This document shows positions 1 through 64,000 of a stretch of DNA of 64,000 bases, in pieces. This stretch comes from Chloroflexota bacterium. GTDB lineage: Bacteria > Chloroflexota > Anaerolineae > Anaerolineales > UBA11579. The notes beneath the pieces were generated by a model, which was not told the origin of the DNA, did no database searches, and saw only the letters and a list, made by a program, of their open reading frames with translations. The first letter of the stretch is position 1; every line of letters starts with the position of its first letter. Both the position numbers and the translations under genes were made by a program. The stretch is from positions 42,444-106,443 of the forward strand of contig JACPVG010000016.1 of the NCBI GenBank assembly GCA_016191875.1, written 5' to 3'.

Positions 1-234
1 CGACTCTTTGTGCGAAATGCGTTCGGTGTCTGTGCTGTCGCGGTAGATGACGCGCAGGCGGTCGTTGTCTTCAATGATGCGGGCGACCCGCCCCGCCTGG
101 ATGTCGGCGGCTACTTCATTAATTGTGAGCGTCTCCTGCTGGTTGGGCTGCTGTATCTGAACCAGAATCATCGCGATGATGATGACAAACAGCAGAATGT
201 AGAACAGAGACACTCGGCTACGAGGGTTGTTCAC
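1..234 (-). CDS. ftsH: FtsH-like membrane protease, N-terminal 78 aa only (gene runs off window start)
   Basis: Not in ORF track (edge-truncated, GTG start). Minus-strand translation VNNPRSRVSLFYILLFVIIIAMILVQIQQPNQQETLTINEVAADIQAGRVARIIEDNDRLRVIYRD...: one TM helix, then an FtsH-extracellular-like segment. GGAGGA lies 4 nt upstream of GTG (234-232). AAA and protease domains are not visible. Confidence 0.55.
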   Translation of the reverse strand, partial: MNNPRSRVSLFYILLFVIIIAMILVQIQQPNQQETLTINEVAADIQAGRVARIIEDNDRLRVIYRDSTDTERISHKES

Positions 235-260
235 ACGATCCTCCGAAACGAAACTGAGTA

Positions 261-390
261 GCCCACCGAAAGTCTTTTTGCAAGGGCTCCGACCTTCCTG
301 CGTCACTCTCCTCGCAAGATGCCTTGGACTACTTTACTAGTTGGCCGCTGCAACTCTCCGACGGAATTCAAAACTTTTATGGCCAACACC
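261..390 (-). repeat. Copy 1 of a ~130-nt intergenic repeat family (orientation inferred from a G-U pair)
   Basis: Reverse complement aligns colinearly with 7057-7186 (+), with about 5 differences in a ~93-nt core, and with 35399-35530 (+). Lies between the ftsH start and the parA promoter. Confidence 0.8.
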
Positions 391-415
391 TTGGTACCTG
401 ATAGTCGGTCAGAAG

Positions 416-424
416 ATTATACCA
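416..424 (-). promoter_or_regulatory. Candidate extended -10 (TGGTATAAT) reading toward repeat copy 1 and ftsH
   Basis: The + strand reads ATTATACCA, which is TGGTATAAT on the minus strand. No good -35. Would give a ~175-nt ftsH leader containing the repeat. Confidence 0.3.
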
Positions 425-548
425 ACCTTGGGGCTACTATACTTTACCGCTGAGGTTCCTGACAATGAATCTAATAGTTCTCTTACTATGGCGTTTGCGC
501 CCGCGGAACACGCCCAATGTGGGTATTTGCCCTGCGCAGGGAAATTAA

Positions 549-577
549 TTGACTTCTTTCTGGCCATGGTCTATACT
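549..577 (+). promoter_or_regulatory. Sigma-70-like promoter TTGACT-N17-TATACT for the ParA-like gene (candidate leaderless mRNA)
   Basis: TTGACT at 549-554, 17-nt spacer, TATACT at 572-577. The ATG at 585 is 7 nt after the -10 and has no SD. Confidence 0.45.
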
Positions 578-584
578 GGCAGGC

Positions 585-1349
585 ATGCGGCGCGTAATCG
601 CAGTAGCCAACCAGAAGGGCGGTGTGGGCAAGACGACCACGGTGATGAATCTGGGAGCGGCGTTGGCGGCCATGGGGTATCGTGTCGTCGTGGTGGATCT
701 GGATTCGCAGGGCGCGCTGACGGCATCCTTCGGCTACAATCCCTATCAGGTCAACCCGTCCACAACTGAATTGCTGCTGCAGCCGGAGCTCTCGCTGGGA
801 AACATATTGCGCGGCGGCGGAGAGCGCCTGGATGTGGCCCCTGCCAGCGCTGAACTGCTTTCAGCAGAATACCGGCTGCTCAAACAGCCCGATCGGACGC
901 ATCGACTAAAAAACGCCATAAGCGCTGTCCAAGACGATTTTGACTTCGTGATCATTGATACGCCCCCCAACCTGGGACTGCTGACCGTCAATGCGCTGGT
1001 GGCGGCTGGAGAATTGCTAATCCCGGTGAAGACGGATTATCTGGCGATGCGCGGCGTGCGCCCTCTACTTGAGTCAGTATGGCTGATTCGCGACAAGATC
1101 AACCCGAAACTTGACTTGTTGGGGGTGCTGCCGACGATGCACCCGCCCGATTCGCCGCATGCCGCGGCGGTGTTGGAGGAGTTGCGTTCAGTTTTCAAGA
1201 ATCGATTGTTCAGTACGACCATCCCCATGGATGAGGCCGCGGCGGTGGCGCCGGTGACGCGCCAGGCCGTGATCGATTTCAAACCCGATAGCCTGGTGGC
1301 GGCAGCCTATCGCCGCCTAGCCGAGGAGGTAAGCGATGCACTCCGATAG
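585..1349 (+). CDS. ParA/Soj-family P-loop ATPase (orphan; no parB nearby)
   Basis: MRRVIAVANQKGGVGKTTTVMNLGAALA... has the deviant Walker A KGGxxK[ST]; DTPPNLG also present. ORF-track start 549 trimmed to the internal ATG that gives the canonical N-terminus. Confidence 0.9.
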   Translation: MRRVIAVANQKGGVGKTTTVMNLGAALAAMGYRVVVVDLDSQGALTASFGYNPYQVNPSTTELLLQPELSLGNILRGGGERLDVAPASAELLSAEYRLLKQPDRTHRLKNAISAVQDDFDFVIIDTPPNLGLLTVNALVAAGELLIPVKTDYLAMRGVRPLLESVWLIRDKINPKLDLLGVLPTMHPPDSPHAAAVLEELRSVFKNRLFSTTIPMDEAAAVAPVTRQAVIDFKPDSLVAAAYRRLAEEVSDALR

Positions 1350-2439
1350 ACTCGACGCTGGCGGTAACCCGGTTGAAGGTACGGGCAGTGAAATGCTGCC
1401 GGACCGGGGCCTGCCATTCGACGTGAGCGAGCGAGCCGGTTCATCGGCCGCTCCGATTGACCTGACGCCGGATGAACTTGAAGCGCTGATGACGGGCAGC
1501 GCGGATCAGGGCGGGATGGAAGCGCTCATGCCCGAAGAGCCCGATCATGGGATGGGCGCCGGCTTTCCCGTTCTGGACGCCGAAATGGGCGATTCGGCCT
1601 CGCCGCCGCTTGAGGAGGCTCCCCTGCCACCGCCAGATCTTGCGCCGGGTGGATTGGCGAGTGCGCCCGCCGTCGGCCAGCCGGTGGGTACGGTTGAGCC
1701 GCCAGTCCTGGCCACAGAGGCGGAGAAGGCGTTCGCGATGTCAGCCCTGTTCCTAACGGATGAACGGCTGATGAGATTGTGGTCCCGGATGGACGCGGCC
1801 CAGCAATCGATCCGAATCGCCGTTCCGAGCATCGATATCGCCCGTCGCCTGCTGGTGGAGGTGGAAACGGCGAGAAACCTGCTGTTGCGGAACCGTGACA
1901 ATTATGAAGAGGCCGAACGGGCCGTCGGCTCGGTCGAGTTGGAGGTCACCATCATCCAGCGCTCGATCTCCGAGAGCAAGGTCGCCACGCGTCTGCTCCT
2001 GTACGAGTTGGCCTGGTCGGTGGTGTTCATGGCGATTCTTGTGGCAAGCGGCATCGGCATCAACCTGCCATTCCTGGAGCCGACGCTGCTCTTTGCAATC
2101 AACGGCGCTGCATGGGGCGGTCTTGGCGGAATCGTTGGCGCGATCTATGCCCTTTGGAGGCATGTGACGCACGAGATGGACTTTAGCAAGTCATACTCGC
2201 TTTGGTACATCACCAACCCGATTATGGGCATCTTTCTCGGCGTCGTGATGTATCTGATCATGCTGGCGGGTCTGTTCTCACTCACGTTGGGCTCGGACGC
2301 GGGTGAGATATCCTCGCCGTTCGTGATCTATGTGGTTGCGTTCATCGTGGGCTACCGCCAGAACGTGGCCTGGGACCTGATCCGGCGCATCATCAAGGCG
2401 TTGTTCCAACTGAACGACAGCAACGAAACAGAAAAATAG
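1336..2439 (+). CDS. Hypothetical membrane protein: acidic/Pro-rich N-terminus, helical middle, about 4 C-terminal TM helices
   Basis: 367-aa ORF overlapping the parA stop by 14 nt (coupled). The hydrophobic C-terminal third (LAWSVVFMAILVASGIGI..., IMGIFLGVVMYLIMLAGLF...) argues for a real gene. No family recognised. Confidence 0.7.
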   Translation: MHSDRLDAGGNPVEGTGSEMLPDRGLPFDVSERAGSSAAPIDLTPDELEALMTGSADQGGMEALMPEEPDHGMGAGFPVLDAEMGDSASPPLEEAPLPPPDLAPGGLASAPAVGQPVGTVEPPVLATEAEKAFAMSALFLTDERLMRLWSRMDAAQQSIRIAVPSIDIARRLLVEVETARNLLLRNRDNYEEAERAVGSVELEVTIIQRSISESKVATRLLLYELAWSVVFMAILVASGIGINLPFLEPTLLFAINGAAWGGLGGIVGAIYALWRHVTHEMDFSKSYSLWYITNPIMGIFLGVVMYLIMLAGLFSLTLGSDAGEISSPFVIYVVAFIVGYRQNVAWDLIRRIIKALFQLNDSNETEK

Positions 2440-2457
2440 CCAGTCCGATGCGTGAAA

Positions 2458-2491
2458 AGAGCCGCCCTGTTTTCAGGGCGGCTCTTCTTTT
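2458..2491. terminator. Bidirectional rho-independent terminator between convergent genes
   Basis: AGAGCCGCCCTG-TTTT-CAGGGCGGCTCT (12-bp stem), flanked by an A-run upstream and TCTTTTG downstream. Confidence 0.75.
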
Positions 2492-2497
2492 GTTGCG

Positions 2498-3604
2498 CTA
2501 ACCGCGTCGACCCCAGATCAGACCTTCCAGGAAGCGGACGAGGCGGCGCAGCCAGGAGCGGATGCGGGCCAGACGCCGCTGCTGCTGGAAGTTGATCGGC
2601 TTGGCGCTCGGGAACGGGCCGGTCCAGATGACCGTGACCGCGCCCCAGGTAAGGCCGCCCCCAAAGCCCACGAACACGATCTTATCATCTCTTCTCAGAC
2701 GGCCGGCCTCGGCTGCCTCAACTGTTGCGATGGGTATCGAAGCGGTTGAGGTGTTGCCATACTCCTGCAGGTTAACGATGAATTTCTCCATCGGGAGCTT
2801 GAGCCCGCGCGCGGCGGCATCGATTATGCGCAAGTTGGCCTGGTGCGGGATGATGAGGTCGATGTCCTCGAGCTGCAAACCGGCGCGGTCAACCACCTCT
2901 CTGGAGGCGTTGGCCATCACACGGGTGGCGAAGCGGAAGACTTCCCTGCCGTTCATCTGAATATAGTGCAGGCCATCGGCTATCGTTTGCGGCGTCGCGG
3001 GCATGGCGCTGCCGCCGGCCGGGAGGCAGAGCAGGTCTCCGCCGGAGCCATCTGAACGCATCACCGAGGAAATCACCCCGCCGGGCTCGTCGCTGCCCTG
3101 CAACACGAACGCTCCGGCGCCATCCCCGAAGAGGATGCAGGTTGTGCGATCGTTCCAATCTACCAGGCGAGAGAGCGTTTCCGCGCCGATGACGATGGCG
3201 TTACGGATCGCCCCGCCGCGGATGGCTTGGGTGGCCATGTTCATGGCGAAAATGAAGCCCGTGCAGGCCGCCAGCAAGTCAAAGGCGCCAGCGTTGATGG
3301 CGCCGATGCGATCCTGGATGACGGAGGCGGTGGCCGGGAAGATGTGCTGGGGGGAGGAGGTCGAGCAGATGATCAGGTCTACATCCCGAGGATGCAGATT
3401 GGCGACCTTAAGCGCCCTGATGGCGGCTTCAGCGCCGAGCGAGGCCGAGCTCTCTTCAGGAGCAGCGATGTGCCGGCGTTCGATGCCGGTGCGGTCGCGA
3501 ATCCATTCGTCATTGGTATCAACCATCTGAGCGAGGTCGTCATTCGTCAACACCTTTTCGGGGGCGCTCATTCCCCAACCGGTAATGTGGGCGTAGAGGG
3601 TCAT
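2498..3604 (-). CDS. fabH: 3-oxoacyl-ACP synthase III (FabH) with a ~40-aa basic amphipathic C-terminal extension
   Basis: MTLYAHITGWGMSAPEKVLTNDDLAQMVDTNDEWIRDRTGIERRH..., active-site context AACTGF, ...GFGGGLTWGA. Extra tail QQQRRLARIRSWLRRLVRFLEGLIWGRRG. Confidence 0.9.
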   Translation of the reverse strand: MTLYAHITGWGMSAPEKVLTNDDLAQMVDTNDEWIRDRTGIERRHIAAPEESSASLGAEAAIRALKVANLHPRDVDLIICSTSSPQHIFPATASVIQDRIGAINAGAFDLLAACTGFIFAMNMATQAIRGGAIRNAIVIGAETLSRLVDWNDRTTCILFGDGAGAFVLQGSDEPGGVISSVMRSDGSGGDLLCLPAGGSAMPATPQTIADGLHYIQMNGREVFRFATRVMANASREVVDRAGLQLEDIDLIIPHQANLRIIDAAARGLKLPMEKFIVNLQEYGNTSTASIPIATVEAAEAGRLRRDDKIVFVGFGGGLTWGAVTVIWTGPFPSAKPINFQQQRRLARIRSWLRRLVRFLEGLIWGRRG

Positions 3605-4857
3605 GCCTGGGCCTCGGCCGGCCGGGCCAAAATGATGGTGGCGTTGTGGCCGCCAAAGCCAAAGGAATTGGACATGGCATACGTCAGTTCCGCGGAGCGG
3701 GCCTGGTTGGGAACATAATCCAGGTCGCAGGCGGGATCAGGAGTTTCGTAGTTAATGGTTGGCGGGATGGTCTGTGCCGCGAGGGCTTTGACACACACCA
3801 GGGCTTCCATGGCGCCGGATGCGCCCAGCATGTGGCCGGTCATGGATTTGGTGGACGACACGGGGATGGCGTAGGCGCCTTCGCCGAACACGGTCTTGAT
3901 GGCGGCGGTCTCGTTCTTATCGTTCAGTTGCGTGCTGGTGCCATGGGCGTTGATGTAATCGATGGCGTCCGGCTGGAGATTGGCATCGTCCAGGGCCATT
4001 TGCATGCAGGCGACCGCGCCGGCGCCATTCTCGGCAGGAGCGGTGATGTGATAGGCATCGTTGGTGCTGCCGTAGCCGGCGACTTCGGCATAGATCCGTG
4101 CGCCGCGTGCCTGGGCGTGCTCCAATGACTCCAGCAACATTATGGCGCCGCCTTCGCCCATGAGAAAGCCATCGCGGGTCAGGTCGAACGGGCGGCTGGC
4201 GCGGGCGGGGTCGTCGTTACGGGTGGATAGTGCGGTCATGGAGGCCATGCCCGCCATGGCGATTGGGATGACGGAGGCTTCGGCGCCGCCCGCGAACATC
4301 ACGTCGGCCTGGCCGCGGCGAATCACTTCGGCGGCTTCGCCCAGCGCGTTGGTGCCGGTGGCGCAGGCCGTCACTACGGCAAGGTTGGATGCGCGGATAC
4401 CGAGGTGTATGGCGAGCATGCCGCCGGCGGTATCCGGCAGCATCATCGGGATGAGAAATGGACTGACGCGGGTGGGGCCCTGGGTCAGCATGACTTCGAT
4501 CTGTTCCGAGATGGTCCCCAGCCCGCCGATGCCAGAGCCGATGACGGCGCCGATGCGGTGGCGGTTGCCGTCGTCAATGGTCAGGCCGCTGTCGGAGAGG
4601 GCTTCGAGGGCAGCGGCCATGGCGAACTGCGTAAAGCGGTCCATGCGCCGGGCTTCTTTACGCCCAAACATGGAGTCCGGGTCCCAGCCCTTGACCTCGG
4701 CGGCGATACGGCACTTGTGTTCAGATGCATCGAACAATGTAACCGGCCCGCCCCCCGGCGTCCCGGCAACCAGATTGCTCCAGGTGGATTCAAGGGTATT
4801 TCCGACCGGGCTGACACAGCCCAGGCCGGTAATCACGATACGCTTACGGTCTTCCAT
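3601..4857 (-). CDS. fabF: 3-oxoacyl-ACP synthase II (FabF)
   Basis: RIVITGLGCVSPVGN..., VVTACATGTNALGEA, INAHGTSTQLND, SNSFGFGGHNATI. 4-nt overlap with fabH. GGAGG SD. Confidence 0.93.
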   Translation of the reverse strand: MEDRKRIVITGLGCVSPVGNTLESTWSNLVAGTPGGGPVTLFDASEHKCRIAAEVKGWDPDSMFGRKEARRMDRFTQFAMAAALEALSDSGLTIDDGNRHRIGAVIGSGIGGLGTISEQIEVMLTQGPTRVSPFLIPMMLPDTAGGMLAIHLGIRASNLAVVTACATGTNALGEAAEVIRRGQADVMFAGGAEASVIPIAMAGMASMTALSTRNDDPARASRPFDLTRDGFLMGEGGAIMLLESLEHAQARGARIYAEVAGYGSTNDAYHITAPAENGAGAVACMQMALDDANLQPDAIDYINAHGTSTQLNDKNETAAIKTVFGEGAYAIPVSSTKSMTGHMLGASGAMEALVCVKALAAQTIPPTINYETPDPACDLDYVPNQARSAELTYAMSNSFGFGGHNATIILARPAEAQA

Positions 4858-4917
4858 GTTGCCTCCGGGATGGTGCTTGGTATAACACGCCTGTTTAGAT
4901 TCGGATGCGCCAGACGA

Positions 4918-6117
4918 CTACGCGACGCGTTCCAGCGTGTTCGCTGCCTGCTGGATATGCAGACGGTCATGCCGGGCGCTGAACCGCATCAGCTCCAACA
5001 ACGTGGTGGGGCCAAAAATGCTGTGGCGGATCTGGCGTTCCCAGTCGGCGTCTGTCAGGGCATCCAACACGGCCATTATTTGGTAGCGCAGGTTCAGCCA
5101 TTCTTCCAGGACGGCCAGCGGGTCCTGTTCATTGTATCGGCGCGGTTTTGCCCATGTGTCCGGGTCAACGGCAGCAATGAATGCGTCCTCCGAGGAAAGG
5201 ATGGTTTTGAGCCGGGGCGCGGTCACTTCGGCGTCCACATCCCTGAAGTGACAGAGTATTTCGGTGAGGCTCCATTCACCCTCGGCGGGTCGGGTTCGCA
5301 ACGCGGCGAGGTCCTTCCCGGCCGCAAACGCGGCAATGGCTGCATGCGAGGTTCGGTAGGTGGCAAGGATGGCGTCGCGACTGTCCAGAGAAGGCACGAG
5401 GGTTTGGGCGGGCTGGGCGGAGATCCAATCCAGGATGTCTTCGATTCCGCCGGCGTTGTTTTTCCTAGGAGCGACCGAATCGGGTAAGTCGGTCCGGACG
5501 AGAAAAGATGCCAGACCAAGTTTCGCGGCGGGTGCGGCATCGTTTGCGGGGTCGTCGCCAATCACCAGGGCCGGGCCCTCAGGCCATCCCAGGCGGGCCA
5601 GCACCTCGGCGAAATAGGCCGGGCTGGGTTTGGTGAAGTGGAACTCTTCGTAGCAGGACACAAGGCTGAAGCTGTTGGCTTCGATCGGGAGTCCGGCCCA
5701 CGCCAGTCGCTGGGCAATGGCAGTCCGGGGGAACAGTGGGTTGGTGGCAATGGCGATGCGGTGGCCGCGATGGAATGCCTCCCTGACGAAGTCAATGGCC
5801 ACCGGACGCGGGGCGGTCAGCGTGGCGATGGCGGGGTACTTTTCGGCATAGTAGTGGTCAATCAGGTCCTGTGCGTCCGCACTGTTGAGCCCCAGGGCGG
5901 GGTAGAAGGCGTGGTCGAATGTCTGCTTGAGCGTCCGGCGCAGGTCGGTGTTTTCCTGCATGGCCTGGGTGGCTTTGAGCAGCGCGGGGACAAGCTCCTC
6001 GGGTGGGACATACGCGGACATCGCCTCGGCGAGACCGTTCAAATAGGCCGGGATGAACGCCCCCATATCGTTATCCAGCAAGGTATTGTCGAGATCAAGC
6101 AGGAGGGTCAGCGTCAT
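4918..6117 (-). CDS. HAD-superfamily hydrolase fused to a C-terminal DinB_2-like domain
   Basis: N-terminus MTLTLLLDLDNTLL (HAD motif I DxDxT), later GDDPANDA. C-terminus has DinB-like His residues (CHFRDVD...RHDRLH). Start moved from 6168 to the ATG at 6117, just before motif I. Confidence 0.8.
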   Translation of the reverse strand: MTLTLLLDLDNTLLDNDMGAFIPAYLNGLAEAMSAYVPPEELVPALLKATQAMQENTDLRRTLKQTFDHAFYPALGLNSADAQDLIDHYYAEKYPAIATLTAPRPVAIDFVREAFHRGHRIAIATNPLFPRTAIAQRLAWAGLPIEANSFSLVSCYEEFHFTKPSPAYFAEVLARLGWPEGPALVIGDDPANDAAPAAKLGLASFLVRTDLPDSVAPRKNNAGGIEDILDWISAQPAQTLVPSLDSRDAILATYRTSHAAIAAFAAGKDLAALRTRPAEGEWSLTEILCHFRDVDAEVTAPRLKTILSSEDAFIAAVDPDTWAKPRRYNEQDPLAVLEEWLNLRYQIMAVLDALTDADWERQIRHSIFGPTTLLELMRFSARHDRLHIQQAANTLERVA

Positions 6118-6442
6118 CGGTGGTCGCGAGGAATATGGGAGGCAGGGCGTGGCACTGACCGCAGCCAATCCTTGGTTCTGAGACTTCGCAGGCGCACTTG
6201 TTGCAGTGGGCAGTCAACTGCACCTGTTCGGCCAGTATGAGGAATGGCCGCTTCAGACTGGGCGCGAATTCCAGGTGTTCACAGGCGTTATCGCGCTGGA
6301 TATCCGGCATGGGACAGGTTTTGCAGTGCTGAGGCCGCCAGGCCAGTCCGGCCGCTTTGAGCAATCGGCATTCCTCGTGGTGCCGGCCGCGATAATAATC
6401 CCCGTAGAAGTAACGGCATTCCCTGCCGGAGGGGGTCAGCAT
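6095..6442 (-). CDS. Cys/His-rich small protein (10 Cys; CxxC motifs), hypothetical
   Basis: The ATG starts 1 nt after the efp stop (TAGCATG). CKTC, CNKCAC and CGQC motifs. Fills an otherwise 326-nt gap in a dense operon. Overlaps the HAD::DinB start by 23 nt. Confidence 0.6.
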   Translation of the reverse strand: MLTPSGRECRYFYGDYYRGRHHEECRLLKAAGLAWRPQHCKTCPMPDIQRDNACEHLEFAPSLKRPFLILAEQVQLTAHCNKCACEVSEPRIGCGQCHALPPIFLATTDDADPPA

Positions 6443-6443
6443 G

Positions 6444-7001
6444 CTACACGCGTGTCAGGTAAGCGCCGGTGCGGGTATCCACCCGGATGGTATCGCCGGT
6501 TTCGACAAACCCGGGAACAGAGACTTCCAGTCCGGTTTCAGTAACCACTTTCTTATTCACGCCGGTGGCGGTGTCTCCCCGCACGGAGGGTTCGGCCCGC
6601 ACCACCTCGAGCTCAACCGTCAGAGGCAGTTCTATGTCCAGGGTTTCGCCCTCGAAGACGGTGATCTTCACTTCCATCTGCTCCTTGAGGTAATTGGCGG
6701 CATCACCAACCACCGAGCCGGATAGGGCGGGCTGCTCATAGGTCTCAATATCCATGAAATGAAAGAACTCGCCATCCGAATAAAGGAATTGGGCGTTGTG
6801 AAATTCGAGCTGGACGTTTTCAACCCGTTCGCTGGAAGAAAACGTCTTCTCGATGGTGGCGCCAGAACGGAGGTTGATGGCTTTGACGCGGATGGTTGCC
6901 AGGCCGCGCCCAGGTTTGTTGTGGCTGTAGTCCAGGACTTTATAGAGCGCGCCATCCAGTTGAAACGTCACGCCTTTGCGAAGATCGTTAGCGTCAATCA
7001 T
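6444..7001 (-). CDS. efp: Translation elongation factor P (185 aa)
   Basis: MIDANDLRKGVTFQLDGALYKVLDYSHNKPGRGLATIRVK...VDTRTGAYLTRV. ORF-track N-terminal extension to 7169 rejected; it crosses repeat copy 2, and the ATG at 7001 gives a canonical EF-P. Confidence 0.95.
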   Translation of the reverse strand: MIDANDLRKGVTFQLDGALYKVLDYSHNKPGRGLATIRVKAINLRSGATIEKTFSSSERVENVQLEFHNAQFLYSDGEFFHFMDIETYEQPALSGSVVGDAANYLKEQMEVKITVFEGETLDIELPLTVELEVVRAEPSVRGDTATGVNKKVVTETGLEVSVPGFVETGDTIRVDTRTGAYLTRV

Positions 7002-7037
7002 AAAGAAGACCTCATGCAGGTGGATTTGAATCGGCGA

Positions 7038-7046
7038 ATTATACCA
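7038..7046 (-). promoter_or_regulatory. Candidate extended -10 (TGGTATAAT) for efp
   Basis: Minus strand reads GCTGGTATAATTCGCC about 37 nt upstream of the efp ATG. GAGG SD downstream. Confidence 0.4.
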
Positions 7047-7056
7047 GCGGGCTAAG

Positions 7057-7186
7057 TAGTCGGACGTAAGAGTTTTGAATTCAGTCGGAGTGGGGCAGCG
7101 ACCAACTAGTAAAGTAGTCCATGGGCATCTTGCGAGGAGAGTGACGCAGGAAGGTCGGAGTCCTTGCAAAAAGACTTTCAGTGGGC
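7057..7186 (+). repeat. Copy 2 of the ~130-nt intergenic repeat family
   Basis: GTAGTCGGACGTAAGAGTTTTGAATTCAGTCGGAG...CATCTTGCGAGGAGAGTGACGCAGGAAGGTCGGAGTCCTTGCAAAAAGACTTTCAGTGGGC. Abuts the stop codon of the HD-GYP gene. Confidence 0.8.
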
Positions 7187-7189
7187 CAC

Positions 7190-8545
7190 TTAGAAGATCG
7201 TGAGGAACGCCTCGACGAGCTTGGGGTCAAAGTGGGCTCCAGCCTGCGAGCGAATGTATTCCTTGGCGTTCTCAATCGGCCAGGCGTGGCTGTAGGGGCG
7301 GTCGGAGATCAGGGCATCCCAGACATCCACGATGGCAAAAATGCGCGCGGGCAGGGGAATCTCTTCGCCTTTCAGTCCGCGCGGGTAGCCGCTGCCATCC
7401 CACTTTTCATGGTGGCAGTAGGGGATATCGAGGGCGGGCCGCAGGTAGGTGATCGGCGAAAGCATTTCGTAGGCATAGAGCGGATGCTGGCGCATGATAT
7501 GCCACTCTTCTTCGGTCAATTCGCCGCGCTTCTGCAGGATGCTGTCCGGGATGCCCATCTTGCCGATATCGTGAAGCAATGCGCCGCGGTGAATGTTGAT
7601 GAGATCACTCCCGTTTATGCCGAGCGCGTGGGCCATTTTCAGCGTCAGGTCCAGGACGCGCCTGGAGTGCCCGTCGGTTTCCTTGTCGCGGAGTTCCAGG
7701 GCATGGGACCAGCCTTCCAGGGTGGCATCGTAGGCCAGCGCCAGTTCGCGCTCCTTTTGGACGCGTTCAGTGATCTCGCGGGAATTGATGGCCACCTGAA
7801 ACTCGTCCGTGCGGTCAAGCAGCGGTTTGAAGTGGCTTTCAAAAACATGCCAGGAGGAATCCTGGTGGCGAATGCGCAGTTCCGTAGATGTAAAGAAATC
7901 AGCGGATGTGCGGCAATGCTCAAGAATCTGTTCCGCCAATGCGCTATCATCCGGATGGAGAATTTCCATGAACTTGCGGCTAAGCAAGTTCTCGGGCAGA
8001 TACCCCAGGACGCGTTGGTGGGAGGGGCTGGAATAGGTGATGCGGCCCTCCAAGTCAACGAGAGCGATCAGGTCGCTGGCGTTCTCAATCAGTGAACGAA
8101 AGTGCTCTTCACTGCGCCGGAGGGCGATCTCGGCGCGTTTGCGCTCGATGGCATAGCGAATCGAGCGAACCACCAATTGATGGTCGGCGCGGCCCTTGAC
8201 CAGATAGTCCTGGGCGCCGCCGCGCACGGCTTCGATGGCGATCAGCTCGTCATCCGTGCCGGAGAGGACGACGATCGGCACGCCGCCACCGCGGGCGTGC
8301 AGTGAATAGAAGGTGGATAGGCCCTGGCTTTCAGGAAGACTGAGATCAAGCAAGACCACATCGAACTTCTCGTTGCGGACCTTCTGGAGGGCCTCTTTGA
8401 GGCGGTGAACCTGGACGACCTCAAAGCGCTGTACGCTGCCGCGTTCCAAGAACATGCGGATGAGGTTAGAGTGATCCTCATTGTCCTCGACCAGGAGGAC
8501 GCGCAGGACTTCATCGGTGAGAAACCGAAGGTGGCCTTCCGTCAT
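7190..8545 (-). CDS. Response regulator REC-PAS-HD-GYP (probable c-di-GMP phosphodiesterase)
   Basis: REC (VLLVEDNEDH...VVLLDLSLPESQG), a PAS-like middle, and an HD-GYP domain (HDIGKMGIP...HHEKWDGSGYPRGL). Confidence 0.9.
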   Translation of the reverse strand: MTEGHLRFLTDEVLRVLLVEDNEDHSNLIRMFLERGSVQRFEVVQVHRLKEALQKVRNEKFDVVLLDLSLPESQGLSTFYSLHARGGGVPIVVLSGTDDELIAIEAVRGGAQDYLVKGRADHQLVVRSIRYAIERKRAEIALRRSEEHFRSLIENASDLIALVDLEGRITYSSPSHQRVLGYLPENLLSRKFMEILHPDDSALAEQILEHCRTSADFFTSTELRIRHQDSSWHVFESHFKPLLDRTDEFQVAINSREITERVQKERELALAYDATLEGWSHALELRDKETDGHSRRVLDLTLKMAHALGINGSDLINIHRGALLHDIGKMGIPDSILQKRGELTEEEWHIMRQHPLYAYEMLSPITYLRPALDIPYCHHEKWDGSGYPRGLKGEEIPLPARIFAIVDVWDALISDRPYSHAWPIENAKEYIRSQAGAHFDPKLVEAFLTIF

Positions 8546-8661
8546 ATCGCGGTATTATAATCAGGAAAGCGTGAAAGGCGCTTATGGCCGCGATTCGGCG
8601 TGCGGATGCTCTATGGTAAACTAAGGACGCTTGTTCTGGCTGGTGCGGCGTCGGAGGAACA

Positions 8662-9057
8662 ATGGCAGAGACACCGCTTCGTAAAGTGGTCTGTGTGGAA
8701 GATGAACCCGAGATGATCGACCTGATCCGGTTGATTCTGAACCGGAAGGGCTTCGATGTAGTCGGCGCGGCTGGAGGCAAGAAGGGGTTGGATACGATTC
8801 GCGAGCAGATGCCCCAGCTGGTCCTGCTGGATCTGATGATGCCGGACATGGATGGCTGGGAGGTCTATCAGCAGTTGAAGGCAGACAAGGCCACCCGGGA
8901 TATCCCCGTTATTGTGGTCACAGCCAAGGCTCAGAGCATCGACAAGGTCCTTGGATTACACATCGCAAAAGTAGATGATTACATTTCCAAACCGTTCAGC
9001 CCGCAGGAATTGCTTGACAGCGTTGAGAAGGTTCTGGGCAAGGAGACGGCTGGCTGA
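8662..9057 (+). CDS. Stand-alone response-regulator receiver protein
   Basis: KVVCVEDEPEMIDLI...LVLLDLMMPDMDGWEV...VTAKA...YISKPF: a complete REC domain with no output domain. Confidence 0.9.
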   Translation: MAETPLRKVVCVEDEPEMIDLIRLILNRKGFDVVGAAGGKKGLDTIREQMPQLVLLDLMMPDMDGWEVYQQLKADKATRDIPVIVVTAKAQSIDKVLGLHIAKVDDYISKPFSPQELLDSVEKVLGKETAG

Positions 9058-9095
9058 CCGAGTGAGCCAGAGAATCAGGGTCAATGAGTGAAGAT

Positions 9096-9120
9096 GGGCG
9101 GCGCAGCCGCCCTTGTTTGT
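9096..9120 (+). terminator. Rho-independent terminator candidate
   Basis: GGGCGGC-GCA-GCCGCCC followed by TTGTTTGT. Confidence 0.5.
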
Positions 9121-9128
9121 GAATCGGT

Positions 9129-9497
9129 ATGCCGCGCGTCGCGATCCGCAATCTTTCCAGGCCGCTGGAGAACAACCTTGTCGTAGGGATGTGCGCCGCG
9201 TTTGGTTGCCGGCTGCGGGGATTGACGTTCCGGAGAGCGCTTGCGGAGGACGACGGATTGCTGATGGACTGTGGGCGGGCGAGCCGCTACGACAGCGCCA
9301 TCCACATGATGGGCGTGTTCTTCGATCTGGGTATCATCTGGCTGGATGAACGCCAGATGGTCGTGGACTGCGGGCTGGCCCGGCGCTGGGTTTCTGTGCT
9401 GGCGCCGACTGCGCCCGCACGCTATATTCTAGAGGTCTGCCCCGGCAGGTTACGAGAATTCCAGCCAGGAGATACCATAGAGTTCCATGAAGCTTAA
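9129..9497 (+). CDS. DUF192-like protein
   Basis: Pattern RLRGLTFRR...DDGLLMD...MMGVFFDLGIIWLDERQMVV...YILEVCPG...GD resembles DUF192 (GLM..., MxnTxxPLDiifid, yvLEl). Confidence 0.65.
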   Translation: MPRVAIRNLSRPLENNLVVGMCAAFGCRLRGLTFRRALAEDDGLLMDCGRASRYDSAIHMMGVFFDLGIIWLDERQMVVDCGLARRWVSVLAPTAPARYILEVCPGRLREFQPGDTIEFHEA

Positions 9498-10872
9498 GAC
9501 GGTTCTTTTGATTCTTCTTCTCCCGCTGCTCTATGTGCGAGAGGGAACGAACGCCCAGGCCGATGAGCCCGGCCCGACGTATGTGATCCAGCCGGGCGAT
9601 ACAATCACATCCATCGCGGGCCGATTTGGCATCTGGGCGGATGCAGTTATCTCCGCCAACGCTTTGACCAACCCGGACAGCATCCAGGCTGGCGACCGGA
9701 TTGAACTACCGGGGGTGACCTGGGTGAGTGGAGTGCTAGACCGGCGAGCGGTGGAGTTCGGCGAGACTCTGCGCACACTTACTCGTCGTTACCAGGTTTC
9801 GCCCCTGATTTTCAGCCGGCTGAATGGGGCTGTCAGCCCGGGACAAGTTTTCGTCGGGTATCCGGCGATGCTGCCCACTGAGACGGGAGAACGCCTTGGA
9901 GGCGAGCGCATCGCTGTAAGAAGTGGAGAATCGCTGCTGGAAGCGGGGATCCGGGCGGGCGTGAACCCATGGGCACTGGCGGTTGCCAACCGCATTGGGG
10001 GGGCAGCGGGTCTGTTGCCCGGCGACGTATTGCTGGTTCCCGGCAGCGTCGGCAGCGGGCCGGGGGCGCTGCCTTCGCCCATCAGTCAGCTATCCCTTTC
10101 GCCGTTGCCGCTCGTACAGGGCAAGACGATCGTAATCCGCGCCGCCGCGAACGGTGAGCCGCTGGAGATCGGCGGCACACTTGTGGATAAGACGCTGCAC
10201 TTTTACGATCAGCCGGACGGCAGCCTAGCCGCCATGCAGGGGATTCACGCGCTCTTGCCCGAAGGACTTTATCCGTTCTCGGTGGCAGGCAGGTTGGCGG
10301 ATGGCTCAAGTTTTTCTTACCAGCAACTGGTTGCGGTGCGCTCTGGAAGATACGATTCGGAACGAATCACCGTCTCCGAGAACTATCTGGATGACCAACA
10401 GTCCTTGAGAGAAAACGAACTGGTAGAGGGTCTGGTGGCTGAATTCACGCCGGAGAAGTTATGGTCCGGGTTGTTCATTCTCCCAACGCCCTACGGGGAT
10501 GTCATCAATTCCTATTTTGGCACGCGGCGCTCCTACAACGGCTCGCCCTATGATTACTTCCATACCGGCGTGGATTGGGGCGGCGGCGAGGGAACACCGG
10601 TGCTGGCGCCAGCGGCCGGTATCGTGGTATTCGCCGGCCTGCTGGAGGTGCGCGGTAATGCGACCATCATCGATCACGGCTGGGGGGTGTATACAGGGTA
10701 TTGGCATCAATCCCGGTTGGACGTCGAAGTGGGCGATGTTGTTTCGCCGGGCGAGGCTATCGGCGTTGTAGGGAACACCGGCCGCTCGACCGGCGCGCAC
10801 TTGCATTGGGAAATATGGGTTGGGGGCGTGCAGGTTGAGCCGCTTGATTGGCTATACCAGACGTATCCTTAA
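9487..10872 (+). CDS. Secreted LysM-domain M23 metallopeptidase
   Basis: Signal peptide MKLKTVLLILLLPLLYV. LysM (YVIQPGDTITSIAGRFGI). M23 motifs HTGVDWG...GNTGRSTGAHLHWEI. Confidence 0.9.
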   Translation: MKLKTVLLILLLPLLYVREGTNAQADEPGPTYVIQPGDTITSIAGRFGIWADAVISANALTNPDSIQAGDRIELPGVTWVSGVLDRRAVEFGETLRTLTRRYQVSPLIFSRLNGAVSPGQVFVGYPAMLPTETGERLGGERIAVRSGESLLEAGIRAGVNPWALAVANRIGGAAGLLPGDVLLVPGSVGSGPGALPSPISQLSLSPLPLVQGKTIVIRAAANGEPLEIGGTLVDKTLHFYDQPDGSLAAMQGIHALLPEGLYPFSVAGRLADGSSFSYQQLVAVRSGRYDSERITVSENYLDDQQSLRENELVEGLVAEFTPEKLWSGLFILPTPYGDVINSYFGTRRSYNGSPYDYFHTGVDWGGGEGTPVLAPAAGIVVFAGLLEVRGNATIIDHGWGVYTGYWHQSRLDVEVGDVVSPGEAIGVVGNTGRSTGAHLHWEIWVGGVQVEPLDWLYQTYP

Positions 10873-11132
10873 CCTGCTTCATCATCCCGGCCGACATCTG
10901 CCAACCGCCCTGAGTCATAGTCTGCCAGGACCCGGGTCGCCGCCTGGAGGTCTGTTTCAGGGACGAGGATGTGAATGCGGTGGAAGGGCGGCCCGTCGAG
11001 CCCCAGGGCGGCCTGGTACCCTTCGCTGGATAAGACAACGTCGATGCCCTGCGACTCCAGAAGGCCGCGGAGGATCTCAGCCTGCAGGTTGTAACTCTCG
11101 ACTCGAACAACCTTCCAAGAACGAGAAGTCAT
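10869..11132 (-). CDS. DUF2007-like small protein
   Basis: MTSRSWKVVRVESYNLQAEILRGLLESQGIDVVL...ILVPETDLQAATRVLADY. Start trimmed to the ATG at 11132, which has an AAGGAG SD. Confidence 0.65.
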   Translation of the reverse strand: MTSRSWKVVRVESYNLQAEILRGLLESQGIDVVLSSEGYQAALGLDGPPFHRIHILVPETDLQAATRVLADYDSGRLADVGRDDEAG

Positions 11133-11161
11133 GGAACCGCTCCTTGCATGGGCGGACATGC

Positions 11162-11189
11162 TTGTACCTGTTTGACGATTGAGTATAAT
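11162..11189 (+). promoter_or_regulatory. Candidate promoter TTGTAC-N16-TATAAT
   Basis: TTGTAC at 11162-11167 and TATAAT at 11184-11189, upstream of the 11272 gene. Confidence 0.35.
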
Positions 11190-11271
11190 ATGAAACCGAA
11201 AGATGCCCAACCTTCATGTGGGCAGAACGTCCAAAACTCCCGGATGAATACACCTGTTTGGTGATGTGATC

Positions 11272-12870
11272 ATGACTTTGGTTGTTATCCCTCTTCGCGA
11301 AGACTATTGGAGCACATTCGAAATCACAGATGAGGATGTCGAGTTCCTCTACGCTTTTCTGTTGGAACGCGAGGAACCTCAGACCCCCGGCCAGTTGACG
11401 CACGCCCTGGTGAAAGACCGATTGGCTCGTGAACAGAAGGCGGCGGCCAAGCAGCGGAGCGCGGCTGGAGAAGTCTATATACCAAAAGAGGCGCACTCAG
11501 CCGGCGACAGGCTGACGTTTCCGGCTCTGGGTTGGAAAACCGGAATGGTGACCGCGAGGCGCCCCGCCAACACGTTCATGCCGAACGGCTTTCAGGTCAT
11601 CACGGTTGTATTCGAAGACGGGAGCGCCATGGAATTCGCATCGGAATGCGAAGACCATATCTTAAATGAGCCCGTTGTGGTCTCTCAGGATGATCCACTG
11701 CTCAGCCCTGATGCGATCGTGGAACAACACGGGGTTTCCCTTGCCGAGAAGCTGGTGGCCGCGTTGCGCAGCAATGATGATTTCGTTTACATTGCCGGAC
11801 GCTGGTTCCCGCGGGCGCTGCTGGTTGATGTGAACGTCGGAAACCTGAACCTGGCCGAAGCCGTGCTGGATATGGCCGGCGGCGGCCCCTTGCCGACCGC
11901 AGAACTGCTGCCACAGATTGACCTTCCAAATCCTGACAATGAACGCCTGACGGAATTTTCGCTGGATCTGGCCCTTCAGGAGGACGGACGATTTGATGAG
12001 GTTGGCTCAACCGGCAAGGTGTTATGGTTCCTCAACCGGCTGGAACCGGCTGAGGTGCTCAAGCCCCCGTTGACGCTGCGGTACCAGGAATTTCAGTATG
12101 ACCGGTCGTTGCTCTCCGCTCAGATGCTCGAATTGGAGCAGCAACTGGATGATGAACACTCGCCAGCGCCCGAACATATGGAAATGCCCGGCGACGAAGC
12201 CGAAATCATCTTGATCTACCCGCACTGGCGGGCCGGCACACTCCCAATTGCTCCCCGACTGCGACGATTTTTCCCCAGCGCGTATGAATCGCCGCGCATC
12301 TTATTCTCATTCATCGACGAAGGCAGCGGCGAGGAATTCCGCGCCTGGGTGGTGCGCCTTGAGAAGTATGTCTTCGGATTGCGCGAATGGTACCTCAAGC
12401 ATGGTGTGATGCCAGGCAGCATCCTTAAACTCAAGAAGACGGGTAACCCGGGCCAGGTGGCTATTACGACCGAGGCCCACCGTTCCACCAAGGAGTGGGT
12501 GCGAACTGCGCTGGTGGGCGCAGACGGCGGAGTGGTCTACGCCACACTGAAGCAGCAGGTCGCCACCGCCTTCGACGACCGCATGATGGTGTACATGACT
12601 TCGGAAGTTGAAGCGTTGGATCGCGCCTGGGAGCAGCGGGCGAAAGCCGAGCCGACTTTCGAAAAGGCCGTGGTGGATACACTGCGCGAACTTGCCAAGC
12701 TCAATCCTCAGGCGCACGTGCACGTAGCAGAGTTGTATTCAGCGCTCAACGTCATCACGCGCTGTCCGCCTGGTCCATTGATGGCCAGGCTGACCTCGCA
12801 GGCGGGCTTCGTGCATGTAGGGGACCTCCACTTCCGGCTGGACGAAGCGGGCGGGGGGGGCGAGAGGTGA
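11272..12870 (+). CDS. Hypothetical protein (~532 aa) with a possible C-terminal HARE-HTH/winged-helix-like segment
   Basis: Long ORF with no strong competing frame. The C-terminus (...AHVHVAELYSALNVITRCPPGPLMARLTSQAGFVHVGDLHFRLDE) resembles HARE-HTH endings. ATG at 11272; the track uses GTG at 11266. Confidence 0.7.
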   Translation: MTLVVIPLREDYWSTFEITDEDVEFLYAFLLEREEPQTPGQLTHALVKDRLAREQKAAAKQRSAAGEVYIPKEAHSAGDRLTFPALGWKTGMVTARRPANTFMPNGFQVITVVFEDGSAMEFASECEDHILNEPVVVSQDDPLLSPDAIVEQHGVSLAEKLVAALRSNDDFVYIAGRWFPRALLVDVNVGNLNLAEAVLDMAGGGPLPTAELLPQIDLPNPDNERLTEFSLDLALQEDGRFDEVGSTGKVLWFLNRLEPAEVLKPPLTLRYQEFQYDRSLLSAQMLELEQQLDDEHSPAPEHMEMPGDEAEIILIYPHWRAGTLPIAPRLRRFFPSAYESPRILFSFIDEGSGEEFRAWVVRLEKYVFGLREWYLKHGVMPGSILKLKKTGNPGQVAITTEAHRSTKEWVRTALVGADGGVVYATLKQQVATAFDDRMMVYMTSEVEALDRAWEQRAKAEPTFEKAVVDTLRELAKLNPQAHVHVAELYSALNVITRCPPGPLMARLTSQAGFVHVGDLHFRLDEAGGGGER

Positions 12871-13304
12871 ACGACATCAGGCGCCCCAGTCTGGTCAAGC
12901 CATCCGTGGATACCCATTTCCACATCGATTTTGAGTGGTGGAGCCAGAACGACCGGGAGTGGCGGGTGTATTTGCGGAACCTGCTTACGGAGGATGAACA
13001 GACGCGCTTTGCGGAGATCATCGCTGACGATGTGCGCGTGGATTGGGTAGATCCGGAAACAGCCGAAGTTAAGCCTGTGGATGGGTTGCAGCACATCCTG
13101 ATCACGCACACTGCGCAACAGGAAGGATTCCTGAGCGCCCATACTGCTCTGGTCGAAGCCATCTTCCGGCTGTTTCTCAAGACCGGGAACAAGCCCATGA
13201 GCGCTCAAGAAATCGCCGAGCTCCTGAATCGGCCGCCGATGACCGTTCTCAAGACGCTTTCCGGGCCGAGAGTGTATCGGGGGATACGCCCAATCCTGGG
13301 ATAA
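12867..13304 (+). CDS. Hypothetical protein (145 aa), translationally coupled to the upstream gene
   Basis: GTGA start/stop overlap with the 11272 gene. The C-terminus KPMSAQEIAELLNRPPMTVLKTLSG looks HTH-like. Confidence 0.6.
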   Translation: MNDIRRPSLVKPSVDTHFHIDFEWWSQNDREWRVYLRNLLTEDEQTRFAEIIADDVRVDWVDPETAEVKPVDGLQHILITHTAQQEGFLSAHTALVEAIFRLFLKTGNKPMSAQEIAELLNRPPMTVLKTLSGPRVYRGIRPILG

Positions 13305-13377
13305 TCCTGCAGACGCCGGGGGGCGGGAATCACCCTGGGTGAGTATAATTAATCCCGTAGAAATCGTCCTCATCCCA

Positions 13378-13450
13378 GCCCTCGTAGCTCAATGGACAGA
13401 GCGATGGCCTTCTAAGCCAAAGGTTGCAGGTTCGATTCCTGCCGAGGGCG
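13378..13450 (+). tRNA. tRNA-Arg (anticodon TCT)
   Basis: Manual cloverleaf: acceptor GCCCTCG/CGAGGGC, D arm GCTC..GAGC, anticodon loop CTTCTAA, T arm GCAGG-TTCGATT-CCTGC. 73 nt, no encoded CCA. Confidence 0.9.
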
Positions 13451-13507
13451 CTGTGCGTATGAGCGCGCCCGCGGGCGGTATGCTCGCCGGAACTGAAAGG
13501 ACCCGTC

Positions 13508-13918
13508 ATGAAGGTTGAACCTGTGGATGTGCTTCAACTGGCGCCCGAAGCCTCGCACGCCAAGCCGGCGCTTACCATCATCACCGCCACCTATTCAGAG
13601 TGGGTCACCCGAAAAACACTCTGGCGTCCCCCGACGGATGTGATGGAATCGCCAGAGATGATTACGGTGCGGATAGAAGCGGCGGGGATGCAGGGGGGCG
13701 AATTCAGTATTTCCGTCCAGCCCAATCTACTGGCTGTGCGAGGTGTACGGCTTATAGGCAATCCGCGCGGCGCGTATCGCCAAATGGAGATCAATACCGG
13801 AGAGTTCATCTCGCTGGTTGAGCTGTTCGCGCCTGTGGACATAGACCACGTTGCGGCGGAATATAACGACGGTTTCCTGATCATTCAACTTCCCAAGCAC
13901 GAGCCGGCCGCGGGATAG
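13508..13918 (+). CDS. Hsp20/alpha-crystallin small heat-shock protein
   Basis: [23 protein letters not shown]...[37 protein letters not shown]: the ACD pattern. Confidence 0.88.
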
Positions 13919-13931
13919 GGAAGGACTGCTG

Positions 13932-16544
13932 ATGCTGATGTCGGACTGGCTATCAGAGTTGATGGAGATCATGAGCGAATCGGATGCCGGGCAAGACGCG
14001 TTGAATGAATTCCTTTTCGGCATATCCGACGAGCCCAGCAACCGGCCAGAGGATGCCGACAGGAATCCGATTGACGCTGCCGGCGGGCAGATCCCGGACA
14101 TTCTGCCTATTCTGCCTCTGCGAGGCGTGGTGGTTTACCCGCACACAGGCGTTCCGTTGACAATCGGCCAGCAGCGTTCGATCCGACTAGTGGACGATGT
14201 GGTCATTGGAGATCGGTTGGTGGGCCTGGTAGCCTCATTGGACCCTGAACTTGATTCCCCCGGCCCGGGCGACCTTTACAAAGTGGGAACTGTCGCGACG
14301 GTACACAGGCTCTTTCGCGCGCCCGATGGAACGATCCGGCTGCTGGTGCAGGGGCTGTCGCGGTTCAGGCTGGGGGAATTTGTCGAGCAAGAACCTTATT
14401 TGAAAGCGCACATCATCCCTTATCCTGAGGCCGAGGCCGGTGAGGGTCTGGAAGTCGAGGCGCTGGCCCGGAACGTGCGCGGGCAATTCGGACGCATTGC
14501 GGAACTTGTGGCCTCCATACCTCAGGAGATCATTCAGTCGGTGTTGGCACTTGAAGACCCGCTCCAGATCGTCTATACCATCGCCAATTTGCAGCGTATG
14601 GAATTGCAGGATGCTCAACGGCTGCTGGAGCTCGATCAGGTTTCCGAGAAACTTCACATGCTCAACAGCATTCTGACGCATGAAGTTGAGGTCCTGGAAA
14701 TCGGGCAGAAGATTCAGAACGAAGCCCGGTCGGAGATCGAGAAGATGCAGCGGGATTACTTCCTGCGTGAGCAGATGAAGGCTATCCAACGCGAACTTGG
14801 CGAGCAAGACGAGCAGGCAGTCGAGGTGGAGGAATTCCGCAAGAAGATCGCCGGAGCGGCCATGCCCCCTGAAGCGCTCGAGCAGGCTGAACGGGAACTC
14901 GACCGGCTGGCCAGGCTCTCGACTGCATCGGCGGAGTATGGCGTGATCCGGACGTATCTGGACTGGCTGGTGACGCTGCCCTGGGGGATCGTCACGCCCG
15001 ATAACCTTGATATCGCCCATGCCCGGCAAGTCCTCGATGATGATCACTACGGTTTGGAGGATGTCAAGGAGCGTCTTTTGGAATTCCTGGCAGTTCGCAA
15101 ACTGCGCCTGGAACGGAAAGACGAAAGGGAGAGCGATATATCGGAAGACTTGATCCGCAAAGAACGTGAGGGAGTCATTCTGTGCTTCGCCGGGCCGCCC
15201 GGAGTGGGGAAGACCTCGCTCGGACGGTCAATTGCCCGAGCGCTGGGTCGTGAGTTCGTGCGCATTTCTCTGGGCGGTGTGCGGGATGAAGCTGAGATCC
15301 GCGGCCACCGCCGGACGTACATCGGGGCGTTGCCGGGCCGTATCCTGCAGGCGCTGCGGCGCGCGAAGTCGCGCAACCCGGTGTTTATGCTGGATGAGGT
15401 TGATAAACTGGGTACAGATTTTCGGGGCGACCCGGCTTCGGCGCTGCTGGAAGTGCTCGACCCGGAGCAGAACGTGGAATTCCGGGACCATTATCTTGAG
15501 GTGGCGTTCGATCTCTCACAGGTGATGTTCATTACGACTGCCAATACGCTGGAGCCCATTCCCGGCCCGTTGCGCGACAGGATGGAAATCATCATGATCT
15601 CCAGTTACACCGAGTCCGACAAGGTAGAGATCGCCAAAGGCTATCTTGTCCCCCGGCAATTGCGGGAAAACGGATTGCGCAAGCGCGAAGTCGCCTTCAA
15701 AGATGCAGCGATTCTGAAGTTAATCCGGTCGTACACGCGCGAAGCCGGGGTGCGCAACCTGGAGCGACAGATCGGCGCCGTGTGCCGCAAGATAGTCACG
15801 CAGATCGCCGAAGGCAAGGTACAAAAGGTGCAGGTAACGCCCAAGCTGGTCCAGGAGTTCCTGGGCCGCCCGCGGTATTTTCACACCGACGAAGTGGCGG
15901 CGCGGACAGCTTTGCCCGGCGTTGCGACCGGCCTATCGTGGACGCCGGTGGGCGGCGAGGTGCTGTTCATCGAGGCCACCTGCATGCCGGGGAACAAGGG
16001 TTTCCAGTTGACGGGTTCTCTCGGCGAGGTGATGCAGGAATCGGCTAAGGCGGCGCTCTCCTACGTGCGCGCCAATGCCGAGGCGCTGGGACTCAAGAGC
16101 GATTTCTTCGAACAGAGCGATTTCCATCTGCATGTTCCCGCGGGGGCGCAGCCCAAAGACGGCCCCTCCGCCGGGGTGACGATCGCGACGGCATTGGTAT
16201 CGCTGGTTTCCGGGATGCCGGTGCGGGCAGATGTGGGCATGACTGGCGAGATCACACTCAGGGGGCAGGTGCTGCCTGTAGGCGGCATCAAGGAGAAGGT
16301 GCTTGCGGCCCACCGGGCCGGACTAAAGAGTGTTATCCTGCCAGCCAGGAATGAGGGTGATCTGGATGAGCTGCCTGACGATGCCCGCAAGGACCTGAAC
16401 TTCATTTTCGTAGAAACCATGACCGAAGTGCTTGACAGCGCCTTCGTTGTGAAAAAGGGTGCGACCGGGAAGAGCAAGGATGGCAGGAACCCGGGCAAGA
16501 AGAGCGCGTCCAAGAAACAACCTCCACAAAAGGAATCCAATTAG
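13932..16544 (+). CDS. lon: ATP-dependent Lon protease
   Basis: LON N-domain ([14 protein letters not shown]), Walker [10 protein letters not shown], catalytic [10 protein letters not shown] and [14 protein letters not shown]. Confidence 0.97.
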
Positions 16545-16546
16545 AC

Positions 16547-16903
16547 ATGGCTAAAGTAATGCTGGTTGAAGACGACCCGACGATGATCTCGCTGCTGCGA
16601 ACCTTACTGGAAATCGAAGGGTTTGTGGTTCAGCCGTTGGATCATTTCACAGACGTGCCTGAAAGCATTCGCGCCGGTCAGCCGGATGTGGTGCTGATGG
16701 ATGTGCACCTGAAGGGTGCCGACGGGTTGGAAATTCTCAAGACGCTGCGGGCGTCCGCAGAAATCCAACAGCCCAAAGTAATCCTGACCTCGGGATTGGA
16801 TTTCCGTCACGCGGCGATGTCGGCGGGCGCGAACGAATTCGTGCTCAAGCCGTACATGCCCGACGAGCTGATCGAGAAGATCAAGCATCAATTGGCGAGC
16901 TAA
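16547..16903 (+). CDS. Stand-alone response-regulator receiver protein
   Basis: KVMLVEDDPTMISLL...VVLMDVHLKGADGLE...FVLKPY. Begins 3 nt after the lon stop. Confidence 0.9.
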   Translation: MAKVMLVEDDPTMISLLRTLLEIEGFVVQPLDHFTDVPESIRAGQPDVVLMDVHLKGADGLEILKTLRASAEIQQPKVILTSGLDFRHAAMSAGANEFVLKPYMPDELIEKIKHQLAS

Positions 16904-16943
16904 ATCAGCCGCCCGAAGCCCGACTATGAAATCGAGATGATTT

Positions 16944-18701
16944 GTGAGCCGACGAAAAAGCAATCCCACCCAGAAGTGGTACGCGATTGACCTGCACTTG
17001 CATACGCCCGCGTCCAGCGACTACCAGCAAGAAGGGGTGACCTATCTGGATATCCTCAAGCGGGCCGAGACGCGCGCAGTCGATATCATCGCTTTTACCG
17101 ACCACAACACCGTGGCCGGCTATCGCAAGATGTACGAAGAAATCGAGCAGCTACGTCTGCTGGAGAACCTCAAGCGGATACTGCCGGAGGAGACATCCAG
17201 ACTGAAAGAATACGAGCGCCTGCTCAGGAAAGTGCTTGTGTTGCCGGGTTTTGAATTCACCGCCACCTTCGGATTTCACATACTGGGCGTCTTCCCGCCC
17301 GAGAAACCGATACGCGAGATCGAACATATTCTGCTGGATCTCAACGTGCCATCCGACCAGCTGGATGAGGGATCGGTAACCGTTGGGGCTTCTGCGGATG
17401 TGCTCTCGGCCTATGAAGCCATCCGTGGCGCCGGCGGGCTGGCCATTGCGGCGCACGCCAATTCAAGCAATGGCGTGGCGATGCGCGGGTTTCCCTTCGG
17501 CGGCCAGACCAAGATCGCCTATACACAGGACCCGCATCTGCACGCCCTGGAGGTGACGGACCTGGATCAACCTGGAGGGCGCACGACCGCCGGGTTCTTC
17601 TCCGGCATCAAGCCGGAGTACCCGCGCCGGATGCACTGCATCCAGGGGTCAGATGCCCACCGGCTGGATGGCGACCCCGCGCGCAAGAAGAATCCCGGCG
17701 TAGGGGAGCGGGTAACCGAGGTACTGCTCTCCTCGCCTTCGTTTGCCGCATTGGAGGCGCTGTTTTCCAGCAACGATTTTGCTCGAACACGGCCGCGCCG
17801 CAAACAGAAGGAAGACGCCGAATACGATTACATCCAGGCTGCCCAGGGCGAAGGCGGCAATATCATTCAGGATTTCCATGAACAAATGACGGTGCGCGGC
17901 GGCAAGCTCTATGCGGTTATCGCCGACGTGTGCGCGTTCGCGAATACCAATGGCGGTACGCTCTACATTGGCCTGGGCCGTGATCCGAAAGCCACTCCTC
18001 CGGGAGTCTCAAACGCCCAGCAGGCGGTGAAACAACTGGAGCAGGAAATCAGCACGCGCATCAGCCCGCCGCTCGCTTGCACTGTGGATAGCCACCATTC
18101 GCGCGGCAAGAACATCCTGCGCATTCTGGTGCCGCGCGGCGAGCAACCGCCGTATGCGGTGGACGAAAGCAAGATCTACATCCGGGAAGAAAACGAGACC
18201 AGCCTGGCCGTCCGGGACGAGATCGTCAACCTGATCCTGAGCGGCCAGAGCGCTCAACGGCTCAGCGCGCCGCCCATCCCGGAAGGGCGCACGCGAAAAG
18301 CACCCGCGGCGACCCCGCCTCTGGCGACAACGCGGGCCGCCGGAACCGCTGCGCCGCCGCGTACCGGCGTTGAGATTGTTTCCGTTACGGAGCGCGATGG
18401 TCAGGCGTATTACACGGTTAAGGATCTACGCAATGGTAACCAGGTCACAAACGTAACGATCAAGTCGGCGCGCCGCCTGTGGCATTATGCCATCACCAAG
18501 TATGCAGAAATGCCGAAGGATCTGAAGCAGGCGAACGTGAAATGGCATGGCGACCTCGGCCTGTTGCGCAGTTACAAGATGGGGCAGGGCGAACGGTTTG
18601 ATCTGGTGCAGCGCGGTGAGGAGTCGCCGCGCTTTTACTTTGGTGTGACCGAGGATGGCATCGACGGCCAGTGGCGGCAATTGCTCGGGCTGGACGAATA
18701 G
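16944..18701 (+). CDS. PHP-domain phosphoesterase fused to an AlbA_2 (Schlafen-like) nucleic-acid-binding domain plus an unknown C-terminal domain
   Basis: PHP motifs YAIDLHLHTPASSDY, IIAFTDHNT, AAHANS, GSDAH. AlbA_2-like VCAFANTNGGTLYIGLGRD...ILRILVPRGEQPPY. GTG start. Confidence 0.8.
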   Translation: MSRRKSNPTQKWYAIDLHLHTPASSDYQQEGVTYLDILKRAETRAVDIIAFTDHNTVAGYRKMYEEIEQLRLLENLKRILPEETSRLKEYERLLRKVLVLPGFEFTATFGFHILGVFPPEKPIREIEHILLDLNVPSDQLDEGSVTVGASADVLSAYEAIRGAGGLAIAAHANSSNGVAMRGFPFGGQTKIAYTQDPHLHALEVTDLDQPGGRTTAGFFSGIKPEYPRRMHCIQGSDAHRLDGDPARKKNPGVGERVTEVLLSSPSFAALEALFSSNDFARTRPRRKQKEDAEYDYIQAAQGEGGNIIQDFHEQMTVRGGKLYAVIADVCAFANTNGGTLYIGLGRDPKATPPGVSNAQQAVKQLEQEISTRISPPLACTVDSHHSRGKNILRILVPRGEQPPYAVDESKIYIREENETSLAVRDEIVNLILSGQSAQRLSAPPIPEGRTRKAPAATPPLATTRAAGTAAPPRTGVEIVSVTERDGQAYYTVKDLRNGNQVTNVTIKSARRLWHYAITKYAEMPKDLKQANVKWHGDLGLLRSYKMGQGERFDLVQRGEESPRFYFGVTEDGIDGQWRQLLGLDE

Positions 18702-18704
18702 CCA

Positions 18705-19211
18705 ATGAGTTTACGGTTCGCGATCCTGACAGTCTCGGACCGATCGGCGCGCGGCGAGCGGGAGGACATCTCCGGGGCGCGGCTGGCGCAGGCGGTGGCG
18801 GAAGCCGGCTGGCAGGTCGTGGCGCAGAGCGTGTGCCCGGACGAAATTCCCGAAATCACAGCTTATTTGAAGAACTGGACGGCGAGCGGCGACGTTGACG
18901 TCATTCTGACGACCGGGGGGACCGGGTTTGCGCCGCGTGACGTGACGCCGGAAGCGACCCTGAAGGTTATCGAACGACCGGCTCCCGGCCTGGCGGAAGC
19001 CATCCGGGCGGAAGGCCGCAAGACCATGCCGCATGCGATGCTCTCGCGGGCCGTGGCCGGCATTCGCGGGCAGACCATCCTCTTAAACCTGCCCGGGAAC
19101 CCGAAGGGGGTTGAGGAAGCCTGGGAGGTGGTGCGGCCGGTTTTGGCGCACGCGGCGGCTCTGCTGAAGGGGGACCAGGCGGCCGAAGGCAGCCACCGCA
19201 AGGCGGAATGA
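18705..19211 (+). CDS. mog: Molybdopterin adenylyltransferase MogA/MoaB family
   Basis: AILTVSDRSARGEREDISG...ILTTGGTGFAPRDVTPEAT...LPGNPKG. Confidence 0.88.
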   Translation: MSLRFAILTVSDRSARGEREDISGARLAQAVAEAGWQVVAQSVCPDEIPEITAYLKNWTASGDVDVILTTGGTGFAPRDVTPEATLKVIERPAPGLAEAIRAEGRKTMPHAMLSRAVAGIRGQTILLNLPGNPKGVEEAWEVVRPVLAHAAALLKGDQAAEGSHRKAE

Positions 19212-19245
19212 TGCACGAGCATTCCCCCGAGATTGAAGGAGGCAG

Positions 19246-20394
19246 CTACTCGCCCAGGACGTGCCGGGCGATCACCATCCTCTGAATCTCGCTGGTCCCC
19301 TCGCCAATCGTCATCAAGCGGACATCCCGATAGATGCGCTCAACCGGGTATTCACGGCTGTAGCCATAGCCGCCGTGAATCTGGATGGCGTTGCGGCAAA
19401 CGCGCTCGGCGGCCTCGGTGGCGAACAGTTTTGCCATGGCGGCCTGCCGGGAAAAGGGCTGTCCGTTCTGCTTGAGGTAGGCGGCTTTATGGACCATCAG
19501 CCGGGCGGCCTCGATCTCCGTGGCGGCATCTGCCAGCATCCATTGAATGGCCTGGTGGCTGGCGAGTGGCTGGCCGAATGTATGGCGCTGTTTGGCGTAG
19601 GCAATGGCTTCTTCGTGGGCAGCGCGCGCCAGTCCAATCGAGAGCGCGCCGATGCCAATGCGGCCGCCGTCCAGCGTTTCCAGGGTGTAATGCAACCCTT
19701 GCCCCTCTTCGCCGATGAGGAACTCCACGGGAACGCGCACGTCTTCATAGGCCACAGCGTGGGTGGGCGAGCCTTTGAGGCCCATCTTCTTCTCTGTCGG
19801 GCTGATGTGAAGGCCATGTGAATCCGTGGGCACCAGTATCAGGCTAAGCGAGCGCGAGCCGCCAGCCGGGTCGGTGCGAACCAGTGTGACGATGAAATCG
19901 GCGATGCTGGCGTTGGTGGTCCACATCTTGGCGCCGTTGATCACCCACTGGTCGCCATCCCGCGCGGCACGGGTGGCAACGCCGCCCTTGAGGTCAGAGC
20001 CGGCCCCCGGTTCTGTGAGGGCGAGCGCGGCCAGGCGACCCTGGCCGGAGACGGCCGGCGGGAGGAAGCGTTGTTTCAATTCCGGGGAGCCAAATCCGGC
20101 GACCGGCGCACAGCCCAGGCCATTGTGGGCGGCGATGGCGAGCGCGGTGCTGCCACAACCCCAGCCGAGCTCCTCGATGGCAATGGCGGCGCTGATGGCG
20201 TCCACCCCGGGGCCGCCGAATTCCTCCGGGACGTTCAGCCCCAAGAGGCCGATAGGGCCCATTTTGTGCGTGGCTTCCCAGTTGAACTCGCCCGATTCGT
20301 CGACTTCGCCGGCGCGCGGCTTCACTTCGCGGACGACGAATTCGTGGACTGCGGTACGCCACATTTCCTGTTCTGCGGTGAGGTCGAAGTGCAT
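19246..20394 (-). CDS. Acyl-CoA dehydrogenase
   Basis: MHFDLTAEQEMWRTAVHEFV...LTEPGAGSD...IHGGYGYSREYPVERIYRDVRLMTIGEGTSEIQ. Confidence 0.93.
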   Translation of the reverse strand: MHFDLTAEQEMWRTAVHEFVVREVKPRAGEVDESGEFNWEATHKMGPIGLLGLNVPEEFGGPGVDAISAAIAIEELGWGCGSTALAIAAHNGLGCAPVAGFGSPELKQRFLPPAVSGQGRLAALALTEPGAGSDLKGGVATRAARDGDQWVINGAKMWTTNASIADFIVTLVRTDPAGGSRSLSLILVPTDSHGLHISPTEKKMGLKGSPTHAVAYEDVRVPVEFLIGEEGQGLHYTLETLDGGRIGIGALSIGLARAAHEEAIAYAKQRHTFGQPLASHQAIQWMLADAATEIEAARLMVHKAAYLKQNGQPFSRQAAMAKLFATEAAERVCRNAIQIHGGYGYSREYPVERIYRDVRLMTIGEGTSEIQRMVIARHVLGE

Positions 20395-20455
20395 CGCTGC
20401 TCCATGTTCCGTGATGGGTTAGTTGGCTGGCGGCATCCGCGATCCGAGCCCGAGG

Positions 20456-22411
20456 TCAGCGGGCATGCCGAATCTCATCGAGGGATTCGGGATTAACAAG
20501 GCTGGAGGTATCACCCGGGTCCAGGCTGAGATGGGCGGCGCGGACCATCCTGCGCATGACCTTGGCATTTCGGGTCTTGGGGACATCGCCGACGAAGAAA
20601 ATCGCTTTGGGGGCGAGGGGTTTGCCGAGAGCGGCGATGACCTTTTGGGCCAGTTCCGAACGCAGGGTTTCGTCCGCCTCCAGACCAGGCTGGAGCACGC
20701 AAAATACCACCAGTTCGCTGCCTTTGATCTCGTGTGGGATGCCGATAGCGGCGGCTTCCACAATTGCGGGGTGTTCGACCAGGATAGACTCGACCTCCGC
20801 CGGGCCAAGGCGTTTTCCGGCAATCTTAATGGTGTCGTCGGAGCGGCCAAGGATGTACCAGAGGCCGTCGCCATCGATGGCGGCCCAATCGCCATGCAGC
20901 CAGACTCCGGGCCAGCGGTTCCAGTACGTCTCCTCGTAACGGGCGGCATCTTTCCAGAAACCGCGCGTCATCCCGATCCAGGGGGCTTTGATAACCAGTT
21001 CACCGACCTGTTCCCTGACCGAATTGCCCTGTTCGTCGAAGATGTCGGCGGCGATGCCCGGGCAGGGGCCCGAAAAGGCAGCGGGCTTGAGCGGAAGGAT
21101 GGGATTGCCCATGACGATACCGCCGGAGATCTCTGTGCCCCCGGAGTAGTTGATGATAGGTCGCTGGCTTTTTCCGACCTTTTCAAAAAGCCACATCCAG
21201 GGGTCAGGATTCCAGGGCTCGCCGGTGCTGGCAAAGAAGCGTAAGCTGGACAGGTCGTGATTCTCGAAGGGAGCATCACCATGGGGGATCAGCGAACGCA
21301 CGAGGGTGGGCGAAAGGCCAAGGATACTGACTTCGTGGGCTTCCACCAGAGCCCACAGGCGATCCGGCCCCGGATAATCGGGGGCGCCGTCATAGATCAT
21401 CAGCGTCGCGCCGAGGAGCAGCGCGCCGAACACCAGCCACGGGCCCATCATCCAGCCCATATCGGTCATCCAGTAGATGGTATCTTCGGGATGTACGTCG
21501 GTGCCGAAGGACATATCCTGGGCGGCCTTGACTGGAAAACCGCAATGGGTGTGGACCGCGCCCTTTGGCCTGCCGGTTGTGCCGGATGTGTAAATTACCA
21601 TGAGCACGTCTTCGGCGGATGTGCCTTCGGTGTCGGCCCGAGTGGACTGGGAGGCGACAAGCGCCTGCCAACCATGGTCGCGCCCGGTTTCCATTTCCGG
21701 CGCGAGGCCGACCCGGTCAAGGACGATCATATGGCGCAGGGTGGGGACCTGCTGGGCTGCCTGGTCGGCGACGGGCTTGAGGGCGACGGGCTGGCCGCGA
21801 CGGAAGAAACCATCGGCGGTGAAGAGCGCTTTTGCGCCGGCATCGTTGAGGCGCGAGACGATGGCGCTGACGCCGTAGCCTGAGAACAGGGGCAGGATGA
21901 TGCCGCCGATCTTGGCTATAGCCAGCAGCGCCACCACGATCTCCGGCGTCATGGGCATGAAGATGCCGATGGCATCGCCCCTGCCCAGGCCCAATGAGCG
22001 CAGGGCGTTGGCGGCCTGATTCACCTGGTCGTGGAGCTGGCGATAGGTGAGCGTTCGGGTGGTTCCTTCTTCGCCTTCCCATCTGACGGCAGGCGCATCG
22101 GCCCGGGGGGTGTCCATGTACTTATCGAGGCAGTTGTGGACGATGTTCAATTTGCCGCCCACGCACCAGGCGGGCCAGGCAAGGCCTTTACTCAGATCAA
22201 GGACGGACTGATACGGTTGGTAAAACTCGATGTTAAGGAACTTCAGGATCGCGTCGCTGAACCAAGCCGGGTCATCTGTGGAGCGCTGCATGAGCGCGTC
22301 GAAATCCTGTAGGTTGTGGAGGCGCATGAAGTGGGTGAGGTTGGCGCGCTCGATGTGCTCGCGGGTCGGCCGCCAGACCACTTCTCCGCCAAACTGGAAT
22401 TGCTCGGTCAT
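20456..22411 (-). CDS. AMP-forming acyl-CoA synthetase (acetyl-/acetoacetyl-CoA synthetase-like)
   Basis: 651 aa. AMP-binding motif YTSGTTGRPKG, ACS-like N-terminus, ...GDVPKTRNAKVMRR. Confidence 0.88.
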   Translation of the reverse strand: MTEQFQFGGEVVWRPTREHIERANLTHFMRLHNLQDFDALMQRSTDDPAWFSDAILKFLNIEFYQPYQSVLDLSKGLAWPAWCVGGKLNIVHNCLDKYMDTPRADAPAVRWEGEEGTTRTLTYRQLHDQVNQAANALRSLGLGRGDAIGIFMPMTPEIVVALLAIAKIGGIILPLFSGYGVSAIVSRLNDAGAKALFTADGFFRRGQPVALKPVADQAAQQVPTLRHMIVLDRVGLAPEMETGRDHGWQALVASQSTRADTEGTSAEDVLMVIYTSGTTGRPKGAVHTHCGFPVKAAQDMSFGTDVHPEDTIYWMTDMGWMMGPWLVFGALLLGATLMIYDGAPDYPGPDRLWALVEAHEVSILGLSPTLVRSLIPHGDAPFENHDLSSLRFFASTGEPWNPDPWMWLFEKVGKSQRPIINYSGGTEISGGIVMGNPILPLKPAAFSGPCPGIAADIFDEQGNSVREQVGELVIKAPWIGMTRGFWKDAARYEETYWNRWPGVWLHGDWAAIDGDGLWYILGRSDDTIKIAGKRLGPAEVESILVEHPAIVEAAAIGIPHEIKGSELVVFCVLQPGLEADETLRSELAQKVIAALGKPLAPKAIFFVGDVPKTRNAKVMRRMVRAAHLSLDPGDTSSLVNPESLDEIRHAR

Positions 22412-22462
22412 ATCGGCTCCTGTGCTTTCGGGCGCGATTTTACCAAAGGCGCAACATGCGGG

Positions 22463-23485
22463 TTACAGGCGCGCCAGCAATGCGGCCGGGTTGGCCGTGA
22501 ATTCCGCGCGTCGGTCCGGATTCCAGACCAATTCCAGGAGGAGCGAAGTCAACAGCCGATTGACGGGCGCAGGTATCCCCAGGGCTTGTGCGGCACTGAC
22601 GACCGCGCCGTTCAGGCTACTTACTTCACTCTCCCGACCGCCGCTTTGGAGGTCCAGGTAAAGGGAGGGCATCTTCTCCCCGCGACCCTTCCCGATAGCC
22701 CGGATGAGGAGCGGCTGGGACAGGCGGGTGGGCAGCCGCGAGGCGGCGAAGGCCAAAGCCTGCACGGGTGTTCGCGGAAGGTTTACAACGTCCAAGCCCA
22801 GGCCGCGCATGACAGCCAGAGCTTCGCGCAGCATCGCCATTTCGAGGCGGAACAGCCCGTAGTGGGAGTACACCTGACGGGGGGGCAGTTCCAAAACCGC
22901 CGATGTGGCGTTGCTGACCAGGTTCGTGAGGAGCTTGGACCACTTCATCGCATCGGCGTCCGGATAGTGTCGCGGGTTGAGGCCGGCGTTCTCGAAGGCG
23001 GTCAGGATGGCCGGGACCAGCGGGTGCGACCCGGCGATGCCAATGCCGCGCAGCCGCTCTACCGCCACGCGCCCAGTTCCGAGACGCGCAACCGCGGTCG
23101 TGACGGTGGCGGGAATGACTTTTCCGCCACCGAGGACGGCGGCGATGCGGGGTTCGTTCTCCACGCCGTTCTGGAGGCAGAGGATCGGCGGGATTTCCTT
23201 CAGATGCGGCCGCATCCCCTCCAGGGCGGTCTCGGTATCGTAGGACTTCAGGGCGAATAGAGCCAGGTCGAACGGCCCGTGCACCATGGCGGCCTCAAGG
23301 GTGTCAACCGCGTGAACTCCTTCAACATGAATCTGCGCGTTGTTGACGGTGAGGTGCAGGCCGCCGGCGCTGAGCAAGGGGATATTGGCAGAGCGCTCGA
23401 GGATGACGATGGTATGGCTCTGAGCGCCAAGACTGGCGGCGATGTAGGAACCGATGGCTCCCGCGCCTATGCTGAGAACCTTCAT
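22463..23485 (-). CDS. Ketopantoate reductase (ApbA/PanE) family oxidoreductase
   Basis: MKVLSIGAGAIGSYIA (Rossmann), ...KWSKLLTNL... C-terminal domain pattern. ATGA overlap with the upstream gene. Confidence 0.8.
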   Translation of the reverse strand: MKVLSIGAGAIGSYIAASLGAQSHTIVILERSANIPLLSAGGLHLTVNNAQIHVEGVHAVDTLEAAMVHGPFDLALFALKSYDTETALEGMRPHLKEIPPILCLQNGVENEPRIAAVLGGGKVIPATVTTAVARLGTGRVAVERLRGIGIAGSHPLVPAILTAFENAGLNPRHYPDADAMKWSKLLTNLVSNATSAVLELPPRQVYSHYGLFRLEMAMLREALAVMRGLGLDVVNLPRTPVQALAFAASRLPTRLSQPLLIRAIGKGRGEKMPSLYLDLQSGGRESEVSSLNGAVVSAAQALGIPAPVNRLLTSLLLELVWNPDRRAEFTANPAALLARL

Positions 23486-23934
23486 GACTGGCGGTCTTTC
23501 AATCGGAAGACGAACTTGAGCCCGGACCAGATGTCGTCAATGGCGGCGACCTTTACATCCACCAGGCCCAGAGAGAGGCCGGCGGCCCGAACGATGTTTT
23601 CATCGAGGTCGCTGGCGACGCCGGATGCCTTCTTGGGCCACGAGACCCACAGCAGGCCATCCGGGCGCAGCCGTTCTTTGGCTTTTCCGAAATCTTGCTC
23701 AAGGTCAGCGCGATGGCGGGCGAACAGATGGATGAAGTCCACGTCGGTGATGGCCGAAAGGGTTGTGGCGTATGGCTGGATGGATTCGCCCAGCAGGTCT
23801 TTGTAGGGCTGGGGCGCGTTGAGTACCAGGATGCGATGGTCTGGCTTGATGCCCAGCTTGGCGCGCAGCGGCTTGCGTGAGTACCCTGAGGTGGTTGGCA
23901 TGAGGATGACCGGCGGAATCAAGGCCGCAGCCAA
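23482..23934 (-). CDS. DUF3052-like protein
   Basis: SGYSRKPLRAKLGIKPDHRILVLNAP...DGLLWVSWPKKASG...: DUF3052-like pattern. Start uncertain (TTG at 23934 or ATG at 23901). Confidence 0.65.
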   Translation of the reverse strand: MAAALIPPVILMPTTSGYSRKPLRAKLGIKPDHRILVLNAPQPYKDLLGESIQPYATTLSAITDVDFIHLFARHRADLEQDFGKAKERLRPDGLLWVSWPKKASGVASDLDENIVRAAGLSLGLVDVKVAAIDDIWSGLKFVFRLKDRQS

Positions 23935-24830
23935 TCGCGCGCACCAAGCAGAAATGCCTTGCCGTCCATGGGTCGCTTGCCAGGCGGCTGAACTTCTCTC
24001 AGTATCAGAATGCCGTCACCTGTGCCAAGCGCCGGCCAACCATCCACAACAAGCCTTTCGCCTGGCCGGGAAGCCCGCCCCATGCTGCTGGCGGAAAGGA
24101 TCTTCAGTGAAACGGCGCCGATTTGAATGAATGCGCCCGGCCAGGGTTGGTAGGCGCGCACCTGGCGTGTAAGCTCATTCGCAGGGCGTGAGCAATCGAG
24201 CATTCCGTCTTCTTTCTTAAGCATGGGCGCGTAGGTGGCGTCCGCCTCGGACTGCGGCTGGGGCTTGATATCACCGGCGATGTATCCGGGCAGGGTCCCC
24301 ACCAGGAGACGGGCGCCACGTTCGGCCAGGCGAGCCGAGAGGGTCTGGGCGGTATCTTCGGGGAGGATAGTTTCTGGTTCCTGCGCCAGAATTGGACCCG
24401 TGTCGATGCCTTTGTCCATTTTCATGATGGTGACGCCGGTGACTGGGTCGCCATGGAAAATGGCGGCGTTGATGGGCGCGGCGCCGCGCCAGCGCGGCAA
24501 GAGCGAAGCGTGAACATTGATGCAACCGTGTCTGGGGAGATCCAGGACCGGCTGGCCGAGAATCTGGCCGAAGGCAGCGACAACGATGAGGTCGGGCCGC
24601 CAGGCGCGCAGAGGCTCAAGCGCTTCGCCGCGCAGACGGTCTGGCTGGAAGACGGGCAAGCCCAGGGCCAGGGCAGCCTCTTTCACCGGTGGGGGAGTGA
24701 GCGCGCGGCCGCGTCCGGCGGACCGGTCTGGCTGGGTGACCACGCCCACCAGCGCAAACTGCCGATTCAAGGCGAACAGCGAAGGGACGGCAAATTGGGG
24801 AGAACCCATGAAGACCACGCGTGCGGACAT
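23919..24830 (-). CDS. fmt: Methionyl-tRNA formyltransferase
   Basis: MSARVVFMGSPQFAVPSL...VVTQPDRSAGRGR...INVHASLLPRWRGAAPI. Start trimmed from 24863 to the ATG at 24830. Confidence 0.93.
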   Translation of the reverse strand: MSARVVFMGSPQFAVPSLFALNRQFALVGVVTQPDRSAGRGRALTPPPVKEAALALGLPVFQPDRLRGEALEPLRAWRPDLIVVAAFGQILGQPVLDLPRHGCINVHASLLPRWRGAAPINAAIFHGDPVTGVTIMKMDKGIDTGPILAQEPETILPEDTAQTLSARLAERGARLLVGTLPGYIAGDIKPQPQSEADATYAPMLKKEDGMLDCSRPANELTRQVRAYQPWPGAFIQIGAVSLKILSASSMGRASRPGERLVVDGWPALGTGDGILILREVQPPGKRPMDGKAFLLGARDWLRP

Positions 24831-24991
24831 CGTGAGGATTTTAACATACGCCCACGCGGGCATTCATGGCGTAACCTTCCGTCCGAACCGGGGTTAAGAG
24901 ATTCGACCGGTGAAAAACATGCAAGGAATGCGCGCATCGGTTAGAATCCAGGCAAATCCGATCTTTCAATTTTATCCAGGAGGCTGTCGTC

Positions 24992-25327
24992 ATGTCTGAA
25001 CAAAATATGGGCCAGGGGATGATGGATGTAACCAGCGATGACAAGCTGTGGGCTGCACTGGCCTACGTTTTCTCGCCGCTGGTGCCGATCATCCTCATGC
25101 TGATGGAGGAAAAGAAGAACCGGCCGTTCATCCGCGCCCACAATGCCCAGGCTCTGGTGGTGGGCATTGTCATGGCCGTGGTGCTGCCGTTCATTGCGGC
25201 AGTCACGCTCGGCTGCGGCGGCCTGCTCTGGTTCGTGATGGTCTTCTGGGCCGTAAAGGCTTACCAGGGCCAGATGGTGAACATTCCGTTGATCACCGAT
25301 TTCGTCAAGAACCAGGGCTGGGCGTAG
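24992..25327 (+). CDS. Small membrane protein, DUF4870-like
   Basis: KLWAALAYVFSPLVPIILMLMEEKKNRPFIRAHNAQAL... with 2-3 TM helices. GGAGG SD. Confidence 0.7.
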   Translation: MSEQNMGQGMMDVTSDDKLWAALAYVFSPLVPIILMLMEEKKNRPFIRAHNAQALVVGIVMAVVLPFIAAVTLGCGGLLWFVMVFWAVKAYQGQMVNIPLITDFVKNQGWA

Positions 25328-25371
25328 GCGTCTGGCGCAAGACGCCAAAACAAATCCCGTTCTTGTTTTAG

Positions 25372-25427
25372 GGTGTGGCCCCCTGCGTGCGTAAGCGCGC
25401 GATCATTGGGGGCCCACCTTTGTTTTT
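25372..25427 (+). terminator. Rho-independent terminator candidate (large-loop hairpin plus T-run)
   Basis: GGTGTGGCCCCC ... GGGGGCCCACC followed by TTTGTTTTT. Confidence 0.45.
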
Positions 25428-25468
25428 AGTCGACAACCCAGTATCATTGAAGGAGAGGGATAACGAAG

Positions 25469-25828
25469 ATGGAAAAACCAACCCAACTGAACACTATTGG
25501 TATCATGATGCTGGTTAGTGGAATCGTAAATGTGCTCTATGCGGCTGGCTTGTTTTGCTCGATTGCGTTGGGCGTACTGGCGACCTTTGGCCTCAGCCTG
25601 CTGTGCCTTCCGTTGCTGCTGGTACCTCTGATTCTGGGCGCATTTGAAATTGTCGTGGCGAGCAGACTGATGGGCAGTGGCAAGGTGGGCGCCCAGACAA
25701 TTCAGATAATCGCAGTCCTGGAGATCGTCAGTCTATTGTGGGGCAACGTAATCTCCGCCGTCCTAGGGATTCTGGCGCTTGTGTTTTATAATAGTGAGGA
25801 AGTCAGGGCGCATTACAGCGCTCAGTAG
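25469..25828 (+). CDS. Hypothetical small membrane protein (about 4 TM)
   Basis: Strongly hydrophobic 119-aa ORF with a GGAGAGGG SD region. No family recognised. Confidence 0.6.
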   Translation: MEKPTQLNTIGIMMLVSGIVNVLYAAGLFCSIALGVLATFGLSLLCLPLLLVPLILGAFEIVVASRLMGSGKVGAQTIQIIAVLEIVSLLWGNVISAVLGILALVFYNSEEVRAHYSAQ

Positions 25829-25850
25829 GAAAAAATTACCAGCGGTTGCA

Positions 25851-26043
25851 GGGGAGAGCACCAGCCTGAAAAGGCTGGTCACCGAAGGGGCAAACCCATC
25901 CGCATGGCCGGATGGGTGAAACTCTCAGGTAAATGGACCCTGCCGCCGCCACTCTCTGGAAAGTCTCCGATGACTTTGTCGGAGACACCGACGGGGCAAG
26001 GACGGCCTGTGCCGTTCGAATCTCTCAGGTTCTCGACAGAGGG
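25851..26043 (+). promoter_or_regulatory. Tandem glycine riboswitch (two aptamers)
   Basis: Aptamer 1: GGGGAGAG...CACCGAAGGGGCAA...CTCTCAGGTAAATGGACC. Aptamer 2: CTCTGGAAAG...ACACCGACGGGGCAA...CTCTCAGGTTCTCGACAGAG. Directly upstream of gcvH. Confidence 0.9.
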
Positions 26044-26071
26044 CGCACGCGTTCTTCGCGTGCGCCTTTTT
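26042..26071 (+). terminator. Riboswitch expression-platform terminator
   Basis: GGCGCACGCG-TTCTTC-GCGTGCGCC followed by TTTTT. Its 5' arm abuts the P1 3' strand of aptamer 2. Confidence 0.7.
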
Positions 26072-26108
26072 CGTTATTTCCGAACTACGGCAGACCTGGA
26101 GGTTGTTG

Positions 26109-26501
26109 ATGAATATCCCCAAAGACCTGAAGTACACCCCGAACGACGAGTGGCTGCGGGTGGAAGGCAAGAAAGGCACGATTGGCATCACCGACTATGC
26201 TCAGGACCAACTCTCCGATATCGTGTTCATCGAATACACCGTTTCCCCCGGCGATGAGATCAAGAAAGGGACCGCGTTCGGGACGGTGGAATCGGTGAAG
26301 GCGGCGTCGGATATCTATTTGCCGGTAAGTGGGAAAGTGCTGGCCATCAATGAAGGGTTGCAGAACGCGCCCGAAACTGTAAACAGCGACCCGTACGGCA
26401 AGGCCTGGATGATCGAGATTGAACTCACGGAAGCGGGTGAGTTAGAGGGCCTGCTGGATGCTGCCGGATATGAGCAGCATTGCAAAGAAAGGGACGCCTG
26501 A
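26109..26501 (+). CDS. gcvH: Glycine cleavage system H protein
   Basis: YTPNDEWLRVEGKKGTIGITDYAQ...VESVKAASDIYLPVSG (lipoyl-Lys motif). ATG at 26109 lies 7 nt after GGAGG. Confidence 0.93.
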   Translation: MNIPKDLKYTPNDEWLRVEGKKGTIGITDYAQDQLSDIVFIEYTVSPGDEIKKGTAFGTVESVKAASDIYLPVSGKVLAINEGLQNAPETVNSDPYGKAWMIEIELTEAGELEGLLDAAGYEQHCKERDA

Positions 26502-27844
26502 TGTTCCATCCACATACCGAGAACGATCGGCAGGAGATGCTCAAGGCGATCGGTGTTGGGTCGCTTGAAGATCTCTTTTCCGGTATTCCTGAGAAACATC
26601 GTTTTCCCAGGCTCGACCTGCCAGAGCCGCTGACTGAAATGGAAGCGCTGGCCGAATTGCAGTCGATCGCGTCCGAAAATGACACAGCTCAGGACCTACC
26701 CTGTTTTCTGGGGGCGGGCGCCTATCATCACTATATCCCGGCCGTGGTCGATTCGATACTCAGGCGGGGAGAGTTCTACACGGCCTATACGCCCTATCAG
26801 CCCGAAATTTCCCAAGGCACGCTCCAGGTAATATTCGAATACCAGAGCCACATTGTGAACCTTACCGGCATGGATGTGTCGAATGCCTCGCATTACGATG
26901 GGGCAACGGCTGCGGCGGAGGCGATCAACATGGCGCAAGCCATCCAGCGCGGGAAGCGTAACAAGGCAGTGATCTCTCCGGCGGTGCATCCACACTACCG
27001 CGCCACCATCGATACTTACATCAAGAGCGCGGATTTCGAGATCGTTGGCGGAGACTTGGCGCCTACATCTGGACCGGAAGCGCTGATACCGCTCATCGAC
27101 CAGGATACCGCCGTGGTTATGGTGCAGTACCCGGATTTCTTCGGCCGCCTGTATGACTATGCCACGTTGAGTCGCGCGACGCATGAACTCGGTGCGTTGC
27201 TTGCCGTGGTGGTCAACCCGATAGCCCTGGCGATACTCAAGCCGCCAGCGGATTTCGGGGCAGACATCGTGTGCGGGGAGGGTCAGTCGCTGGGGCTGCC
27301 GCTCTCATTCGGCGGACCCTACCTGGGAATCCTTGCCACCAAGAACGAATACGTCCGAACCATCGCCGGACGGCTGGTGGGGGAAACGACCGACAGCGAT
27401 GGCAAGCGCGGATACGTGCTAACCCTGAGCACACGCGAACAGCACATCCGCCGCGAAAAGGCGGGCTCGAACATCTGCACCAATCAGGGTCTGATGGCAC
27501 TGGCGGCTACCGTTTACATCAGTCTGGTCGGGAAAGAGGGACTGCGCGAGGTGGCCGACCTGTGTTACCAAAAGGCGCATTACGCCGCCGGCGAGATCTC
27601 AAAGCTTAAGGGGTTCGCCTTGTGGCATGATGGCGAATTTTTCCACGAGTTTGTGGTGGCTTGCCCGCGTCCGGCCGAGGAAATCAACGCGCATCTCCTG
27701 GCCAACGGAATTCTTGGTGGGTACGCGGTCGGCAACGATTACCCAGAGATGGAGAATGCTGTCATGTTCGCAGTGACCGAGATGAATTCGCGTGAAGAGA
27801 TCGACTACCTGGTGAGCGTGTTGGCGGAGGTTGGCGATGACTGA
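26501..27844 (+). CDS. gcvPA: Glycine dehydrogenase (decarboxylating) subunit 1
   Basis: MFHPHTENDRQEMLKAIGV...FLGAGAYHHYIPAVV... TGATG overlap with the gcvH stop. Confidence 0.95.
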   Translation: MFHPHTENDRQEMLKAIGVGSLEDLFSGIPEKHRFPRLDLPEPLTEMEALAELQSIASENDTAQDLPCFLGAGAYHHYIPAVVDSILRRGEFYTAYTPYQPEISQGTLQVIFEYQSHIVNLTGMDVSNASHYDGATAAAEAINMAQAIQRGKRNKAVISPAVHPHYRATIDTYIKSADFEIVGGDLAPTSGPEALIPLIDQDTAVVMVQYPDFFGRLYDYATLSRATHELGALLAVVVNPIALAILKPPADFGADIVCGEGQSLGLPLSFGGPYLGILATKNEYVRTIAGRLVGETTDSDGKRGYVLTLSTREQHIRREKAGSNICTNQGLMALAATVYISLVGKEGLREVADLCYQKAHYAAGEISKLKGFALWHDGEFFHEFVVACPRPAEEINAHLLANGILGGYAVGNDYPEMENAVMFAVTEMNSREEIDYLVSVLAEVGDD

Positions 27845-29306
27845 AGCGGTGATTTATGACAAATCCGTCCCGGAGCGGCGCGGAGTGCGTTTTCCCGCAT
27901 CCGACGTCCCCAAGGCAAGTCTGCCGGCCAAGTTTAGGCGCAAAGGACTGACTCTTCCCGAAGTGGGCGAGCTGGAGGTGGCGCGCCACTTTACCCGCCT
28001 TTCTCAACTTAATCACAGCATCACCATCGGATTTTATCCGCTGGGTTCCTGCACCATGAAGTACAACCCGGTCATCAATGAAGAGACCGCCCGCCTGCCT
28101 GGCTTTGCCGCTATCCACCCACTACAGCCGGCTGAGACCGTGCAGGGCGCGCTGGCGTTGATGTATTTCCTGCAGCAGTTCCTGGCGGAGATCGGCGGTT
28201 TTGCGGGAGTGACGCTGCAACCCGCGGCCGGCGCACAGGGAGAGCTCACCGGGGTGATGATCATCCGCAAATATCACTATAAGAACGGGCAGGGGCAGCG
28301 CACCAAGATTCTTGTACCTGATTCGGCGCATGGCACCAACCCGGCCACCTCGGCGATGACGAACTACCAGGTGGTGGAGATCGCTTCAGACGAGCGCGGC
28401 AACATCGACCTGGAGGCGCTCAAGAAAGAACTGGATGACAGCGTGGCCGGGTTGATGCTGACCAACCCGAACACCCTCGGCCTGTTCGAGGAGCACGTGG
28501 AGGAAGTCATCCGCGCTGTTCACAGCGTGGGCGGGCTGGTCTACGGCGACGGAGCCAATATGAACGCCCTGCTCGGTGTGGCCCGCCCCGGAGACCTGGG
28601 CTTTGACATCCTGCATTACAACCTGCACAAGACCTTTACGACGCCGCACGGCGGGGGCGGGCCGGGCTGTGGCCCGGTTGCGGTCGCGGCCCACCTGGCG
28701 GATTACCTGCCTGGCCCGGTGGTTGAGGTCATTGAAGAAGGAAACGGGGAACAGCCGCCGGTCTTCGGGTTCATCACACCCAAGCACAGCATTGGCCGGG
28801 TGAAGGCATTTCACGGCCACTTTGGGATGATGGTGCGGGCGTTCACCTATATCCTGATGCACGGCGATCGTGGCCTGAGGGAAGTTGCCCAGCACGCGGT
28901 GCTCAACGCCAACTACCTGATGCACCAACTGAAAGACGTGTTCTCGCTGCCTTATGACCGAACGTGCATGCACGAGTTCGTGCTTGAAGGCCGCTGGGCG
29001 GACGCGCCGGATGTGCATGCGCTGGACGTGTCCAAGCGCCTGATGGACTTCGGTTTCCATCCGCCGACGAATTATTTCCCCCTGATCGTGCGCGAAGCGC
29101 TGATGATCGAGCCGACGGAAACGGAGACCAAGGAAACCCTGGATGCTTTTGCGGCGGCGATGCGTCAGATCGCCGATGAAGCGCACAACGACCCGGACGT
29201 GCTGCACGCCGCGCCGCACGTCACGCCCATAAAGCGGCTGGACGAAGTAAGCGCAGCCCGCAACCTGGTGTTGTGCTGCATGCCGCCCGGCAGGGAACCG
29301 GCCTGA
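27837..29306 (+). CDS. gcvPB: Glycine dehydrogenase (decarboxylating) subunit 2
   Basis: ...LGSCTMKYNP...NLHKTFTTPHGGGGPG (PLP Lys). GGAGG lies 6 nt before the ATG at 27837. Overlaps the gcvPA end. Confidence 0.95.
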   Translation: MTEAVIYDKSVPERRGVRFPASDVPKASLPAKFRRKGLTLPEVGELEVARHFTRLSQLNHSITIGFYPLGSCTMKYNPVINEETARLPGFAAIHPLQPAETVQGALALMYFLQQFLAEIGGFAGVTLQPAAGAQGELTGVMIIRKYHYKNGQGQRTKILVPDSAHGTNPATSAMTNYQVVEIASDERGNIDLEALKKELDDSVAGLMLTNPNTLGLFEEHVEEVIRAVHSVGGLVYGDGANMNALLGVARPGDLGFDILHYNLHKTFTTPHGGGGPGCGPVAVAAHLADYLPGPVVEVIEEGNGEQPPVFGFITPKHSIGRVKAFHGHFGMMVRAFTYILMHGDRGLREVAQHAVLNANYLMHQLKDVFSLPYDRTCMHEFVLEGRWADAPDVHALDVSKRLMDFGFHPPTNYFPLIVREALMIEPTETETKETLDAFAAAMRQIADEAHNDPDVLHAAPHVTPIKRLDEVSAARNLVLCCMPPGREPA

Positions 29307-29310
29307 AGCG

Positions 29311-29343
29311 AGCGCCCACGGCAGGTTCGTGGGCGCTTTTTTG
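29311..29343 (+). terminator. Rho-independent terminator after gcvPB
   Basis: AGCGCCCACG-GCAGGTT-CGTGGGCGCT followed by TTTTTT. Confidence 0.8.
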
Positions 29344-29376
29344 TTGACGCAGGCAAGTGGTAAAATTCCTGCCCCT

Positions 29377-31086
29377 ATGGGTACACGATTCCAATTATCC
29401 AGTTTGAGCGATACAGTTCAGATCTTCTTGCCGGATGGGCGCGCCATTAGCGGCCCGCGCGGCGCGGAGGTGGGGGATTTCCTGACGTTGATCGGGGATG
29501 TGGAACAGGCGCAGATCGTTGGGGCGTTGATCAACGGCGTGCTGCGTGAACTGACTACCCCAATCGAGATCGAATCCAGAGTCGAACCACTGGTAATGGA
29601 CACAACCGATGGGATGCGCATCTACCGCCGGTCGTTGACTTTCCTTCTGGATACGGTGTTCGAGGAACTTTATCCGGGTAGCCACCTGATCGTTGACCAT
29701 TCGGTCTCCTTCGGCGGATACTTCTGCCGCGTGACCGGCTGCGAACCGCTGACCCAGGCCGACCTGGACAGGATTTCAGCGCGAATGCGCGAGCTTGTTG
29801 AGCAAGACCTGCCTATCGCGCGCAAAGAGGTGCCGCTGGCCGAAGCCATCGAAATGTTCCAGGCGGCCGGGCAGTTGGACAAAGTGCAACTGCTGGCACA
29901 CCGGAAGAAAGACTACCTCATTCTTTACGAATTGAACGGCAACCGGGACTACCATCACGGTTATATGGTGCCCTCAAGCGGTTATTTGCGCTGGTTCGAA
30001 CTGTCCTACATTGAGGGTGGATTCACCCTGCGATTTCCGCGCCGGCATAGCTCCACTGAAATCCAACCTCTGGGTGACTACCCCAAATTGCTGGCGACCT
30101 TCCGTGAATATGGCGATTGGCTCGAAACGCTGGGCATCGACAGCGTGGGCGCGCTCGACGATGCCATCCAGGAAGGCCGCATTCGGGAAGTTATCCTGGT
30201 TTCGGAGGCGCTGCACGAGCAGCGCATTGCAGACATCGCCAGCCAGATCGCGGCCAGGAAGGATGAAGTGCGGGTCGTACTAATTGCCGGACCCTCTTCT
30301 TCGGGGAAGACCACGACCTCCAAGCGCTTGTCGGTGCAACTGTTGACCTATGGGTTGCATCCCTATCCGCTGGAGATGGACAACTTCTTCGTCGCCCGCG
30401 ACCGTACACCGAAAGACGAGAAGGGTGAATTCGATTTTGAACACATCGACGCCATTGACCGGCCGCGGTTGAACCGGGACCTGAAAAGACTGATCGCCGG
30501 CGAGCTGGTGCAACTGCCCCGTTACGATTTTCAGTCAGGGGATAGCGTTCGAGGGAAACGGGTGCAATTGGCGGAGAATCAGATCATCATCGTGGAAGGG
30601 ATTCATGGACTGAACCCGAAGTTGCTGTCGGAGATCCCCGAATCGCAGTTGTTCCGTATTTACATCTCGGCGCTCACCCAGCTGAATCTGGACCGGCACA
30701 ACCGGGTTTCGACCACCGACAACCGGCTGATCCGCCGAATCGTGCGGGATGCGCGCACACGCGGCTACAGCCCACAGGAAACGATTCGCCGGTGGGAATC
30801 TGTGCGGCGTGGCGAGAAGAACTATATATTCCCGTATCAGGAGAATGCCGACGTGATCTTCAACTCTGCGCTTGTTTATGAACTGGCGGCGCTGAAGACC
30901 CAGGCGGAGCCGCTCTTGCGACAGGTACCGGTTACCAGCCCGGAGCGCGTTGAGGTGAAACGCCTGCTGGCGCTGCTGGAGTGGTTTCTGCCTCTGGACG
31001 CCGACCTGATTCCTGATAACTCGCTCCTACGGGAATTCATCGGTGGTTCGATCCTGGAGGACTTCCAGGTGTGGAAAAATCCCTGA
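29377..31086 (+). CDS. Uridine-kinase/PRK-family P-loop protein with ThrRS-like N-terminal TGS and second-additional-like domains
   Basis: N-terminus [23 protein letters not shown] (TGS-like). P-loop [10 protein letters not shown]. ...[11 protein letters not shown]. Start trimmed to the ATG at 29377, downstream of the terminator. Confidence 0.8.
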
Positions 31087-31106
31087 TTCATAAGGAGCAT
31101 CGCAGC

Positions 31107-31607
31107 ATGGGCATCGAGAAGCGCAGAAGACCGATCAACAACGGCCAGCGCATGGCGCTGTTCATCGCCGTTCTGGGCGTCATGTTCACTCTTTATTTTG
31201 TGGCGCAATCGCTCAGGGAGGCCAGGCCCGAAGGCGGAATCGACTCGTTCATCGACCCGAATGTCGAGTTGATCACAACCGCCTCCGGACTTCAATATCA
31301 AGACATCCTGGTTGGGGGCGGAGCACAGGCCGAGGCCGGGCAGGTGGTGGAAGTGCACTATACGGGATGGCTGCTTGACGGCACCCAGTTTGATTCCAGC
31401 CTATCCAGGAATCAGGCATTTGAGTTCTTGCTGGGAGCCGGGCAGGTGATCGCCGGATGGGATGAAGGCGTGGCGGGGATGCAGGTGGGCGGAAAACGCC
31501 TGCTGTTCATCCCGGCCGACCTGGGCTACGGGGAGCGCGGGGCGGGGGGCGTGATCCCACCCAATGCCACCCTGGTGTTTGAGGTGGAGTTGTTGGCCAT
31601 AAAGTAA
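31107..31607 (+). CDS. FKBP-type peptidyl-prolyl cis-trans isomerase, membrane-anchored
   Basis: [18 protein letters not shown]...[33 protein letters not shown]...LVFEVELL. N-terminal TM. AAGGAG SD before the ATG at 31107. Confidence 0.88.
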
Positions 31608-31660
31608 CCGCTGTGTAGGGTTCACGGGAGGACATCCAGGCCCCCTGACCTTTGTGTTAA

Positions 31661-31694
31661 CAACAGAGTGGCCGCGAGCGCGGCCACTCTGTTG
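31661..31694. terminator. 15-bp perfect hairpin between convergent genes (terminator-like, no clean T-run)
   Basis: CAACAGAGTGGCCGC-GAGC-GCGGCCACTCTGTTG. Confidence 0.45.
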
Positions 31695-31709
31695 TGTAGT
31701 AGCAAGCAT

Positions 31710-34700
31710 TCACGCCTTGGGGAAGCGACTGATCACGATAGCCGGGGTAGGGATGGTCGCGCGGTCGCCAGGTTTCAATTCAGCCGGAGTTTTGCCGGGC
31801 TTATCAGAGGCGCTCTGGAAAACCAGCCATGGCGTATCCTTTTTGGTAAATTCCGATTCGACGAAAGCCTGACCGGTGAGGAAGCCGTCGGAATCGATGG
31901 CGCAGGAAGTTACCTTGCCGATGACCTTGCCGCGCTTATCGAGCACGGGATCGCCCAAGTGCGCCATGCGGACGCCTTTTTCCATGAACCGGAAACGAGC
32001 CACCCGCCCTTTGCGGGCGGCTTCTCGGGCGAGGAAGGCATCCCTGCCTACGAACCAGGGCTTGTAGGTCTTCACGTACGTGCCGAAGGCCGCCTCGCCA
32101 ACCCCCAGGTTGAGTTCACCGCCCATTTCGTGCCCGTAGAGCGGCAGGCCGGCCTCGGTTCGCAGCGAATCGCGCGCGCCCAGGCCGCAGGGCTTCAGGC
32201 CGAGCGGCGCGCCGGCTTCAAGCAGCCGATCCCAGAGTTCAGGCGCTATACCGGGGTGGATGAAAAGCTCGAAAGCCATCGATTCGCCCGTGTAGCCGGT
32301 GCGGGAAACCACCAGGTCAAAGCCGCCAACCACGGCCTCGCACAACTCGGTGCGCTTGAGCCCCGCGATGCGGGCGCGGGTTTCTTCGTCAACGCCGAGG
32401 GATAACAGAATCTCGCGGGACTTCGGACCCTGGAGGGCGATATCCACGCGCATGTCATCGCCTTCCTTCGGGTCGCGCAGGTTGCGCAGGCGGACGTTGC
32501 GACCGAAGGCCCGGCTGGCAGAGCGTTTGCGGTCCACGAGGAGTTCCCCACTGCGGATGCCCTGAAGCCAGGCCCAGTCCTTATCGTCGTTGGAGGCGTT
32601 GACCACCACAAGGTAACGGTCTTCCCCACGCCGATAAACGAGCAGGTCGTCAATCACGTTAGCGTCGGGATCAAGGAAGTGGGTGTATAGTGATTCTCCC
32701 ACTTTCAGCGCGGATATGTCGTTGCCACAGACCGAATCGAGGAAGGTGGCCGCGTCGGAGCCTTCGGCCTGATACACCCCCATGTGGGAGACATCGAACA
32801 GGCCGGCGGCCTGCCGTACAGCCAGATGTTCCTCGACCACCGACGAATACCAGACGGGCATATCCCAGCCGGCAAACGGGACCATTTTAGCCCCAAGGGC
32901 CTTATGGGCAGCATGCAGGCTGGTCACCCGTAGTTCAGTCGGTTCGGTTTCGGTCCAGGTAAAGTCGGGCAAGGGGTTTGCGGTGGAGGAGCCGGCGCCG
33001 ATGAAATATGGCTTGGTATCGCCCTTCTCCGGTTTGCCCTTGGCGGCGTCAGCGGGCTGTTCAGATTCCTTGATCGATATGGGGCCGGGCAGTTTGCGCA
33101 GAAGGTCGTCATCGATCTTCACATAGCCATCCGAAAGGTCGCGCAGCCAGGTCGCCACGCGGCCAAAGTCTTTGGCTGGCAGGCTCAATCTAAACGAGTC
33201 TGTGCCTGCTTTGGCGATCACGACGCTTGCCGGACCATCCGGGTGATTGAGGGTAGCCGGTCGTGGAGAGCCGGCTTTCTTGTCTTCCAGGTCGGCAGAG
33301 AGTATGAAGTTCATGAACTGGTCGGCGCGCGGCCCATGGATGTCGAGGGCAACATGGTCTGAATCACTGGCGGGACGGTCATCGGCGTAGAAAAAATGGG
33401 GGTACGAGGAGGTGGGTGGAGTGAAGTCGATCCCGGCCGTAAGGGCCAGGTTGCGGGTACGCAGGCGGGCATCCTGAAGAACTGCGAAGTCGACCTTGGC
33501 GCGCTGGTTCAGTTTGCGAGTCGACTCCTGGCGAAAAGGTGTGCAGGCCTGCAGAAGGTCGGCGATGACATCGGCCAGGACGGCGGTCTCTTTTTCGCCG
33601 AAGCCACGCTGGGTGATCCAGGGCGTGCCCATGCGGATGCCGGAAGGGTTGAGCGCCGAGCGGTCACCGGGGATGGTGTTGCGGTTGACCACGATGCCGG
33701 CCAGGTCGAGGATGCGGGCGGCCATATCGCCGGTGAGGGGTGTGCCATCCGGGCCCTGCACCGAGCGAACATCCAAGTTCATCAGGTGGCTGCCAGTCCC
33801 TCCGAAGGGTATGCGGAAACCGCGCTCCTGGAAGCGCTGGGTAAAGGCGGCGCAATTCTTCACAATCTGTTCCTGGAGGCTCCGGAATTCGGGCGTGCGA
33901 GCGAGTTTGAAGGTAATAGCCAGGGCGGCGAAGACGTTGACGTGCGGGCCACCTTGTTCGCCGGGGAACACAGCCCGGTCGATCTTCCTGGAGAGTTCCC
34001 TGTTTGTGGTCAGGATTATGGCGCCGCGCGGCCCGCAGAGCGTCTTGTGGGTGGTGGAGGTGATGACGTGGGCGTGCCCGACCGGCGAAGGATAGACGCC
34101 GGCGGCCACCAACCCGGCCACATGGGCCATATCGGCCAACAGGTAGGCGCCCACCGAGTCGGCGATGGCGCGCAGGGCGGCCCAATCTGCGGGCCAGGGA
34201 TACGAAGAGAACCCGCCGATAATCATCTTGGGCTTGTGTTGATGGGCCAGGGCGGCAACCGCCTCGTAGTCGATGCGCTCGGTTTGCGGGTCGACGGTGT
34301 AGTGCACGATGTTGTAGTATTTACCAGAGCGGTTGACCGGCGAGCCGTGTGAAAGATGGCCGCCGTGCAGCAAATCCATGCCCATCACGGTATCGCCGGG
34401 GTTGACCAGGGCATGGTAGACGGCGTTGTTGGCTGGCGCGCCGGAGAGCGCCTGGACGTTTACATAGAGATCGTCGGCGCTTACCCCGTTGGCGGCGAAC
34501 GTTTCGGCACAGCGGCGGCGGGCGAGCGCTTCGACGATATCGGCGTACTCGACGCCTTTGTAGTAACGCGGGTCGGAGTATCGGCGGTAATGGCCGAGGC
34601 GGGCGTCGTAATCCAGCAGTTGTTCTTCGGTCATCCAGCGTGTGGCCTCATCGGGATAGCCTTCGGCGTAGATGTTGTGAAAGGGAGTGCTCAACGCTTC

Positions 34701-34838
34701 GCGTACGGCAGCAGGCGAACTGCTCTCGCTGGGGATGAGAATCAGCCGGCGAACCTGGCGCTCGGCTTCGTATTGGGACAGTTCAAAAACAGCCGGATCA
34801 AGATCCTGCATTGAACCGCGAAAAAGGAAATCATCCAT
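31710..34838 (-). CDS. glyA/gcvT: Fusion: serine hydroxymethyltransferase (N) + partial GcvT-like linker domain + aminomethyltransferase GcvT (C), 1042 aa
   Basis: SHMT motifs LIPSESSSP, HVITSTTHKTLCGPRGA (PLP Lys). C-terminal GcvT motifs MVPFAGWDMPVWY, FDVSHMGV, SRTGYTGE, GLGARDSLRTEAGLPLYGHE. Start set to the ATG at 34838 (GAGGAG SD); the track starts at 34901. Confidence 0.9.
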   Translation of the reverse strand: MDDFLFRGSMQDLDPAVFELSQYEAERQVRRLILIPSESSSPAAVREALSTPFHNIYAEGYPDEATRWMTEEQLLDYDARLGHYRRYSDPRYYKGVEYADIVEALARRRCAETFAANGVSADDLYVNVQALSGAPANNAVYHALVNPGDTVMGMDLLHGGHLSHGSPVNRSGKYYNIVHYTVDPQTERIDYEAVAALAHQHKPKMIIGGFSSYPWPADWAALRAIADSVGAYLLADMAHVAGLVAAGVYPSPVGHAHVITSTTHKTLCGPRGAIILTTNRELSRKIDRAVFPGEQGGPHVNVFAALAITFKLARTPEFRSLQEQIVKNCAAFTQRFQERGFRIPFGGTGSHLMNLDVRSVQGPDGTPLTGDMAARILDLAGIVVNRNTIPGDRSALNPSGIRMGTPWITQRGFGEKETAVLADVIADLLQACTPFRQESTRKLNQRAKVDFAVLQDARLRTRNLALTAGIDFTPPTSSYPHFFYADDRPASDSDHVALDIHGPRADQFMNFILSADLEDKKAGSPRPATLNHPDGPASVVIAKAGTDSFRLSLPAKDFGRVATWLRDLSDGYVKIDDDLLRKLPGPISIKESEQPADAAKGKPEKGDTKPYFIGAGSSTANPLPDFTWTETEPTELRVTSLHAAHKALGAKMVPFAGWDMPVWYSSVVEEHLAVRQAAGLFDVSHMGVYQAEGSDAATFLDSVCGNDISALKVGESLYTHFLDPDANVIDDLLVYRRGEDRYLVVVNASNDDKDWAWLQGIRSGELLVDRKRSASRAFGRNVRLRNLRDPKEGDDMRVDIALQGPKSREILLSLGVDEETRARIAGLKRTELCEAVVGGFDLVVSRTGYTGESMAFELFIHPGIAPELWDRLLEAGAPLGLKPCGLGARDSLRTEAGLPLYGHEMGGELNLGVGEAAFGTYVKTYKPWFVGRDAFLAREAARKGRVARFRFMEKGVRMAHLGDPVLDKRGKVIGKVTSCAIDSDGFLTGQAFVESEFTKKDTPWLVFQSASDKPGKTPAELKPGDRATIPTPAIVISRFPKA

Positions 34839-35233
34839 TGGTGGCGCTCCTCGAGAGTATTCGGTGGGATGAATTGTAGTCTTTCGGATGGGCGGGGTCA
34901 AGTTTGCAGACTGGCGGGCAAATAAATAGCGCCGGAGCAGCGTGTCCGCCAGCGAAGAGATTTTCGACTAGTTGGCCTCTAGTCCAAAGTGGGCTGGCCT
35001 ACTTCTCTTCCGGCCGTCGCTTCATCCTCTCGGATGATCTGGCAGATTGCCAGTGGTCAAATTATCCCGCAAGCCTGTCCTGCTTTATTAGTTCGACGGC
35101 CGTCTGAGTATTTGCTTACTCCGGCGTTATTTACTTGTGAATTCAGTATACGGCGGGGGACGGCGGGTATTAGGTGACAGATGTCCCGCTTATGGGGGGA
35201 CAGGTTTCCTGCCTGGCGCATGGGCCGGTAATC

Positions 35234-35260
35234 AAAAGCGCAGGCGAGCCTGCGCTTTTT
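35234..35260. terminator. Bidirectional rho-independent terminator downstream of tRNA-Val
   Basis: AAAA-GCGCAGG-CGAG-CCTGCGC-TTTTT. Confidence 0.7.
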
Positions 35261-35272
35261 GGAAAAAGGAAG

Positions 35273-35346
35273 TGGGCGGGATAGGACTCGAACCTACGAC
35301 TTCTTCCTTGTAAGGGAAGCGCTCTAACCAGCTGAGCTACCCGCCC
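35273..35346 (-). tRNA. tRNA-Val (anticodon TAC)
   Basis: Minus strand GGGCGGGTAGCTCAGCTGGTTAGAGCGCTTCCCTTACAAGGAAGAAGTCGTAGGTTCGAGTCCTATCCCGCCCA. Anticodon loop CTTACAA. 74 nt. Confidence 0.9.
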
Positions 35347-35398
35347 GTGACGCGGATTATAACGCAGTTGGGCACGACCACCCGTTGGAATGGCTGTT

Positions 35399-35530
35399 AG
35401 GTAGTTGGCCATAAGAGCTTTGAATTCTGTCGAAGAGGAACGGCGGCCAACTATTAAGCTGGCCATAAGCATCTTACGTGAGTGTCGCGCTGGAAGGTCG
35501 GAGTGCTTTGCAAAAAGACTTTCGGTGAGG
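35399..35530 (+). repeat. Copy 3 (most diverged) of the ~130-nt intergenic repeat family
   Basis: AGGTAGTTGGCCATAAGAGCTTTGAATTCTGTCG...GGCCAACTATT...CATCTTACGTGAG...GGAAGGTCGGAGTGCTTTGCAAAAAGACTTTCGGTGAGG. Colinear with copy 2. Confidence 0.75.
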
Positions 35531-35620
35531 TACTGGGCACCCGGAAGGTGGCGTGTACGGGATGCCGAGATGTCCCGGCAAAGGAGTATTCGAAGGGTTG
35601 CAAGTCCGCCTGTACATCGT

Positions 35621-35649
35621 TTGCGCGCCCCCTGCAACTATGCTATATT
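35621..35649 (+). promoter_or_regulatory. Candidate promoter TTGCGC-N17-(TGc)TATATT for the rpiR-like gene (candidate leaderless mRNA)
   Basis: The -10 ends at 35649. The ATG at 35656 follows after 6 nt with no SD. Confidence 0.4.
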
Positions 35650-35655
35650 CAACAC

Positions 35656-36492
35656 ATGCCCTATGAGGACCTGATTCGGGAGAATCGGCCAGCCATGTCA
35701 AAGAGCTTTGCCAAGCTGGCCGATTTTCTTCTGGATTCCTATGTTCAGGCAGCGCTGATGACGGCGACGGAGATCGCCCATCGGGTGGATATCGACGCGG
35801 CCACGGTGGTGCGCTTTGCCCAGCGGCTGGGGTATTCGGGTTTTCCCGAACTGCAGGCCGAGATCAAGGCGCGCGTCCTGCACGACCTGATGTTCCGGAC
35901 GGAGGCGGGCGGCCATCCCGAATCTGCGGCGGACATCGCCATTGCAACGCTGGAACGGCTCCAGGGAGCGATCGAGCAGGCGAAGTTTCTACTGGATGGC
36001 AAGACCATCAACCAGATGGTGGAGCGAATTGGAGAAGCCCGGCGAATCATCATCCTGCATGAGGGGATGGGCCAGGCGGCCGCCTACAACCTGATGAACC
36101 TGCTGGAACAAGGGGGGTTTATTGTGACTAACGTTCAGGCGGCGGTCAATGACCTGGCGCGGGCGGTCTCGACGGCCAGTAAGGACGATCTGATCCTGGC
36201 CATCGACGTGACCGGGGACGCGCCGTTCATCTCGCGAGCGCTGACCGAAGCTAACGGCGCTGGGATCCAGACAGCTGCCATCGTGGGCGCGGCCTCGCAC
36301 TCCAGCGCCCTTGCGGCAAAGATGATCCTTGCCGCCCAAAGCCAGCCTTCGCTGGGAATGAGTCTGGTGGTGGTGGATACGCTGGTGTTCGCTCTGGCAG
36401 AAGCCTTGCACTGGCGGTTCAAGGAGCGGTTCGCGGGGGCCGACGAAGCGTTGGAAGCGCTGTTCGAGCGTATTCAAATTGGCGACCGGTAG
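35656..36492 (+). CDS. RpiR/MurR-family transcriptional regulator (HTH_6 + SIS)
   Basis: MSKSFAKLADFLLDSYVQAALMTATEIAHRVDIDAATVVRFAQRLGYSGFPELQ, then a SIS domain. Start trimmed from 35482, which overlaps repeat copy 3. Confidence 0.85.
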   Translation: MPYEDLIRENRPAMSKSFAKLADFLLDSYVQAALMTATEIAHRVDIDAATVVRFAQRLGYSGFPELQAEIKARVLHDLMFRTEAGGHPESAADIAIATLERLQGAIEQAKFLLDGKTINQMVERIGEARRIIILHEGMGQAAAYNLMNLLEQGGFIVTNVQAAVNDLARAVSTASKDDLILAIDVTGDAPFISRALTEANGAGIQTAAIVGAASHSSALAAKMILAAQSQPSLGMSLVVVDTLVFALAEALHWRFKERFAGADEALEALFERIQIGDR

Positions 36493-36513
36493 GACGATTT
36501 CCCGGGACTCACT

Positions 36514-37299
36514 ATGCGTATTGTGCGTTATCAGGCGGGCGACGGTCCGGCGGTTTATGGCTGGGTGAATTCCGCCAGTGTGGAATCGTTGATGGTCGGT
36601 CCGCTGGAGGGTTCGCCTTTCAGCGAGTACCGCAGGGGAGAGGCTGCCATCCCGCTTGAAGCCGTTCACCTGCTTCCACCGGTTCTGCCCAGCAAGATCG
36701 TCTGTGTTGGCAGGAATTATGCCGACCATGCGAGAGAACATGGCGCGGAAGTCCCCGAATTGCCGTTGCTTTTCCTCAAGCCACCCTCGAGTTTGATCGG
36801 ACCCTTTGAGGCTATCATCCTTCCAGCGCAATCTCAACAGGTGGAGCACGAAGCCGAGTTGGGCGTGGTGATTGGCCGGCGTGGCCGGCGCGTTCAGCCC
36901 GATGAGGCTCTCGCCTATGTGTTGGGATATACGATCGCCAACGACGTGACGGCCCGCGACCTCCAGCGGCGGGACGGCCAATGGACGCGCGGCAAAGGCT
37001 TCGACACGTTCTGTCCGCTGGGGCCCTGGATCGAGACCAATTTCGATCCGGCGGATACGCTGCTGACCTGCCATGTGAACGACGAGATGCGCCAGATGGC
37101 CTCGACCCGTGATATGGTGTTCACGGTCAAGCAGTTGGTCGCGTTTGTCTCATCCGTGATGACATTGGAGCCCGGCGATGTGCTCCTGACCGGAACGCCG
37201 GCCGGGGTGGGCCTGCTTGTGGATGGGGACCAGGTGAAAATCACTATTGAAGGATTGGGGGAGTTGGCGAATCCGGTGAGGGCGGAGAAGGTGAGCTAA
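36514..37299 (+). CDS. Fumarylacetoacetate hydrolase (FAH) family protein
   Basis: KIVCVGRNYADHAREHG...LFLKPPSS...EAELGVVIG...GYTIANDVTARDLQ...KGFDTFCPLGP. Confidence 0.9.
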   Translation: MRIVRYQAGDGPAVYGWVNSASVESLMVGPLEGSPFSEYRRGEAAIPLEAVHLLPPVLPSKIVCVGRNYADHAREHGAEVPELPLLFLKPPSSLIGPFEAIILPAQSQQVEHEAELGVVIGRRGRRVQPDEALAYVLGYTIANDVTARDLQRRDGQWTRGKGFDTFCPLGPWIETNFDPADTLLTCHVNDEMRQMASTRDMVFTVKQLVAFVSSVMTLEPGDVLLTGTPAGVGLLVDGDQVKITIEGLGELANPVRAEKVS

Positions 37300-37301
37300 T
37301 G

Positions 37302-37327
37302 AAAAAAGGAGCCCGAGGCTCCTTTTA
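37302..37327. terminator. Bidirectional rho-independent terminator (FAH gene / tRNA-Pro)
   Basis: AAAAAA-GGAGCC-CGA-GGCTCC-TTTT. Confidence 0.75.
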
Positions 37328-37330
37328 TGT

Positions 37331-37408
<78 letters not shown>

Positions 37409-37628
37409 TTCTCCGGCGGGCATTATAGCGCGATAGGGTGTTCCTGGCAAGCAGATGGCGCTAAGGGGAATGGTCAACTTGGCGAGTAAGCTCCATTGTC
37501 TAATGTAATGTCGACTTGCTCGATTCAACATTCCTGCTCAAAGCCTGGCGGCGGGCTGAGGGCACGATGCAGATAGGCAGGTCGCCATCTTCCGTCCCAT
37601 GCAGGAATATTGGACGGAAGATGCGCGC

Positions 37629-37657
37629 TTGACAGGCTCTCGATTCCGTTCTATACT
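37629..37657 (+). promoter_or_regulatory. Promoter TTGACA-N17-TATACT for the tetR / beta-oxidation operon
   Basis: Consensus -35 at 37629-37634, 17-nt spacer, TATACT at 37652-37657. Confidence 0.6.
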
Positions 37658-37661
37658 AATT

Positions 37662-37679
37662 CTACCGAACGGTCGGTAG
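37662..37679 (+). promoter_or_regulatory. Palindromic operator candidate CTACCGA-ACGG-TCGGTAG
   Basis: 7-bp perfect inverted arms between the -10 and the tetR ATG (37686). This is the typical position for TetR autoregulation. Confidence 0.45.
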
Positions 37680-37685
37680 GGAACA

Positions 37686-38264
37686 ATGACGAGAGAAGCG
37701 ATCCTTGAAGCGGCAGCACAGATCATCAGTGAAAAGGGGTTTCATGCTGCCTCGATGCAGGATATCGCTGAAGCGGTGAACCTGCAAAAGGCCAGCCTGT
37801 ATCACCATGTAACCAGCAAACAAGAAATCCTTGTCGAATTGCTCGATCGTGCCCTGGCCATGTTGACCGAGCGCCTGGAAGGCATCCTGGCCGAGCCGAT
37901 GACTCCGGAAGAGCATCTCCGGGCGGCTCTGCGATCTTACCTGGAGGCACTCGTAGAGCACCGCGACCTGGCGGCCGTCCTGCTGCTCGAGCACCGCTCA
38001 CTGGAGCCTTTGTTTCATCAAAGGCATATTCCCCGGCGCGACCGGTTTGAAGCTTTGTGGCGCGGCATCCTCGACGAGGGCGTGGCTGCCGGGGCATTCG
38101 CCTCCGATGACAGCCGCATGGCGGTCAAAATGGTCCTCGGTACCGCCAATTGGACGATCATGTGGTTTCGACCGGGCGGGGAGAAAACGGCCCGGCAGAT
38201 CGCGGATGCCACCGCCGAGCTTTTGATCAATGGCCTTGCCATTCGGCCGCCTTCAGGAAATTGA
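37686..38264 (+). CDS. TetR/AcrR-family transcriptional regulator (FadR-like by context)
   Basis: MTREAILEAAAQIISEKGFHAASMQDIAEAVNLQKASLYHHVTSKQEIL: TetR_N HTH. Confidence 0.92.
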   Translation: MTREAILEAAAQIISEKGFHAASMQDIAEAVNLQKASLYHHVTSKQEILVELLDRALAMLTERLEGILAEPMTPEEHLRAALRSYLEALVEHRDLAAVLLLEHRSLEPLFHQRHIPRRDRFEALWRGILDEGVAAGAFASDDSRMAVKMVLGTANWTIMWFRPGGEKTARQIADATAELLINGLAIRPPSGN

Positions 38265-38297
38265 AGAAACCCAAGCGAACAGGAATTGGAGACAGAC

Positions 38298-39392
38298 ATG
38301 TACTCATTCCAACCCGATGAAGAACAACAAATGCTCATTGATGTCACCCGGAGGCTGGCGGCCAACGATCTGCGGCCGGCGGCGCACGAAGCCGAGGAGC
38401 ATGGCGAGATCCCGGTGTCTCTGGTGGCGAAAGGTTGGGAACTGGGCGTCTTGCAGGCATCGATCCCGGCCGAATTTGGGGGGTTCGGCGAGCGGTCGGC
38501 GCTGACGTCCGTCCTGGCACTTGAAGAGCTGGCCTATGGCGACCTGGCCGGCGCGCTAGCCATGATGGTTCCGGGACTGTTTGCCATCCCCGTACTGACG
38601 GCAGGGACGGAAGAACAGAAGAGTACCTACCTCCCGGCAATCGCCGAGGGCGCCTGGACGCCCTGGAGCGCGGCGCTGATCGAGTACCAATTCGATTTTG
38701 ACCCCCAGGATCTGCACACTATCGCGCGCCCGGATGGCGGAGATTACCTCATCTCCGGCGAGAAGCGCCTGGTGCCGTTCGCGACCGAGGCCAAAACCAT
38801 GCTGGTCTACGCTAACCTGGATGGACAGACACAGGCATTCATTGTCGATGCCAAGGCAGACGGAGTGACCGTCGGAGAACGCGAACAATTAATGGGCATC
38901 AACGCGCTGCCTCTATACTCCATCCATCTGGACAGCGTCCGGATCCCGAAGGCCAACCGGCTGGGTGGAGAGGCCGGGCATGATTTTGGGGCGCTGCTCT
39001 CGGCGATGCGCATAGGTATTTCGGCGGCCGCCATTGGGGTGGCACGAGCCTCATTCGAGTATGCCCGGGACTATGCCAAGGAACGCGAGGTACTGGGTTC
39101 GATGATCGCCCAGAAGCAATCGATCGCCTTCATGCTGGCGGAAATGGCGACCGAGATCGAAGCAACGCGGCTGATGATCTGGGAGGCAGCCTGGCTGCTC
39201 GATCAGGACAACCCAGACGCTGAGCGGGCGGCTTACCTGGCGTATAGCGGCGCGGTGGATATGGCGATGATGGTCACCGACCGGGGTGTGCAGATCCTCG
39301 GCGGCCATGGCTACATACGCGAGCATCCGGTGGAATTGTGGATGCGCAACGGGCGGGGCATCGCCAGCCTGACCGGCCTGGCAATCGTTTAA
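38298..39392 (+). CDS. Acyl-CoA dehydrogenase
   Basis: MYSFQPDEEQQMLIDVTRRLA...GGHGYIREHPVELWMRNGRGIASLTG. ATG at 38298 lies 6 nt after GGAG. Confidence 0.92.
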   Translation: MYSFQPDEEQQMLIDVTRRLAANDLRPAAHEAEEHGEIPVSLVAKGWELGVLQASIPAEFGGFGERSALTSVLALEELAYGDLAGALAMMVPGLFAIPVLTAGTEEQKSTYLPAIAEGAWTPWSAALIEYQFDFDPQDLHTIARPDGGDYLISGEKRLVPFATEAKTMLVYANLDGQTQAFIVDAKADGVTVGEREQLMGINALPLYSIHLDSVRIPKANRLGGEAGHDFGALLSAMRIGISAAAIGVARASFEYARDYAKEREVLGSMIAQKQSIAFMLAEMATEIEATRLMIWEAAWLLDQDNPDAERAAYLAYSGAVDMAMMVTDRGVQILGGHGYIREHPVELWMRNGRGIASLTGLAIV

Positions 39393-39415
39393 CACGGTGC
39401 AATCAGGAGAAACCC

Positions 39416-40660
39416 ATGATCAGTTTTGAGAAATCCGAAGCCATCGCTCAGATGCAGTATCTGATCCAGACCGTGGCCGACAACATGATGCGACCGTATT
39501 CCCGCCATTTCGATGAGCAGGAGGGCGAGATCCCCTGGGAATACATAAACTTCATGCATACCGCCATGAAGCAGATGGGCGCGGCGTCGCTGGTCCCGCA
39601 GCCCGAAAAAGAAGGGGAGGTCAAGGAGAAAAAAGGTCAGCGCCAGGCTTATCAGTTGATGGCCTACACCATCGAAATGCTTTCGTGGGGCGATGCCGGA
39701 ATGTACCTGTGCACGCCGCGCGGCGGGCTGGGCTCGGCAGCCATCGAGGCCGCGGGCACACCAGAGCAAAAAGCCAAGTTCCTTTCCAGGCTGAATGGCG
39801 ACGACCCAATCTTCACCGCCATGGCAATAACCGAGGCCCAGGCCGGGTCGGACAACTCGGCTATCCAGTGCCGGGCCGTGTTGGACGAGGCAACTCAGGA
39901 ATGGGTCTTGAGCGGCGAGAAGATCTTCATCACCGCAGGCCATAAGGCTTTTGTGGATACAAAGGGATTCATTGTGGTGTGGGCGACCATAGACCCGGAC
40001 GCAGGCCGCGCCGGCATCCGCTCGTTTGTGGTCGAGGCAGGCGCCCCCGGCGCTACCATTACCAAGAAGGAAAAGAAACTGGGCATTCGTTGCAGCGACA
40101 CCGTTACGTTGACCCTGGACAATTGCCGGGTGCCGTTTGAAAACATCCTAGGCAGCCCGACGGTCGAACCGAGCACAAAGGGTTTTAAGGGCGCGATGGA
40201 AACCTTCAACGTCACTCGCCCGTTGGTGGCAGCCAGCGCACTGGGCGTGGCCCGTGCGGCATTGGAGGAACTCAAGCGCATTCTGGCCGAACAGGGCGTG
40301 GAAATCCGTTACGGGCTGCCGCGCCAGAAGATGACCAACATCGAGCGCGAGGTGGTGGACATGGAGCGAATGGTACGTTCCTCGTGGCTGCTGTGTCTGA
40401 AAGCGGTCTGGATGTCCGACAACCGTATGCCGAACTCGCTTGAAGCCGCGATGAGTAAACTGCATGCTGGCGAGGTGGTGACCAAGGTCACCCAGAAGGC
40501 GGTGGAGTTGCTGGGGCCAATGGGTTACTCGCGCGAGTTCCTGATCGAAAAATGGTTCCGGGATGCCAAGATCAGCGACATCTATGAAGGCACGGGCCAG
40601 ATCAATCGGCTGGTAGCGGCGCGCCAACTGCTTGGCTACAGCGGCAAGGAACTGAGGTAG
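39416..40660 (+). CDS. Acyl-CoA dehydrogenase (second, longer paralogue)
   Basis: ITEAQAGSD...KIFITAG...GPMGYSREFLIEKWFRDAKISDIYEGTGQINR. Start trimmed to the ATG at 39416 (AGGAGA SD). Confidence 0.9.
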   Translation: MISFEKSEAIAQMQYLIQTVADNMMRPYSRHFDEQEGEIPWEYINFMHTAMKQMGAASLVPQPEKEGEVKEKKGQRQAYQLMAYTIEMLSWGDAGMYLCTPRGGLGSAAIEAAGTPEQKAKFLSRLNGDDPIFTAMAITEAQAGSDNSAIQCRAVLDEATQEWVLSGEKIFITAGHKAFVDTKGFIVVWATIDPDAGRAGIRSFVVEAGAPGATITKKEKKLGIRCSDTVTLTLDNCRVPFENILGSPTVEPSTKGFKGAMETFNVTRPLVAASALGVARAALEELKRILAEQGVEIRYGLPRQKMTNIEREVVDMERMVRSSWLLCLKAVWMSDNRMPNSLEAAMSKLHAGEVVTKVTQKAVELLGPMGYSREFLIEKWFRDAKISDIYEGTGQINRLVAARQLLGYSGKELR

Positions 40661-40677
40661 GTTCAAAGGAAGCGCCG

Positions 40678-43104
40678 ATGGAAAAATATACTATTCGCGA
40701 TGTGGTTGTGGTCGGCGCAGGGACGATGGGCGCCGCGATTGCCGCTCATCTGCTGAATGCCGGGCTGAGGGTAACCTTGCTGGATATCGCCCCGGATGCT
40801 CTGTCGGATGAAGAAAAGGGCAAGGGATTATCACTTGATGCTCCTGAGGTAAGAAGCCGAATCGTGCGTGCGGGCTGGGAGCGGGCAGTCAGGGCCCGTC
40901 CGGCCAATCTGTTCGCGCCTGACCTTGCGGAGCACATCCGGCTGGGAAACCTGGAGGATGATTTCGAGTGTATCCGGGGCGCAGACTGGGTGCTGGAGGT
41001 CGTCCTTGAGCGGCTCGATCTCAAGCGGGACCTGATGAGCAGAATCGATGCTATCCGGAAGGAAACCAGTATCATCAGCACAAACACCTCTGGAATCCCA
41101 GTGTCCTCGATCGCGGAGGGTCGCAGCCAATCGTTTCGCGAGCATTTCCTTGGAACACACTTTTTCAACCCCCCGCGCTACCTGAAACTGCTCGAGGTCA
41201 TCCCCACGGCGGAGACCCGCCCTGAAGTCCTGGCTGCCTTCCGCTCATTCGGCGAACGCCGGTTGGGGAAGGGCGTTGTACTTTGCAAAGACACGCCAAA
41301 TTTTATTGCCAACCGAATTGGCTCGGTGACCGGCGCGTTCGCGCTCAATTACATCCTGGAGCATGGCTACACTGTGCCGCAGGTGGAAGCGATCACCGGG
41401 CCGGTGATGGGGCGGCCGAAGACGGCCACCTTCCGGCTGCTTGACCTGGTGGGAGTGGACATCGCCGACCATGTCCGCGGCAACCTGGCAGCGTTAATCC
41501 CTCAGGATGCGCTCGCCCAGGAAGTATTGAACGCCGAGCGGGTCAGCAAACTCCAAGCTACGCTCATCGAGCGCGGCTGGCTGGGAAACAAGACCGGGGT
41601 GGGGTTCTATAAAACGGTGAAAGAGGAGGATGGCAAAGAATTCTGGCCGCTGAACCTGGAAACGCTGGAGCATGAACCGCCGGGCGAGAAGACGCGCTTC
41701 GACTCCATCGGCAAGATCAAGGATATCGAGGATGCCGCTGCCCGGATCAAGGCGTTAATGGGCGAAGATGACCGGGCGGCCGAATTGGCGCGGGCGATGG
41801 TGTACTTTGGCTTTGCTTACGCCTCGCATTGCGTCCCCGAGGTTGCCGACAACCTGGGGGCAATCGACGATGCGGTACGCTGGGGTTTCATGCATGCGCT
41901 CGGCCCGTTCGAGCTGTGGGACGCGTTGGGAGTCGCGGAGACCTGTACAGCCATGCGAGAGGCGGGTTATCCGCCGGCCGACTGGGTAGATGAGATGCGG
42001 GCTTCCGGCGCTGCGACGTTCTATGAGTATGTGGGGACGCAGAAGACCGCGGTGTATTATCCCGACAAGAAAACGCATTCGGCGATTGATGGTCTTATGG
42101 GCCGCCTCAGCCTGGTGGGATTGAGAGAAGAGGGGCGGGTGCTACGCAAGAACGACAGCGCCACGCTGATCGACCTGGGCGACGGAATCGCGTGTGTTGA
42201 ATTCCATACCAAGGTGAACGCGCTGGATGCGGACATCGGCAAACTGATGATGGAAGCTCTTGACTGCGCCGAAATGAGCTTCGACGGGCTGGTCATCGGG
42301 AATGAAGCCGAGAATTTCAGCGCCGGGGCCAACCTGTTCATGGTCGTCATGCTTGCCCAGCAGGGCATGTGGGCGGAACTGGATGAGCTCATCAAGGGAC
42401 TGCAAGACCTTAACATGCGGATGCGCTACTTTCACAAGCCGGTGGTGGCCGCTCCGGCGGGTCTGGCATTGGGCGGCGGCGTAGAGGTCATCATGCATGC
42501 CGGGCGGGTTGTGGCGCACAGCGAACTTTACGCGGGGCTGGTGGAACTGGGCGCGGGCGTGATCCCGGCTGGCGGCGGCACGAAAGAGATGCTGCGGCGC
42601 CTGCTCAACCCGCCAATGCGGGCCGACAACGCTGACCCACTGCCGTATTTGGAGCGAATCTTTCTCCAAGTTGGGCAAGCGAAGGTGGCGACCTCGGCGC
42701 TGGAGGCGCGGCAGTTTGGCATTCTGGGACCGGCCGACCGGATTGTGATGAACCGGGACACCTTGCTGGCTGAGGCCAAGCGCGAGGCTCGCTATCTGCA
42801 TGAGGGCGGCTATGTGCCTCCAACGCCTGAGAAAATTTATGCGGCGGGCCGGGATATGCTGGCGGCGTTGCGCATTGGAATCTACATGTTCGAAGAAGGG
42901 CGTTACATCAGTGAATACGACTCTTGCGTGGCGGGCAAACTTGCGCATGTGATGACCGGCGGAGATCTGAGCCGTCCCGCCTGGGTCGATGAGCAATACA
43001 TCCTAGACCTGGAGCGCGAAGCGTTCCTATCCCTGTGCGGCGACGAGCGCACCCAGCAGCGCATGTGGCACCTGCTGCAGACCGGCAAACCGCTGCGGAA
43101 CTGA
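40678..43104 (+). CDS. fadN: Bifunctional 3-hydroxyacyl-CoA dehydrogenase / enoyl-CoA hydratase (FadN-type architecture)
   Basis: N-terminal Rossmann VVVVGAGTMGAAIA...GTHFFNPPRYLKLLEV. C-terminal crotonase region (FSAGANL...AAPAGLALGGG). 808 aa. Confidence 0.92.
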   Translation: MEKYTIRDVVVVGAGTMGAAIAAHLLNAGLRVTLLDIAPDALSDEEKGKGLSLDAPEVRSRIVRAGWERAVRARPANLFAPDLAEHIRLGNLEDDFECIRGADWVLEVVLERLDLKRDLMSRIDAIRKETSIISTNTSGIPVSSIAEGRSQSFREHFLGTHFFNPPRYLKLLEVIPTAETRPEVLAAFRSFGERRLGKGVVLCKDTPNFIANRIGSVTGAFALNYILEHGYTVPQVEAITGPVMGRPKTATFRLLDLVGVDIADHVRGNLAALIPQDALAQEVLNAERVSKLQATLIERGWLGNKTGVGFYKTVKEEDGKEFWPLNLETLEHEPPGEKTRFDSIGKIKDIEDAAARIKALMGEDDRAAELARAMVYFGFAYASHCVPEVADNLGAIDDAVRWGFMHALGPFELWDALGVAETCTAMREAGYPPADWVDEMRASGAATFYEYVGTQKTAVYYPDKKTHSAIDGLMGRLSLVGLREEGRVLRKNDSATLIDLGDGIACVEFHTKVNALDADIGKLMMEALDCAEMSFDGLVIGNEAENFSAGANLFMVVMLAQQGMWAELDELIKGLQDLNMRMRYFHKPVVAAPAGLALGGGVEVIMHAGRVVAHSELYAGLVELGAGVIPAGGGTKEMLRRLLNPPMRADNADPLPYLERIFLQVGQAKVATSALEARQFGILGPADRIVMNRDTLLAEAKREARYLHEGGYVPPTPEKIYAAGRDMLAALRIGIYMFEEGRYISEYDSCVAGKLAHVMTGGDLSRPAWVDEQYILDLEREAFLSLCGDERTQQRMWHLLQTGKPLRN

Positions 43105-43121
43105 GAAGGCGAGTGACTACG

Positions 43122-44336
43122 ATGACAAAGAAACGCGACCCCCGATTGGAGCCTGTAATCGTGGCTGCCCGCCGTACGGCAGTGGGAAAAGCCAAGCGCG
43201 GCGCGCTGGCGACCACCCGACCGGACGATCTGGCAGCGGCGGTCATCCGGGCATTACTTGACGCGGCGCCAGCCTTGAAGCCGGAGGACATCGATGATGT
43301 CATTATCGGCTGCGCGATGCCGGAGGCTCAACAGGGGTTGAACCTGGCTCGCCGGGCGCTGCTACGCGCCGGTTTGCCGGCTGAAGTTCCCGGCCAAACC
43401 GTCAACCGGTTTTGTTCTTCAGGCCTGCAGACCATCGCTCATGGGGCGATGGCAATTATGTCTGGCATGGCCGAGGTTGTGATAGCGGGCGGGGCCGAGA
43501 GCATGAGCATGGTGCCAATGCGCGGCTGGAAGTTCGCTCCCAACCCACATTTCGCAGAGAAACTCCCCGAGGTGTATCTCAATATGGGTCTCACGGCAGA
43601 AAACGTCGCCGATGAGTTCGGAATCAGCCGGGAAGACCAGGACAGATTTGCACTCCGCAGCCACCAGAGCGCGGCGCGGGCGCTCGATCAAGGATTCTTT
43701 GCCAAACAGATCGTCCCGGTTGAGGTAGAAGTTGTCGAGGTAGACTCCGGCGGCAAGCAGGCCCGGCGGGAGTTCGTCCATTCGGTGGATGAAGGCGTAC
43801 GCGGTGACACCACGTTGGAAGCGCTGACAAAACTCAAACCGGTGTTCCGCGAAGGTGGCAGTGTGACGGCCGGCAATTCTTCACAAATGAACGACGCCGC
43901 GGCAGGTGTGATCCTGATGTCGCGGGCCAGGGCGGAGGATCTGGGCCTGACGCCGCTGGCGCGCTTTGTTGCCTTTGGGGTTGGTGGCGTGGCCCCGGAG
44001 GTGATGGGCATTGGGCCGGTGGTGGCAGTGCCCAAAGCCCTGAAGACCGCGGGATTGAACCTGGATGACATTGATCTGATCGAGGTCAATGAGGCATTTG
44101 CCGCGCAGGCGGTGGCCGTCATTCGCCAACTGGCGATGGATGAAGAAAAAGTCAATGTGAATGGCGGCGCGATCGCTCTCGGACATCCTCTGGGTTGTAC
44201 CGGCGCGAAACTGACCACTCAGTTGATTCATGAAATGGGCCGGCGCGGCTCTCGCTATGGGATGGTGACGATGTGCATCGGCGGCGGGATGGGCGCCGCG
44301 GGAATCTTTGAGAACCTGCAAGCCAAATTGAACTAA
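43122..44336 (+). CDS. fadA: Acetyl-CoA acyltransferase (3-ketoacyl-CoA thiolase)
   Basis: VNRFCSSGLQ (active Cys), ...NEAFAAQ...NVNGGAIALGHPLGCTGA...CIGGGMG. Start trimmed to the ATG at 43122. Confidence 0.95.
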   Translation: MTKKRDPRLEPVIVAARRTAVGKAKRGALATTRPDDLAAAVIRALLDAAPALKPEDIDDVIIGCAMPEAQQGLNLARRALLRAGLPAEVPGQTVNRFCSSGLQTIAHGAMAIMSGMAEVVIAGGAESMSMVPMRGWKFAPNPHFAEKLPEVYLNMGLTAENVADEFGISREDQDRFALRSHQSAARALDQGFFAKQIVPVEVEVVEVDSGGKQARREFVHSVDEGVRGDTTLEALTKLKPVFREGGSVTAGNSSQMNDAAAGVILMSRARAEDLGLTPLARFVAFGVGGVAPEVMGIGPVVAVPKALKTAGLNLDDIDLIEVNEAFAAQAVAVIRQLAMDEEKVNVNGGAIALGHPLGCTGAKLTTQLIHEMGRRGSRYGMVTMCIGGGMGAAGIFENLQAKLN

Positions 44337-44350
44337 GAGGAGCAGCTACC

Positions 44351-44680
44351 ATGGCGGTAACAATCAAGGAACTGATGGAGCGTATGCCGGGCGCGTTTCT
44401 CCCGGAGAAAGCCGGAGATACAGAGGCTGTGATTCAGTTCGAGTTCACAGGCGCTGAACCTGGCTCATGGCATGCAGCGATTCACAACGGCACCTGTGAA
44501 GTTAATGAAGGCCAGCATGCCAACCCGACAATGACTCTGATGGCGGACTCGTCCGATTACATCGATATCATTACCGGAAAAACAGATGCCATGAAAGCAT
44601 TTATGCAGGGGAAAGTAAAGTTGACTGGCAATCTGAATCTGGCAATGAAGATGACCAGTTTCTTCAAACTCGGCGGTTGA
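44351..44680 (+). CDS. SCP2 sterol-carrier-like domain protein
   Basis: ...ADSSDYIDIITGKTDAMKAFMQGKVKLTGNLNLAMKMTSFF: SCP2 C-terminal signature. GAGGAG SD. Confidence 0.82.
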   Translation: MAVTIKELMERMPGAFLPEKAGDTEAVIQFEFTGAEPGSWHAAIHNGTCEVNEGQHANPTMTLMADSSDYIDIITGKTDAMKAFMQGKVKLTGNLNLAMKMTSFFKLGG

Positions 44681-44683
44681 TTG

Positions 44684-44718
44684 AAGAACAAACCACCGCA
44701 GAGCGGTGGTTTGTTCTT
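44684..44718. terminator. Bidirectional terminator hairpin (16-bp stem) between convergent genes
   Basis: AAGAACAAACCACCGC-AGA-GCGGTGGTTTGTTCTT. Confidence 0.75.
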
Positions 44719-45073
44719 AGAACAGACCCCAATCTGCGCCGGCACCTTCTTCCATGTACGAAAGGTCCCATAATTCCATGCCCATTTCGATGCTGGTGGG
44801 CTGCCCGATGCTCTCTTCCGCCTTGGTGCGGGTCATTTCCAGCAGGGCGGGGGCGTAGGGGCAAAAGGGAGTGGTCATGATCATGGTGACGTGAGCCTTC
44901 TTCTCCTCTTCATCGAGGGCCACGTTGCGGACCAGACCCAATTCAATCACGTTCAGGCCGATTTCTGGATCCACCACCTCGCGCATGGCGGCTTCAACTC
45001 TTTCAACAAGCGCGGGGTGGGTGCTCTGGATCTCCCAGACAGCCTGCTTGGCAGGATCGTTTGCGGGACTCAT
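44717..45073 (-). CDS. DUF59/MIP18-family Fe-S assembly protein (SufT-like)
   Basis: VDPEIGLNVIELGLVRNV...MTTPFCPYAPAL. Confidence 0.85.
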   Translation of the reverse strand: MSPANDPAKQAVWEIQSTHPALVERVEAAMREVVDPEIGLNVIELGLVRNVALDEEEKKAHVTMIMTTPFCPYAPALLEMTRTKAEESIGQPTSIEMGMELWDLSYMEEGAGADWGLF

Positions 45074-45723
45074 GAAGCATTCTCCATATGAGTGATGTGG
45101 TTTACCGGGATGCGCGGCGCGCTATAGGCGCAATAGGCATCCCCATTAAGTACACAGTGGGTCTTCTCAATGTCCGTGGCGAGGACAGTCGCGATCAGCG
45201 TTTGATCGACAAGGCAAACCTCGGGATGTTCCTGCCCGACATGTATGTATGGGCAGGAAGTTTCGCGGATCTCAAAGTTGCCGGCGGATTCGGTGATTTC
45301 AATGGTGAATCCCTGGGCAGAGAGGCCGTGGCGAACCAACTCCAAGCGCTCGGTCAGGCTGGCGGCCGAGTTACCGGAATCATCCATCAGCTCCTTCGCC
45401 AGCGAGGAGGCGATTTCCCTGAACAAGCGGTTCACAACTTCAGCGGGGAAGGATTCCTTAAGCGTTTCCACCAGCCGCATGGAGAGACTGAGATAGCGAG
45501 TGGGAAACCTCTCCATGCCCTCATCGGTCAGAAAGTACATGCGGCGCGGACGGCCCACGCCGTGGCGTTCGCTTTCCGAGGCAATCAGGTTCTCGGCTTC
45601 CAGCCGGGAGATATGATGGCGGACCGCGATGGGGCTTATGCCTACAGCCTCGGCCAGGTCATAAATACTGCATCTCTGGCGGCCCAGCAATTCGCGCAGA
45701 ATGATTTCGCGGGTGTTTGACAT
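45070..45723 (-). CDS. sufR: SufR-like winged-helix transcriptional regulator with a C-terminal Cys cluster
   Basis: N-terminal HTH (IYDLAEAVGISPIAVRHHISRLEAENLI). C-terminal C-x12-C-x19-C-x7-C. Divergent from sufC. Confidence 0.8.
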   Translation of the reverse strand: MSNTREIILRELLGRQRCSIYDLAEAVGISPIAVRHHISRLEAENLIASESERHGVGRPRRMYFLTDEGMERFPTRYLSLSMRLVETLKESFPAEVVNRLFREIASSLAKELMDDSGNSAASLTERLELVRHGLSAQGFTIEITESAGNFEIRETSCPYIHVGQEHPEVCLVDQTLIATVLATDIEKTHCVLNGDAYCAYSAPRIPVNHITHMENAS

Positions 45724-45752
45724 GTGATTGATGCAATAAACTTGTTACAGCG

Positions 45753-45781
45753 AGTATATCATCCCGGTCGATCCCTGTCAA
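45753..45781 (-). promoter_or_regulatory. sufR promoter TTGACA-N17-TATACT (minus strand)
   Basis: The reverse complement of 45753-45781 reads TTGACAGGGATCGACCGGGATGATATACT. Confidence 0.55.
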
Positions 45782-45810
45782 TATTTATAATTTTTGCCTG
45801 AAATATTGAC
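45777..45810. promoter_or_regulatory. Inverted repeat GTCAATATTT-N14-AAATATTGAC overlapping both -35 boxes (SufR operator candidate)
   Basis: Perfect 10-bp arms at 45777-45786 and 45801-45810. Confidence 0.5.
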
Positions 45811-45834
45811 GGAATCAGGACTGACTGCTATAAT
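45806..45834 (+). promoter_or_regulatory. sufC promoter P1 TTGACG-N17-TATAAT
   Basis: TTGACG at 45806-45811 and TATAAT at 45829-45834. Confidence 0.6.
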
Positions 45835-45854
45835 ATCCACGTTTCGGACGATTT

Positions 45855-45863
45855 TGGTATAAT
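45855..45863 (+). promoter_or_regulatory. sufC promoter P2 candidate, extended -10 TGGTATAAT
   Basis: TGGTATAAT at 45855-45863, 51 nt upstream of the sufC ATG. Confidence 0.4.
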
Positions 45864-45914
45864 CAACCGGTTTGAAACCTGGCTACTACCAAACTAAACG
45901 GGAGCATCCTGTTC

Positions 45915-46711
45915 ATGGCTCAGCTTGAAATCAAGAATCTGCACGTTTGCATCGGCGAAAATGAGATCATCAAAGGCCTGGACCTCGTGGTCGGGCAGGG
46001 TGAGATCCACGCGTTGATGGGGCCAAATGGCAGCGGTAAATCCACACTGGCTTACGCGCTGATGGGACACCCATCCTATCAAGTAACTGCAGGCGATATC
46101 CTTTTCGATGGTGAAAGCCTGTTGGAGATGGCACCCGACGAACGCTCCCACCTGGGCATGTTCCTGGCTTTTCAATATCCGGTGGCCATCCCCGGCGTGA
46201 CGGTGGCTAATTTCTTAAGGACGGCCATTAATGGCCACCGCCAGGCAAAGAATCCGGATGACAAAGGAATGCCCATCCCTGAATTCCGGAAGGTATTAAA
46301 AGAGAAGATGGACCTCCTGCAAATGGACCATGGCTTTGCCGGTCGGTACCTCAATGATGGTTTCTCGGGCGGCGAAAAGAAACGCGCGGAGATCCTGCAG
46401 ATGGCGACGCTGGAGCCGCGCATCGCGATCCTGGACGAGACCGACTCCGGCCTGGATATTGACGCTTTACGTACCGTGGCTGAAGGCGTGAACGCATTGC
46501 AGGGACCGGACCTGGGTGTTCTAGTCATCACCCACTATCAGCGGTTGTTGAACTACATCAAGCCGGATTACGTTCATGTAATGTTTTCCGGGATGATCGT
46601 GGAATCGGGTGGCCCGGAATTGGCGCTGCAATTGGAAGAACAAGGATACGACTGGATTCGAGAAAAACATGGCGAAGCCAACGCGGTATCGGCGGCGACA
46701 GGAGACAGCTG

Positions 46712-46712
<1 letters not shown>
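45915..46712 (+). CDS. sufC: Fe-S cluster assembly ATPase SufC
   Basis: [21 protein letters not shown]...[10 protein letters not shown]...FSGGEKKR...[11 protein letters not shown]. Confidence 0.96.
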
Positions 46713-48118
<1,406 letters not shown>

Positions 48119-48132
48119 GGTCACGGACTGAA

Positions 48133-49497
48133 ATGACGACAGAGAAACAAGCGCCCAGGCGGCGCGTCATCACACGCCATGGTTCTTCGCCTGCTGCACC
48201 AGCCACGGAGTTCAGTTTCCGACGGGAGATGATTCCGGGTATTGAAAAAGGACAAGGCGAACCTGAATTCGTGCGGGCCTACCGGGCCCGCGCCTGGGAT
48301 GCTTTCGCTCGAATGAAGCTGCCAGCCACAACGGAAGAGGCCTGGCGCAGGACAGATATCCGCAAGCTGGATGCGGGAAGGTTCGCGCCCGCCGCTCCGG
48401 ATGAAGCACACCCAGACCCGCCGATCTGGCTGCTCGAACCGCTGGCTGGCGACAAACACGGCGGCCAGATTACGATAACCCCTAATGGCGTGGAAGCTTT
48501 CCTGGATAACGAACTGGCTGAGAAGGGAGTGGTCTTCACCGACCTCAAGACCGCCATTCGCAAGCATCCCGAAACTCTTGAAAAAGTTCTCGGCCAGTTG
48601 GTGAATGCTGAGGAAGATAAACTCTCAGCATTGGCGGGCGCATTTGCTGAGCAGGGTGTACTTCTGTATGTGCCCAAAGGCGTGGTGGTGGAGACTCCGC
48701 TCCACAGCGTGCTCTGGGGGCCGGGGGTCGGGAATGCTTATTTTTCCCACCTTCTGGTATGGATGGAAGAGGGTTCGTCGGCGACCTACGTTCACGAATA
48801 TGCCTCCCCGACCGAAAACGGGCAGGTGCTCCATTCCGGAATCGTCGAAGTGCATGTTGGCGAAGCGGCTAACCTGCGGTTTGTTGAATTGCAGTCCTGG
48901 GGCGAAAACGTGTGGAACTTCACGCACGAACGCGCCAGGGTGGATCGCGCCGGTGAGTTGGACTGGATCTTTGGCGCAGTCGGTTCTCACCTGACCAAGA
49001 ATTTTTCAGAGATCGACCTTGTGGGAGAGGGCGCGACAGGCAGAATGTCCGGGTTTTATTTCACCGATGGGGTGCAACACTTTGATCATGACACACAACA
49101 GAATCACAATGCGCCGCATACGACCAGCGACCTGTTGTTCAAGGGCGCACTTGAAGACCAAAGCCGCTCAGTGTGGCAGGGGATGATCTATGTGGCCCCA
49201 GGGGCGCAGAAAACTGACGGCTACCAGGCCAATCGAAACCTGGTCTTGAGCAGGGAAGCCAGGGCGGATTCCATCCCTGGGCTGGAGATCCTTGCCGACG
49301 ACGTGCGCTGCACACACGGCGCAACGGTTGGTAAGGTAGACCCCGAGGAAGTGTTCTACTTGCGCAGCCGGGGAATCCCGGAGGGCGAGGCGGAGCGCCT
49401 GATCGTAGAAGGTTTCTTTGACCCGATCATGCAGCGCATTCCATTTGACAAAGTGCGCCAACGACTCGAGCAGGGAATTGTTGACAAGTTGAGCTGA
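48133..49497 (+). CDS. sufD: Fe-S cluster assembly protein SufD
   Basis: SufB/D beta-helix pattern ...NLRFVELQSWG...HTTSDLLFKGAL...EEVFYLRSRGI. Confidence 0.9.
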   Translation: MTTEKQAPRRRVITRHGSSPAAPATEFSFRREMIPGIEKGQGEPEFVRAYRARAWDAFARMKLPATTEEAWRRTDIRKLDAGRFAPAAPDEAHPDPPIWLLEPLAGDKHGGQITITPNGVEAFLDNELAEKGVVFTDLKTAIRKHPETLEKVLGQLVNAEEDKLSALAGAFAEQGVLLYVPKGVVVETPLHSVLWGPGVGNAYFSHLLVWMEEGSSATYVHEYASPTENGQVLHSGIVEVHVGEAANLRFVELQSWGENVWNFTHERARVDRAGELDWIFGAVGSHLTKNFSEIDLVGEGATGRMSGFYFTDGVQHFDHDTQQNHNAPHTTSDLLFKGALEDQSRSVWQGMIYVAPGAQKTDGYQANRNLVLSREARADSIPGLEILADDVRCTHGATVGKVDPEEVFYLRSRGIPEGEAERLIVEGFFDPIMQRIPFDKVRQRLEQGIVDKLS

Positions 49498-49548
49498 ACG
49501 TCGGAGAATTGTAGTTGCCTCTCCGATGAGATATCGATAGGAGCATCC

Positions 49549-49836
49549 ATGGCAGATTTGCATTTTTCATCCGCGCCGGAGCGCGCGACTGAATTCAGGG
49601 TCGGTGACCTGGTTGAAGTGAATTGTGACCACGAAGGGGTAAAGGGCGAACGGGTGCGCGGCTGGCTTCAGGGCGTGGTAGTGCAGGTGGACCCAAAGAT
49701 CGTGGCAGTGCAGTTTGAAGAGAATGTCTATCTGACAGATGGCTGGATGGTCCCGGACCACGTGCTGTGGTGCCCACACGATTCGGCCAACATCCGTATG
49801 GCGCGCAAGCGCAAGCGCCGACCGCGCCTCAAGTAA
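49549..49836 (+). CDS. Small hypothetical protein (95 aa), Tudor/SH3-like core plus a highly basic tail, embedded in the suf operon
   Basis: AGGAG lies 6 nt before the ATG. FRVGDLVEVNCDHEGVKGERVRGWLQGVVVQVDPKIVAVQFE... ends ARKRKRRPRLK. Fills the 346-nt sufD-sufS gap. Confidence 0.6.
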   Translation: MADLHFSSAPERATEFRVGDLVEVNCDHEGVKGERVRGWLQGVVVQVDPKIVAVQFEENVYLTDGWMVPDHVLWCPHDSANIRMARKRKRRPRLK

Positions 49837-49843
49837 ATACTGA

Positions 49844-51112
49844 GTGCGAGTGCAAACCTTGAACATTGAGGCCCTGAAGAGGGATTTCCCAATCCTGGCG
49901 CGGGAGGTCCATGAGGGTATTCCACTGGTGTATCTGGATTCTGCGGCCACCAGCCAGAAGCCCGCCGGAGTGCTGGACGCGATGGATACGTATTACCGGC
50001 GATACAACGCCAACATTCATCGCGGGGTGCACAAACTGGCTGAGGAAGCGACCGGCGCCTATGAAAGCGCGCGCGAGCGGATCTCCAGGTTTGTGAACGC
50101 CAACCAGGCGCGGGAGATCATCTTCACCCGCAACGCGACCGAAGCGATTAATCTTGTGGCCTATTCCTGGGGGCGAAAGAATCTGACCAAGGGCGACCTG
50201 GTGATTCTCACTGAAATGGAGCACCATTCCAACCTGGTGCCGTGGTACATCCTCGCCGAAGAACGAGGAATCGAGCTGGCGTACGTCCCGGTGACCCCGG
50301 AAGGCCTGCTTGATCTGGATACATACAGGATGCTCCTCGAACGGAAACCGAAACTGGCAGCGTTCACACATATGTCGAACGTGTTGGGGACGATCAACCC
50401 GGTCAGGGAAATGATTGCAGCGGCGCATGCGGCCGGCGCGCTGGCGCTGATCGATGGCGCTCAGGCTGTACCACATTTGCCGGTGGACATCCAAGAACTT
50501 GATGCTGACTTCTACGCGTTCTCAAGCCATAAGATGTGCGGGCCGACCGGTCTGGGCATCTTGTATGGCAAGGAACGACTCCTTGAAGCTATGCCGCCAT
50601 TCATGGGCGGCGGCGACATGATCAAGCGCGTGGAGCTTGGGCGCTTCACGGTAAACGATCTTCCCCACAAGTTCGAAGCCGGGACACCCGCCATTGCTGA
50701 GGTCATCGGCCTGGGAGCAGCGGTAGAGTACCTTGCCGAAATCGGCATGGAGGCCATTCATGCCCACGAGCGGCAACTTATCCAATACGCGCTTGAGCGG
50801 CTGGAAGAAGTTCCCGGTGTGTGGGTGTTTGGGCCGGAGGCCAGCCAAAAGGGCGGTGTGGCGGCTTTCACGTTTGACGGTGTCCATCCACATGACGTTG
50901 CCGAAATCCTTGACGGGAACGGAATCGCTGTACGTGCCGGACATCACTGCGCCATGCCGCTGCACCAGAAGTTCAATATCACCGCGACAGCCAGGGCCAG
51001 CTTCTACCTCTACAACGACCACCGCGACGTGGATGTGCTGATTGAGGGTTTATACAAAGTCAGGAAGGTTTTTGGAAAAAACGACAAACCCCAGGGGCAG
51101 GCCCATGGATGA
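49844..51112 (+). CDS. sufS: Cysteine desulfurase SufS
   Basis: LKRDFPIL...LVYLDSAATSQKP...FSSHKMCGPTG (PLP Lys)...RAGHHCAMPL (catalytic Cys). GTG start is uncertain by a few codons. Confidence 0.95.
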   Translation: MRVQTLNIEALKRDFPILAREVHEGIPLVYLDSAATSQKPAGVLDAMDTYYRRYNANIHRGVHKLAEEATGAYESARERISRFVNANQAREIIFTRNATEAINLVAYSWGRKNLTKGDLVILTEMEHHSNLVPWYILAEERGIELAYVPVTPEGLLDLDTYRMLLERKPKLAAFTHMSNVLGTINPVREMIAAAHAAGALALIDGAQAVPHLPVDIQELDADFYAFSSHKMCGPTGLGILYGKERLLEAMPPFMGGGDMIKRVELGRFTVNDLPHKFEAGTPAIAEVIGLGAAVEYLAEIGMEAIHAHERQLIQYALERLEEVPGVWVFGPEASQKGGVAAFTFDGVHPHDVAEILDGNGIAVRAGHHCAMPLHQKFNITATARASFYLYNDHRDVDVLIEGLYKVRKVFGKNDKPQGQAHG

Positions 51113-51503
51113 TCTGGCGCGCGAACTTATCATCGACCGTTACCAAAACCCTCAGCATAAAGGCAGGCTGGACCCGCACGATCTAGGGTATGAGGATGAT
51201 AACCCACTATGCGGCGACCATATTCGTATCGAATTACGGGTGGATGAGAACGATGTTGTAACCGAAGCCGTTTTCGATGGGCATGGATGTTCAATCTCCC
51301 AGGCCTCCGCCGACCTGCTCGTGGAAAAAATCATCGGCAAACCCCTGGCTGAAGTGCGGGCGATCACGAAAGACGACGTCTTGGAGAGCCTTGGAATCGA
51401 ACTTGGGCCAGTGCGCTTGAAGTGCGCCTTGCTTTCGTTGAAGGTGCTGAAGGGCGGCGTCTACGGCCTTGAAGCCGGACAGGCGAGCGACGAACTCCTG
51501 TGA
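51105..51503 (+). CDS. sufU: Fe-S cluster scaffold / sulfur acceptor SufU (NifU-N/IscU-like)
   Basis: IIDRYQNPQHKGRL...NPLCGDHI...GHGCSISQASADL...LKCALLSLKVL. Start trimmed to the ATG at 51105. Confidence 0.9.
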   Translation: MDDLARELIIDRYQNPQHKGRLDPHDLGYEDDNPLCGDHIRIELRVDENDVVTEAVFDGHGCSISQASADLLVEKIIGKPLAEVRAITKDDVLESLGIELGPVRLKCALLSLKVLKGGVYGLEAGQASDELL

Positions 51504-51522
51504 TTGGCAGGCGGAGAAGCGA

Positions 51523-51876
51523 GTGGCCTTCAATTACGCAGATCTGGATGCAGGCGAAATCGAATTCATCGCTGTGGGCGGCGTTGAAGAGATCCCGAAT
51601 GGTGGGCGGATCTTTTTGTCCATTGATGAACACAATATCGTTGTGTTCAACATTGCCGGGAAACTGTTTGCCATCGCCGACCTGTGTTCGCACGATGATG
51701 GTCCGCTGGGGGAAGGCGAACTTGAAGATGAATACGAGATTTCCTGCCCACGGCATGGCGCCCACTTTGATGTGCGCACCGGCAAAGCGGTGAAGCTGCC
51801 GGCCGTGGTGGACATCCCGGCTTACCCGGTGCGAGTCATTGGCACAACCGTAGAAATCGGCCTTCCAGCCAAGTAG
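51523..51876 (+). CDS. Rieske [2Fe-2S] domain ferredoxin-like protein
   Basis: CSHDDGPL...CPRHGAHFDVRTG: Rieske CxH...CxxH. GTG at 51523 lies 6 nt after GGAG; the track starts at 51469, inside sufU. Confidence 0.8.
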   Translation: MAFNYADLDAGEIEFIAVGGVEEIPNGGRIFLSIDEHNIVVFNIAGKLFAIADLCSHDDGPLGEGELEDEYEISCPRHGAHFDVRTGKAVKLPAVVDIPAYPVRVIGTTVEIGLPAK

Positions 51877-51884
51877 CGCGGCGG

Positions 51885-54800
51885 CTATGGCCGAGGTTTC
51901 CCTGGCGTCAGGAGATCATTGGCGAAACGAATCCGCTGGGAGAGACCCCGCAGGAGAGTCAGCGCCACCTCCGGCCGGTCCCGCAGAATTGCCTTGAACT
52001 CCTCACCGTCTAGGACGAGCATTCTGACGGGGCTGGCGGCTCGAATCGACGCGCTGCGAGGGGCGGAATCCAGGACAGCCATTTCCCCAAAGAAATCACC
52101 GGTCTTGCCCTGGGAAACGCGCTCCTGTTTTCTACCGGTATTCAGCCAGATTTCCACCTCGCCATCAGCGATGATGTAGAGTTCATCGCCGGAATCCCCC
52201 TGGTGAACCACATATTCTCCCTTCTGGAACAATTTCTCGCTGGCTATTTCGGCCAGGCGCTTGAGATCGTGAATTTCGAGCGTCTGGAATAGCGGAACTT
52301 CGCGGAGCAGGATTATGCGTTCCACCGAAGAGAGGGTCTGAAGAGTTTTCCTTGCCATGGGCTTGCCTTTCTTTAGGCGGCGTAGAGCGGCCCGGGAGGC
52401 TTCGCGCAGGAGCGGGTCCTGTTTCCGCGAGAATTGGGCGATTTCGGCGGTGAGCACATCCAACTCAAGCTCTGAGGCCACGGCCATCGCCAGCGCCTGT
52501 GTCCAGCGGTCGCCGGATGCCAGGAGCTGGCGCAGGGCTGCCGCTGGGTGAAGGTGGGTTTCGTCTTCGAAGTAACCTTCTGCCAGAGCCGATTCTTCCA
52601 GAGCCGGCAAAATCACATGTTTCGCAGTATCGGTATCCCCCAGCGTGTCGAGGGTTTCGAGAACCGCGGCGCGTTGTTCCGGGTTGCCGGAGTTCAGCCC
52701 CCGTATTACAAATTCCCATTCCGAGGAGTCTTCGGGCTCCAGCGCCTGGAGGGCGCGGATCAGGCGAACTTCGCAATTGACAATCTCGTCGCGCATGAAA
52801 TCGTCCAGCAGGCTGGCGGCACGTCCATCCACGGCTAACGAGCCAGCTCGCTGGCGCCACGCGCGTAGCCGTTCGATCTCCTTCAGGGCATAGACGCGCA
52901 AGTGAGGCTCGAGGCGCTCCTTGTTGGGCACCAGCCCCAACAATGCGCTTTGCAGGATTTCAGCCTTGCTATCGGTCTGGAGCAGAGACAAGAGTGCGGG
53001 TTCCGAGTGCTCTCCGAAGGCGCGCAATGCCAGGGCGGCGGCTTTCCTCACCGCAGCAACGGGGTCATCCAGCAGGCGTATCAGCTCTTGCAGAAGGCGC
53101 GGGTGGCGAACTGCGGCCGCGGCTTCACACGCCGACCGCCGGACGGCAGGAGTCGAATCGTGCAGGAATCTTGTAAGGTCATGGGCTGTAATCAACGTGC
53201 CAGGATCAGCACCCTGCGGACGAAGGATTTCGACCAGATCGGGGAGTGCGGAAAGCCCGAGCGCGCGTTCGAATGGATCCTTCCGTTGCAGGATCTCTCT
53301 GAGAGCCGCGCGGCAACGGCGGGTCTCTCCCTGAACTGCGAGAAGTTTGAGAGCGCCCAGGCGGATCTCGAGGTCGTCTGCACCCAGGAGTCGATTCAAT
53401 TGTGATGCCATCTGTTTGGGAAGGCGAGTACGGCTATCCGCCAAGGTCTGCAATGCGATGGCCTGAACCTCGGGCGCAGGGTCATGGAGAGTCTCCAACG
53501 ACCAGCGAGCGGCGTTGCCATATTGAAGCAGGTGCAAGGTTCGAAGTGCCGAAGCGCGTACTCCGGAGTCCGGGTCGGCCATACAGATGACCAGGCGGGG
53601 AATCGCCGAGTCCTCGCCGACTTCCCCGAGCATTTCGGCGGCCAGCCGCCGGGCGATCGGGTTCGGATCGGCCAGGGAATTGACCAGGAAGCGGAATGTG
53701 GCTGGGTCTGCCGGGAGTCTGTGTTGGGCGTTTGAGTGGATTCCGGTATCGAATACCTCGATCTGTCCGGCGCGCAGGGCATCCAACAGGGCGGCGCGGT
53801 AGCCATTCCGCATCCAGAACGTGACAAGACCGCAAGCCAGCGAGATGGCGATGCCAAGGAATAGCAACGTCGGGCGCGGCACAAGCCGGTTTCCGAGCAG
53901 GAGCAGGCCAGAAAGGACGATGCCCACCTGGCCGATAACGCCGAACGTGAAGCTCAAAGCATGGCTGCGTTTCTCGGCGGGGACGATGTTGAAGAAAATG
54001 TAGTTCGATGACTGAACGACCCCGCCGAGGGTGACCAGTTGGAGCAGCCGAGCAAGCGAGACCGTCATGAGGTTGGCGTTGATGATCAGCAACGCGAAAC
54101 TGACCAGGTAGGCGGCGACCAGGAGGAAGTTCATGTTGACTATCCCCCAGCGTCGCACCAGCCGCCCGGTAAGAAAAAGAGAAATGACCAGGGTAACACC
54201 CTGAATGATGGCGTTGAATGAGGCAAAATACTCCAGTTTTTCTGCTTCCAGCACAAACGCGTTGTTGACTGTTTCATTGAAGATCAGATCAAGCGTCAAG
54301 AAGAGAATGGAAAACAAGACCAGGGATGTAGCTACCAGGCTCAACAACCTGGACTGGAAGACCGTTTCCGCACCAAGCCGCAAGGTGATAGCCATTGACT
54401 TAGCGTCTGGCAGACCCTGTCGGCGTTCCCGATTGGCCATCAGGAATTGAGCGACAATGACTCCCACCAGAATGAACCCGACCTGCCAGAAAACCAGACG
54501 GGCGATGTGAGCCCGATAAACGCCTGAAAGAAGCCTGACCAGAGCGGCGGCGGCGATGACGCCCAGCAATCCGGCGCTCGCAATCAATGAAAACAGACGC
54601 TTTGCCTGGCGGGTGTCCAACAACTGGCCAGCGATGCCCCAGCCCAGCGTGCCCAGCAGGCCGCCTCCGACGTTCACACTCAGCCAGAGCAGCGGGAAGA
54701 TCAAAGCAACCTGAGTGATGCCGGTTGGAATATTGATTTGCCCGACTTCATGAGGGACAAATGCATATTCGGCCAGCAGGATGCCCGCCAGGGCCAGCGG

Positions 54801-55061
54801 GAAGATGGCAACGCTGATACGTGAACCCAGTTTGGCCAGGCTAAAACTATAGACGAATGAGGCCAGGACGTTCCCAAGCCCCAATCCGATGTACATATAG
54901 GGCAATTTGTCAGGGCCGGCACGGTTGATGAAGAGCGTGGTGGCCGTCTGGCTGCCCAGCTCGCGTCCGGCTTCCCAGAGGAAAAACAGCCCGGCGGCCA
55001 GCCCAATCAGGAGCAGTTCGCCGGGATTTATCTGAAGGATTTTCTGGAGGCGCGTTCGCAT
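51885..55061 (-). CDS. Multidomain protein: 12-TM MFS/TLC-like transporter + HEAT repeats + C-terminal cyclic-nucleotide-binding domain
   Basis: The N-terminal ~430 aa are polytopic. The middle has HEAT-like repeats (DPNPIARRLAAEMLGEVG...DPDSGVRASALRTL...). C-terminal cNMP motif GDFFGEMAVLDSAPRSASIRA. ATG at 55061 (GAGG SD). Confidence 0.85.
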   Translation of the reverse strand: MRTRLQKILQINPGELLLIGLAAGLFFLWEAGRELGSQTATTLFINRAGPDKLPYMYIGLGLGNVLASFVYSFSLAKLGSRISVAIFPLALAGILLAEYAFVPHEVGQINIPTGITQVALIFPLLWLSVNVGGGLLGTLGWGIAGQLLDTRQAKRLFSLIASAGLLGVIAAAALVRLLSGVYRAHIARLVFWQVGFILVGVIVAQFLMANRERRQGLPDAKSMAITLRLGAETVFQSRLLSLVATSLVLFSILFLTLDLIFNETVNNAFVLEAEKLEYFASFNAIIQGVTLVISLFLTGRLVRRWGIVNMNFLLVAAYLVSFALLIINANLMTVSLARLLQLVTLGGVVQSSNYIFFNIVPAEKRSHALSFTFGVIGQVGIVLSGLLLLGNRLVPRPTLLFLGIAISLACGLVTFWMRNGYRAALLDALRAGQIEVFDTGIHSNAQHRLPADPATFRFLVNSLADPNPIARRLAAEMLGEVGEDSAIPRLVICMADPDSGVRASALRTLHLLQYGNAARWSLETLHDPAPEVQAIALQTLADSRTRLPKQMASQLNRLLGADDLEIRLGALKLLAVQGETRRCRAALREILQRKDPFERALGLSALPDLVEILRPQGADPGTLITAHDLTRFLHDSTPAVRRSACEAAAAVRHPRLLQELIRLLDDPVAAVRKAAALALRAFGEHSEPALLSLLQTDSKAEILQSALLGLVPNKERLEPHLRVYALKEIERLRAWRQRAGSLAVDGRAASLLDDFMRDEIVNCEVRLIRALQALEPEDSSEWEFVIRGLNSGNPEQRAAVLETLDTLGDTDTAKHVILPALEESALAEGYFEDETHLHPAAALRQLLASGDRWTQALAMAVASELELDVLTAEIAQFSRKQDPLLREASRAALRRLKKGKPMARKTLQTLSSVERIILLREVPLFQTLEIHDLKRLAEIASEKLFQKGEYVVHQGDSGDELYIIADGEVEIWLNTGRKQERVSQGKTGDFFGEMAVLDSAPRSASIRAASPVRMLVLDGEEFKAILRDRPEVALTLLRGLSQRIRFANDLLTPGKPRP

Positions 55062-55203
55062 GATACCTCGGACAGCCAATTGAGTGATTATACTCTTGGG
55101 TATATGTGAACCAGACCGCCCCGGCTATGTACGACTTCGCGGCACTCCGGACGCTGGCAGGGAACGCGGTAGAATCCGGAGCAACAGCCTATTGGAGCAT
55201 TGA

Positions 55204-57213
55204 ATGATAGCGAGAGCGTTGGAAGCCAAAGCCATCAATTGCCTGCGTTTCCTTTCTGCGGATGCCGTCCAGAATGCCAATTCAGGGCATCCTGGATTAC
55301 CGATGGGCGCTGCCGCGATCGCTTACACCATCTGGCTGCGACATCTCAGGCATAACCCCAAGGACCCTGCCTGGCTGAATCGCGACCGGTTCGTGCTGTC
55401 CGGCGGGCATGGCTCGATGCTGTTGTATTCCTTGCTGCATCTGAGCGGATATGATCTGGGATTGGACGAAATCAAGAATTTTCGCCAATGGGGCAGCCGG
55501 ACGCCGGGGCACCCAGAATACGGCCTTACCCCGGGGGTGGAAACTACCACCGGCCCGCTTGGGCAGGGGTTTGCCAATGGGGTGGGGATGGCCATCGCGG
55601 CGCAGAACCTTGCGGCGCGGTTCAACCGGCCAGGGTTTTCAATCATCCAGCACTGGATCTACGGCCTGGTCACAGACGGAGACCTGATGGAAGGGGTCGC
55701 GTCGGAAGCGGCCTCCCTGGCCGGGCACTTGCGGCTGGGCAATCTGATATACGTTTATGATGACAACCGAATTAGCATCGATGGGAGCACAGAGCTGACA
55801 TTCACCGAAGACCGCGCCCAGCGTTTCGCCGCCTATGGCTGGCACGTTCAGCAGATTGAGGACGGCAATGATGTCGAGAGCGTTGACAAGGCCCTAGAGA
55901 AGGCCAAACAAGACGAGCGGCCATCGTTGATCCTGGCAAGAACCGTAATCGGATTTGGACTGCCTACCCGTTCCGGAACTGCCAAGGCGCACGGGGAGCC
56001 GCCGGGCGAGGACGAACTCGAGGGCGCCAAACGCAAGCTGGGCTGGCCGCTGGAGCCGCGCTTCTACATCCCGGAGGATGTGGCGGTTCACTTTGGCGCG
56101 GCCGTCGAACGGGGAGGCGCGCACCAGCGCGAGTGGGAAGAATGCCTCGCTTCTTACCGTACCCACCACCCAGAACTTGCGAGTGACCTGGCGCGCGCTC
56201 TGACAGGACAACTGCCTGATGGGTGGGAGGACTCGCTGCCGGTCTTTGAACCCAGCCTGAAAGGAATGGCCACGCGGGTCAGTTCCGGGAAGGTCATCAA
56301 TACCCTCGCCAACCAGATTCTCGATCTGATCGGCGGCTCGGCGGACTTGCACCCTTCGACCAAGACCTGGATCGAGAGTTCGCCAGCCTTTGCCCGGGAC
56401 ACGCCCGAGGGTCGTAACATCCATTACGGCGTGCGCGAACATGCCATGGGTGCCATCGTTAATGGCATGGCCACCTATCCCGGCGTAATCCCGTTCGGAG
56501 CGACTTTTCTTGTATTTGCCGATTACATGCGGCCGGCGATACGGCTCTCGGCCTTATCGCATGTGCGCAGCATATGGGTTTTCACTCACGACAGCATCGG
56601 CCTCGGCGAAGACGGTCCGACCCATCAGCCTGTGGAGCACTTCGCGGCGCTGCGGAGCATCCCCAACCTGGTCGTGGTGCGCCCATGCGATGCCAATGAA
56701 ACGGCGGAAGCCTGGCGGGTGGCGCTTCTGCGAAGGGATGGGCCGACGGCGTTATTGTTCACCCGGCAGGATGTGCCGACTCTGGATCGCGAGGAGTATG
56801 CAAGCGCCCGTGGTCTGGCCAAAGGCGCCTACATCCTCGCAGATATTGGTGGACGGGCCCCTGAGATCCTCTTGATGGCTACCGGCTCTGAAGTTCCCCT
56901 CATTGTGGAAGCTGGCCAGCGGTTGGCGGAGGCCGGCCACGGAGTCCGCCTGGTGAGTTTTCCGAGTTGGGAGTTGTTCGAGATGCAATCTCAGGAATAC
57001 AGGAACGACGTGCTACCGCCCAGCCTGACCAGGCGAATCGCGGTGGAGGCCGGGGTATCCCAGGGCTGGGATCGCTGGGTTGGTCCAGACGGTGCATTGC
57101 TGACTCTGGACCGCTTTGGCGCGTCTGCCCCGGCGAATGACCTGTTTAAGAACCTGGGGTTTACGGCGGAGCGAGTCGTCAAAATGGCGCTGGAACTGTT
57201 GGAAACACGATGA
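55204..57213 (+). CDS. tkt: Transketolase
   Basis: [27 protein letters not shown]...[19 protein letters not shown]...[12 protein letters not shown]. Confidence 0.97.
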
Positions 57214-58100
57214 AATCTTCGCAGCCCGAAGCCAGGGGCATTGTCGTCTTCGGTGATAACCTGCCCATTCTGGAGAGCCTGCCTGACAACACGTTCGACC
57301 TGATCTATATTGACCCGCCATTCAATACGGGCAAAGTGCAGGAGCGGCGGCAACTGCGCACAACCCGCAGCCAGGACGGAGACCGGATAGGATTTCAGGG
57401 ACGCCGCTACCGCACGGAACAGCTTGGGAAACAGGCATTCCCTGATGCTTACGGCGACTATCTGTCTTTCCTAGAGCCCCGGCTGATCCAGGCCCGGCGC
57501 GTGCTTTCACAGCGGGGCAGCCTCTATTTGCATCTGGATTACCGCGAGGTGCACGCCTGCAAGTTGCTCATGGATGAAATCTTCGGCAAACAGAACTTCC
57601 TTAACGAGATCATCTGGGCCTACGATTATGGCGGACGCTCTAAGAAGAAATGGCCGGCGAAACATGACAACATTCTGCTCTATGTCAAAGATGTTGAGAA
57701 CTACGTTTTCAATTATGATGAAATCGAGCGTATCCCCTACATGGCACCCAACCTGGTGGGCGAAGAAAAAGCCGCCCGTGGAAAGACGCCGACAGATACT
57801 TGGTGGCACACAATCGTAAGCCCGACCGGCAAGGAGAAGACCGGGTATCCGACTCAAAAACCCCTGGGAATCCTCAGGCGTGTCATCCAGGCATCTTCAC
57901 TTCCAAACAGCTGGGTGCTGGATTTCTTTGCCGGCAGCGGCACCACCGGCGTGGCCGCGCTGGAACTCGGCCGAAACGCGTTTCTGGTAGACTCTAACCC
58001 CCAGGCTATCGATGTGATACGAACCCGCCTTGCCCACGCCGCCCGTTTCATGCCCGAGGCCGAGTGGCTGAAATCGGAAAGGAAGTTGGATGATGAATAA
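57210..58100 (+). CDS. Beta-class N6-adenine/N4-cytosine DNA methyltransferase (N6_N4_Mtase family), orphan
   Basis: Motif [12 protein letters not shown] precedes motif [14 protein letters not shown] (beta order). FLNEIIWAY and YPTQKP boxes present. ATGA overlap with tkt and 11-nt overlap with tal. Confidence 0.88.
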
Positions 58101-59205
58101 CTCGCAGCGCCTGTTTGAGTTGGGGCAATCCTTGTGGTATGACAATATCCAGCGCGGCTTGCTGAAGAATGGCAGGATGCATGTTCTGGTCGCCGAGAAG
58201 ATCATCTATGGGGTGACCTCTAACCCGAGCATCTTCAATGCCGCCATTGGGAAAACCACCGACTATGATTCCAGCCTCCAGGAGAAGGCCGAGAAAGGGC
58301 AGGAAGCCGCACAGATCTTTGAAGAACTGGCCGTCGAGGATATCCAAGAAGCTTGCGAACTCTTCGGCGAGGTGTACGCGAAGACCGGAGGCGGAGATGG
58401 TTTTGTGAGCCTTGAGGTGAATCCAGATCTGGCGCACGATACGGAACAGACCTGCGCAGAAGCTCAACGCTTATGGGAGAAAGTGAATCGACCCAACCTG
58501 ATGGTCAAGATTCCGGCCACGGCTGAAGGAGTGCCAGCCATCCGGCGGTCAATTGCCAAGGGCATCAATATCAATATCACCCTCATCTTTTCCCGCCAAC
58601 GTTATCAAGATGTGATCGCGGCTTATCTGGGCGGTCTTCAAGATCGCCTGAATTTGGGGGAAGCGGTTGATGGCGTCGCATCGGTGGCATCGTTTTTTGT
58701 CTCGCGCATCGATAGCGCGGCCGATGCGCTACTCCAGCCTCTGGCGCAATCGGGGAATCGACTGGCGGGCGAATTGGTTGGAAAAACAGCCATTGCGAAC
58801 GCCAAGTTGGCCTACCAGGATTTTAAAGCAGCGTTTGCCAGCCGCGAATTCATAGAGCTGCGGGCGCGTGGGGCAAGAGTCCAGCGACCACTATGGGCAT
58901 CGACGAGCACCAAGAATCCTTTGTTTCCAGATACACTCTATGTGGACAACCTGATCGGCCCGGAAACGGTGAACACGGTTCCGCCGGAGACGCTCGAGGC
59001 CTTCATTGAGCATGGCGCTGCTGAGTGTACGCTTGAAAAGAGACTGGACGAGGCTGAGGCCAGCCTGAAGGGTTTGGAATCTCTGGGTATCTCTCTGGAT
59101 GAAATCACCGACGGCCTTGAGAAGGACGGAGTGCACAAGTTCAGCCTCGCCTATAACGAGTTGATCGCCACGGTCGAGACCAGGCGCAAACAGGCGCTCA
59201 AGTAA
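58090..59205 (+). CDS. tal: Transaldolase (long form)
   Basis: LFELGQSLWYDNIQRGLL...GVTSNPSIF...VSLEV...MVKIPAT...NITLIFS. Confidence 0.93.
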   Translation: MMNNSQRLFELGQSLWYDNIQRGLLKNGRMHVLVAEKIIYGVTSNPSIFNAAIGKTTDYDSSLQEKAEKGQEAAQIFEELAVEDIQEACELFGEVYAKTGGGDGFVSLEVNPDLAHDTEQTCAEAQRLWEKVNRPNLMVKIPATAEGVPAIRRSIAKGININITLIFSRQRYQDVIAAYLGGLQDRLNLGEAVDGVASVASFFVSRIDSAADALLQPLAQSGNRLAGELVGKTAIANAKLAYQDFKAAFASREFIELRARGARVQRPLWASTSTKNPLFPDTLYVDNLIGPETVNTVPPETLEAFIEHGAAECTLEKRLDEAEASLKGLESLGISLDEITDGLEKDGVHKFSLAYNELIATVETRRKQALK

Positions 59206-59266
59206 GTGCCTGACTGTTTTGTGGTACGTCGGACCCTGCACTAGCCCGTGATTATGATCAAAAACG

Positions 59267-59959
59267 ATGTCTGAATCGCAAGCCCCAGCAACCATTCAGC
59301 CCCGGCTTTTCAAACCCGAGAAAGCCGCGCGGCCGCAGACTCCCGATGACCTGCCGCGCGCCTGGTCACTGTTGGAGCGGTTGCTCAACGAGGAAGCCGA
59401 CGCGCGGCGGACCGCCCTAACCGAATTGGCGGAAAGCGGCCTGGTTAGCCAGTTTCCACTGGTCGCCTGGGCCATAGCTGCCCGTACCCTGGATTCGAAT
59501 GCTGATATCCGCGTCAAAGCGGTCCACCTGCTCGCCGCCGCGCTAGACCCGAGTGCGGAGAGAGTATCCCGCTATGAGGAAATCCGGCAGGCAGTGGCGC
59601 AATGGCTGAGAACTCTTGATGGAAAGGATCTTGCCAGGATGATCGGCGACCGGCCCAATGATCCTGAGACCCGGCATGCCTTGCGAACCATGTTTAATTT
59701 GAATTCAAGAGCAGGGGAACGGCTGGCCGCACTGGCGGCTGATCGGTCGCTGCCGCTTACGACTCGCAAGGAAGCAATCCATCACATCGGCGTCATCGGA
59801 TTTTCAGAGGCCAAGCCCGAACTGGAACGGCTTTCGGCAAAGTTGCAGGCGCGTGTGCGCGGGCAGAGGGGTATGCCATTTGCACCGATGGGGGATAGCA
59901 AAGAAGAGTCTCTGTTGCCGGAACTCAGCAAAACGTTGGCTTTGCTGGCCGGAGATTAG
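59267..59959 (+). CDS. Hypothetical HEAT/ARM-like repeat protein
   Basis: Helical repeat-like sequence (DSNADIRVKAVHLLAAAL..., TTRKEAIHHIGVIG). No strong family call. Confidence 0.55.
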   Translation: MSESQAPATIQPRLFKPEKAARPQTPDDLPRAWSLLERLLNEEADARRTALTELAESGLVSQFPLVAWAIAARTLDSNADIRVKAVHLLAAALDPSAERVSRYEEIRQAVAQWLRTLDGKDLARMIGDRPNDPETRHALRTMFNLNSRAGERLAALAADRSLPLTTRKEAIHHIGVIGFSEAKPELERLSAKLQARVRGQRGMPFAPMGDSKEESLLPELSKTLALLAGD

Positions 59960-59964
59960 CTCAG

Positions 59965-60711
59965 ATGGAGTTCGTCAGCCTGGAGCGGGTCACCCCTGCG
60001 GTGGGGCTGTTGCGCGTTGTCCGACCTCAGTCCAGAAATGCACTCAACTGGCAGGCGCAGAACGAATTTGTATCTGTGATTCGAGAAGCGTCTGAGGATC
60101 GTCAGATCAAGGTGTTGCTCATTACGGGCAGTGGACGCTCTTTTCTTTCCGGGGGTGATCTTATTGAGTTGAACGACTTCTCGCAGCGCGAAGACGGCCT
60201 GCGGCTCAGCACGATGATGGGCGATGGACTTGCTTACATGCGGGCGACGGGGTTGCTCAGCCTGGCCGTCATAAATGGCTATGCCCGCGGCGGCGGGGCG
60301 GAGGTGGCGTTATGGTGCAGCCAGCGGTGGATGGCTGCCGACGCGGACATCGCTTTTGTACACTCCAGACTGGGGCTGGCGCCGGGCTGGGGTGGGGGGA
60401 ACCAGTTGGCGGAGCTGGTGGGCGCAGGGCGGGCCGCAGACCTGCTGGCAAGCGCCAGGGTGGTTTCTGCGGATGAGGCTGGCCGAATCGGGCTGGCGGA
60501 GCACGTGTTTGCCCAGGAAGAATTGCTGGACAGAGCGCTTGAATATGCCGAAGGATGGGCGAACGCTACCGTAGGCGAGCGCCGTTTGCCGGCGGGAGGG
60601 TCACAGCCAGACGCTCGTATGCGACGGAAGCAATTGAAGGAGCGGGTGGAATTTCTGCGGCTCTGGGATCGGGAAGAGCGCAGGGAGAAGTTCAGGCAGT
60701 TCGCTGAATGA
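59965..60711 (+). CDS. Enoyl-CoA hydratase/isomerase (crotonase) family protein
   Basis: LLRVVRPQSRNALN...LITGSGRSFLSGGDL...INGYARGGGAEVALWC. Confidence 0.88.
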   Translation: MEFVSLERVTPAVGLLRVVRPQSRNALNWQAQNEFVSVIREASEDRQIKVLLITGSGRSFLSGGDLIELNDFSQREDGLRLSTMMGDGLAYMRATGLLSLAVINGYARGGGAEVALWCSQRWMAADADIAFVHSRLGLAPGWGGGNQLAELVGAGRAADLLASARVVSADEAGRIGLAEHVFAQEELLDRALEYAEGWANATVGERRLPAGGSQPDARMRRKQLKERVEFLRLWDREERREKFRQFAE

Positions 60712-60722
60712 GTGTCCGGCGG

Positions 60723-61310
60723 CTATTGAACAGGCTGTCCGCAGTTTGGGCATTCGGCTTCGTCACCGGCAAGGACGAAACCACAATTCTCGCATGCAGT
60801 GGGCTGGGAATCCCCGAGCGGTGCGCCACAGGCCAAGCAGCGCGGGCTGCCTACAGGATTGCCAGTGGCGCAGTAAGCGCAGGCCGTGCGACGAAGTCGG
60901 GTGGAGATGTCGCGCGAGGCGCCGAATGCCCGCATCGTTTCTTCGATGGCCTGCCACACCTGTTCGTCGAGGTGAAGGTTTTCGATATCTTGGGCGATGT
61001 CATCCAACCGGCTCAACAGATTCAACGGGTTGCTTCTGACGGCCAGGAGTGTGGCGCCCAGGCTGGCGGCAATCCCCAGCCAGGCCTGCTTACCCAGGTG
61101 AACGACGATCCCATCTTCATGGTCTTGAATCGTGACGCCGAGCGCCGTAGTTCCGCCGGACTGCGAGTACTGGCGGCTGGCGATTTGTACGACTGTCTGG
61201 CCATCGATGCGAGTCTGTCGGGCTACAAGATTGCCGCGGTTAAAACGACCAAGCAGGACTTCAGACAGGTCGGATGATGAGATGTTACCGTGGTAGATTC
61301 GCGTTTCCAT
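60723..61310 (-). CDS. Hypothetical protein with a C-terminal double zinc-ribbon
   Basis: C-terminus CAYCATGNPVGSPRCLACGAPL...CENCGFVLAGDEAECPNCG (four CxxC). Start set to the ATG at 61310. Confidence 0.6.
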   Translation of the reverse strand: METRIYHGNISSSDLSEVLLGRFNRGNLVARQTRIDGQTVVQIASRQYSQSGGTTALGVTIQDHEDGIVVHLGKQAWLGIAASLGATLLAVRSNPLNLLSRLDDIAQDIENLHLDEQVWQAIEETMRAFGASRDISTRLRRTACAYCATGNPVGSPRCLACGAPLGDSQPTACENCGFVLAGDEAECPNCGQPVQ

Positions 61311-61345
61311 GATTGATTCGATTATAATCGACCCGCCCAAAAGCC

Positions 61346-61981
61346 ATGGTGTTACAGATGTCTATTCGAACAAAAACCATACTTTCCATGTTGTTGGCCT
61401 CAGCGCTGTTGGCCGTGGTGGGCGCGCCCGGCGTGTATGCCGGAGAACCAAGGCAGCAACCGACGGTCGCCATCCCCACGGTAACCGGCACGCCGCAAGG
61501 GCCGAGCGTGCGCGTCAACGCGGACCAGGCCCAAATCAATGTCCGCTCAGGACCAGGAACGGAGTATCCGATTGTGGGCGTGCTGGTGGCCGGGCAGATC
61601 GTGCCGGCGTTCGGGAAATCGGCCGCCGGTCTGTGGATTCAGATCGGTTATTCGGGTGTTCCGGAAGGAGTGGCCTGGGTGTATTCCCCGTTGGTGACTG
61701 TGTTGCGCGGATCGGAATTGCCGATCATTGAACCGCCGCCGACGCCAACGCCGCTGGTGACGCCAACGCTGGACCCGACACTGGCGGCGCAATTCGTGGC
61801 TGAGATCCCGGCCACTCGATTGCCGACGTTCACCGCGCCGCCGCCGCTGGCGATACCAACTTATGCCGCCGAAGAACCTCTGCTGACGGCAAATACATTT
61901 CCGGTCGGGCTGCTAATCAGCATTCTTGGAATCGTAGGGATGCTGGGTGCATTCTTTTCGGCGCTCGCTATTCGGAGATAG
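61346..61981 (+). CDS. Secreted/anchored SH3b-domain protein with a Pro/Thr linker and C-terminal TM
   Basis: Signal peptide ILSMLLASALLAVVGAPGVYA. SH3_3-like INVRSGPGTEYPIVGVLVAGQIVPAFGKSAAGLWIQI. C-terminal TM. Alternative ATG at 61358. Confidence 0.7.
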   Translation: MVLQMSIRTKTILSMLLASALLAVVGAPGVYAGEPRQQPTVAIPTVTGTPQGPSVRVNADQAQINVRSGPGTEYPIVGVLVAGQIVPAFGKSAAGLWIQIGYSGVPEGVAWVYSPLVTVLRGSELPIIEPPPTPTPLVTPTLDPTLAAQFVAEIPATRLPTFTAPPPLAIPTYAAEEPLLTANTFPVGLLISILGIVGMLGAFFSALAIRR

Positions 61982-61982
61982 A

Positions 61983-62010
61983 AAAGAGACCGGCAGAAGC
62001 CGGTCTCTTT
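61983..62010. terminator. Bidirectional rho-independent terminator
   Basis: AAAGAGACCGGC-AGAA-GCCGGTCTCTTT followed by ATT. Confidence 0.7.
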
Positions 62011-62030
62011 ATTCGTTAATCTGATGTCGG

Positions 62031-62417
62031 TTAGTGGCAGCTGCCGCCTTCACCGGCAGCCTGACCATCGGTCCTGAAGGAGCTGCCGCATCCGCAGCTG
62101 GATGTAGCGTTCGGGTTTTCGATCTTGAAGCCGCTCCCCATGACGTCTTCGACATAATCAATGTTAGCGCCGCGCAGGTAGTCGATGGAGACTTCATCGA
62201 CGACAACCTTTACGCCGAACTGCTCCAGAACGAGATCAGTCGGCCGCGGTTCGCCTTCCAGAGCCATGCCATACTGATACCCGGAGCAGCCGCCTCCGGA
62301 AATGAACACGCGCAAGGCGTGCCCGGGCAGATTGCGCTTTTCAAGCAGTTCACGGACCGCGTTCGCGGCGGCCTCTGTGAGTGAGATCTGGTTGACTTGC
62401 ACCTCAGCGAGAGCCAT
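62031..62417 (-). CDS. A-type Fe-S cluster carrier (IscA/ErpA/SufA family) with a short Cys-His tail
   Basis: ISLTEAAANAVRELL...LRVFISGGGCSGYQYGM...SCGCGSSF, then RTDGQAAGEGGSCH. Start trimmed to the ATG at 62417. Confidence 0.88.
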   Translation of the reverse strand: MALAEVQVNQISLTEAAANAVRELLEKRNLPGHALRVFISGGGCSGYQYGMALEGEPRPTDLVLEQFGVKVVVDEVSIDYLRGANIDYVEDVMGSGFKIENPNATSSCGCGSSFRTDGQAAGEGGSCH

Positions 62418-62529
62418 GATGTATCCTTTCCCGTTGAACTTCAACGGATAATCTGTACCTATTTTATCAAATTGAATCGGAGGCGTCAAACCCAATCCGA
62501 GCGAGGTCCGGCGTTCGGTGAAGGCCGAA

Positions 62530-64000
62530 TCAGAACTCGCTCAATCTGAAAGCGCCGTCTAAGAGCAACCCTCGGATGGTCTCGATCTCGGGCCCCCAGA
62601 GACTATCCGGACCGCGATAGGGCACTGCCTGCCGCAGGCGGCCCAGGGCGGATTGTACGCCGCGTCCGGGTATGGCTTCGGGCTGCTCGCGCGAGCGGGT
62701 TTCGAGGGCGCGCGCCGCGCAAATAAGTTCAACGGCCAGGACATGGGCGCAGTTCTGGGCCACCTGGTAAGCCGTTCGTGCGGCAGTCATGGCGTTGGCG
62801 TTGTGGTCTTCCTTCCCAGCAGAAGTCGGAAGGGATTGGACTGAGTTCGGAAAGGCCAGCGCCTGGTTTTCCAGCACCAGCGCGGCGGCGGTGTATTGAG
62901 GCATCATCATGCCGCTGTTCAACCCGGCGTCATGCAGACTGTCCACGAGCATGGGCGGGAGGCCGGCGTTTGTCTTTGGATCTGTCAGATGGTAGATGCG
63001 TCTTTCGGAAATAGCAGCCAGCTCTGCCAGGGCGAGCTTTGCGTAATCCATCACCATGCCGACCGGTTCGCCATGGAAATTGCCGCCTGAGATGGCTTCG
63101 CTCTCACTAAACAGAATTGGATTATCGGTAACGGCATTAATCTCGTTTTCGATGACCTCGCGGGCATGTGCAATCGCATGCCGGGCAGCGCCCTGAACTT
63201 GCGGCGCGCAACGCAGTGAATAATTGTCCTGGACCCGACCGGCCTGGTCCAGCAAGGCGCTGCCTTGAGTCAGCCGCCGAACGCGCTCGGCGACTCGGAT
63301 CTGGCCGGCATGCTTCCGAAGCTCATGCAGGCGAGCGTCGAAAGCGGCTGAGGTCCCGAACAGCCCCTCAAGGGTCATGCTCAACGCTACGTCCGCGGTG
63401 TCAAGCAAGGTGTCGGCCAATGCCAGTGTCAGCCCTGCCAGGGCGGCCGAAAACGTCGCCCCGTTGGTAAGCGCCAGGCCTTCTTTGGCCTCCAGGATGA
63501 CGCGCCCTATCCCGGCTGCCTGCATGGCGGCGCTGCCGGTGAGCCGTTGTCCCTTCCAGACGGCCCAACCTGAGTCGGCTTCCGGGTTTTCGCTGTCTGC
63601 GGAAAGGACCAGGGCAACGTGCGCCAAGGGAGCGAGGTCGCCCGACGAGCCCAGCGATCCCTGCGCGGGGACTTCAGGGGTAACGCCGCGATTGAGCATT
63701 TCCAGGAGCGTAGCGAGCGTTTCAAGGCGGATACCGGAGTGGCCGCTGGCAAGGGTGTTGGCGCGGATGAGCATGGCAGCGCGCACCACTTCGGGGGGCA
63801 GGGCTGGCCCGGTTCCAACGGCATGGCTGAGAATCAGGTTGCGATTCAACTTGCGAATCTGATCAGGGGTAATGGTCTGGCTGGCAAAAATACCAAAGCC
63901 AGTATTGATTCCGTAGACCGTCTTGCCGGCTGAGACGATGCTGGCGACCCAGGCCTCGGAGTGCGCGACCTCGCGGGCGGCGGCGGGAGCGAGACTGATC
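62530..64000 (-). CDS. hutH: Histidine ammonia-lyase (aromatic amino-acid lyase family), N-terminus beyond window end
   Basis: ...VYGINTGFG...NLILSHAVG...GSLGSSGDLAPLAH (MIO region)...NANAM. The reading frame stays open from 63849 to the window edge. Confidence 0.9.
   Translation of the reverse strand, partial: ISLAPAAAREVAHSEAWVASIVSAGKTVYGINTGFGIFASQTITPDQIRKLNRNLILSHAVGTGPALPPEVVRAAMLIRANTLASGHSGIRLETLATLLEMLNRGVTPEVPAQGSLGSSGDLAPLAHVALVLSADSENPEADSGWAVWKGQRLTGSAAMQAAGIGRVILEAKEGLALTNGATFSAALAGLTLALADTLLDTADVALSMTLEGLFGTSAAFDARLHELRKHAGQIRVAERVRRLTQGSALLDQAGRVQDNYSLRCAPQVQGAARHAIAHAREVIENEINAVTDNPILFSESEAISGGNFHGEPVGMVMDYAKLALAELAAISERRIYHLTDPKTNAGLPPMLVDSLHDAGLNSGMMMPQYTAAALVLENQALAFPNSVQSLPTSAGKEDHNANAMTAARTAYQVAQNCAHVLAVELICAARALETRSREQPEAIPGRGVQSALGRLRQAVPYRGPDSLWGPEIETIRGLLLDGAFRLSEF

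Follow-up and report, generated by a model that had tools for sequence, protein, structure and literature searches.

EpmA requires lysine, and the rhamnosylation of arginine by EarP was reportedly described by Lassak in 2015. In about half of all bacteria, no system is known that would modify the EF-P (Brewer and Wagner 2024, PMC11388002). The genes earP and epmB typically adjoin efp and are transferred with it, and EarP has moved horizontally into several phyla (PMC11388002). Brewer et al. (2026, PMC12931083) listed 206 Arg-type EF-Ps from 14 phyla without EarP or a known modifier, and stated that genomic data by themselves do not reveal whether such an EF-P is unmodified or is the target of an unknown pathway. 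The Arg-type EF-Ps of D. radiodurans and N. communis are functional in E. coli without modification, and the structure of T. thermophilus EF-P on the ribosome is cited as showing no sign of one (PMC12931083). The EF-P of H. aurantiacus, the sole Chloroflexota Arg-type tested alone in E. coli, barely worked; its authors preferred phylogenetic distance to a missing modification as the explanation (PMC12931083).

Proline at position −2 from the tip is found in only 2.33% of Arg-type EF-Ps, and is selected against in those of the EarP type (Volkwein 2019, PMC6544042). It reduces rhamnosylation of P. putida EF-P to <1%, and the E. coli mutant K34R, which has a KPGRG loop, retains 20% activity when unmodified and stays inactive when rhamnosylated (PMC6544042).

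In this study we analyzed a stretch of 64,000 nucleotides of Chloroflexota DNA (the window) in which an efp gene with a KPGRG loop is followed by genes for a small Cys-rich protein and a HAD::DinB fusion. The new part of the finding is this efp neighborhood, with its conserved Cys-rich partner and HAD::DinB; no description of their partnership with efp was found in the literature searched.

Results

An EF-P with arginine at the loop tip

The features of the region, in window coordinates, are the following:

2457-2486, no strand assigned: 13-bp G+C-rich palindromic hairpin just past the fabH stop, terminator-like
2498-3604, minus: fabH (KAS III), 4-nt overlap with fabF; Pfam ACP_syn_III and ACP_syn_III_C
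3601-4857, minus: fabF (beta-ketoacyl-ACP synthase II), 60 nt beyond the end of HAD::DinB; Pfam ketoacyl-synt and Ketoacyl-synt_C
4918-6117, minus: HAD::DinB_2 fusion, 399 aa; Pfam Hydrolase/HAD_2 and DinB_2
6095-6442, minus: Cys-rich protein gene, 115 aa with 10 Cys; no Pfam match
6444-7001, minus: efp, canonical three-domain EF-P, 185 aa; Pfam EFP_N, EFP and Elong-fact-P_C
7002-7189, minus: efp intergenic leader, with a possible promoter and ribosome-binding site as read from the sequence

All three Pfam domains of the window EF-P scored above their gathering scores, and the NCBIfam models TIGR00038 (227.3 bits, cut-off 185.8) and NF001810 (233 bits, cut-off 161) were also exceeded. HMMER comparison with solved EF-Ps aligned its residues 4-185 without gaps to residues 6-187 of E. 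coli EF-P (offset +2), which puts R32 on K34 and agrees with the tip position given in the initial annotation. The same residue is the partner of Arg32 of Thermus thermophilus EF-P (YQHQKLGRGGA), and is again the tip in a gap-free alignment to Firmicutes EF-Ps. The beta3/beta4 loop has seven residues, K-P-G-R32-G-L-A (HNKPGR32GLA), with Arg at the tip and P30 at −2.

Among the matches listed, 120 of 120 EF-P homologs had the Arg tip, within K[PST]GRG in 119 and KTARG in one. The EF-Ps adjoining a Cys-rich gene all had K[PTSM]GRG (118/118), with P at −2 in 98, T in 16, S in 2, and M in 2. The Arg of the tip is therefore no chance substitution.

Three other identities were considered and rejected. 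EfpL/YeiP models scored well below their cut-offs (NF003392, 127.9 bits against 216; TIGR02178, 122 against 264), and the loop has no insertion, whereas that of EfpL is longer by two residues. The loop also differs from that of the PGKGP type of Actinobacteria, which has a Lys tip and is unmodified. An EarP-type EF-P would fit the Arg tip, but not P30 at −2 or the clade scores, which were 183 bits to Lys-type Firmicutes EF-Ps, 158 (full length) to T. thermophilus EF-P, and 86 to P. aeruginosa EF-P (3OYY). Judged by sequence, then, the window protein is a canonical EF-P, neither EarP-type nor EfpL.

Pfam scanning of 26 of the roughly 59 window ORFs found no EarP, EpmA/B/C, or DHS domain, so that the initial report of no EarP-like gene holds for the ORFs scanned. 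Nor was an EarP domain found among the called neighbors at those annotated loci that contain efp (L081-L086 and L207-L210). So far as its Arg tip, its non-EfpL scores, and the 26 ORFs without EarP indicate, the window EF-P would belong to the published arginine-type class that has no known modification system. The initial annotation had assigned known Arg-tipped EF-Ps to the SGRNAA/EarP type, a view that is too narrow given the KLGRG loop of T. thermophilus and the 206 Arg-type EF-Ps without EarP (PMC12931083). The combination of KPG with Arg, which it called a hybrid, is rare in published sequences, given the 2.33% frequency of Pro at −2 (PMC6544042).

Members of the published class (T. thermophilus, PDB 1UEB/4V6A, KLGRGGA; Deinococcus radiodurans; Thermotogota; Herpetosiphon aurantiacus) resemble the window EF-P in the seven-residue loop, the Arg tip, the "lysine-type" family backbone, and the lack of EarP found nearby. 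They differ in that the window EF-P has Pro at −2 and that its gene is followed by the conserved Cys-rich gene and HAD::DinB, an arrangement surveyed here in the Anaerolineae lineage. The EarP-type EF-Ps share the Arg tip and the presence of a candidate accessory gene beside efp, as earP often is; however, their loop is K-S-G-R-N-A rather than KPGRG, and the neighbors here are a putative small metal-binding protein and HAD::DinB, with no glycosyltransferase. E. coli K34R has the same core loop, but is an engineered protein (PMC6544042), whereas the Anaerolineae EF-P is natural, presumably sole and functional, and differs in its backbone, with HHK/HNK preceding the loop.

In principle the window EF-P could be modified by a known system whose genes lie elsewhere in the genome, either EarP with dTDP-rhamnose or EpmAB, since only 64 kb of the genome was inspected and EarP is horizontally mobile. 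We regard this as very improbable. The EF-P groups with Lys- and Thermus-type proteins rather than with the EarP type, Pro at −2 is unfavorable both to rhamnosylation and to the activity of the rhamnosylated protein, the lysine needed by EpmA is lacking, the H. aurantiacus EF-P is not rhamnosylated by EarP, and the scanned window ORFs had none of the relevant domains.

Gene order and coupling in the window

The efp stop codon, TAG (6446-6444), is separated by one base (C, 6443) from the ATG (6442) of the Cys-rich ORF. The ATG of HAD::DinB, at 6117, lies within that ORF and creates a 23-nt overlap with its end. These junctions were as originally annotated, and another assembly of this DNA (6.9 kb) agreed, an independent gene call having predicted products of 185, 115, and 399 aa there as well. 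The efp leader contains an exact TATAAT with TGG in front of it (about 7036-7044), and GAGG is located 8-11 nt 5' of the ATG; a consensus promoter scan did not list this TATAAT because it lacks a good −35 element. Rfam and tRNA scans gave nothing in the efp region. Apart from the hairpin past fabH, no other strong terminator-like element was found from efp to the end of fabH. The fabF gene is probably in the same transcript as efp, the Cys-rich gene, and HAD::DinB, with fabH as the last gene.

The Cys-rich protein

The 10 Cys of the protein are at positions 9, 25, 40, 43, 54, 80, 83, 85, 94, and 97. Eight Cys are invariant across 92 homologs, and the family has an invariant N-terminal motif, M-x-T-P-x-G-x-E-C-x-Y-F-Y-G-D-Y-Y-R-G-R-x-x-E-E-C-R-L. 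When position 54 was Ser, His83 was present in 13 of 13 sequences; among 13 sequences with Cys54, 12 were without His83. The invariant Cys and this C54/H83 ligand swap support two putative metal sites of four ligands each, C9/C25/C40/C43 and C54/C80/C94/C97 (plus H98), for which zinc is most likely the metal. A [4Fe-4S] or radical-SAM-like role was considered and set aside, since the Cys-to-His swap and the separation of the ligands into two sets of four would be better matched by mononuclear sites of the zinc type. The protein thus looks like a structural two-metal-site protein and no enzyme.

Its AlphaFold2 (AF2) model had a pLDDT of 89.6. Foldseek found no fold match in the PDB (best E 2.7), and the family profile had none among PDB sequences (best E 1.1). 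The window copy had zero Pfam or NCBIfam matches, and 26 divergent members gave only scattered single matches to these libraries (best E = 0.004). There was no significant profile or fold match to zinc ribbons, McsA, rubredoxin, ferredoxin, or ribosomal Zn proteins. By these searches the protein is a member of an undescribed family. When 1.84 billion representative proteins were searched by profile, only 164 clusters were recovered, with no informative domain fusion among them; the longer matches resembled frameshift read-throughs or had C-terminal membrane segments. Such segments are found in some distant members of the family. All of the named sources were Chloroflexota (Anaerolineae-type) except one contig binned as Fodinibius.

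The JGI name of one member (P0054) is McsA, the protein-arginine kinase activator. McsA is likewise small with several Cys pairs, and its arginine-modification theme is tempting; however, its Cys spacing is unlike that of the Cys-rich protein, McsB was not found nearby, and no member had a Pfam or NCBIfam McsA/UVR match even at permissive thresholds. We conclude that the name is spurious.

Mean pairwise distances were 0.49 for the Cys-rich protein, 0.37 for EF-P, 0.40 for FabF, and 0.89 for HAD::DinB, which suggests strong constraint on the Cys-rich protein. With conservation on a par with that of housekeeping proteins, a length of ~110 aa, two Cys4-type sites like those of zinc-ribbon ribosomal proteins, a mildly basic median pI (8.4), and a gene next to that of a translation factor (at one locus hpf is also present), it might be a lineage-specific ribosome-associated or translation protein, a zinc-binding factor like a small subunit that shares its regulation with efp but does not act directly on EF-P. 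This is improbable in our judgment, since a pI of ~8.4 is low for ribosomal proteins and that of the window copy is only 6.6, no PDB ribosomal protein is similar in fold or sequence, some relatives have membrane anchors, and unlinked copies of the gene are surrounded by metabolic genes.

The HAD::DinB fusion

The fusion of HAD to DinB_2, already recognized in the initial annotation, was recovered by Pfam. Residues 1 to about 235 form a HAD-IA phosphatase-like domain with a C1 cap, and residues about 245-399 a DinB_2 four-helix-bundle metal domain (PF12867, 58.4 bits, cut-off 24.8). The HAD motifs are D8-L-D10-N-T12, T125, K163, and G187-D-D-P-A-N-D193; each named residue is kept in at least 95% of 120 homologs, and most are kept in all 120. 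In the DinB domain C289, H290, H365, H383, and H387 are invariant in the same number of homologs, and H290/H383/H387 are assigned by position as a putative three-His metal site. TIGR01549 exceeded its cut-off for the HAD domain; no NCBIfam equivalog cut-off was reached by HAD::DinB. With its HAD motifs and C1 cap, the first domain is a phosphatase-like member of subfamily IA of the HAD superfamily, and the second domain belongs to the DinB_2/YfiT-like group.

The AF2 model of the fusion (pLDDT 94.7, pTM 0.93) predicts that the two domains pack rigidly. Its Foldseek matches were HDHD3 and NANP (E = 6e-8 and below) and YfiT (TM 0.75 on target). Similarity to the YfiT/BstA bacillithiol S-transferase extends to the DinB_2 match, the fold, and the His triad, and that to the C1-capped HAD-IA phosphatases HDHD3 and NANP to the four HAD motifs and the helical cap. 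The differences are that here both domains are fused in one protein, and that an extra invariant Cys289 is present beside the first metal-binding His, along with H365. Identity with the YfiT equivalog (NF009807) was rejected at 33 bits against a cut-off of 160. In the model the HAD domain looks more like capped small-molecule phosphatases than protein-directed enzymes, and the likeness of the DinB domain is to thiol S-transferases. Neither domain points to EF-P.

Linkage among related loci

Linkage was scored in 86 loci of the window's subfamily of the Cys-rich gene (82 of them scored for efp) and in 90 loci of a more divergent subfamily. The latter were recovered from metagenomes with a hand-made degenerate motif pattern, 120 of whose 120 matches were true family members. 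All of the linkage data represent a single lineage whose EF-Ps invariably have the Arg tip, so that co-variation with the KPGRG loop, which the initial annotation had proposed as a test along with linkage, cannot discriminate.

In the window's subfamily efp was directly upstream (<300 nt) of the Cys-rich gene in 69 of 82 loci and within 1 kb in 78, leaving four without a nearby efp. Starting from the efp side, the Cys-rich gene was directly downstream in all five loci picked solely by EF-P similarity. In the divergent subfamily efp was directly upstream in 45 of 90 loci and within 4.5 kb in four more, and none was nearby in 41 (~46%). The conserved linkage asked for by the initial annotation was therefore found for the Cys-rich gene; it is strong, yet not universal. 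Because 41 divergent and four close loci are without efp, the Cys-rich family can work without efp adjacency. When 39 unlinked divergent loci were examined, no neighbor recurred in more than seven. HAD::DinB adjoined the Cys-rich gene downstream in 77 of 86 loci of the window's subfamily; it was absent from ~10% of the close and ~47% of the divergent loci that retain the Cys-rich gene.

The flanking genes were less constant. RR, DUF192, M23, fabF, and fabH were each retained in only 47-59% of loci. Recurrence was also seen for the divergent RR-DUF192-M23 cluster that lies upstream of efp. In 66 related loci fabF was downstream in 34 and fabH in 35, and fabF is no conserved part of the module. 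The initial annotation had allowed that the adjacency might be incidental, as fabF-fabH follow in the same direction. They do so in the window; however, their retention in only about 50% of loci, against 78 of 82 for efp, argues against treating the efp linkage as equivalent.

The efp-Cys pair was found in several contexts. The order at L082 was hpf-efp-Cys-HAD::DinB-ftsH, and at L083 and L085 efp-Cys-ftsH without HAD::DinB, which was also missing beside the efp-Cys pairs at L020, L038, and L051. Conversely, Cys-HAD::DinB occurred without efp at L213 (DinG-Cys-HAD::DinB), L030, L033, and L069. In some loci an MBL-fold gene or a gene for a 900-aa membrane protein was inserted between efp and the Cys-rich gene, and in 17 of 69 the spacer was −1 to about 16 nt.

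Gene order is generally well kept in these genomes, and a distance-matrix mirror-tree comparison of 31 loci revealed no excess of EF-P/Cys-rich co-evolution over the fabF/fabH background (r = 0.70 for EF-P and the Cys-rich protein, 0.73 for EF-P and FabF). Partial correlations told little, because even HAD::DinB, a fused protein, gave only 0.16 between its own two halves, and the mirror-tree was dropped as a discriminating test.

These observations bear on a reading in which the gene order is inherited and has no EF-P-specific function. The Cys-rich gene and HAD::DinB would be a unit of their own (e.g., for thiol/redox handling or metabolite repair) that, in an ancestor of the Anaerolineae, came to lie behind the efp promoter, taken to be strong and constitutive, and mostly stayed there, and the Arg-tipped EF-P would work unmodified. 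We consider this a real possibility, if a somewhat doubtful one. It accommodates the Cys-HAD::DinB pairs and divergent loci that lack efp, the high background synteny and silent mirror-tree, the closest likenesses of DinB_2 (YfiT bacillithiol transferase) and HAD (small-molecule phosphatases), and the unmodified activity of D. radiodurans and N. communis EF-Ps in E. coli (PMC12931083). It does not readily account for efp being by far the commonest neighbor over about 200 loci and remaining adjacent even when both flanks have changed, or for the short spacers, which suggest selected translational coupling; moreover, the efp-Cys pairs without HAD::DinB indicate that the Cys-rich gene is no mere HAD::DinB satellite.

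Alternatively, Arg32 of the KPGRG EF-P might be modified by a new route, in which HAD::DinB makes or installs the group, starting from a precursor that is phosphorylated or thiol-linked, or else clears away an intermediate with a phospho or thiol link, while EF-P is recognized by the Cys-rich zinc protein. The trio is conserved, as are the catalytic centers of the rigidly packed HAD::DinB in 120 homologs, and a place beside efp is typical of earP and epmB (PMC11388002). Both the 20% activity of unmodified E. coli K34R, with the same loop (PMC6544042), and the near inactivity of H. aurantiacus EF-P alone in E. coli (PMC12931083) would be expected if a modification were needed, although for H. 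aurantiacus the authors favored phylogenetic distance. On balance, we think such a route unlikely. The capped HAD fold speaks for a small-molecule substrate, and many loci keep the Cys-rich gene without HAD::DinB. Moreover, neither HAD nor DinB domains are known to us to act chemically on arginine.

Discussion

A functional tie of the coupled genes to EF-P is plausible. The explanation that we favor, with confidence falling just short of even, is that efp, the Cys-rich gene, and HAD::DinB make up a co-expressed module that is specific to Anaerolineae-type Chloroflexota and has a function tied to EF-P. The efp promoter would drive all three genes, and the Cys-rich protein would be made in step with EF-P through termination-reinitiation at TAG-C-ATG. 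Folded round its two structural metal (most likely zinc) sites, the Cys-rich protein would act on or with EF-P, by a contact that may involve the Arg32 loop, where it would be a binding partner or adaptor, or by acting at EF-P's ribosomal site. HAD::DinB, with intact phosphatase and three-His metal centers, would most likely process a small phosphorylated and/or thiol-reactive metabolite in the same task.

Several results argue for this module: the tight coupling in the window (1-nt spacer, 23-nt overlap, and a terminator-like site only after fabH), the linkage scored from the Cys-rich gene in both subfamilies and from efp in five loci, the efp-Cys pair outlasting changes in its flanks, the constraint on the Cys-rich protein and the support for its metal sites, the K[PTSM]GRG loop of all 118 linked EF-Ps, and the poor performance of H. 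aurantiacus EF-P alone, together with the half of bacteria that have no known modifier. Against it are the efp-less loci, the confinement of the data to one lineage with an invariant Arg tip, the background synteny, the lack of a mirror-tree excess, the HAD and DinB likenesses, the unmodified D. radiodurans EF-P and the T. thermophilus structure, and the membrane segments in distant members. The initial suggestion that the coupled genes form an EF-P modification or maturation route is therefore upheld in its linkage and in the rarity of the loop; it is weakened by the loss of linkage in about half of the divergent members, the small-molecule-like HAD fold, the structural look of the Cys-rich protein, and the Arg-type EF-Ps that work unmodified.

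The locus provides concrete, cloneable candidates for maturing or assisting Arg-type EF-Ps in one lineage: a putative metal-binding protein of 110 aa, predicted to be translationally coupled to efp in hundreds of Anaerolineae genomes, and an often-attached HAD::DinB. If tip modification proved true, it would be a fifth, chemically new route of EF-P activation, the first to employ a HAD phosphatase together with a DinB metal domain, and the first system assigned to the large class of Arg-type EF-Ps without a known modifier. If the genes are unrelated to EF-P, the Cys-rich proteins would still constitute an undescribed, highly conserved family, with two predicted metal sites, of an abundant environmental lineage, and the KPGRG loop would still be a natural counter-example to the rule that Pro at −2 does not accompany an Arg tip.

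Gene arrangement at efp

The efp gene heads a compact run of five genes, all on the minus strand:

6444-7001, minus: efp, 185 aa
6095-6442, minus: Cys-rich ORF, 115 aa with 10 Cys
4918-6117, minus (ATG at 6117): HAD::DinB ORF, 399 aa
3601-4857, minus: fabF
2498-3604, minus: fabH

A single C separates the TAG stop codon of efp from the Cys-rich ATG, and the HAD::DinB ORF starts 23 nt ahead of the Cys-rich stop; another public assembly of this DNA has identical calls for all three genes. HAD::DinB and fabF are separated by 60 nt, and fabF and fabH overlap by 4 nt. Direct reading of the 188-nt leader of efp revealed TGG-TATAAT and a GAGG ribosome-binding site. Because the spacing is tight, the leader is promoter-like, and the sole strong terminator-like hairpin (2457-2486) lies immediately beyond fabH, the layout suggests that the five genes are likely co-transcribed. 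The factual elements of the initial annotation (the ORFs, their junctions, and the residue at the EF-P loop tip) were all borne out by the ORF coordinates, the spacers, and alignment.

The Pfam domain of the 368-residue FabH stops near residue 327, leaving some 40 aa as a basic, amphipathic C-terminal extension (...RRLARIRSWLRRLVRFLEGLIWGRRG); this extension is aligned in many relatives too, with tblastn extending to residues 364-367. On the other side of efp, a response-regulator-PAS-HD-GYP gene (7190-8545, minus) lies between efp and a divergent RR-DUF192-LysM/M23 cluster; because efp abuts that cluster directly in four close relatives (loci L085, L208, L209, and L210), the gene appears to have been inserted in the lineage of the window. 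Other features of the window were as follows:

16944-18701, plus: 585-aa ORF with an unusual combination of PHP and Schlafen/AlbA_2
25841-25950, plus: glycine riboswitch aptamer (Rfam RF00504, 59 bits), upstream of 26103-29306
26103-29306: genes that look like gcvH and two gcvP subunits, guessed from their sequences
29329-31086, plus: 585-aa ORF with an unusual combination of TGS and a phosphoribulokinase/uridine-kinase domain
31710-34901, minus: one 1063-aa ORF with serine hydroxymethyltransferase (PF00464) and glycine-cleavage T-protein/aminomethyltransferase (PF01571) domains, an apparent SHMT::GcvT fusion

Identity and class of the EF-P

The window EF-P is canonical by Pfam and NCBIfam (TIGR00038, 227 bits vs. 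a cut-off of 185.8), and its score against the NCBIfam EfpL model was far under the cut-off. Its loop aligned gap-free with those of solved EF-Ps, placing the tip residue R32 on K34 of E. coli EF-P and on Arg32 of T. thermophilus EF-P (loop KLGRGGA). Its nearest relatives were Lys-type Firmicutes EF-Ps (183 bits) and Thermus EF-P (158 bits), whereas the EarP-type P. aeruginosa EF-P was distant (86 bits); membership in the rhamnosylated clade was therefore ruled out. Judged by its sequence, the protein carries an Arg tip on a "lysine-family" backbone.

The initial annotation had called the KPGRG loop a hybrid. Such a loop is rare: an Arg tip is present in 14.75% of 1166 EF-Ps, and just 2.33% of those with an Arg tip have Pro at −2 (PMC6544042). 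The general class, however, is already known. An "arginine EF-P of unknown modification" class is recognised in Thermotogota (PMC11388002), 206 Arg-type EF-Ps from 14 phyla occur without EarP (PMC12931083), and the window EF-P itself is probably a further member. The prior for a window-type EF-P being simply unmodified is substantial. D. radiodurans EF-P is functional unmodified in E. coli; that of Herpetosiphon aurantiacus (A9B1H0), the sole Chloroflexota EF-P tested, was barely functional there, for which the authors preferred phylogenetic distance as the cause, and was not rhamnosylated by EarP (PMC12931083).

Judged from the 64-kb window, modification of this EF-P by an EarP or Epm system encoded elsewhere in the genome is highly improbable, because the backbone, the Pro at −2, and published enzymology all stand against it. 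There is selection against Pro at −2 in EarP-type EF-Ps, rhamnosylation of P. putida S30P proceeds at <1% of the normal rate, and engineered E. coli K34R, whose KPGRG core is identical, retains 20% activity without modification and none once rhamnosylated (PMC6544042).

The Cys-rich protein and HAD::DinB

The Cys-rich protein had no match in Pfam, NCBIfam, PDB sequences, or PDB folds. Its 92 homologues were 45-64% identical, and every organism-named one came from a Chloroflexi/Anaerolineae MAG; one divergent member came from an Ardenticatenaceae MAG. The family occurs in 251 GTDB species genomes and makes up only 164 clusters among 1.84 billion representative proteins. In two long-read assemblies (L086 and L210) the ORF was intact by tblastn, yet was uncalled or called on the wrong strand, and in L209 both it and HAD::DinB were fragmented, probably through frameshifts in the assembly; tallies that rely on gene calls would therefore under-report the family.

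The family is real and under strong constraint. Invariant residues include M1, P4, the hairpin motif F-Y-G-D-Y-x-R-G-R, E23, C9, C25, C40, C43, C54, C80, C94, C97, and H98. Mean pairwise distance was 0.49 for the Cys-rich protein vs. 0.37 for EF-P, 0.40 for FabF, and 0.89 for HAD::DinB; thus the Cys-rich protein has evolved at roughly the slow rate of EF-P and FabF, and HAD::DinB twice as fast. The AlphaFold2 model was compact and confident (pLDDT 89.6, pTM 0.76). In divergent relatives, Ser54 replaced Cys54 exactly when a His stood three residues past Cys80 (alignment A3 of the family), a near-perfect swap in which His83 was present in 13/13 Ser54 sequences and absent from 12/13 Cys54 sequences. 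This swap argues for one mononuclear four-ligand site composed of C54 or H83 with C80, C94, and C97, and for a second putative metal site at C9, C25, C40, and C43. The protein is probably a structural one with two presumed zinc sites, and not an enzyme.

The N-terminal half of HAD::DinB has all four HAD motifs (D8-x-D10-x-T12, T125, K163, and G187...D193), and the C-terminal half is DinB_2 with invariant C289, H290, H365, H383, and H387. The model was rigid and very confident (pLDDT 94.7, pTM 0.93). In Foldseek, C1-capped small-molecule phosphatases such as HDHD3 and NANP were the matches for the N-terminal half, and YfiT, the prototype of bacillithiol transferases, for the C-terminal half; no NCBIfam equivalog scored above its cut-off. 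By its motifs and predicted fold, HAD::DinB appears to be a catalytically active enzyme with two functions and small-molecule substrates, and neither its motifs nor its fold matches included a feature specific to a protein substrate.

Conservation of the linkage

Neighbors were tabulated from the Cys-rich gene side at 86 loci of the window's subfamily (80 from GTDB genomes and 6 from contig look-ups).

Neighbors of the Cys-rich gene in the window's subfamily (loci with the neighbor/loci scored)
efp, same strand, <300 nt upstream: 69/82
efp, <1 kb upstream: 78/82
HAD::DinB, directly downstream: 77/86
RR: 36/68
DUF192: 32/68
LysM-M23: 38/64
fabF: 34/66
fabH: 35/66

By a wide margin efp is the most constant neighbor, often at translational-coupling distances, and HAD::DinB is the second. 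From the efp side, the Cys-rich gene was directly downstream in 5/5 loci chosen by EF-P similarity alone. The pair persists despite quite different flanks: L082 has hpf upstream and ftsH downstream, and L083 and L085 have efp-Cys-ftsH without HAD::DinB. A metallo-beta-lactamase-fold gene is inserted between the pair in L032 and L047, as is a 900-aa membrane protein gene in L136, L158, and L192. The latter protein, which is multi-pass and about 900 aa long, occurs in metagenomic relatives of the window (also in L134, L139, and L141); in some of them its gene separates the pair, and in others it immediately precedes the Cys-rich gene. One locus, L208 (GCA_011775925.1, JAABYM010000219.1), encodes an EF-P that shares 74% identity with that of the window and is labelled "Aliifodinibius/Fodinibius sp." (Balneolota). 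Its gene order is fully Anaerolineae (RR-DUF192-M23 / efp-Cys-HAD::DinB-ftsH), and the contig is probably mis-binned rather than a case of gene transfer.

For the divergent subfamily, JGI metagenome contigs were scanned with the degenerate pattern YY[EA]D..RGR...ECR, and 120/120 matches were Cys-rich family members. Adjacent efp was found in 45 of 90 informative loci, with efp at ≤4.5 kb in 4 more and absent in 41; HAD::DinB was adjacent in 46/86. The unlinked copies had no common alternative partner, the most frequent one occurring in 7/39 loci. Four still more divergent members comprised one DinG-Cys-HAD::DinB arrangement without efp and three unlinked copies among metabolic or transport genes. 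Because roughly one in two of the more divergent members is no longer next to efp, adjacency is dispensable for function.

The three-gene linkage that the initial annotation had noted in one genome is frequent in relatives, although not universal. As to co-variation with the KPGRG loop, which that annotation had proposed as a test, all 118 EF-Ps adjoining a Cys-rich family member had K[PTSM]GRG, but with one lineage and an Arg tip that never varies the comparison has no contrast group and does not discriminate. A mirror-tree test gave a signal no greater than the phylogenetic background. These data bear on a second explanation, namely that the gene order is simply inherited and that the Cys-rich protein and HAD::DinB have an unrelated thiol or metabolite function. 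The null mirror-tree result and the unlinked copies favor this explanation and the constancy of efp as a neighbor speaks against it; it is somewhat less likely than the accessory module discussed below.

Discussion

The linkage pattern is that expected of a functional module. Gene linkage of the same kind first tied earP and epmB to efp. Weighing neighbor constancy against three limits (one lineage, unlinked copies, and the null mirror-tree test), we tentatively take an EF-P accessory module of efp, the Cys-rich gene, and HAD::DinB as the best explanation. In such a module, the two-metal-site Cys-rich protein would act on or with EF-P, and HAD::DinB would serve that task by processing a small molecule. 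A new modification of Arg32, which is this explanation in its narrow form, is unlikely.

Neither the Cys-rich family nor the efp-Cys-HAD::DinB module seems to have been described so far; family models covered neither, and a full-text search of the literature library returned nothing relevant. The proposed module makes it testable by simple experiment how, or whether, the many EF-Ps without known modifiers are matured.

Follow-up and report, generated by a model that had tools for sequence, protein, structure and literature searches.

The window, by which we mean the whole 64,000-nt (64-kb) stretch of DNA that was analyzed, carries three copies of a short repeat, all of them surrounded by housekeeping genes. 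Copy 1 lies inside the 5' leader of ftsH in the sense orientation, and parA diverges from the same spacer. Copy 2 lies between the stop codon of a response-regulator gene of the HD-GYP type and the -10 box of efp, antisense to both genes. Copy 3 is found between tRNA-Val and a MurR/RpiR-family gene (rpiR), that is, between divergent promoters. The original prediction had placed all copies in intergenic DNA, and this was borne out; copy 2 directly adjoins the stop codon upstream of it and gives one base to that codon, as T7190, the last base of the copy, is the third base of the TAA stop of the HD-GYP gene. The coordinates of these features are listed in Table 1.

Table 1. Features of the window, with positions counted from its first letter
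Feature	Position	Strand	Length	Remarks
Copy 1	257-391	-	135 nt	Found with blastn and nhmmer
Copy 2	7055-7190	+	136 nt	End positions from the empty site in relatives
Copy 3	35400-35534	+	135 nt	Most diverged copy; MAFFT, blastn
TA, left duplication of copy 2	7053-7054	+
TA, right duplication of copy 2	7191-7192	+		With T7190 makes the stop codon on the - strand
CA at the 5' end of copy 1	392-393	-		Putative 2-bp target-site duplication
CA at the 3' end of copy 1	255-256	-		Second half of the putative duplication
ftsH -10 box, TGGTATAAT	416-424	-		Extended -10
ftsH start codon, GTG	232-234	-		RBS and start lie 3' of copy 1
Response-regulator/PAS/HD-GYP gene	7190-8545	-		Copy 2 ends in its stop codon
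efp -10 box	7038-7046	-		Copy 2 begins 8 nt away
tRNA-Val	35272-35346	-		-10 box at ~35354-35363
rpiR-family gene	-10 box 35641-35649; ATG 35656			Leaderless
SHMT/GCV_T fusion gene	31710-34901	-	1063 aa
Glycine riboswitch aptamer	25841-25950	+		Rfam RF00504, 59 bits

These placements give the three copies three differing transcript contexts. Copy 1 is probably transcribed together with the rest of the ftsH leader. Copy 3 falls outside the rpiR transcript, since the -10 box of rpiR is situated 7 nt before the ATG and the mRNA would be leaderless. The promoters at 549-585, 35641-35658, 416-424 and 7038-7046 all resemble extended -10 boxes (TGnTATAAT). Both parA and rpiR have a box that ends 7 nt ahead of the ATG, so their mRNAs seem to be leaderless. 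The start of the NCBI rpiR model (265 aa) lies 13 codons downstream of that in most homologues found, which have 276-278 aa.

The three copies aligned colinearly with MAFFT in the orientations that the original prediction had given them, and blastn and nhmmer agreed. Copies 1 and 2 matched each other by blastn at 88.9% over 135 nt (E 1e-45), copies 1 and 3 at 78.8% (E 1e-25) and copies 2 and 3 at 78.0% (E 7e-23). The corresponding global identities were 0.88, 0.79 and 0.77. When a profile was built from the three copies, nhmmer found each of them with E values from 1e-41 to 1e-46. The element ends of all three copies were refined by means of the empty site in relatives that is described below. 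The conserved blocks quoted in the original prediction are all present, and the blocks TTTGAATTC, GGAAGGTCGGAG and TTGCAAAAAGACTTTC are invariant across the copies. A 16-nt invariant run at ~22% divergence is not significant by itself (p ~0.4, an estimate). The GC content of the element is 50-51%, compared with 59.5% for the window, so it is AT-richer than the genome.

Neither the three-copy profile nor blastn detected a fourth copy in the window, and no further copy was found in the 8.4 kb past its end. A 65-kb Logan contig continues without a break from window position ~47,950. The copy number looks low and the copies clustered, as all three lie within 35 kb and the other 28 kb of the window has none. 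Matches near 31.6-31.8 kb were considered as a possible fourth copy and rejected, as they fall in the part of an FKBP gene that codes for the C-terminus and in a neighboring ORF. In agreement with the original prediction, no ORF is shared by the copies, since their reading frames are shifted by indels and their stop codons differ. A small conserved peptide was also rejected on account of these frame shifts, and the open frames on the antisense strand differ from copy to copy. The same prediction saw no transposase, and the Pfam scan of 30 ORFs of the window likewise returned none, RAYT and TnpA included.

To find relatives of the element, two conserved cores were used as DNA patterns to scan sequence collections. 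The GTDB species genomes gave 11 matches, all of which were chance matches when every locus was screened by blastn (nhmmer E >= 0.004). The two Chloroflexota matches that were inspected both lay within coding sequence. Two pattern scans of the JGI metagenomes and a scan of IMG/VR gave 0 matches, as did blastn against plasmids and phages. With no true match in these collections, the element is taken to be confined to one lineage.

The sites of the copies were compared with syntenic loci in relatives, which were retrieved through orthologues of EF-P, ParA and RpiR. For the efp site, the interval that separates the HD-GYP stop codon from the -10 box of efp is 6 nt in L018, 5 nt in L023 (GCA_004297445.1) and 30 nt in L028. 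In the window it is 143 nt, which equals 5 + 136 + 2. The empty efp site was found in three lineages, one made up of L018, L017 and L019, whose EF-P is 83% identical, and the others being L023 and L028. A similar picture was obtained for the ftsH leader. The -10 box and the GTG are 44 nt apart in L023, 44 nt in L013 and 45 nt in L020, compared with 181 nt in the window, which equals 44 + 135 + 2. The spacer between tRNA-Val and the rpiR ATG is 309 nt in the window and ~88 nt and ~100 nt in L025 and L026, respectively. This third site is thus shorter in relatives, yet it is not a clean empty site, as ~125 further window-specific nucleotides flank copy 3. These nucleotides (window 35347-35399 and 35535-35625) have no counterpart in the L025 and L026 spacers and are not repeated elsewhere in the window. 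They may be a second, unrelated insertion or the result of rapid spacer turnover.

The junctions of copy 2 could be read to the base. The window has GGGC[TA]AGTAG...CCACT[TA]GAAGA, where the empty site of L018 has GTGGT[TA]GAAGA. Written in another way, the window junctions are TTC[TA]AGTGGCCC...GACTACT[TA]GCCCGCTGGTATAAT, and L018 has TTCTAACCACGCTGGTATAAT. Copy 2 is a 136-nt insertion with TA duplicated, and the reconstructed target is CTAG. The terminal T of the element, together with TA, rebuilds the TAA stop codon of the HD-GYP gene. The ends of similarity between the copies coincide with the ends of the insertion. When the flanks of copy 1 were read in the register fixed by the empty site of copy 2, CA was found on both sides, a 2-nt match with a chance probability of ~1/16. 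Copy 3 has TA on the left (35398-35399) and GG on the right, so its duplication is not intact. The original prediction had seen no target-site duplication, and this part of it has to be revised in light of TA/TA at copy 2 and CA/CA at copy 1 in the same register. Its other statement about the ends, which denied any convincing terminal inverted repeats, was upheld. Only AGTAG/CTACT is common to both ends, with 12-13 of 30 positions matching without gaps, and the end-to-end local alignment was no better than that of shuffled sequences (158-494 of 500 shuffles were as good).

An alternative explanation of the empty sites is that the repeat is ancestral intergenic sequence that was lost in relatives, with the copies kept alike by gene conversion. 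This explanation would need base-precise loss to have happened repeatedly in independent lineages, each time restoring the 44-nt and 5-nt spacers. The observation that could be brought forward for it comes from L013, whose EF-P is 80% identical to that of the window. Between its HD-GYP stop codon and efp -10 box, L013 has ~104 nt (L013 9827-9940) compared with 5-30 nt in the others. The reverse complement of this stretch aligns with the 5' half of the element in the same orientation, with a Smith-Waterman score of 38 compared with 21 +/- 4 for shuffles (0/200 as good), and nhmmer gave a marginal E value of ~0.1. It is a possible decayed half-copy. However, the match is partly ordinary spacer that is also present in L028, which is free of the element, and the junction in L013 is offset by 17 nt from that in the window. 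The L013 stretch may descend from an old copy that has since decayed or from a separate insertion, and the similarity could mean that the history of the element is older than a simple recent insertion. Taken together, we regard ancestral sequence with loss in relatives as highly improbable.

The age of the copies can also be judged from their similarity. Identity between copies 1 and 2 is 88%, even though the orthologous spacers of the nearest relatives cannot be aligned outside the promoter boxes. The copies are, therefore, much younger than the species splits. In addition, an independent Logan contig of the same organism (L012, from SRR12113421) ends inside copy 2, and the break is at the start of a 36-nt stretch that is identical in copies 1 and 2. 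Such a contig end is typical of a repeat-induced break in a k-mer assembly.

Two readings of the repeat had been offered by the original prediction. The first of these was a small structured RNA or cis-leader family, in which the copies would be transcribed and would act through a conserved fold. The repeat was also said not to be a known RNA family, which is correct as far as Rfam 15 goes. A search found nothing at the copies, either over the whole window at the gathering score or over the copy 2 region at E <= 10, and the only Rfam 15 matches in the window overall were three tRNAs and one glycine riboswitch. The position of copy 1, in the sense orientation within the ftsH 5' leader and downstream of a strong extended -10 box, would suit a leader. 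However, the contexts differ, with copy 1 in a 5' UTR, copy 2 antisense and upstream of the efp promoter, and copy 3 between divergent promoters. A consensus scan found no sigma-70 promoter and no intrinsic terminator in the copies or at their ends. One candidate promoter, TTGCAA-N17-TACTCA, was rejected, as it has a poor -10 box and, in copy 2, points into the 3' end of the convergent gene.

Folding and covariation were then weighed against this reading. In the sense orientation, the MFE was not clearly better than that of dinucleotide shuffles, with z values of -0.6 for copy 1 and -0.4 for copy 2. Copy 3 folded somewhat better than its shuffles (z -2.2). The antisense z values ranged from -0.2 to -0.8. 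RNAalifold predicted 43 pairs for the three copies in the sense orientation; 0 of these were compensatory, and one or more copies broke 16 of them. On the antisense strand, 0 of 26 pairs were compensatory. The test is weak with three sequences only. The covariation term in the sense orientation was +3.35, which is a penalty. The internal complementarity that the original prediction had described is present. Of the two stems, that between TAGTTGGCC and GGCCAACTA has a perfect 9 bp in copy 3 and 7 bp in copy 1. In copy 2 it is degraded by two mismatches, and the 5' stem of this copy has three uncompensated substitutions. The other stem, GAAGGTC/GACTTTC, includes one G-U pair that makes it strand-specific, and it is invariant in all three copies and, thus, uninformative about structure. 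The predicted fold of the element consists of two separate modest hairpins, and the long stable stem-loop that is typical of many MITEs was not predicted. A structured RNA or cis-leader finds no Rfam match, no clear folding excess, no covariation and no consistent context here, and the orthologous sites in relatives are without the element, so that all lines of evidence agree. We consider this reading very unlikely.

The second reading, a non-autonomous MITE/REP-like element, agrees with the empty sites, the 2-bp duplications at copies 1 and 2, the AT-rich and non-coding sequence and the contig end within copy 2. In our judgment, the repeat is likely to be a low-copy, lineage-specific, non-coding and non-autonomous MITE-like mobile DNA in an uncultured, Anaerolineae-like member of the Chloroflexota. 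Several observations count against a MITE, namely, the weak terminal inverted repeats, CA rather than TA at copy 1, no intact duplication and no clean empty site at copy 3, the seemingly low copy number, the lack of a long hairpin and the lack of a transposase among the 30 ORFs.

Compared with the syntenic relatives, each copy is an insertion. As a MITE-like element, the repeat would have entered the intergenic DNA of a single lineage three times, all within 35 kb. Its movement would have depended on a transposase acting in trans from another place in the genome, and the most likely candidate is a DDE enzyme of the IS630/Tc1-mariner type that makes 2-bp staggered cuts. Since a TA duplication is the hallmark of IS630/Tc1-mariner and ISY100 sometimes duplicates other dinucleotides, an IS630-type enzyme is our best guess, albeit a tentative one that we would not hold to be probable. 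The 5' end of the element (AGTAGTTGGCCATAAAAG) may resemble Tc1-type ends. Copy 2 landed on the TA of the reconstructed CTAG, which included the stop codon of the neighboring gene, and the terminal T of the element restored TAA. The element may now be mostly a neutral passenger, tolerated where promoters, RBSs and stop codons stay intact.

It is also conceivable that the repeat was moved by an enzyme other than a DDE transposase, such as a Y1 transposase (IS200/IS605, RAYT) that works on hairpins of single-stranded DNA. In that case, the dinucleotides at the flanks would be motifs for targeting or cleavage and not duplications. GTAG/CTAC is present at the element ends and at two internal sites, in the arrangement AGTAGTTGGCC ... 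GGCCAACTAGT AA AGTAGTCCA ... TGGGCTACT, and this recalls the GTAG tag of REPs that is cleaved by RAYTs (PMC3733652). The 5' end of the element pairs with the central site and the second central site pairs with the 3' end, so that two separate hairpin domains result, one in each half, with no end-to-end pairing. The G-T pair in one of the stems renders it strand-specific, as noted above. However, the loops of ~38 and 59 nt are beyond the range of REPs, and the 2-bp repeats at copies 1 and 2 point to staggered DDE cuts and are unexpected for Y1 enzymes. The left flanks of the copies, GGTACCA, GCGGGCTA and GGCTGTTA, have no common tetra- or pentanucleotide target, and the 30 ORFs scanned in the window included no RAYT or TnpA. 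We consider mobilization by such an enzyme unlikely.

A different possibility that builds on the same four sites is that the element is a new type of TIR-poor mobile module of two hairpins, with four alternating GTAG-headed sites, which is moved by an unrecognized transposase and doubles as an RNA part. We think it quite unlikely. If it were true, copy 1, for example, may have been co-opted by the ftsH leader as a regulatory insert of 135 nt, or the element may carry an RNA that is used in trans by its mobilizing enzyme.

Two other kinds of element were tried and rejected. An integron attC site was set aside because neither a cassette array nor an integrase is present and nothing more than the bare 136 nt was inserted; in addition, GTTGGCC/GGCCAAC is what we take to be only a near fit to the attC R'/R'' consensus. 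An IS110-type element with a bridge RNA was set aside because the flanks share no conserved target sequence.

Apart from the repeat, the window contains other features of interest. The ~200-nt non-coding 5' leader of the SHMT/GCV_T fusion gene (~34930-35135, - strand) is strongly conserved in three lineages, the other two being represented by L025 (~3070-3345) and L026 (~4225-4480). It is downstream of a conserved TATACT box and has a long closing stem, CGCCGGAG/CUCCGGCG, with several internal hairpins. Its MFE is -85.1 kcal/mol compared with -58.0 +/- 4.5 for shuffles (z -6.1; 0/200 as good), and 3 of 61 predicted pairs are compensatory. No Rfam family matched it at E <= 1. It may represent a new riboswitch or leader of one-carbon metabolism, and as a candidate new structured RNA it is far stronger than the three-copy repeat. 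As would be expected, the glycine riboswitch precedes the gcvH and gcvP genes (26103-29306). At the other end of the window, an aromatic/histidine ammonia-lyase gene (62530-63849, - strand; 8350-9888 in L029) encodes 512 aa in the Logan contig. The gene runs off the window end, and its start would be at ~64068, so the listed ORF of 439 aa is a truncated reading and not the real gene.

The element is previously undescribed and lineage-restricted, and MITEs as a kind are already known. To our knowledge, few such elements have been described in Chloroflexota. The insertion junctions are documented to the base here, one of them with a stop codon rebuilt by the element. The repeat also accounts for breaks in the short-read assembly of the organism at these points. 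Annotators should be cautioned against calling such repeats sRNAs. Copy 1 could have an effect on ftsH expression. If it does, it would be one more MITE that rewires the leader of a housekeeping gene. The practical value of the finding is modest.

Bacterial MITEs are <200 bp, non-coding and relatively AT-rich, often with TA ends and target duplications, and some have TIRs of just 4-7 bp or none at all (PMC2229807). The repeat resembles the MITEs reviewed by Delihas in 2008 (Correia/NEMIS, ERIC/IRU, RUP, RU-3, CIR and YPAL; PMC2229807), which are 100-200 bp, non-coding and intergenic. Like bacterial MITEs, it has filled and empty sites among related genomes, it has a 5'-TA-3' flank and a 2-bp duplication at copy 2, it is AT-richer than its host and it can sit within a transcribed leader. 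Its 5' and 3' halves fold separately, as in CIR, and like RU-3 and ERIC it has a contiguous TIR of just a few bp. Unlike bacterial MITEs, its TIRs are statistically undetectable and it has no long stable hairpin. It also differs from described MITEs in its apparently low copy number, with three clustered copies, its uncultured Chloroflexota host and a sequence that matches nothing in the collections searched.

Compared with MITEs of IS630/Tc1-mariner elements, such as RUP with IS630-Spn1, copy 2 is similar in being inserted into TA, in having TA duplicated and in its CTAG target. The CA flanks of copy 1, the lack of a duplication at copy 3 and the lack of a cognate IS or transposase among the 30 ORFs are differences. 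The non-TA duplication at copy 1 has a precedent in ISY100 of the IS630 family, which duplicates TA and occasionally other dinucleotides, with AA/TT in 2 of 39 products (PMC2170065). REPs are units of 20-40 bp with stems of 5-13 bp, loops of 2-20 nt and a GTAG tag, and GTAG REPs have been reported in Chloroflexi (PMC3733652). The repeat differs from REPs and REPINs in its 135-bp unit, its longer loops, the 2-bp direct repeats at two copies and the absence of a nearby RAYT among the ORFs scanned. It shares with RAYT-mobilized GTAG REPs and REPINs the GTAG/CTAC ends, the intergenic location and the G-T pairs in stems.
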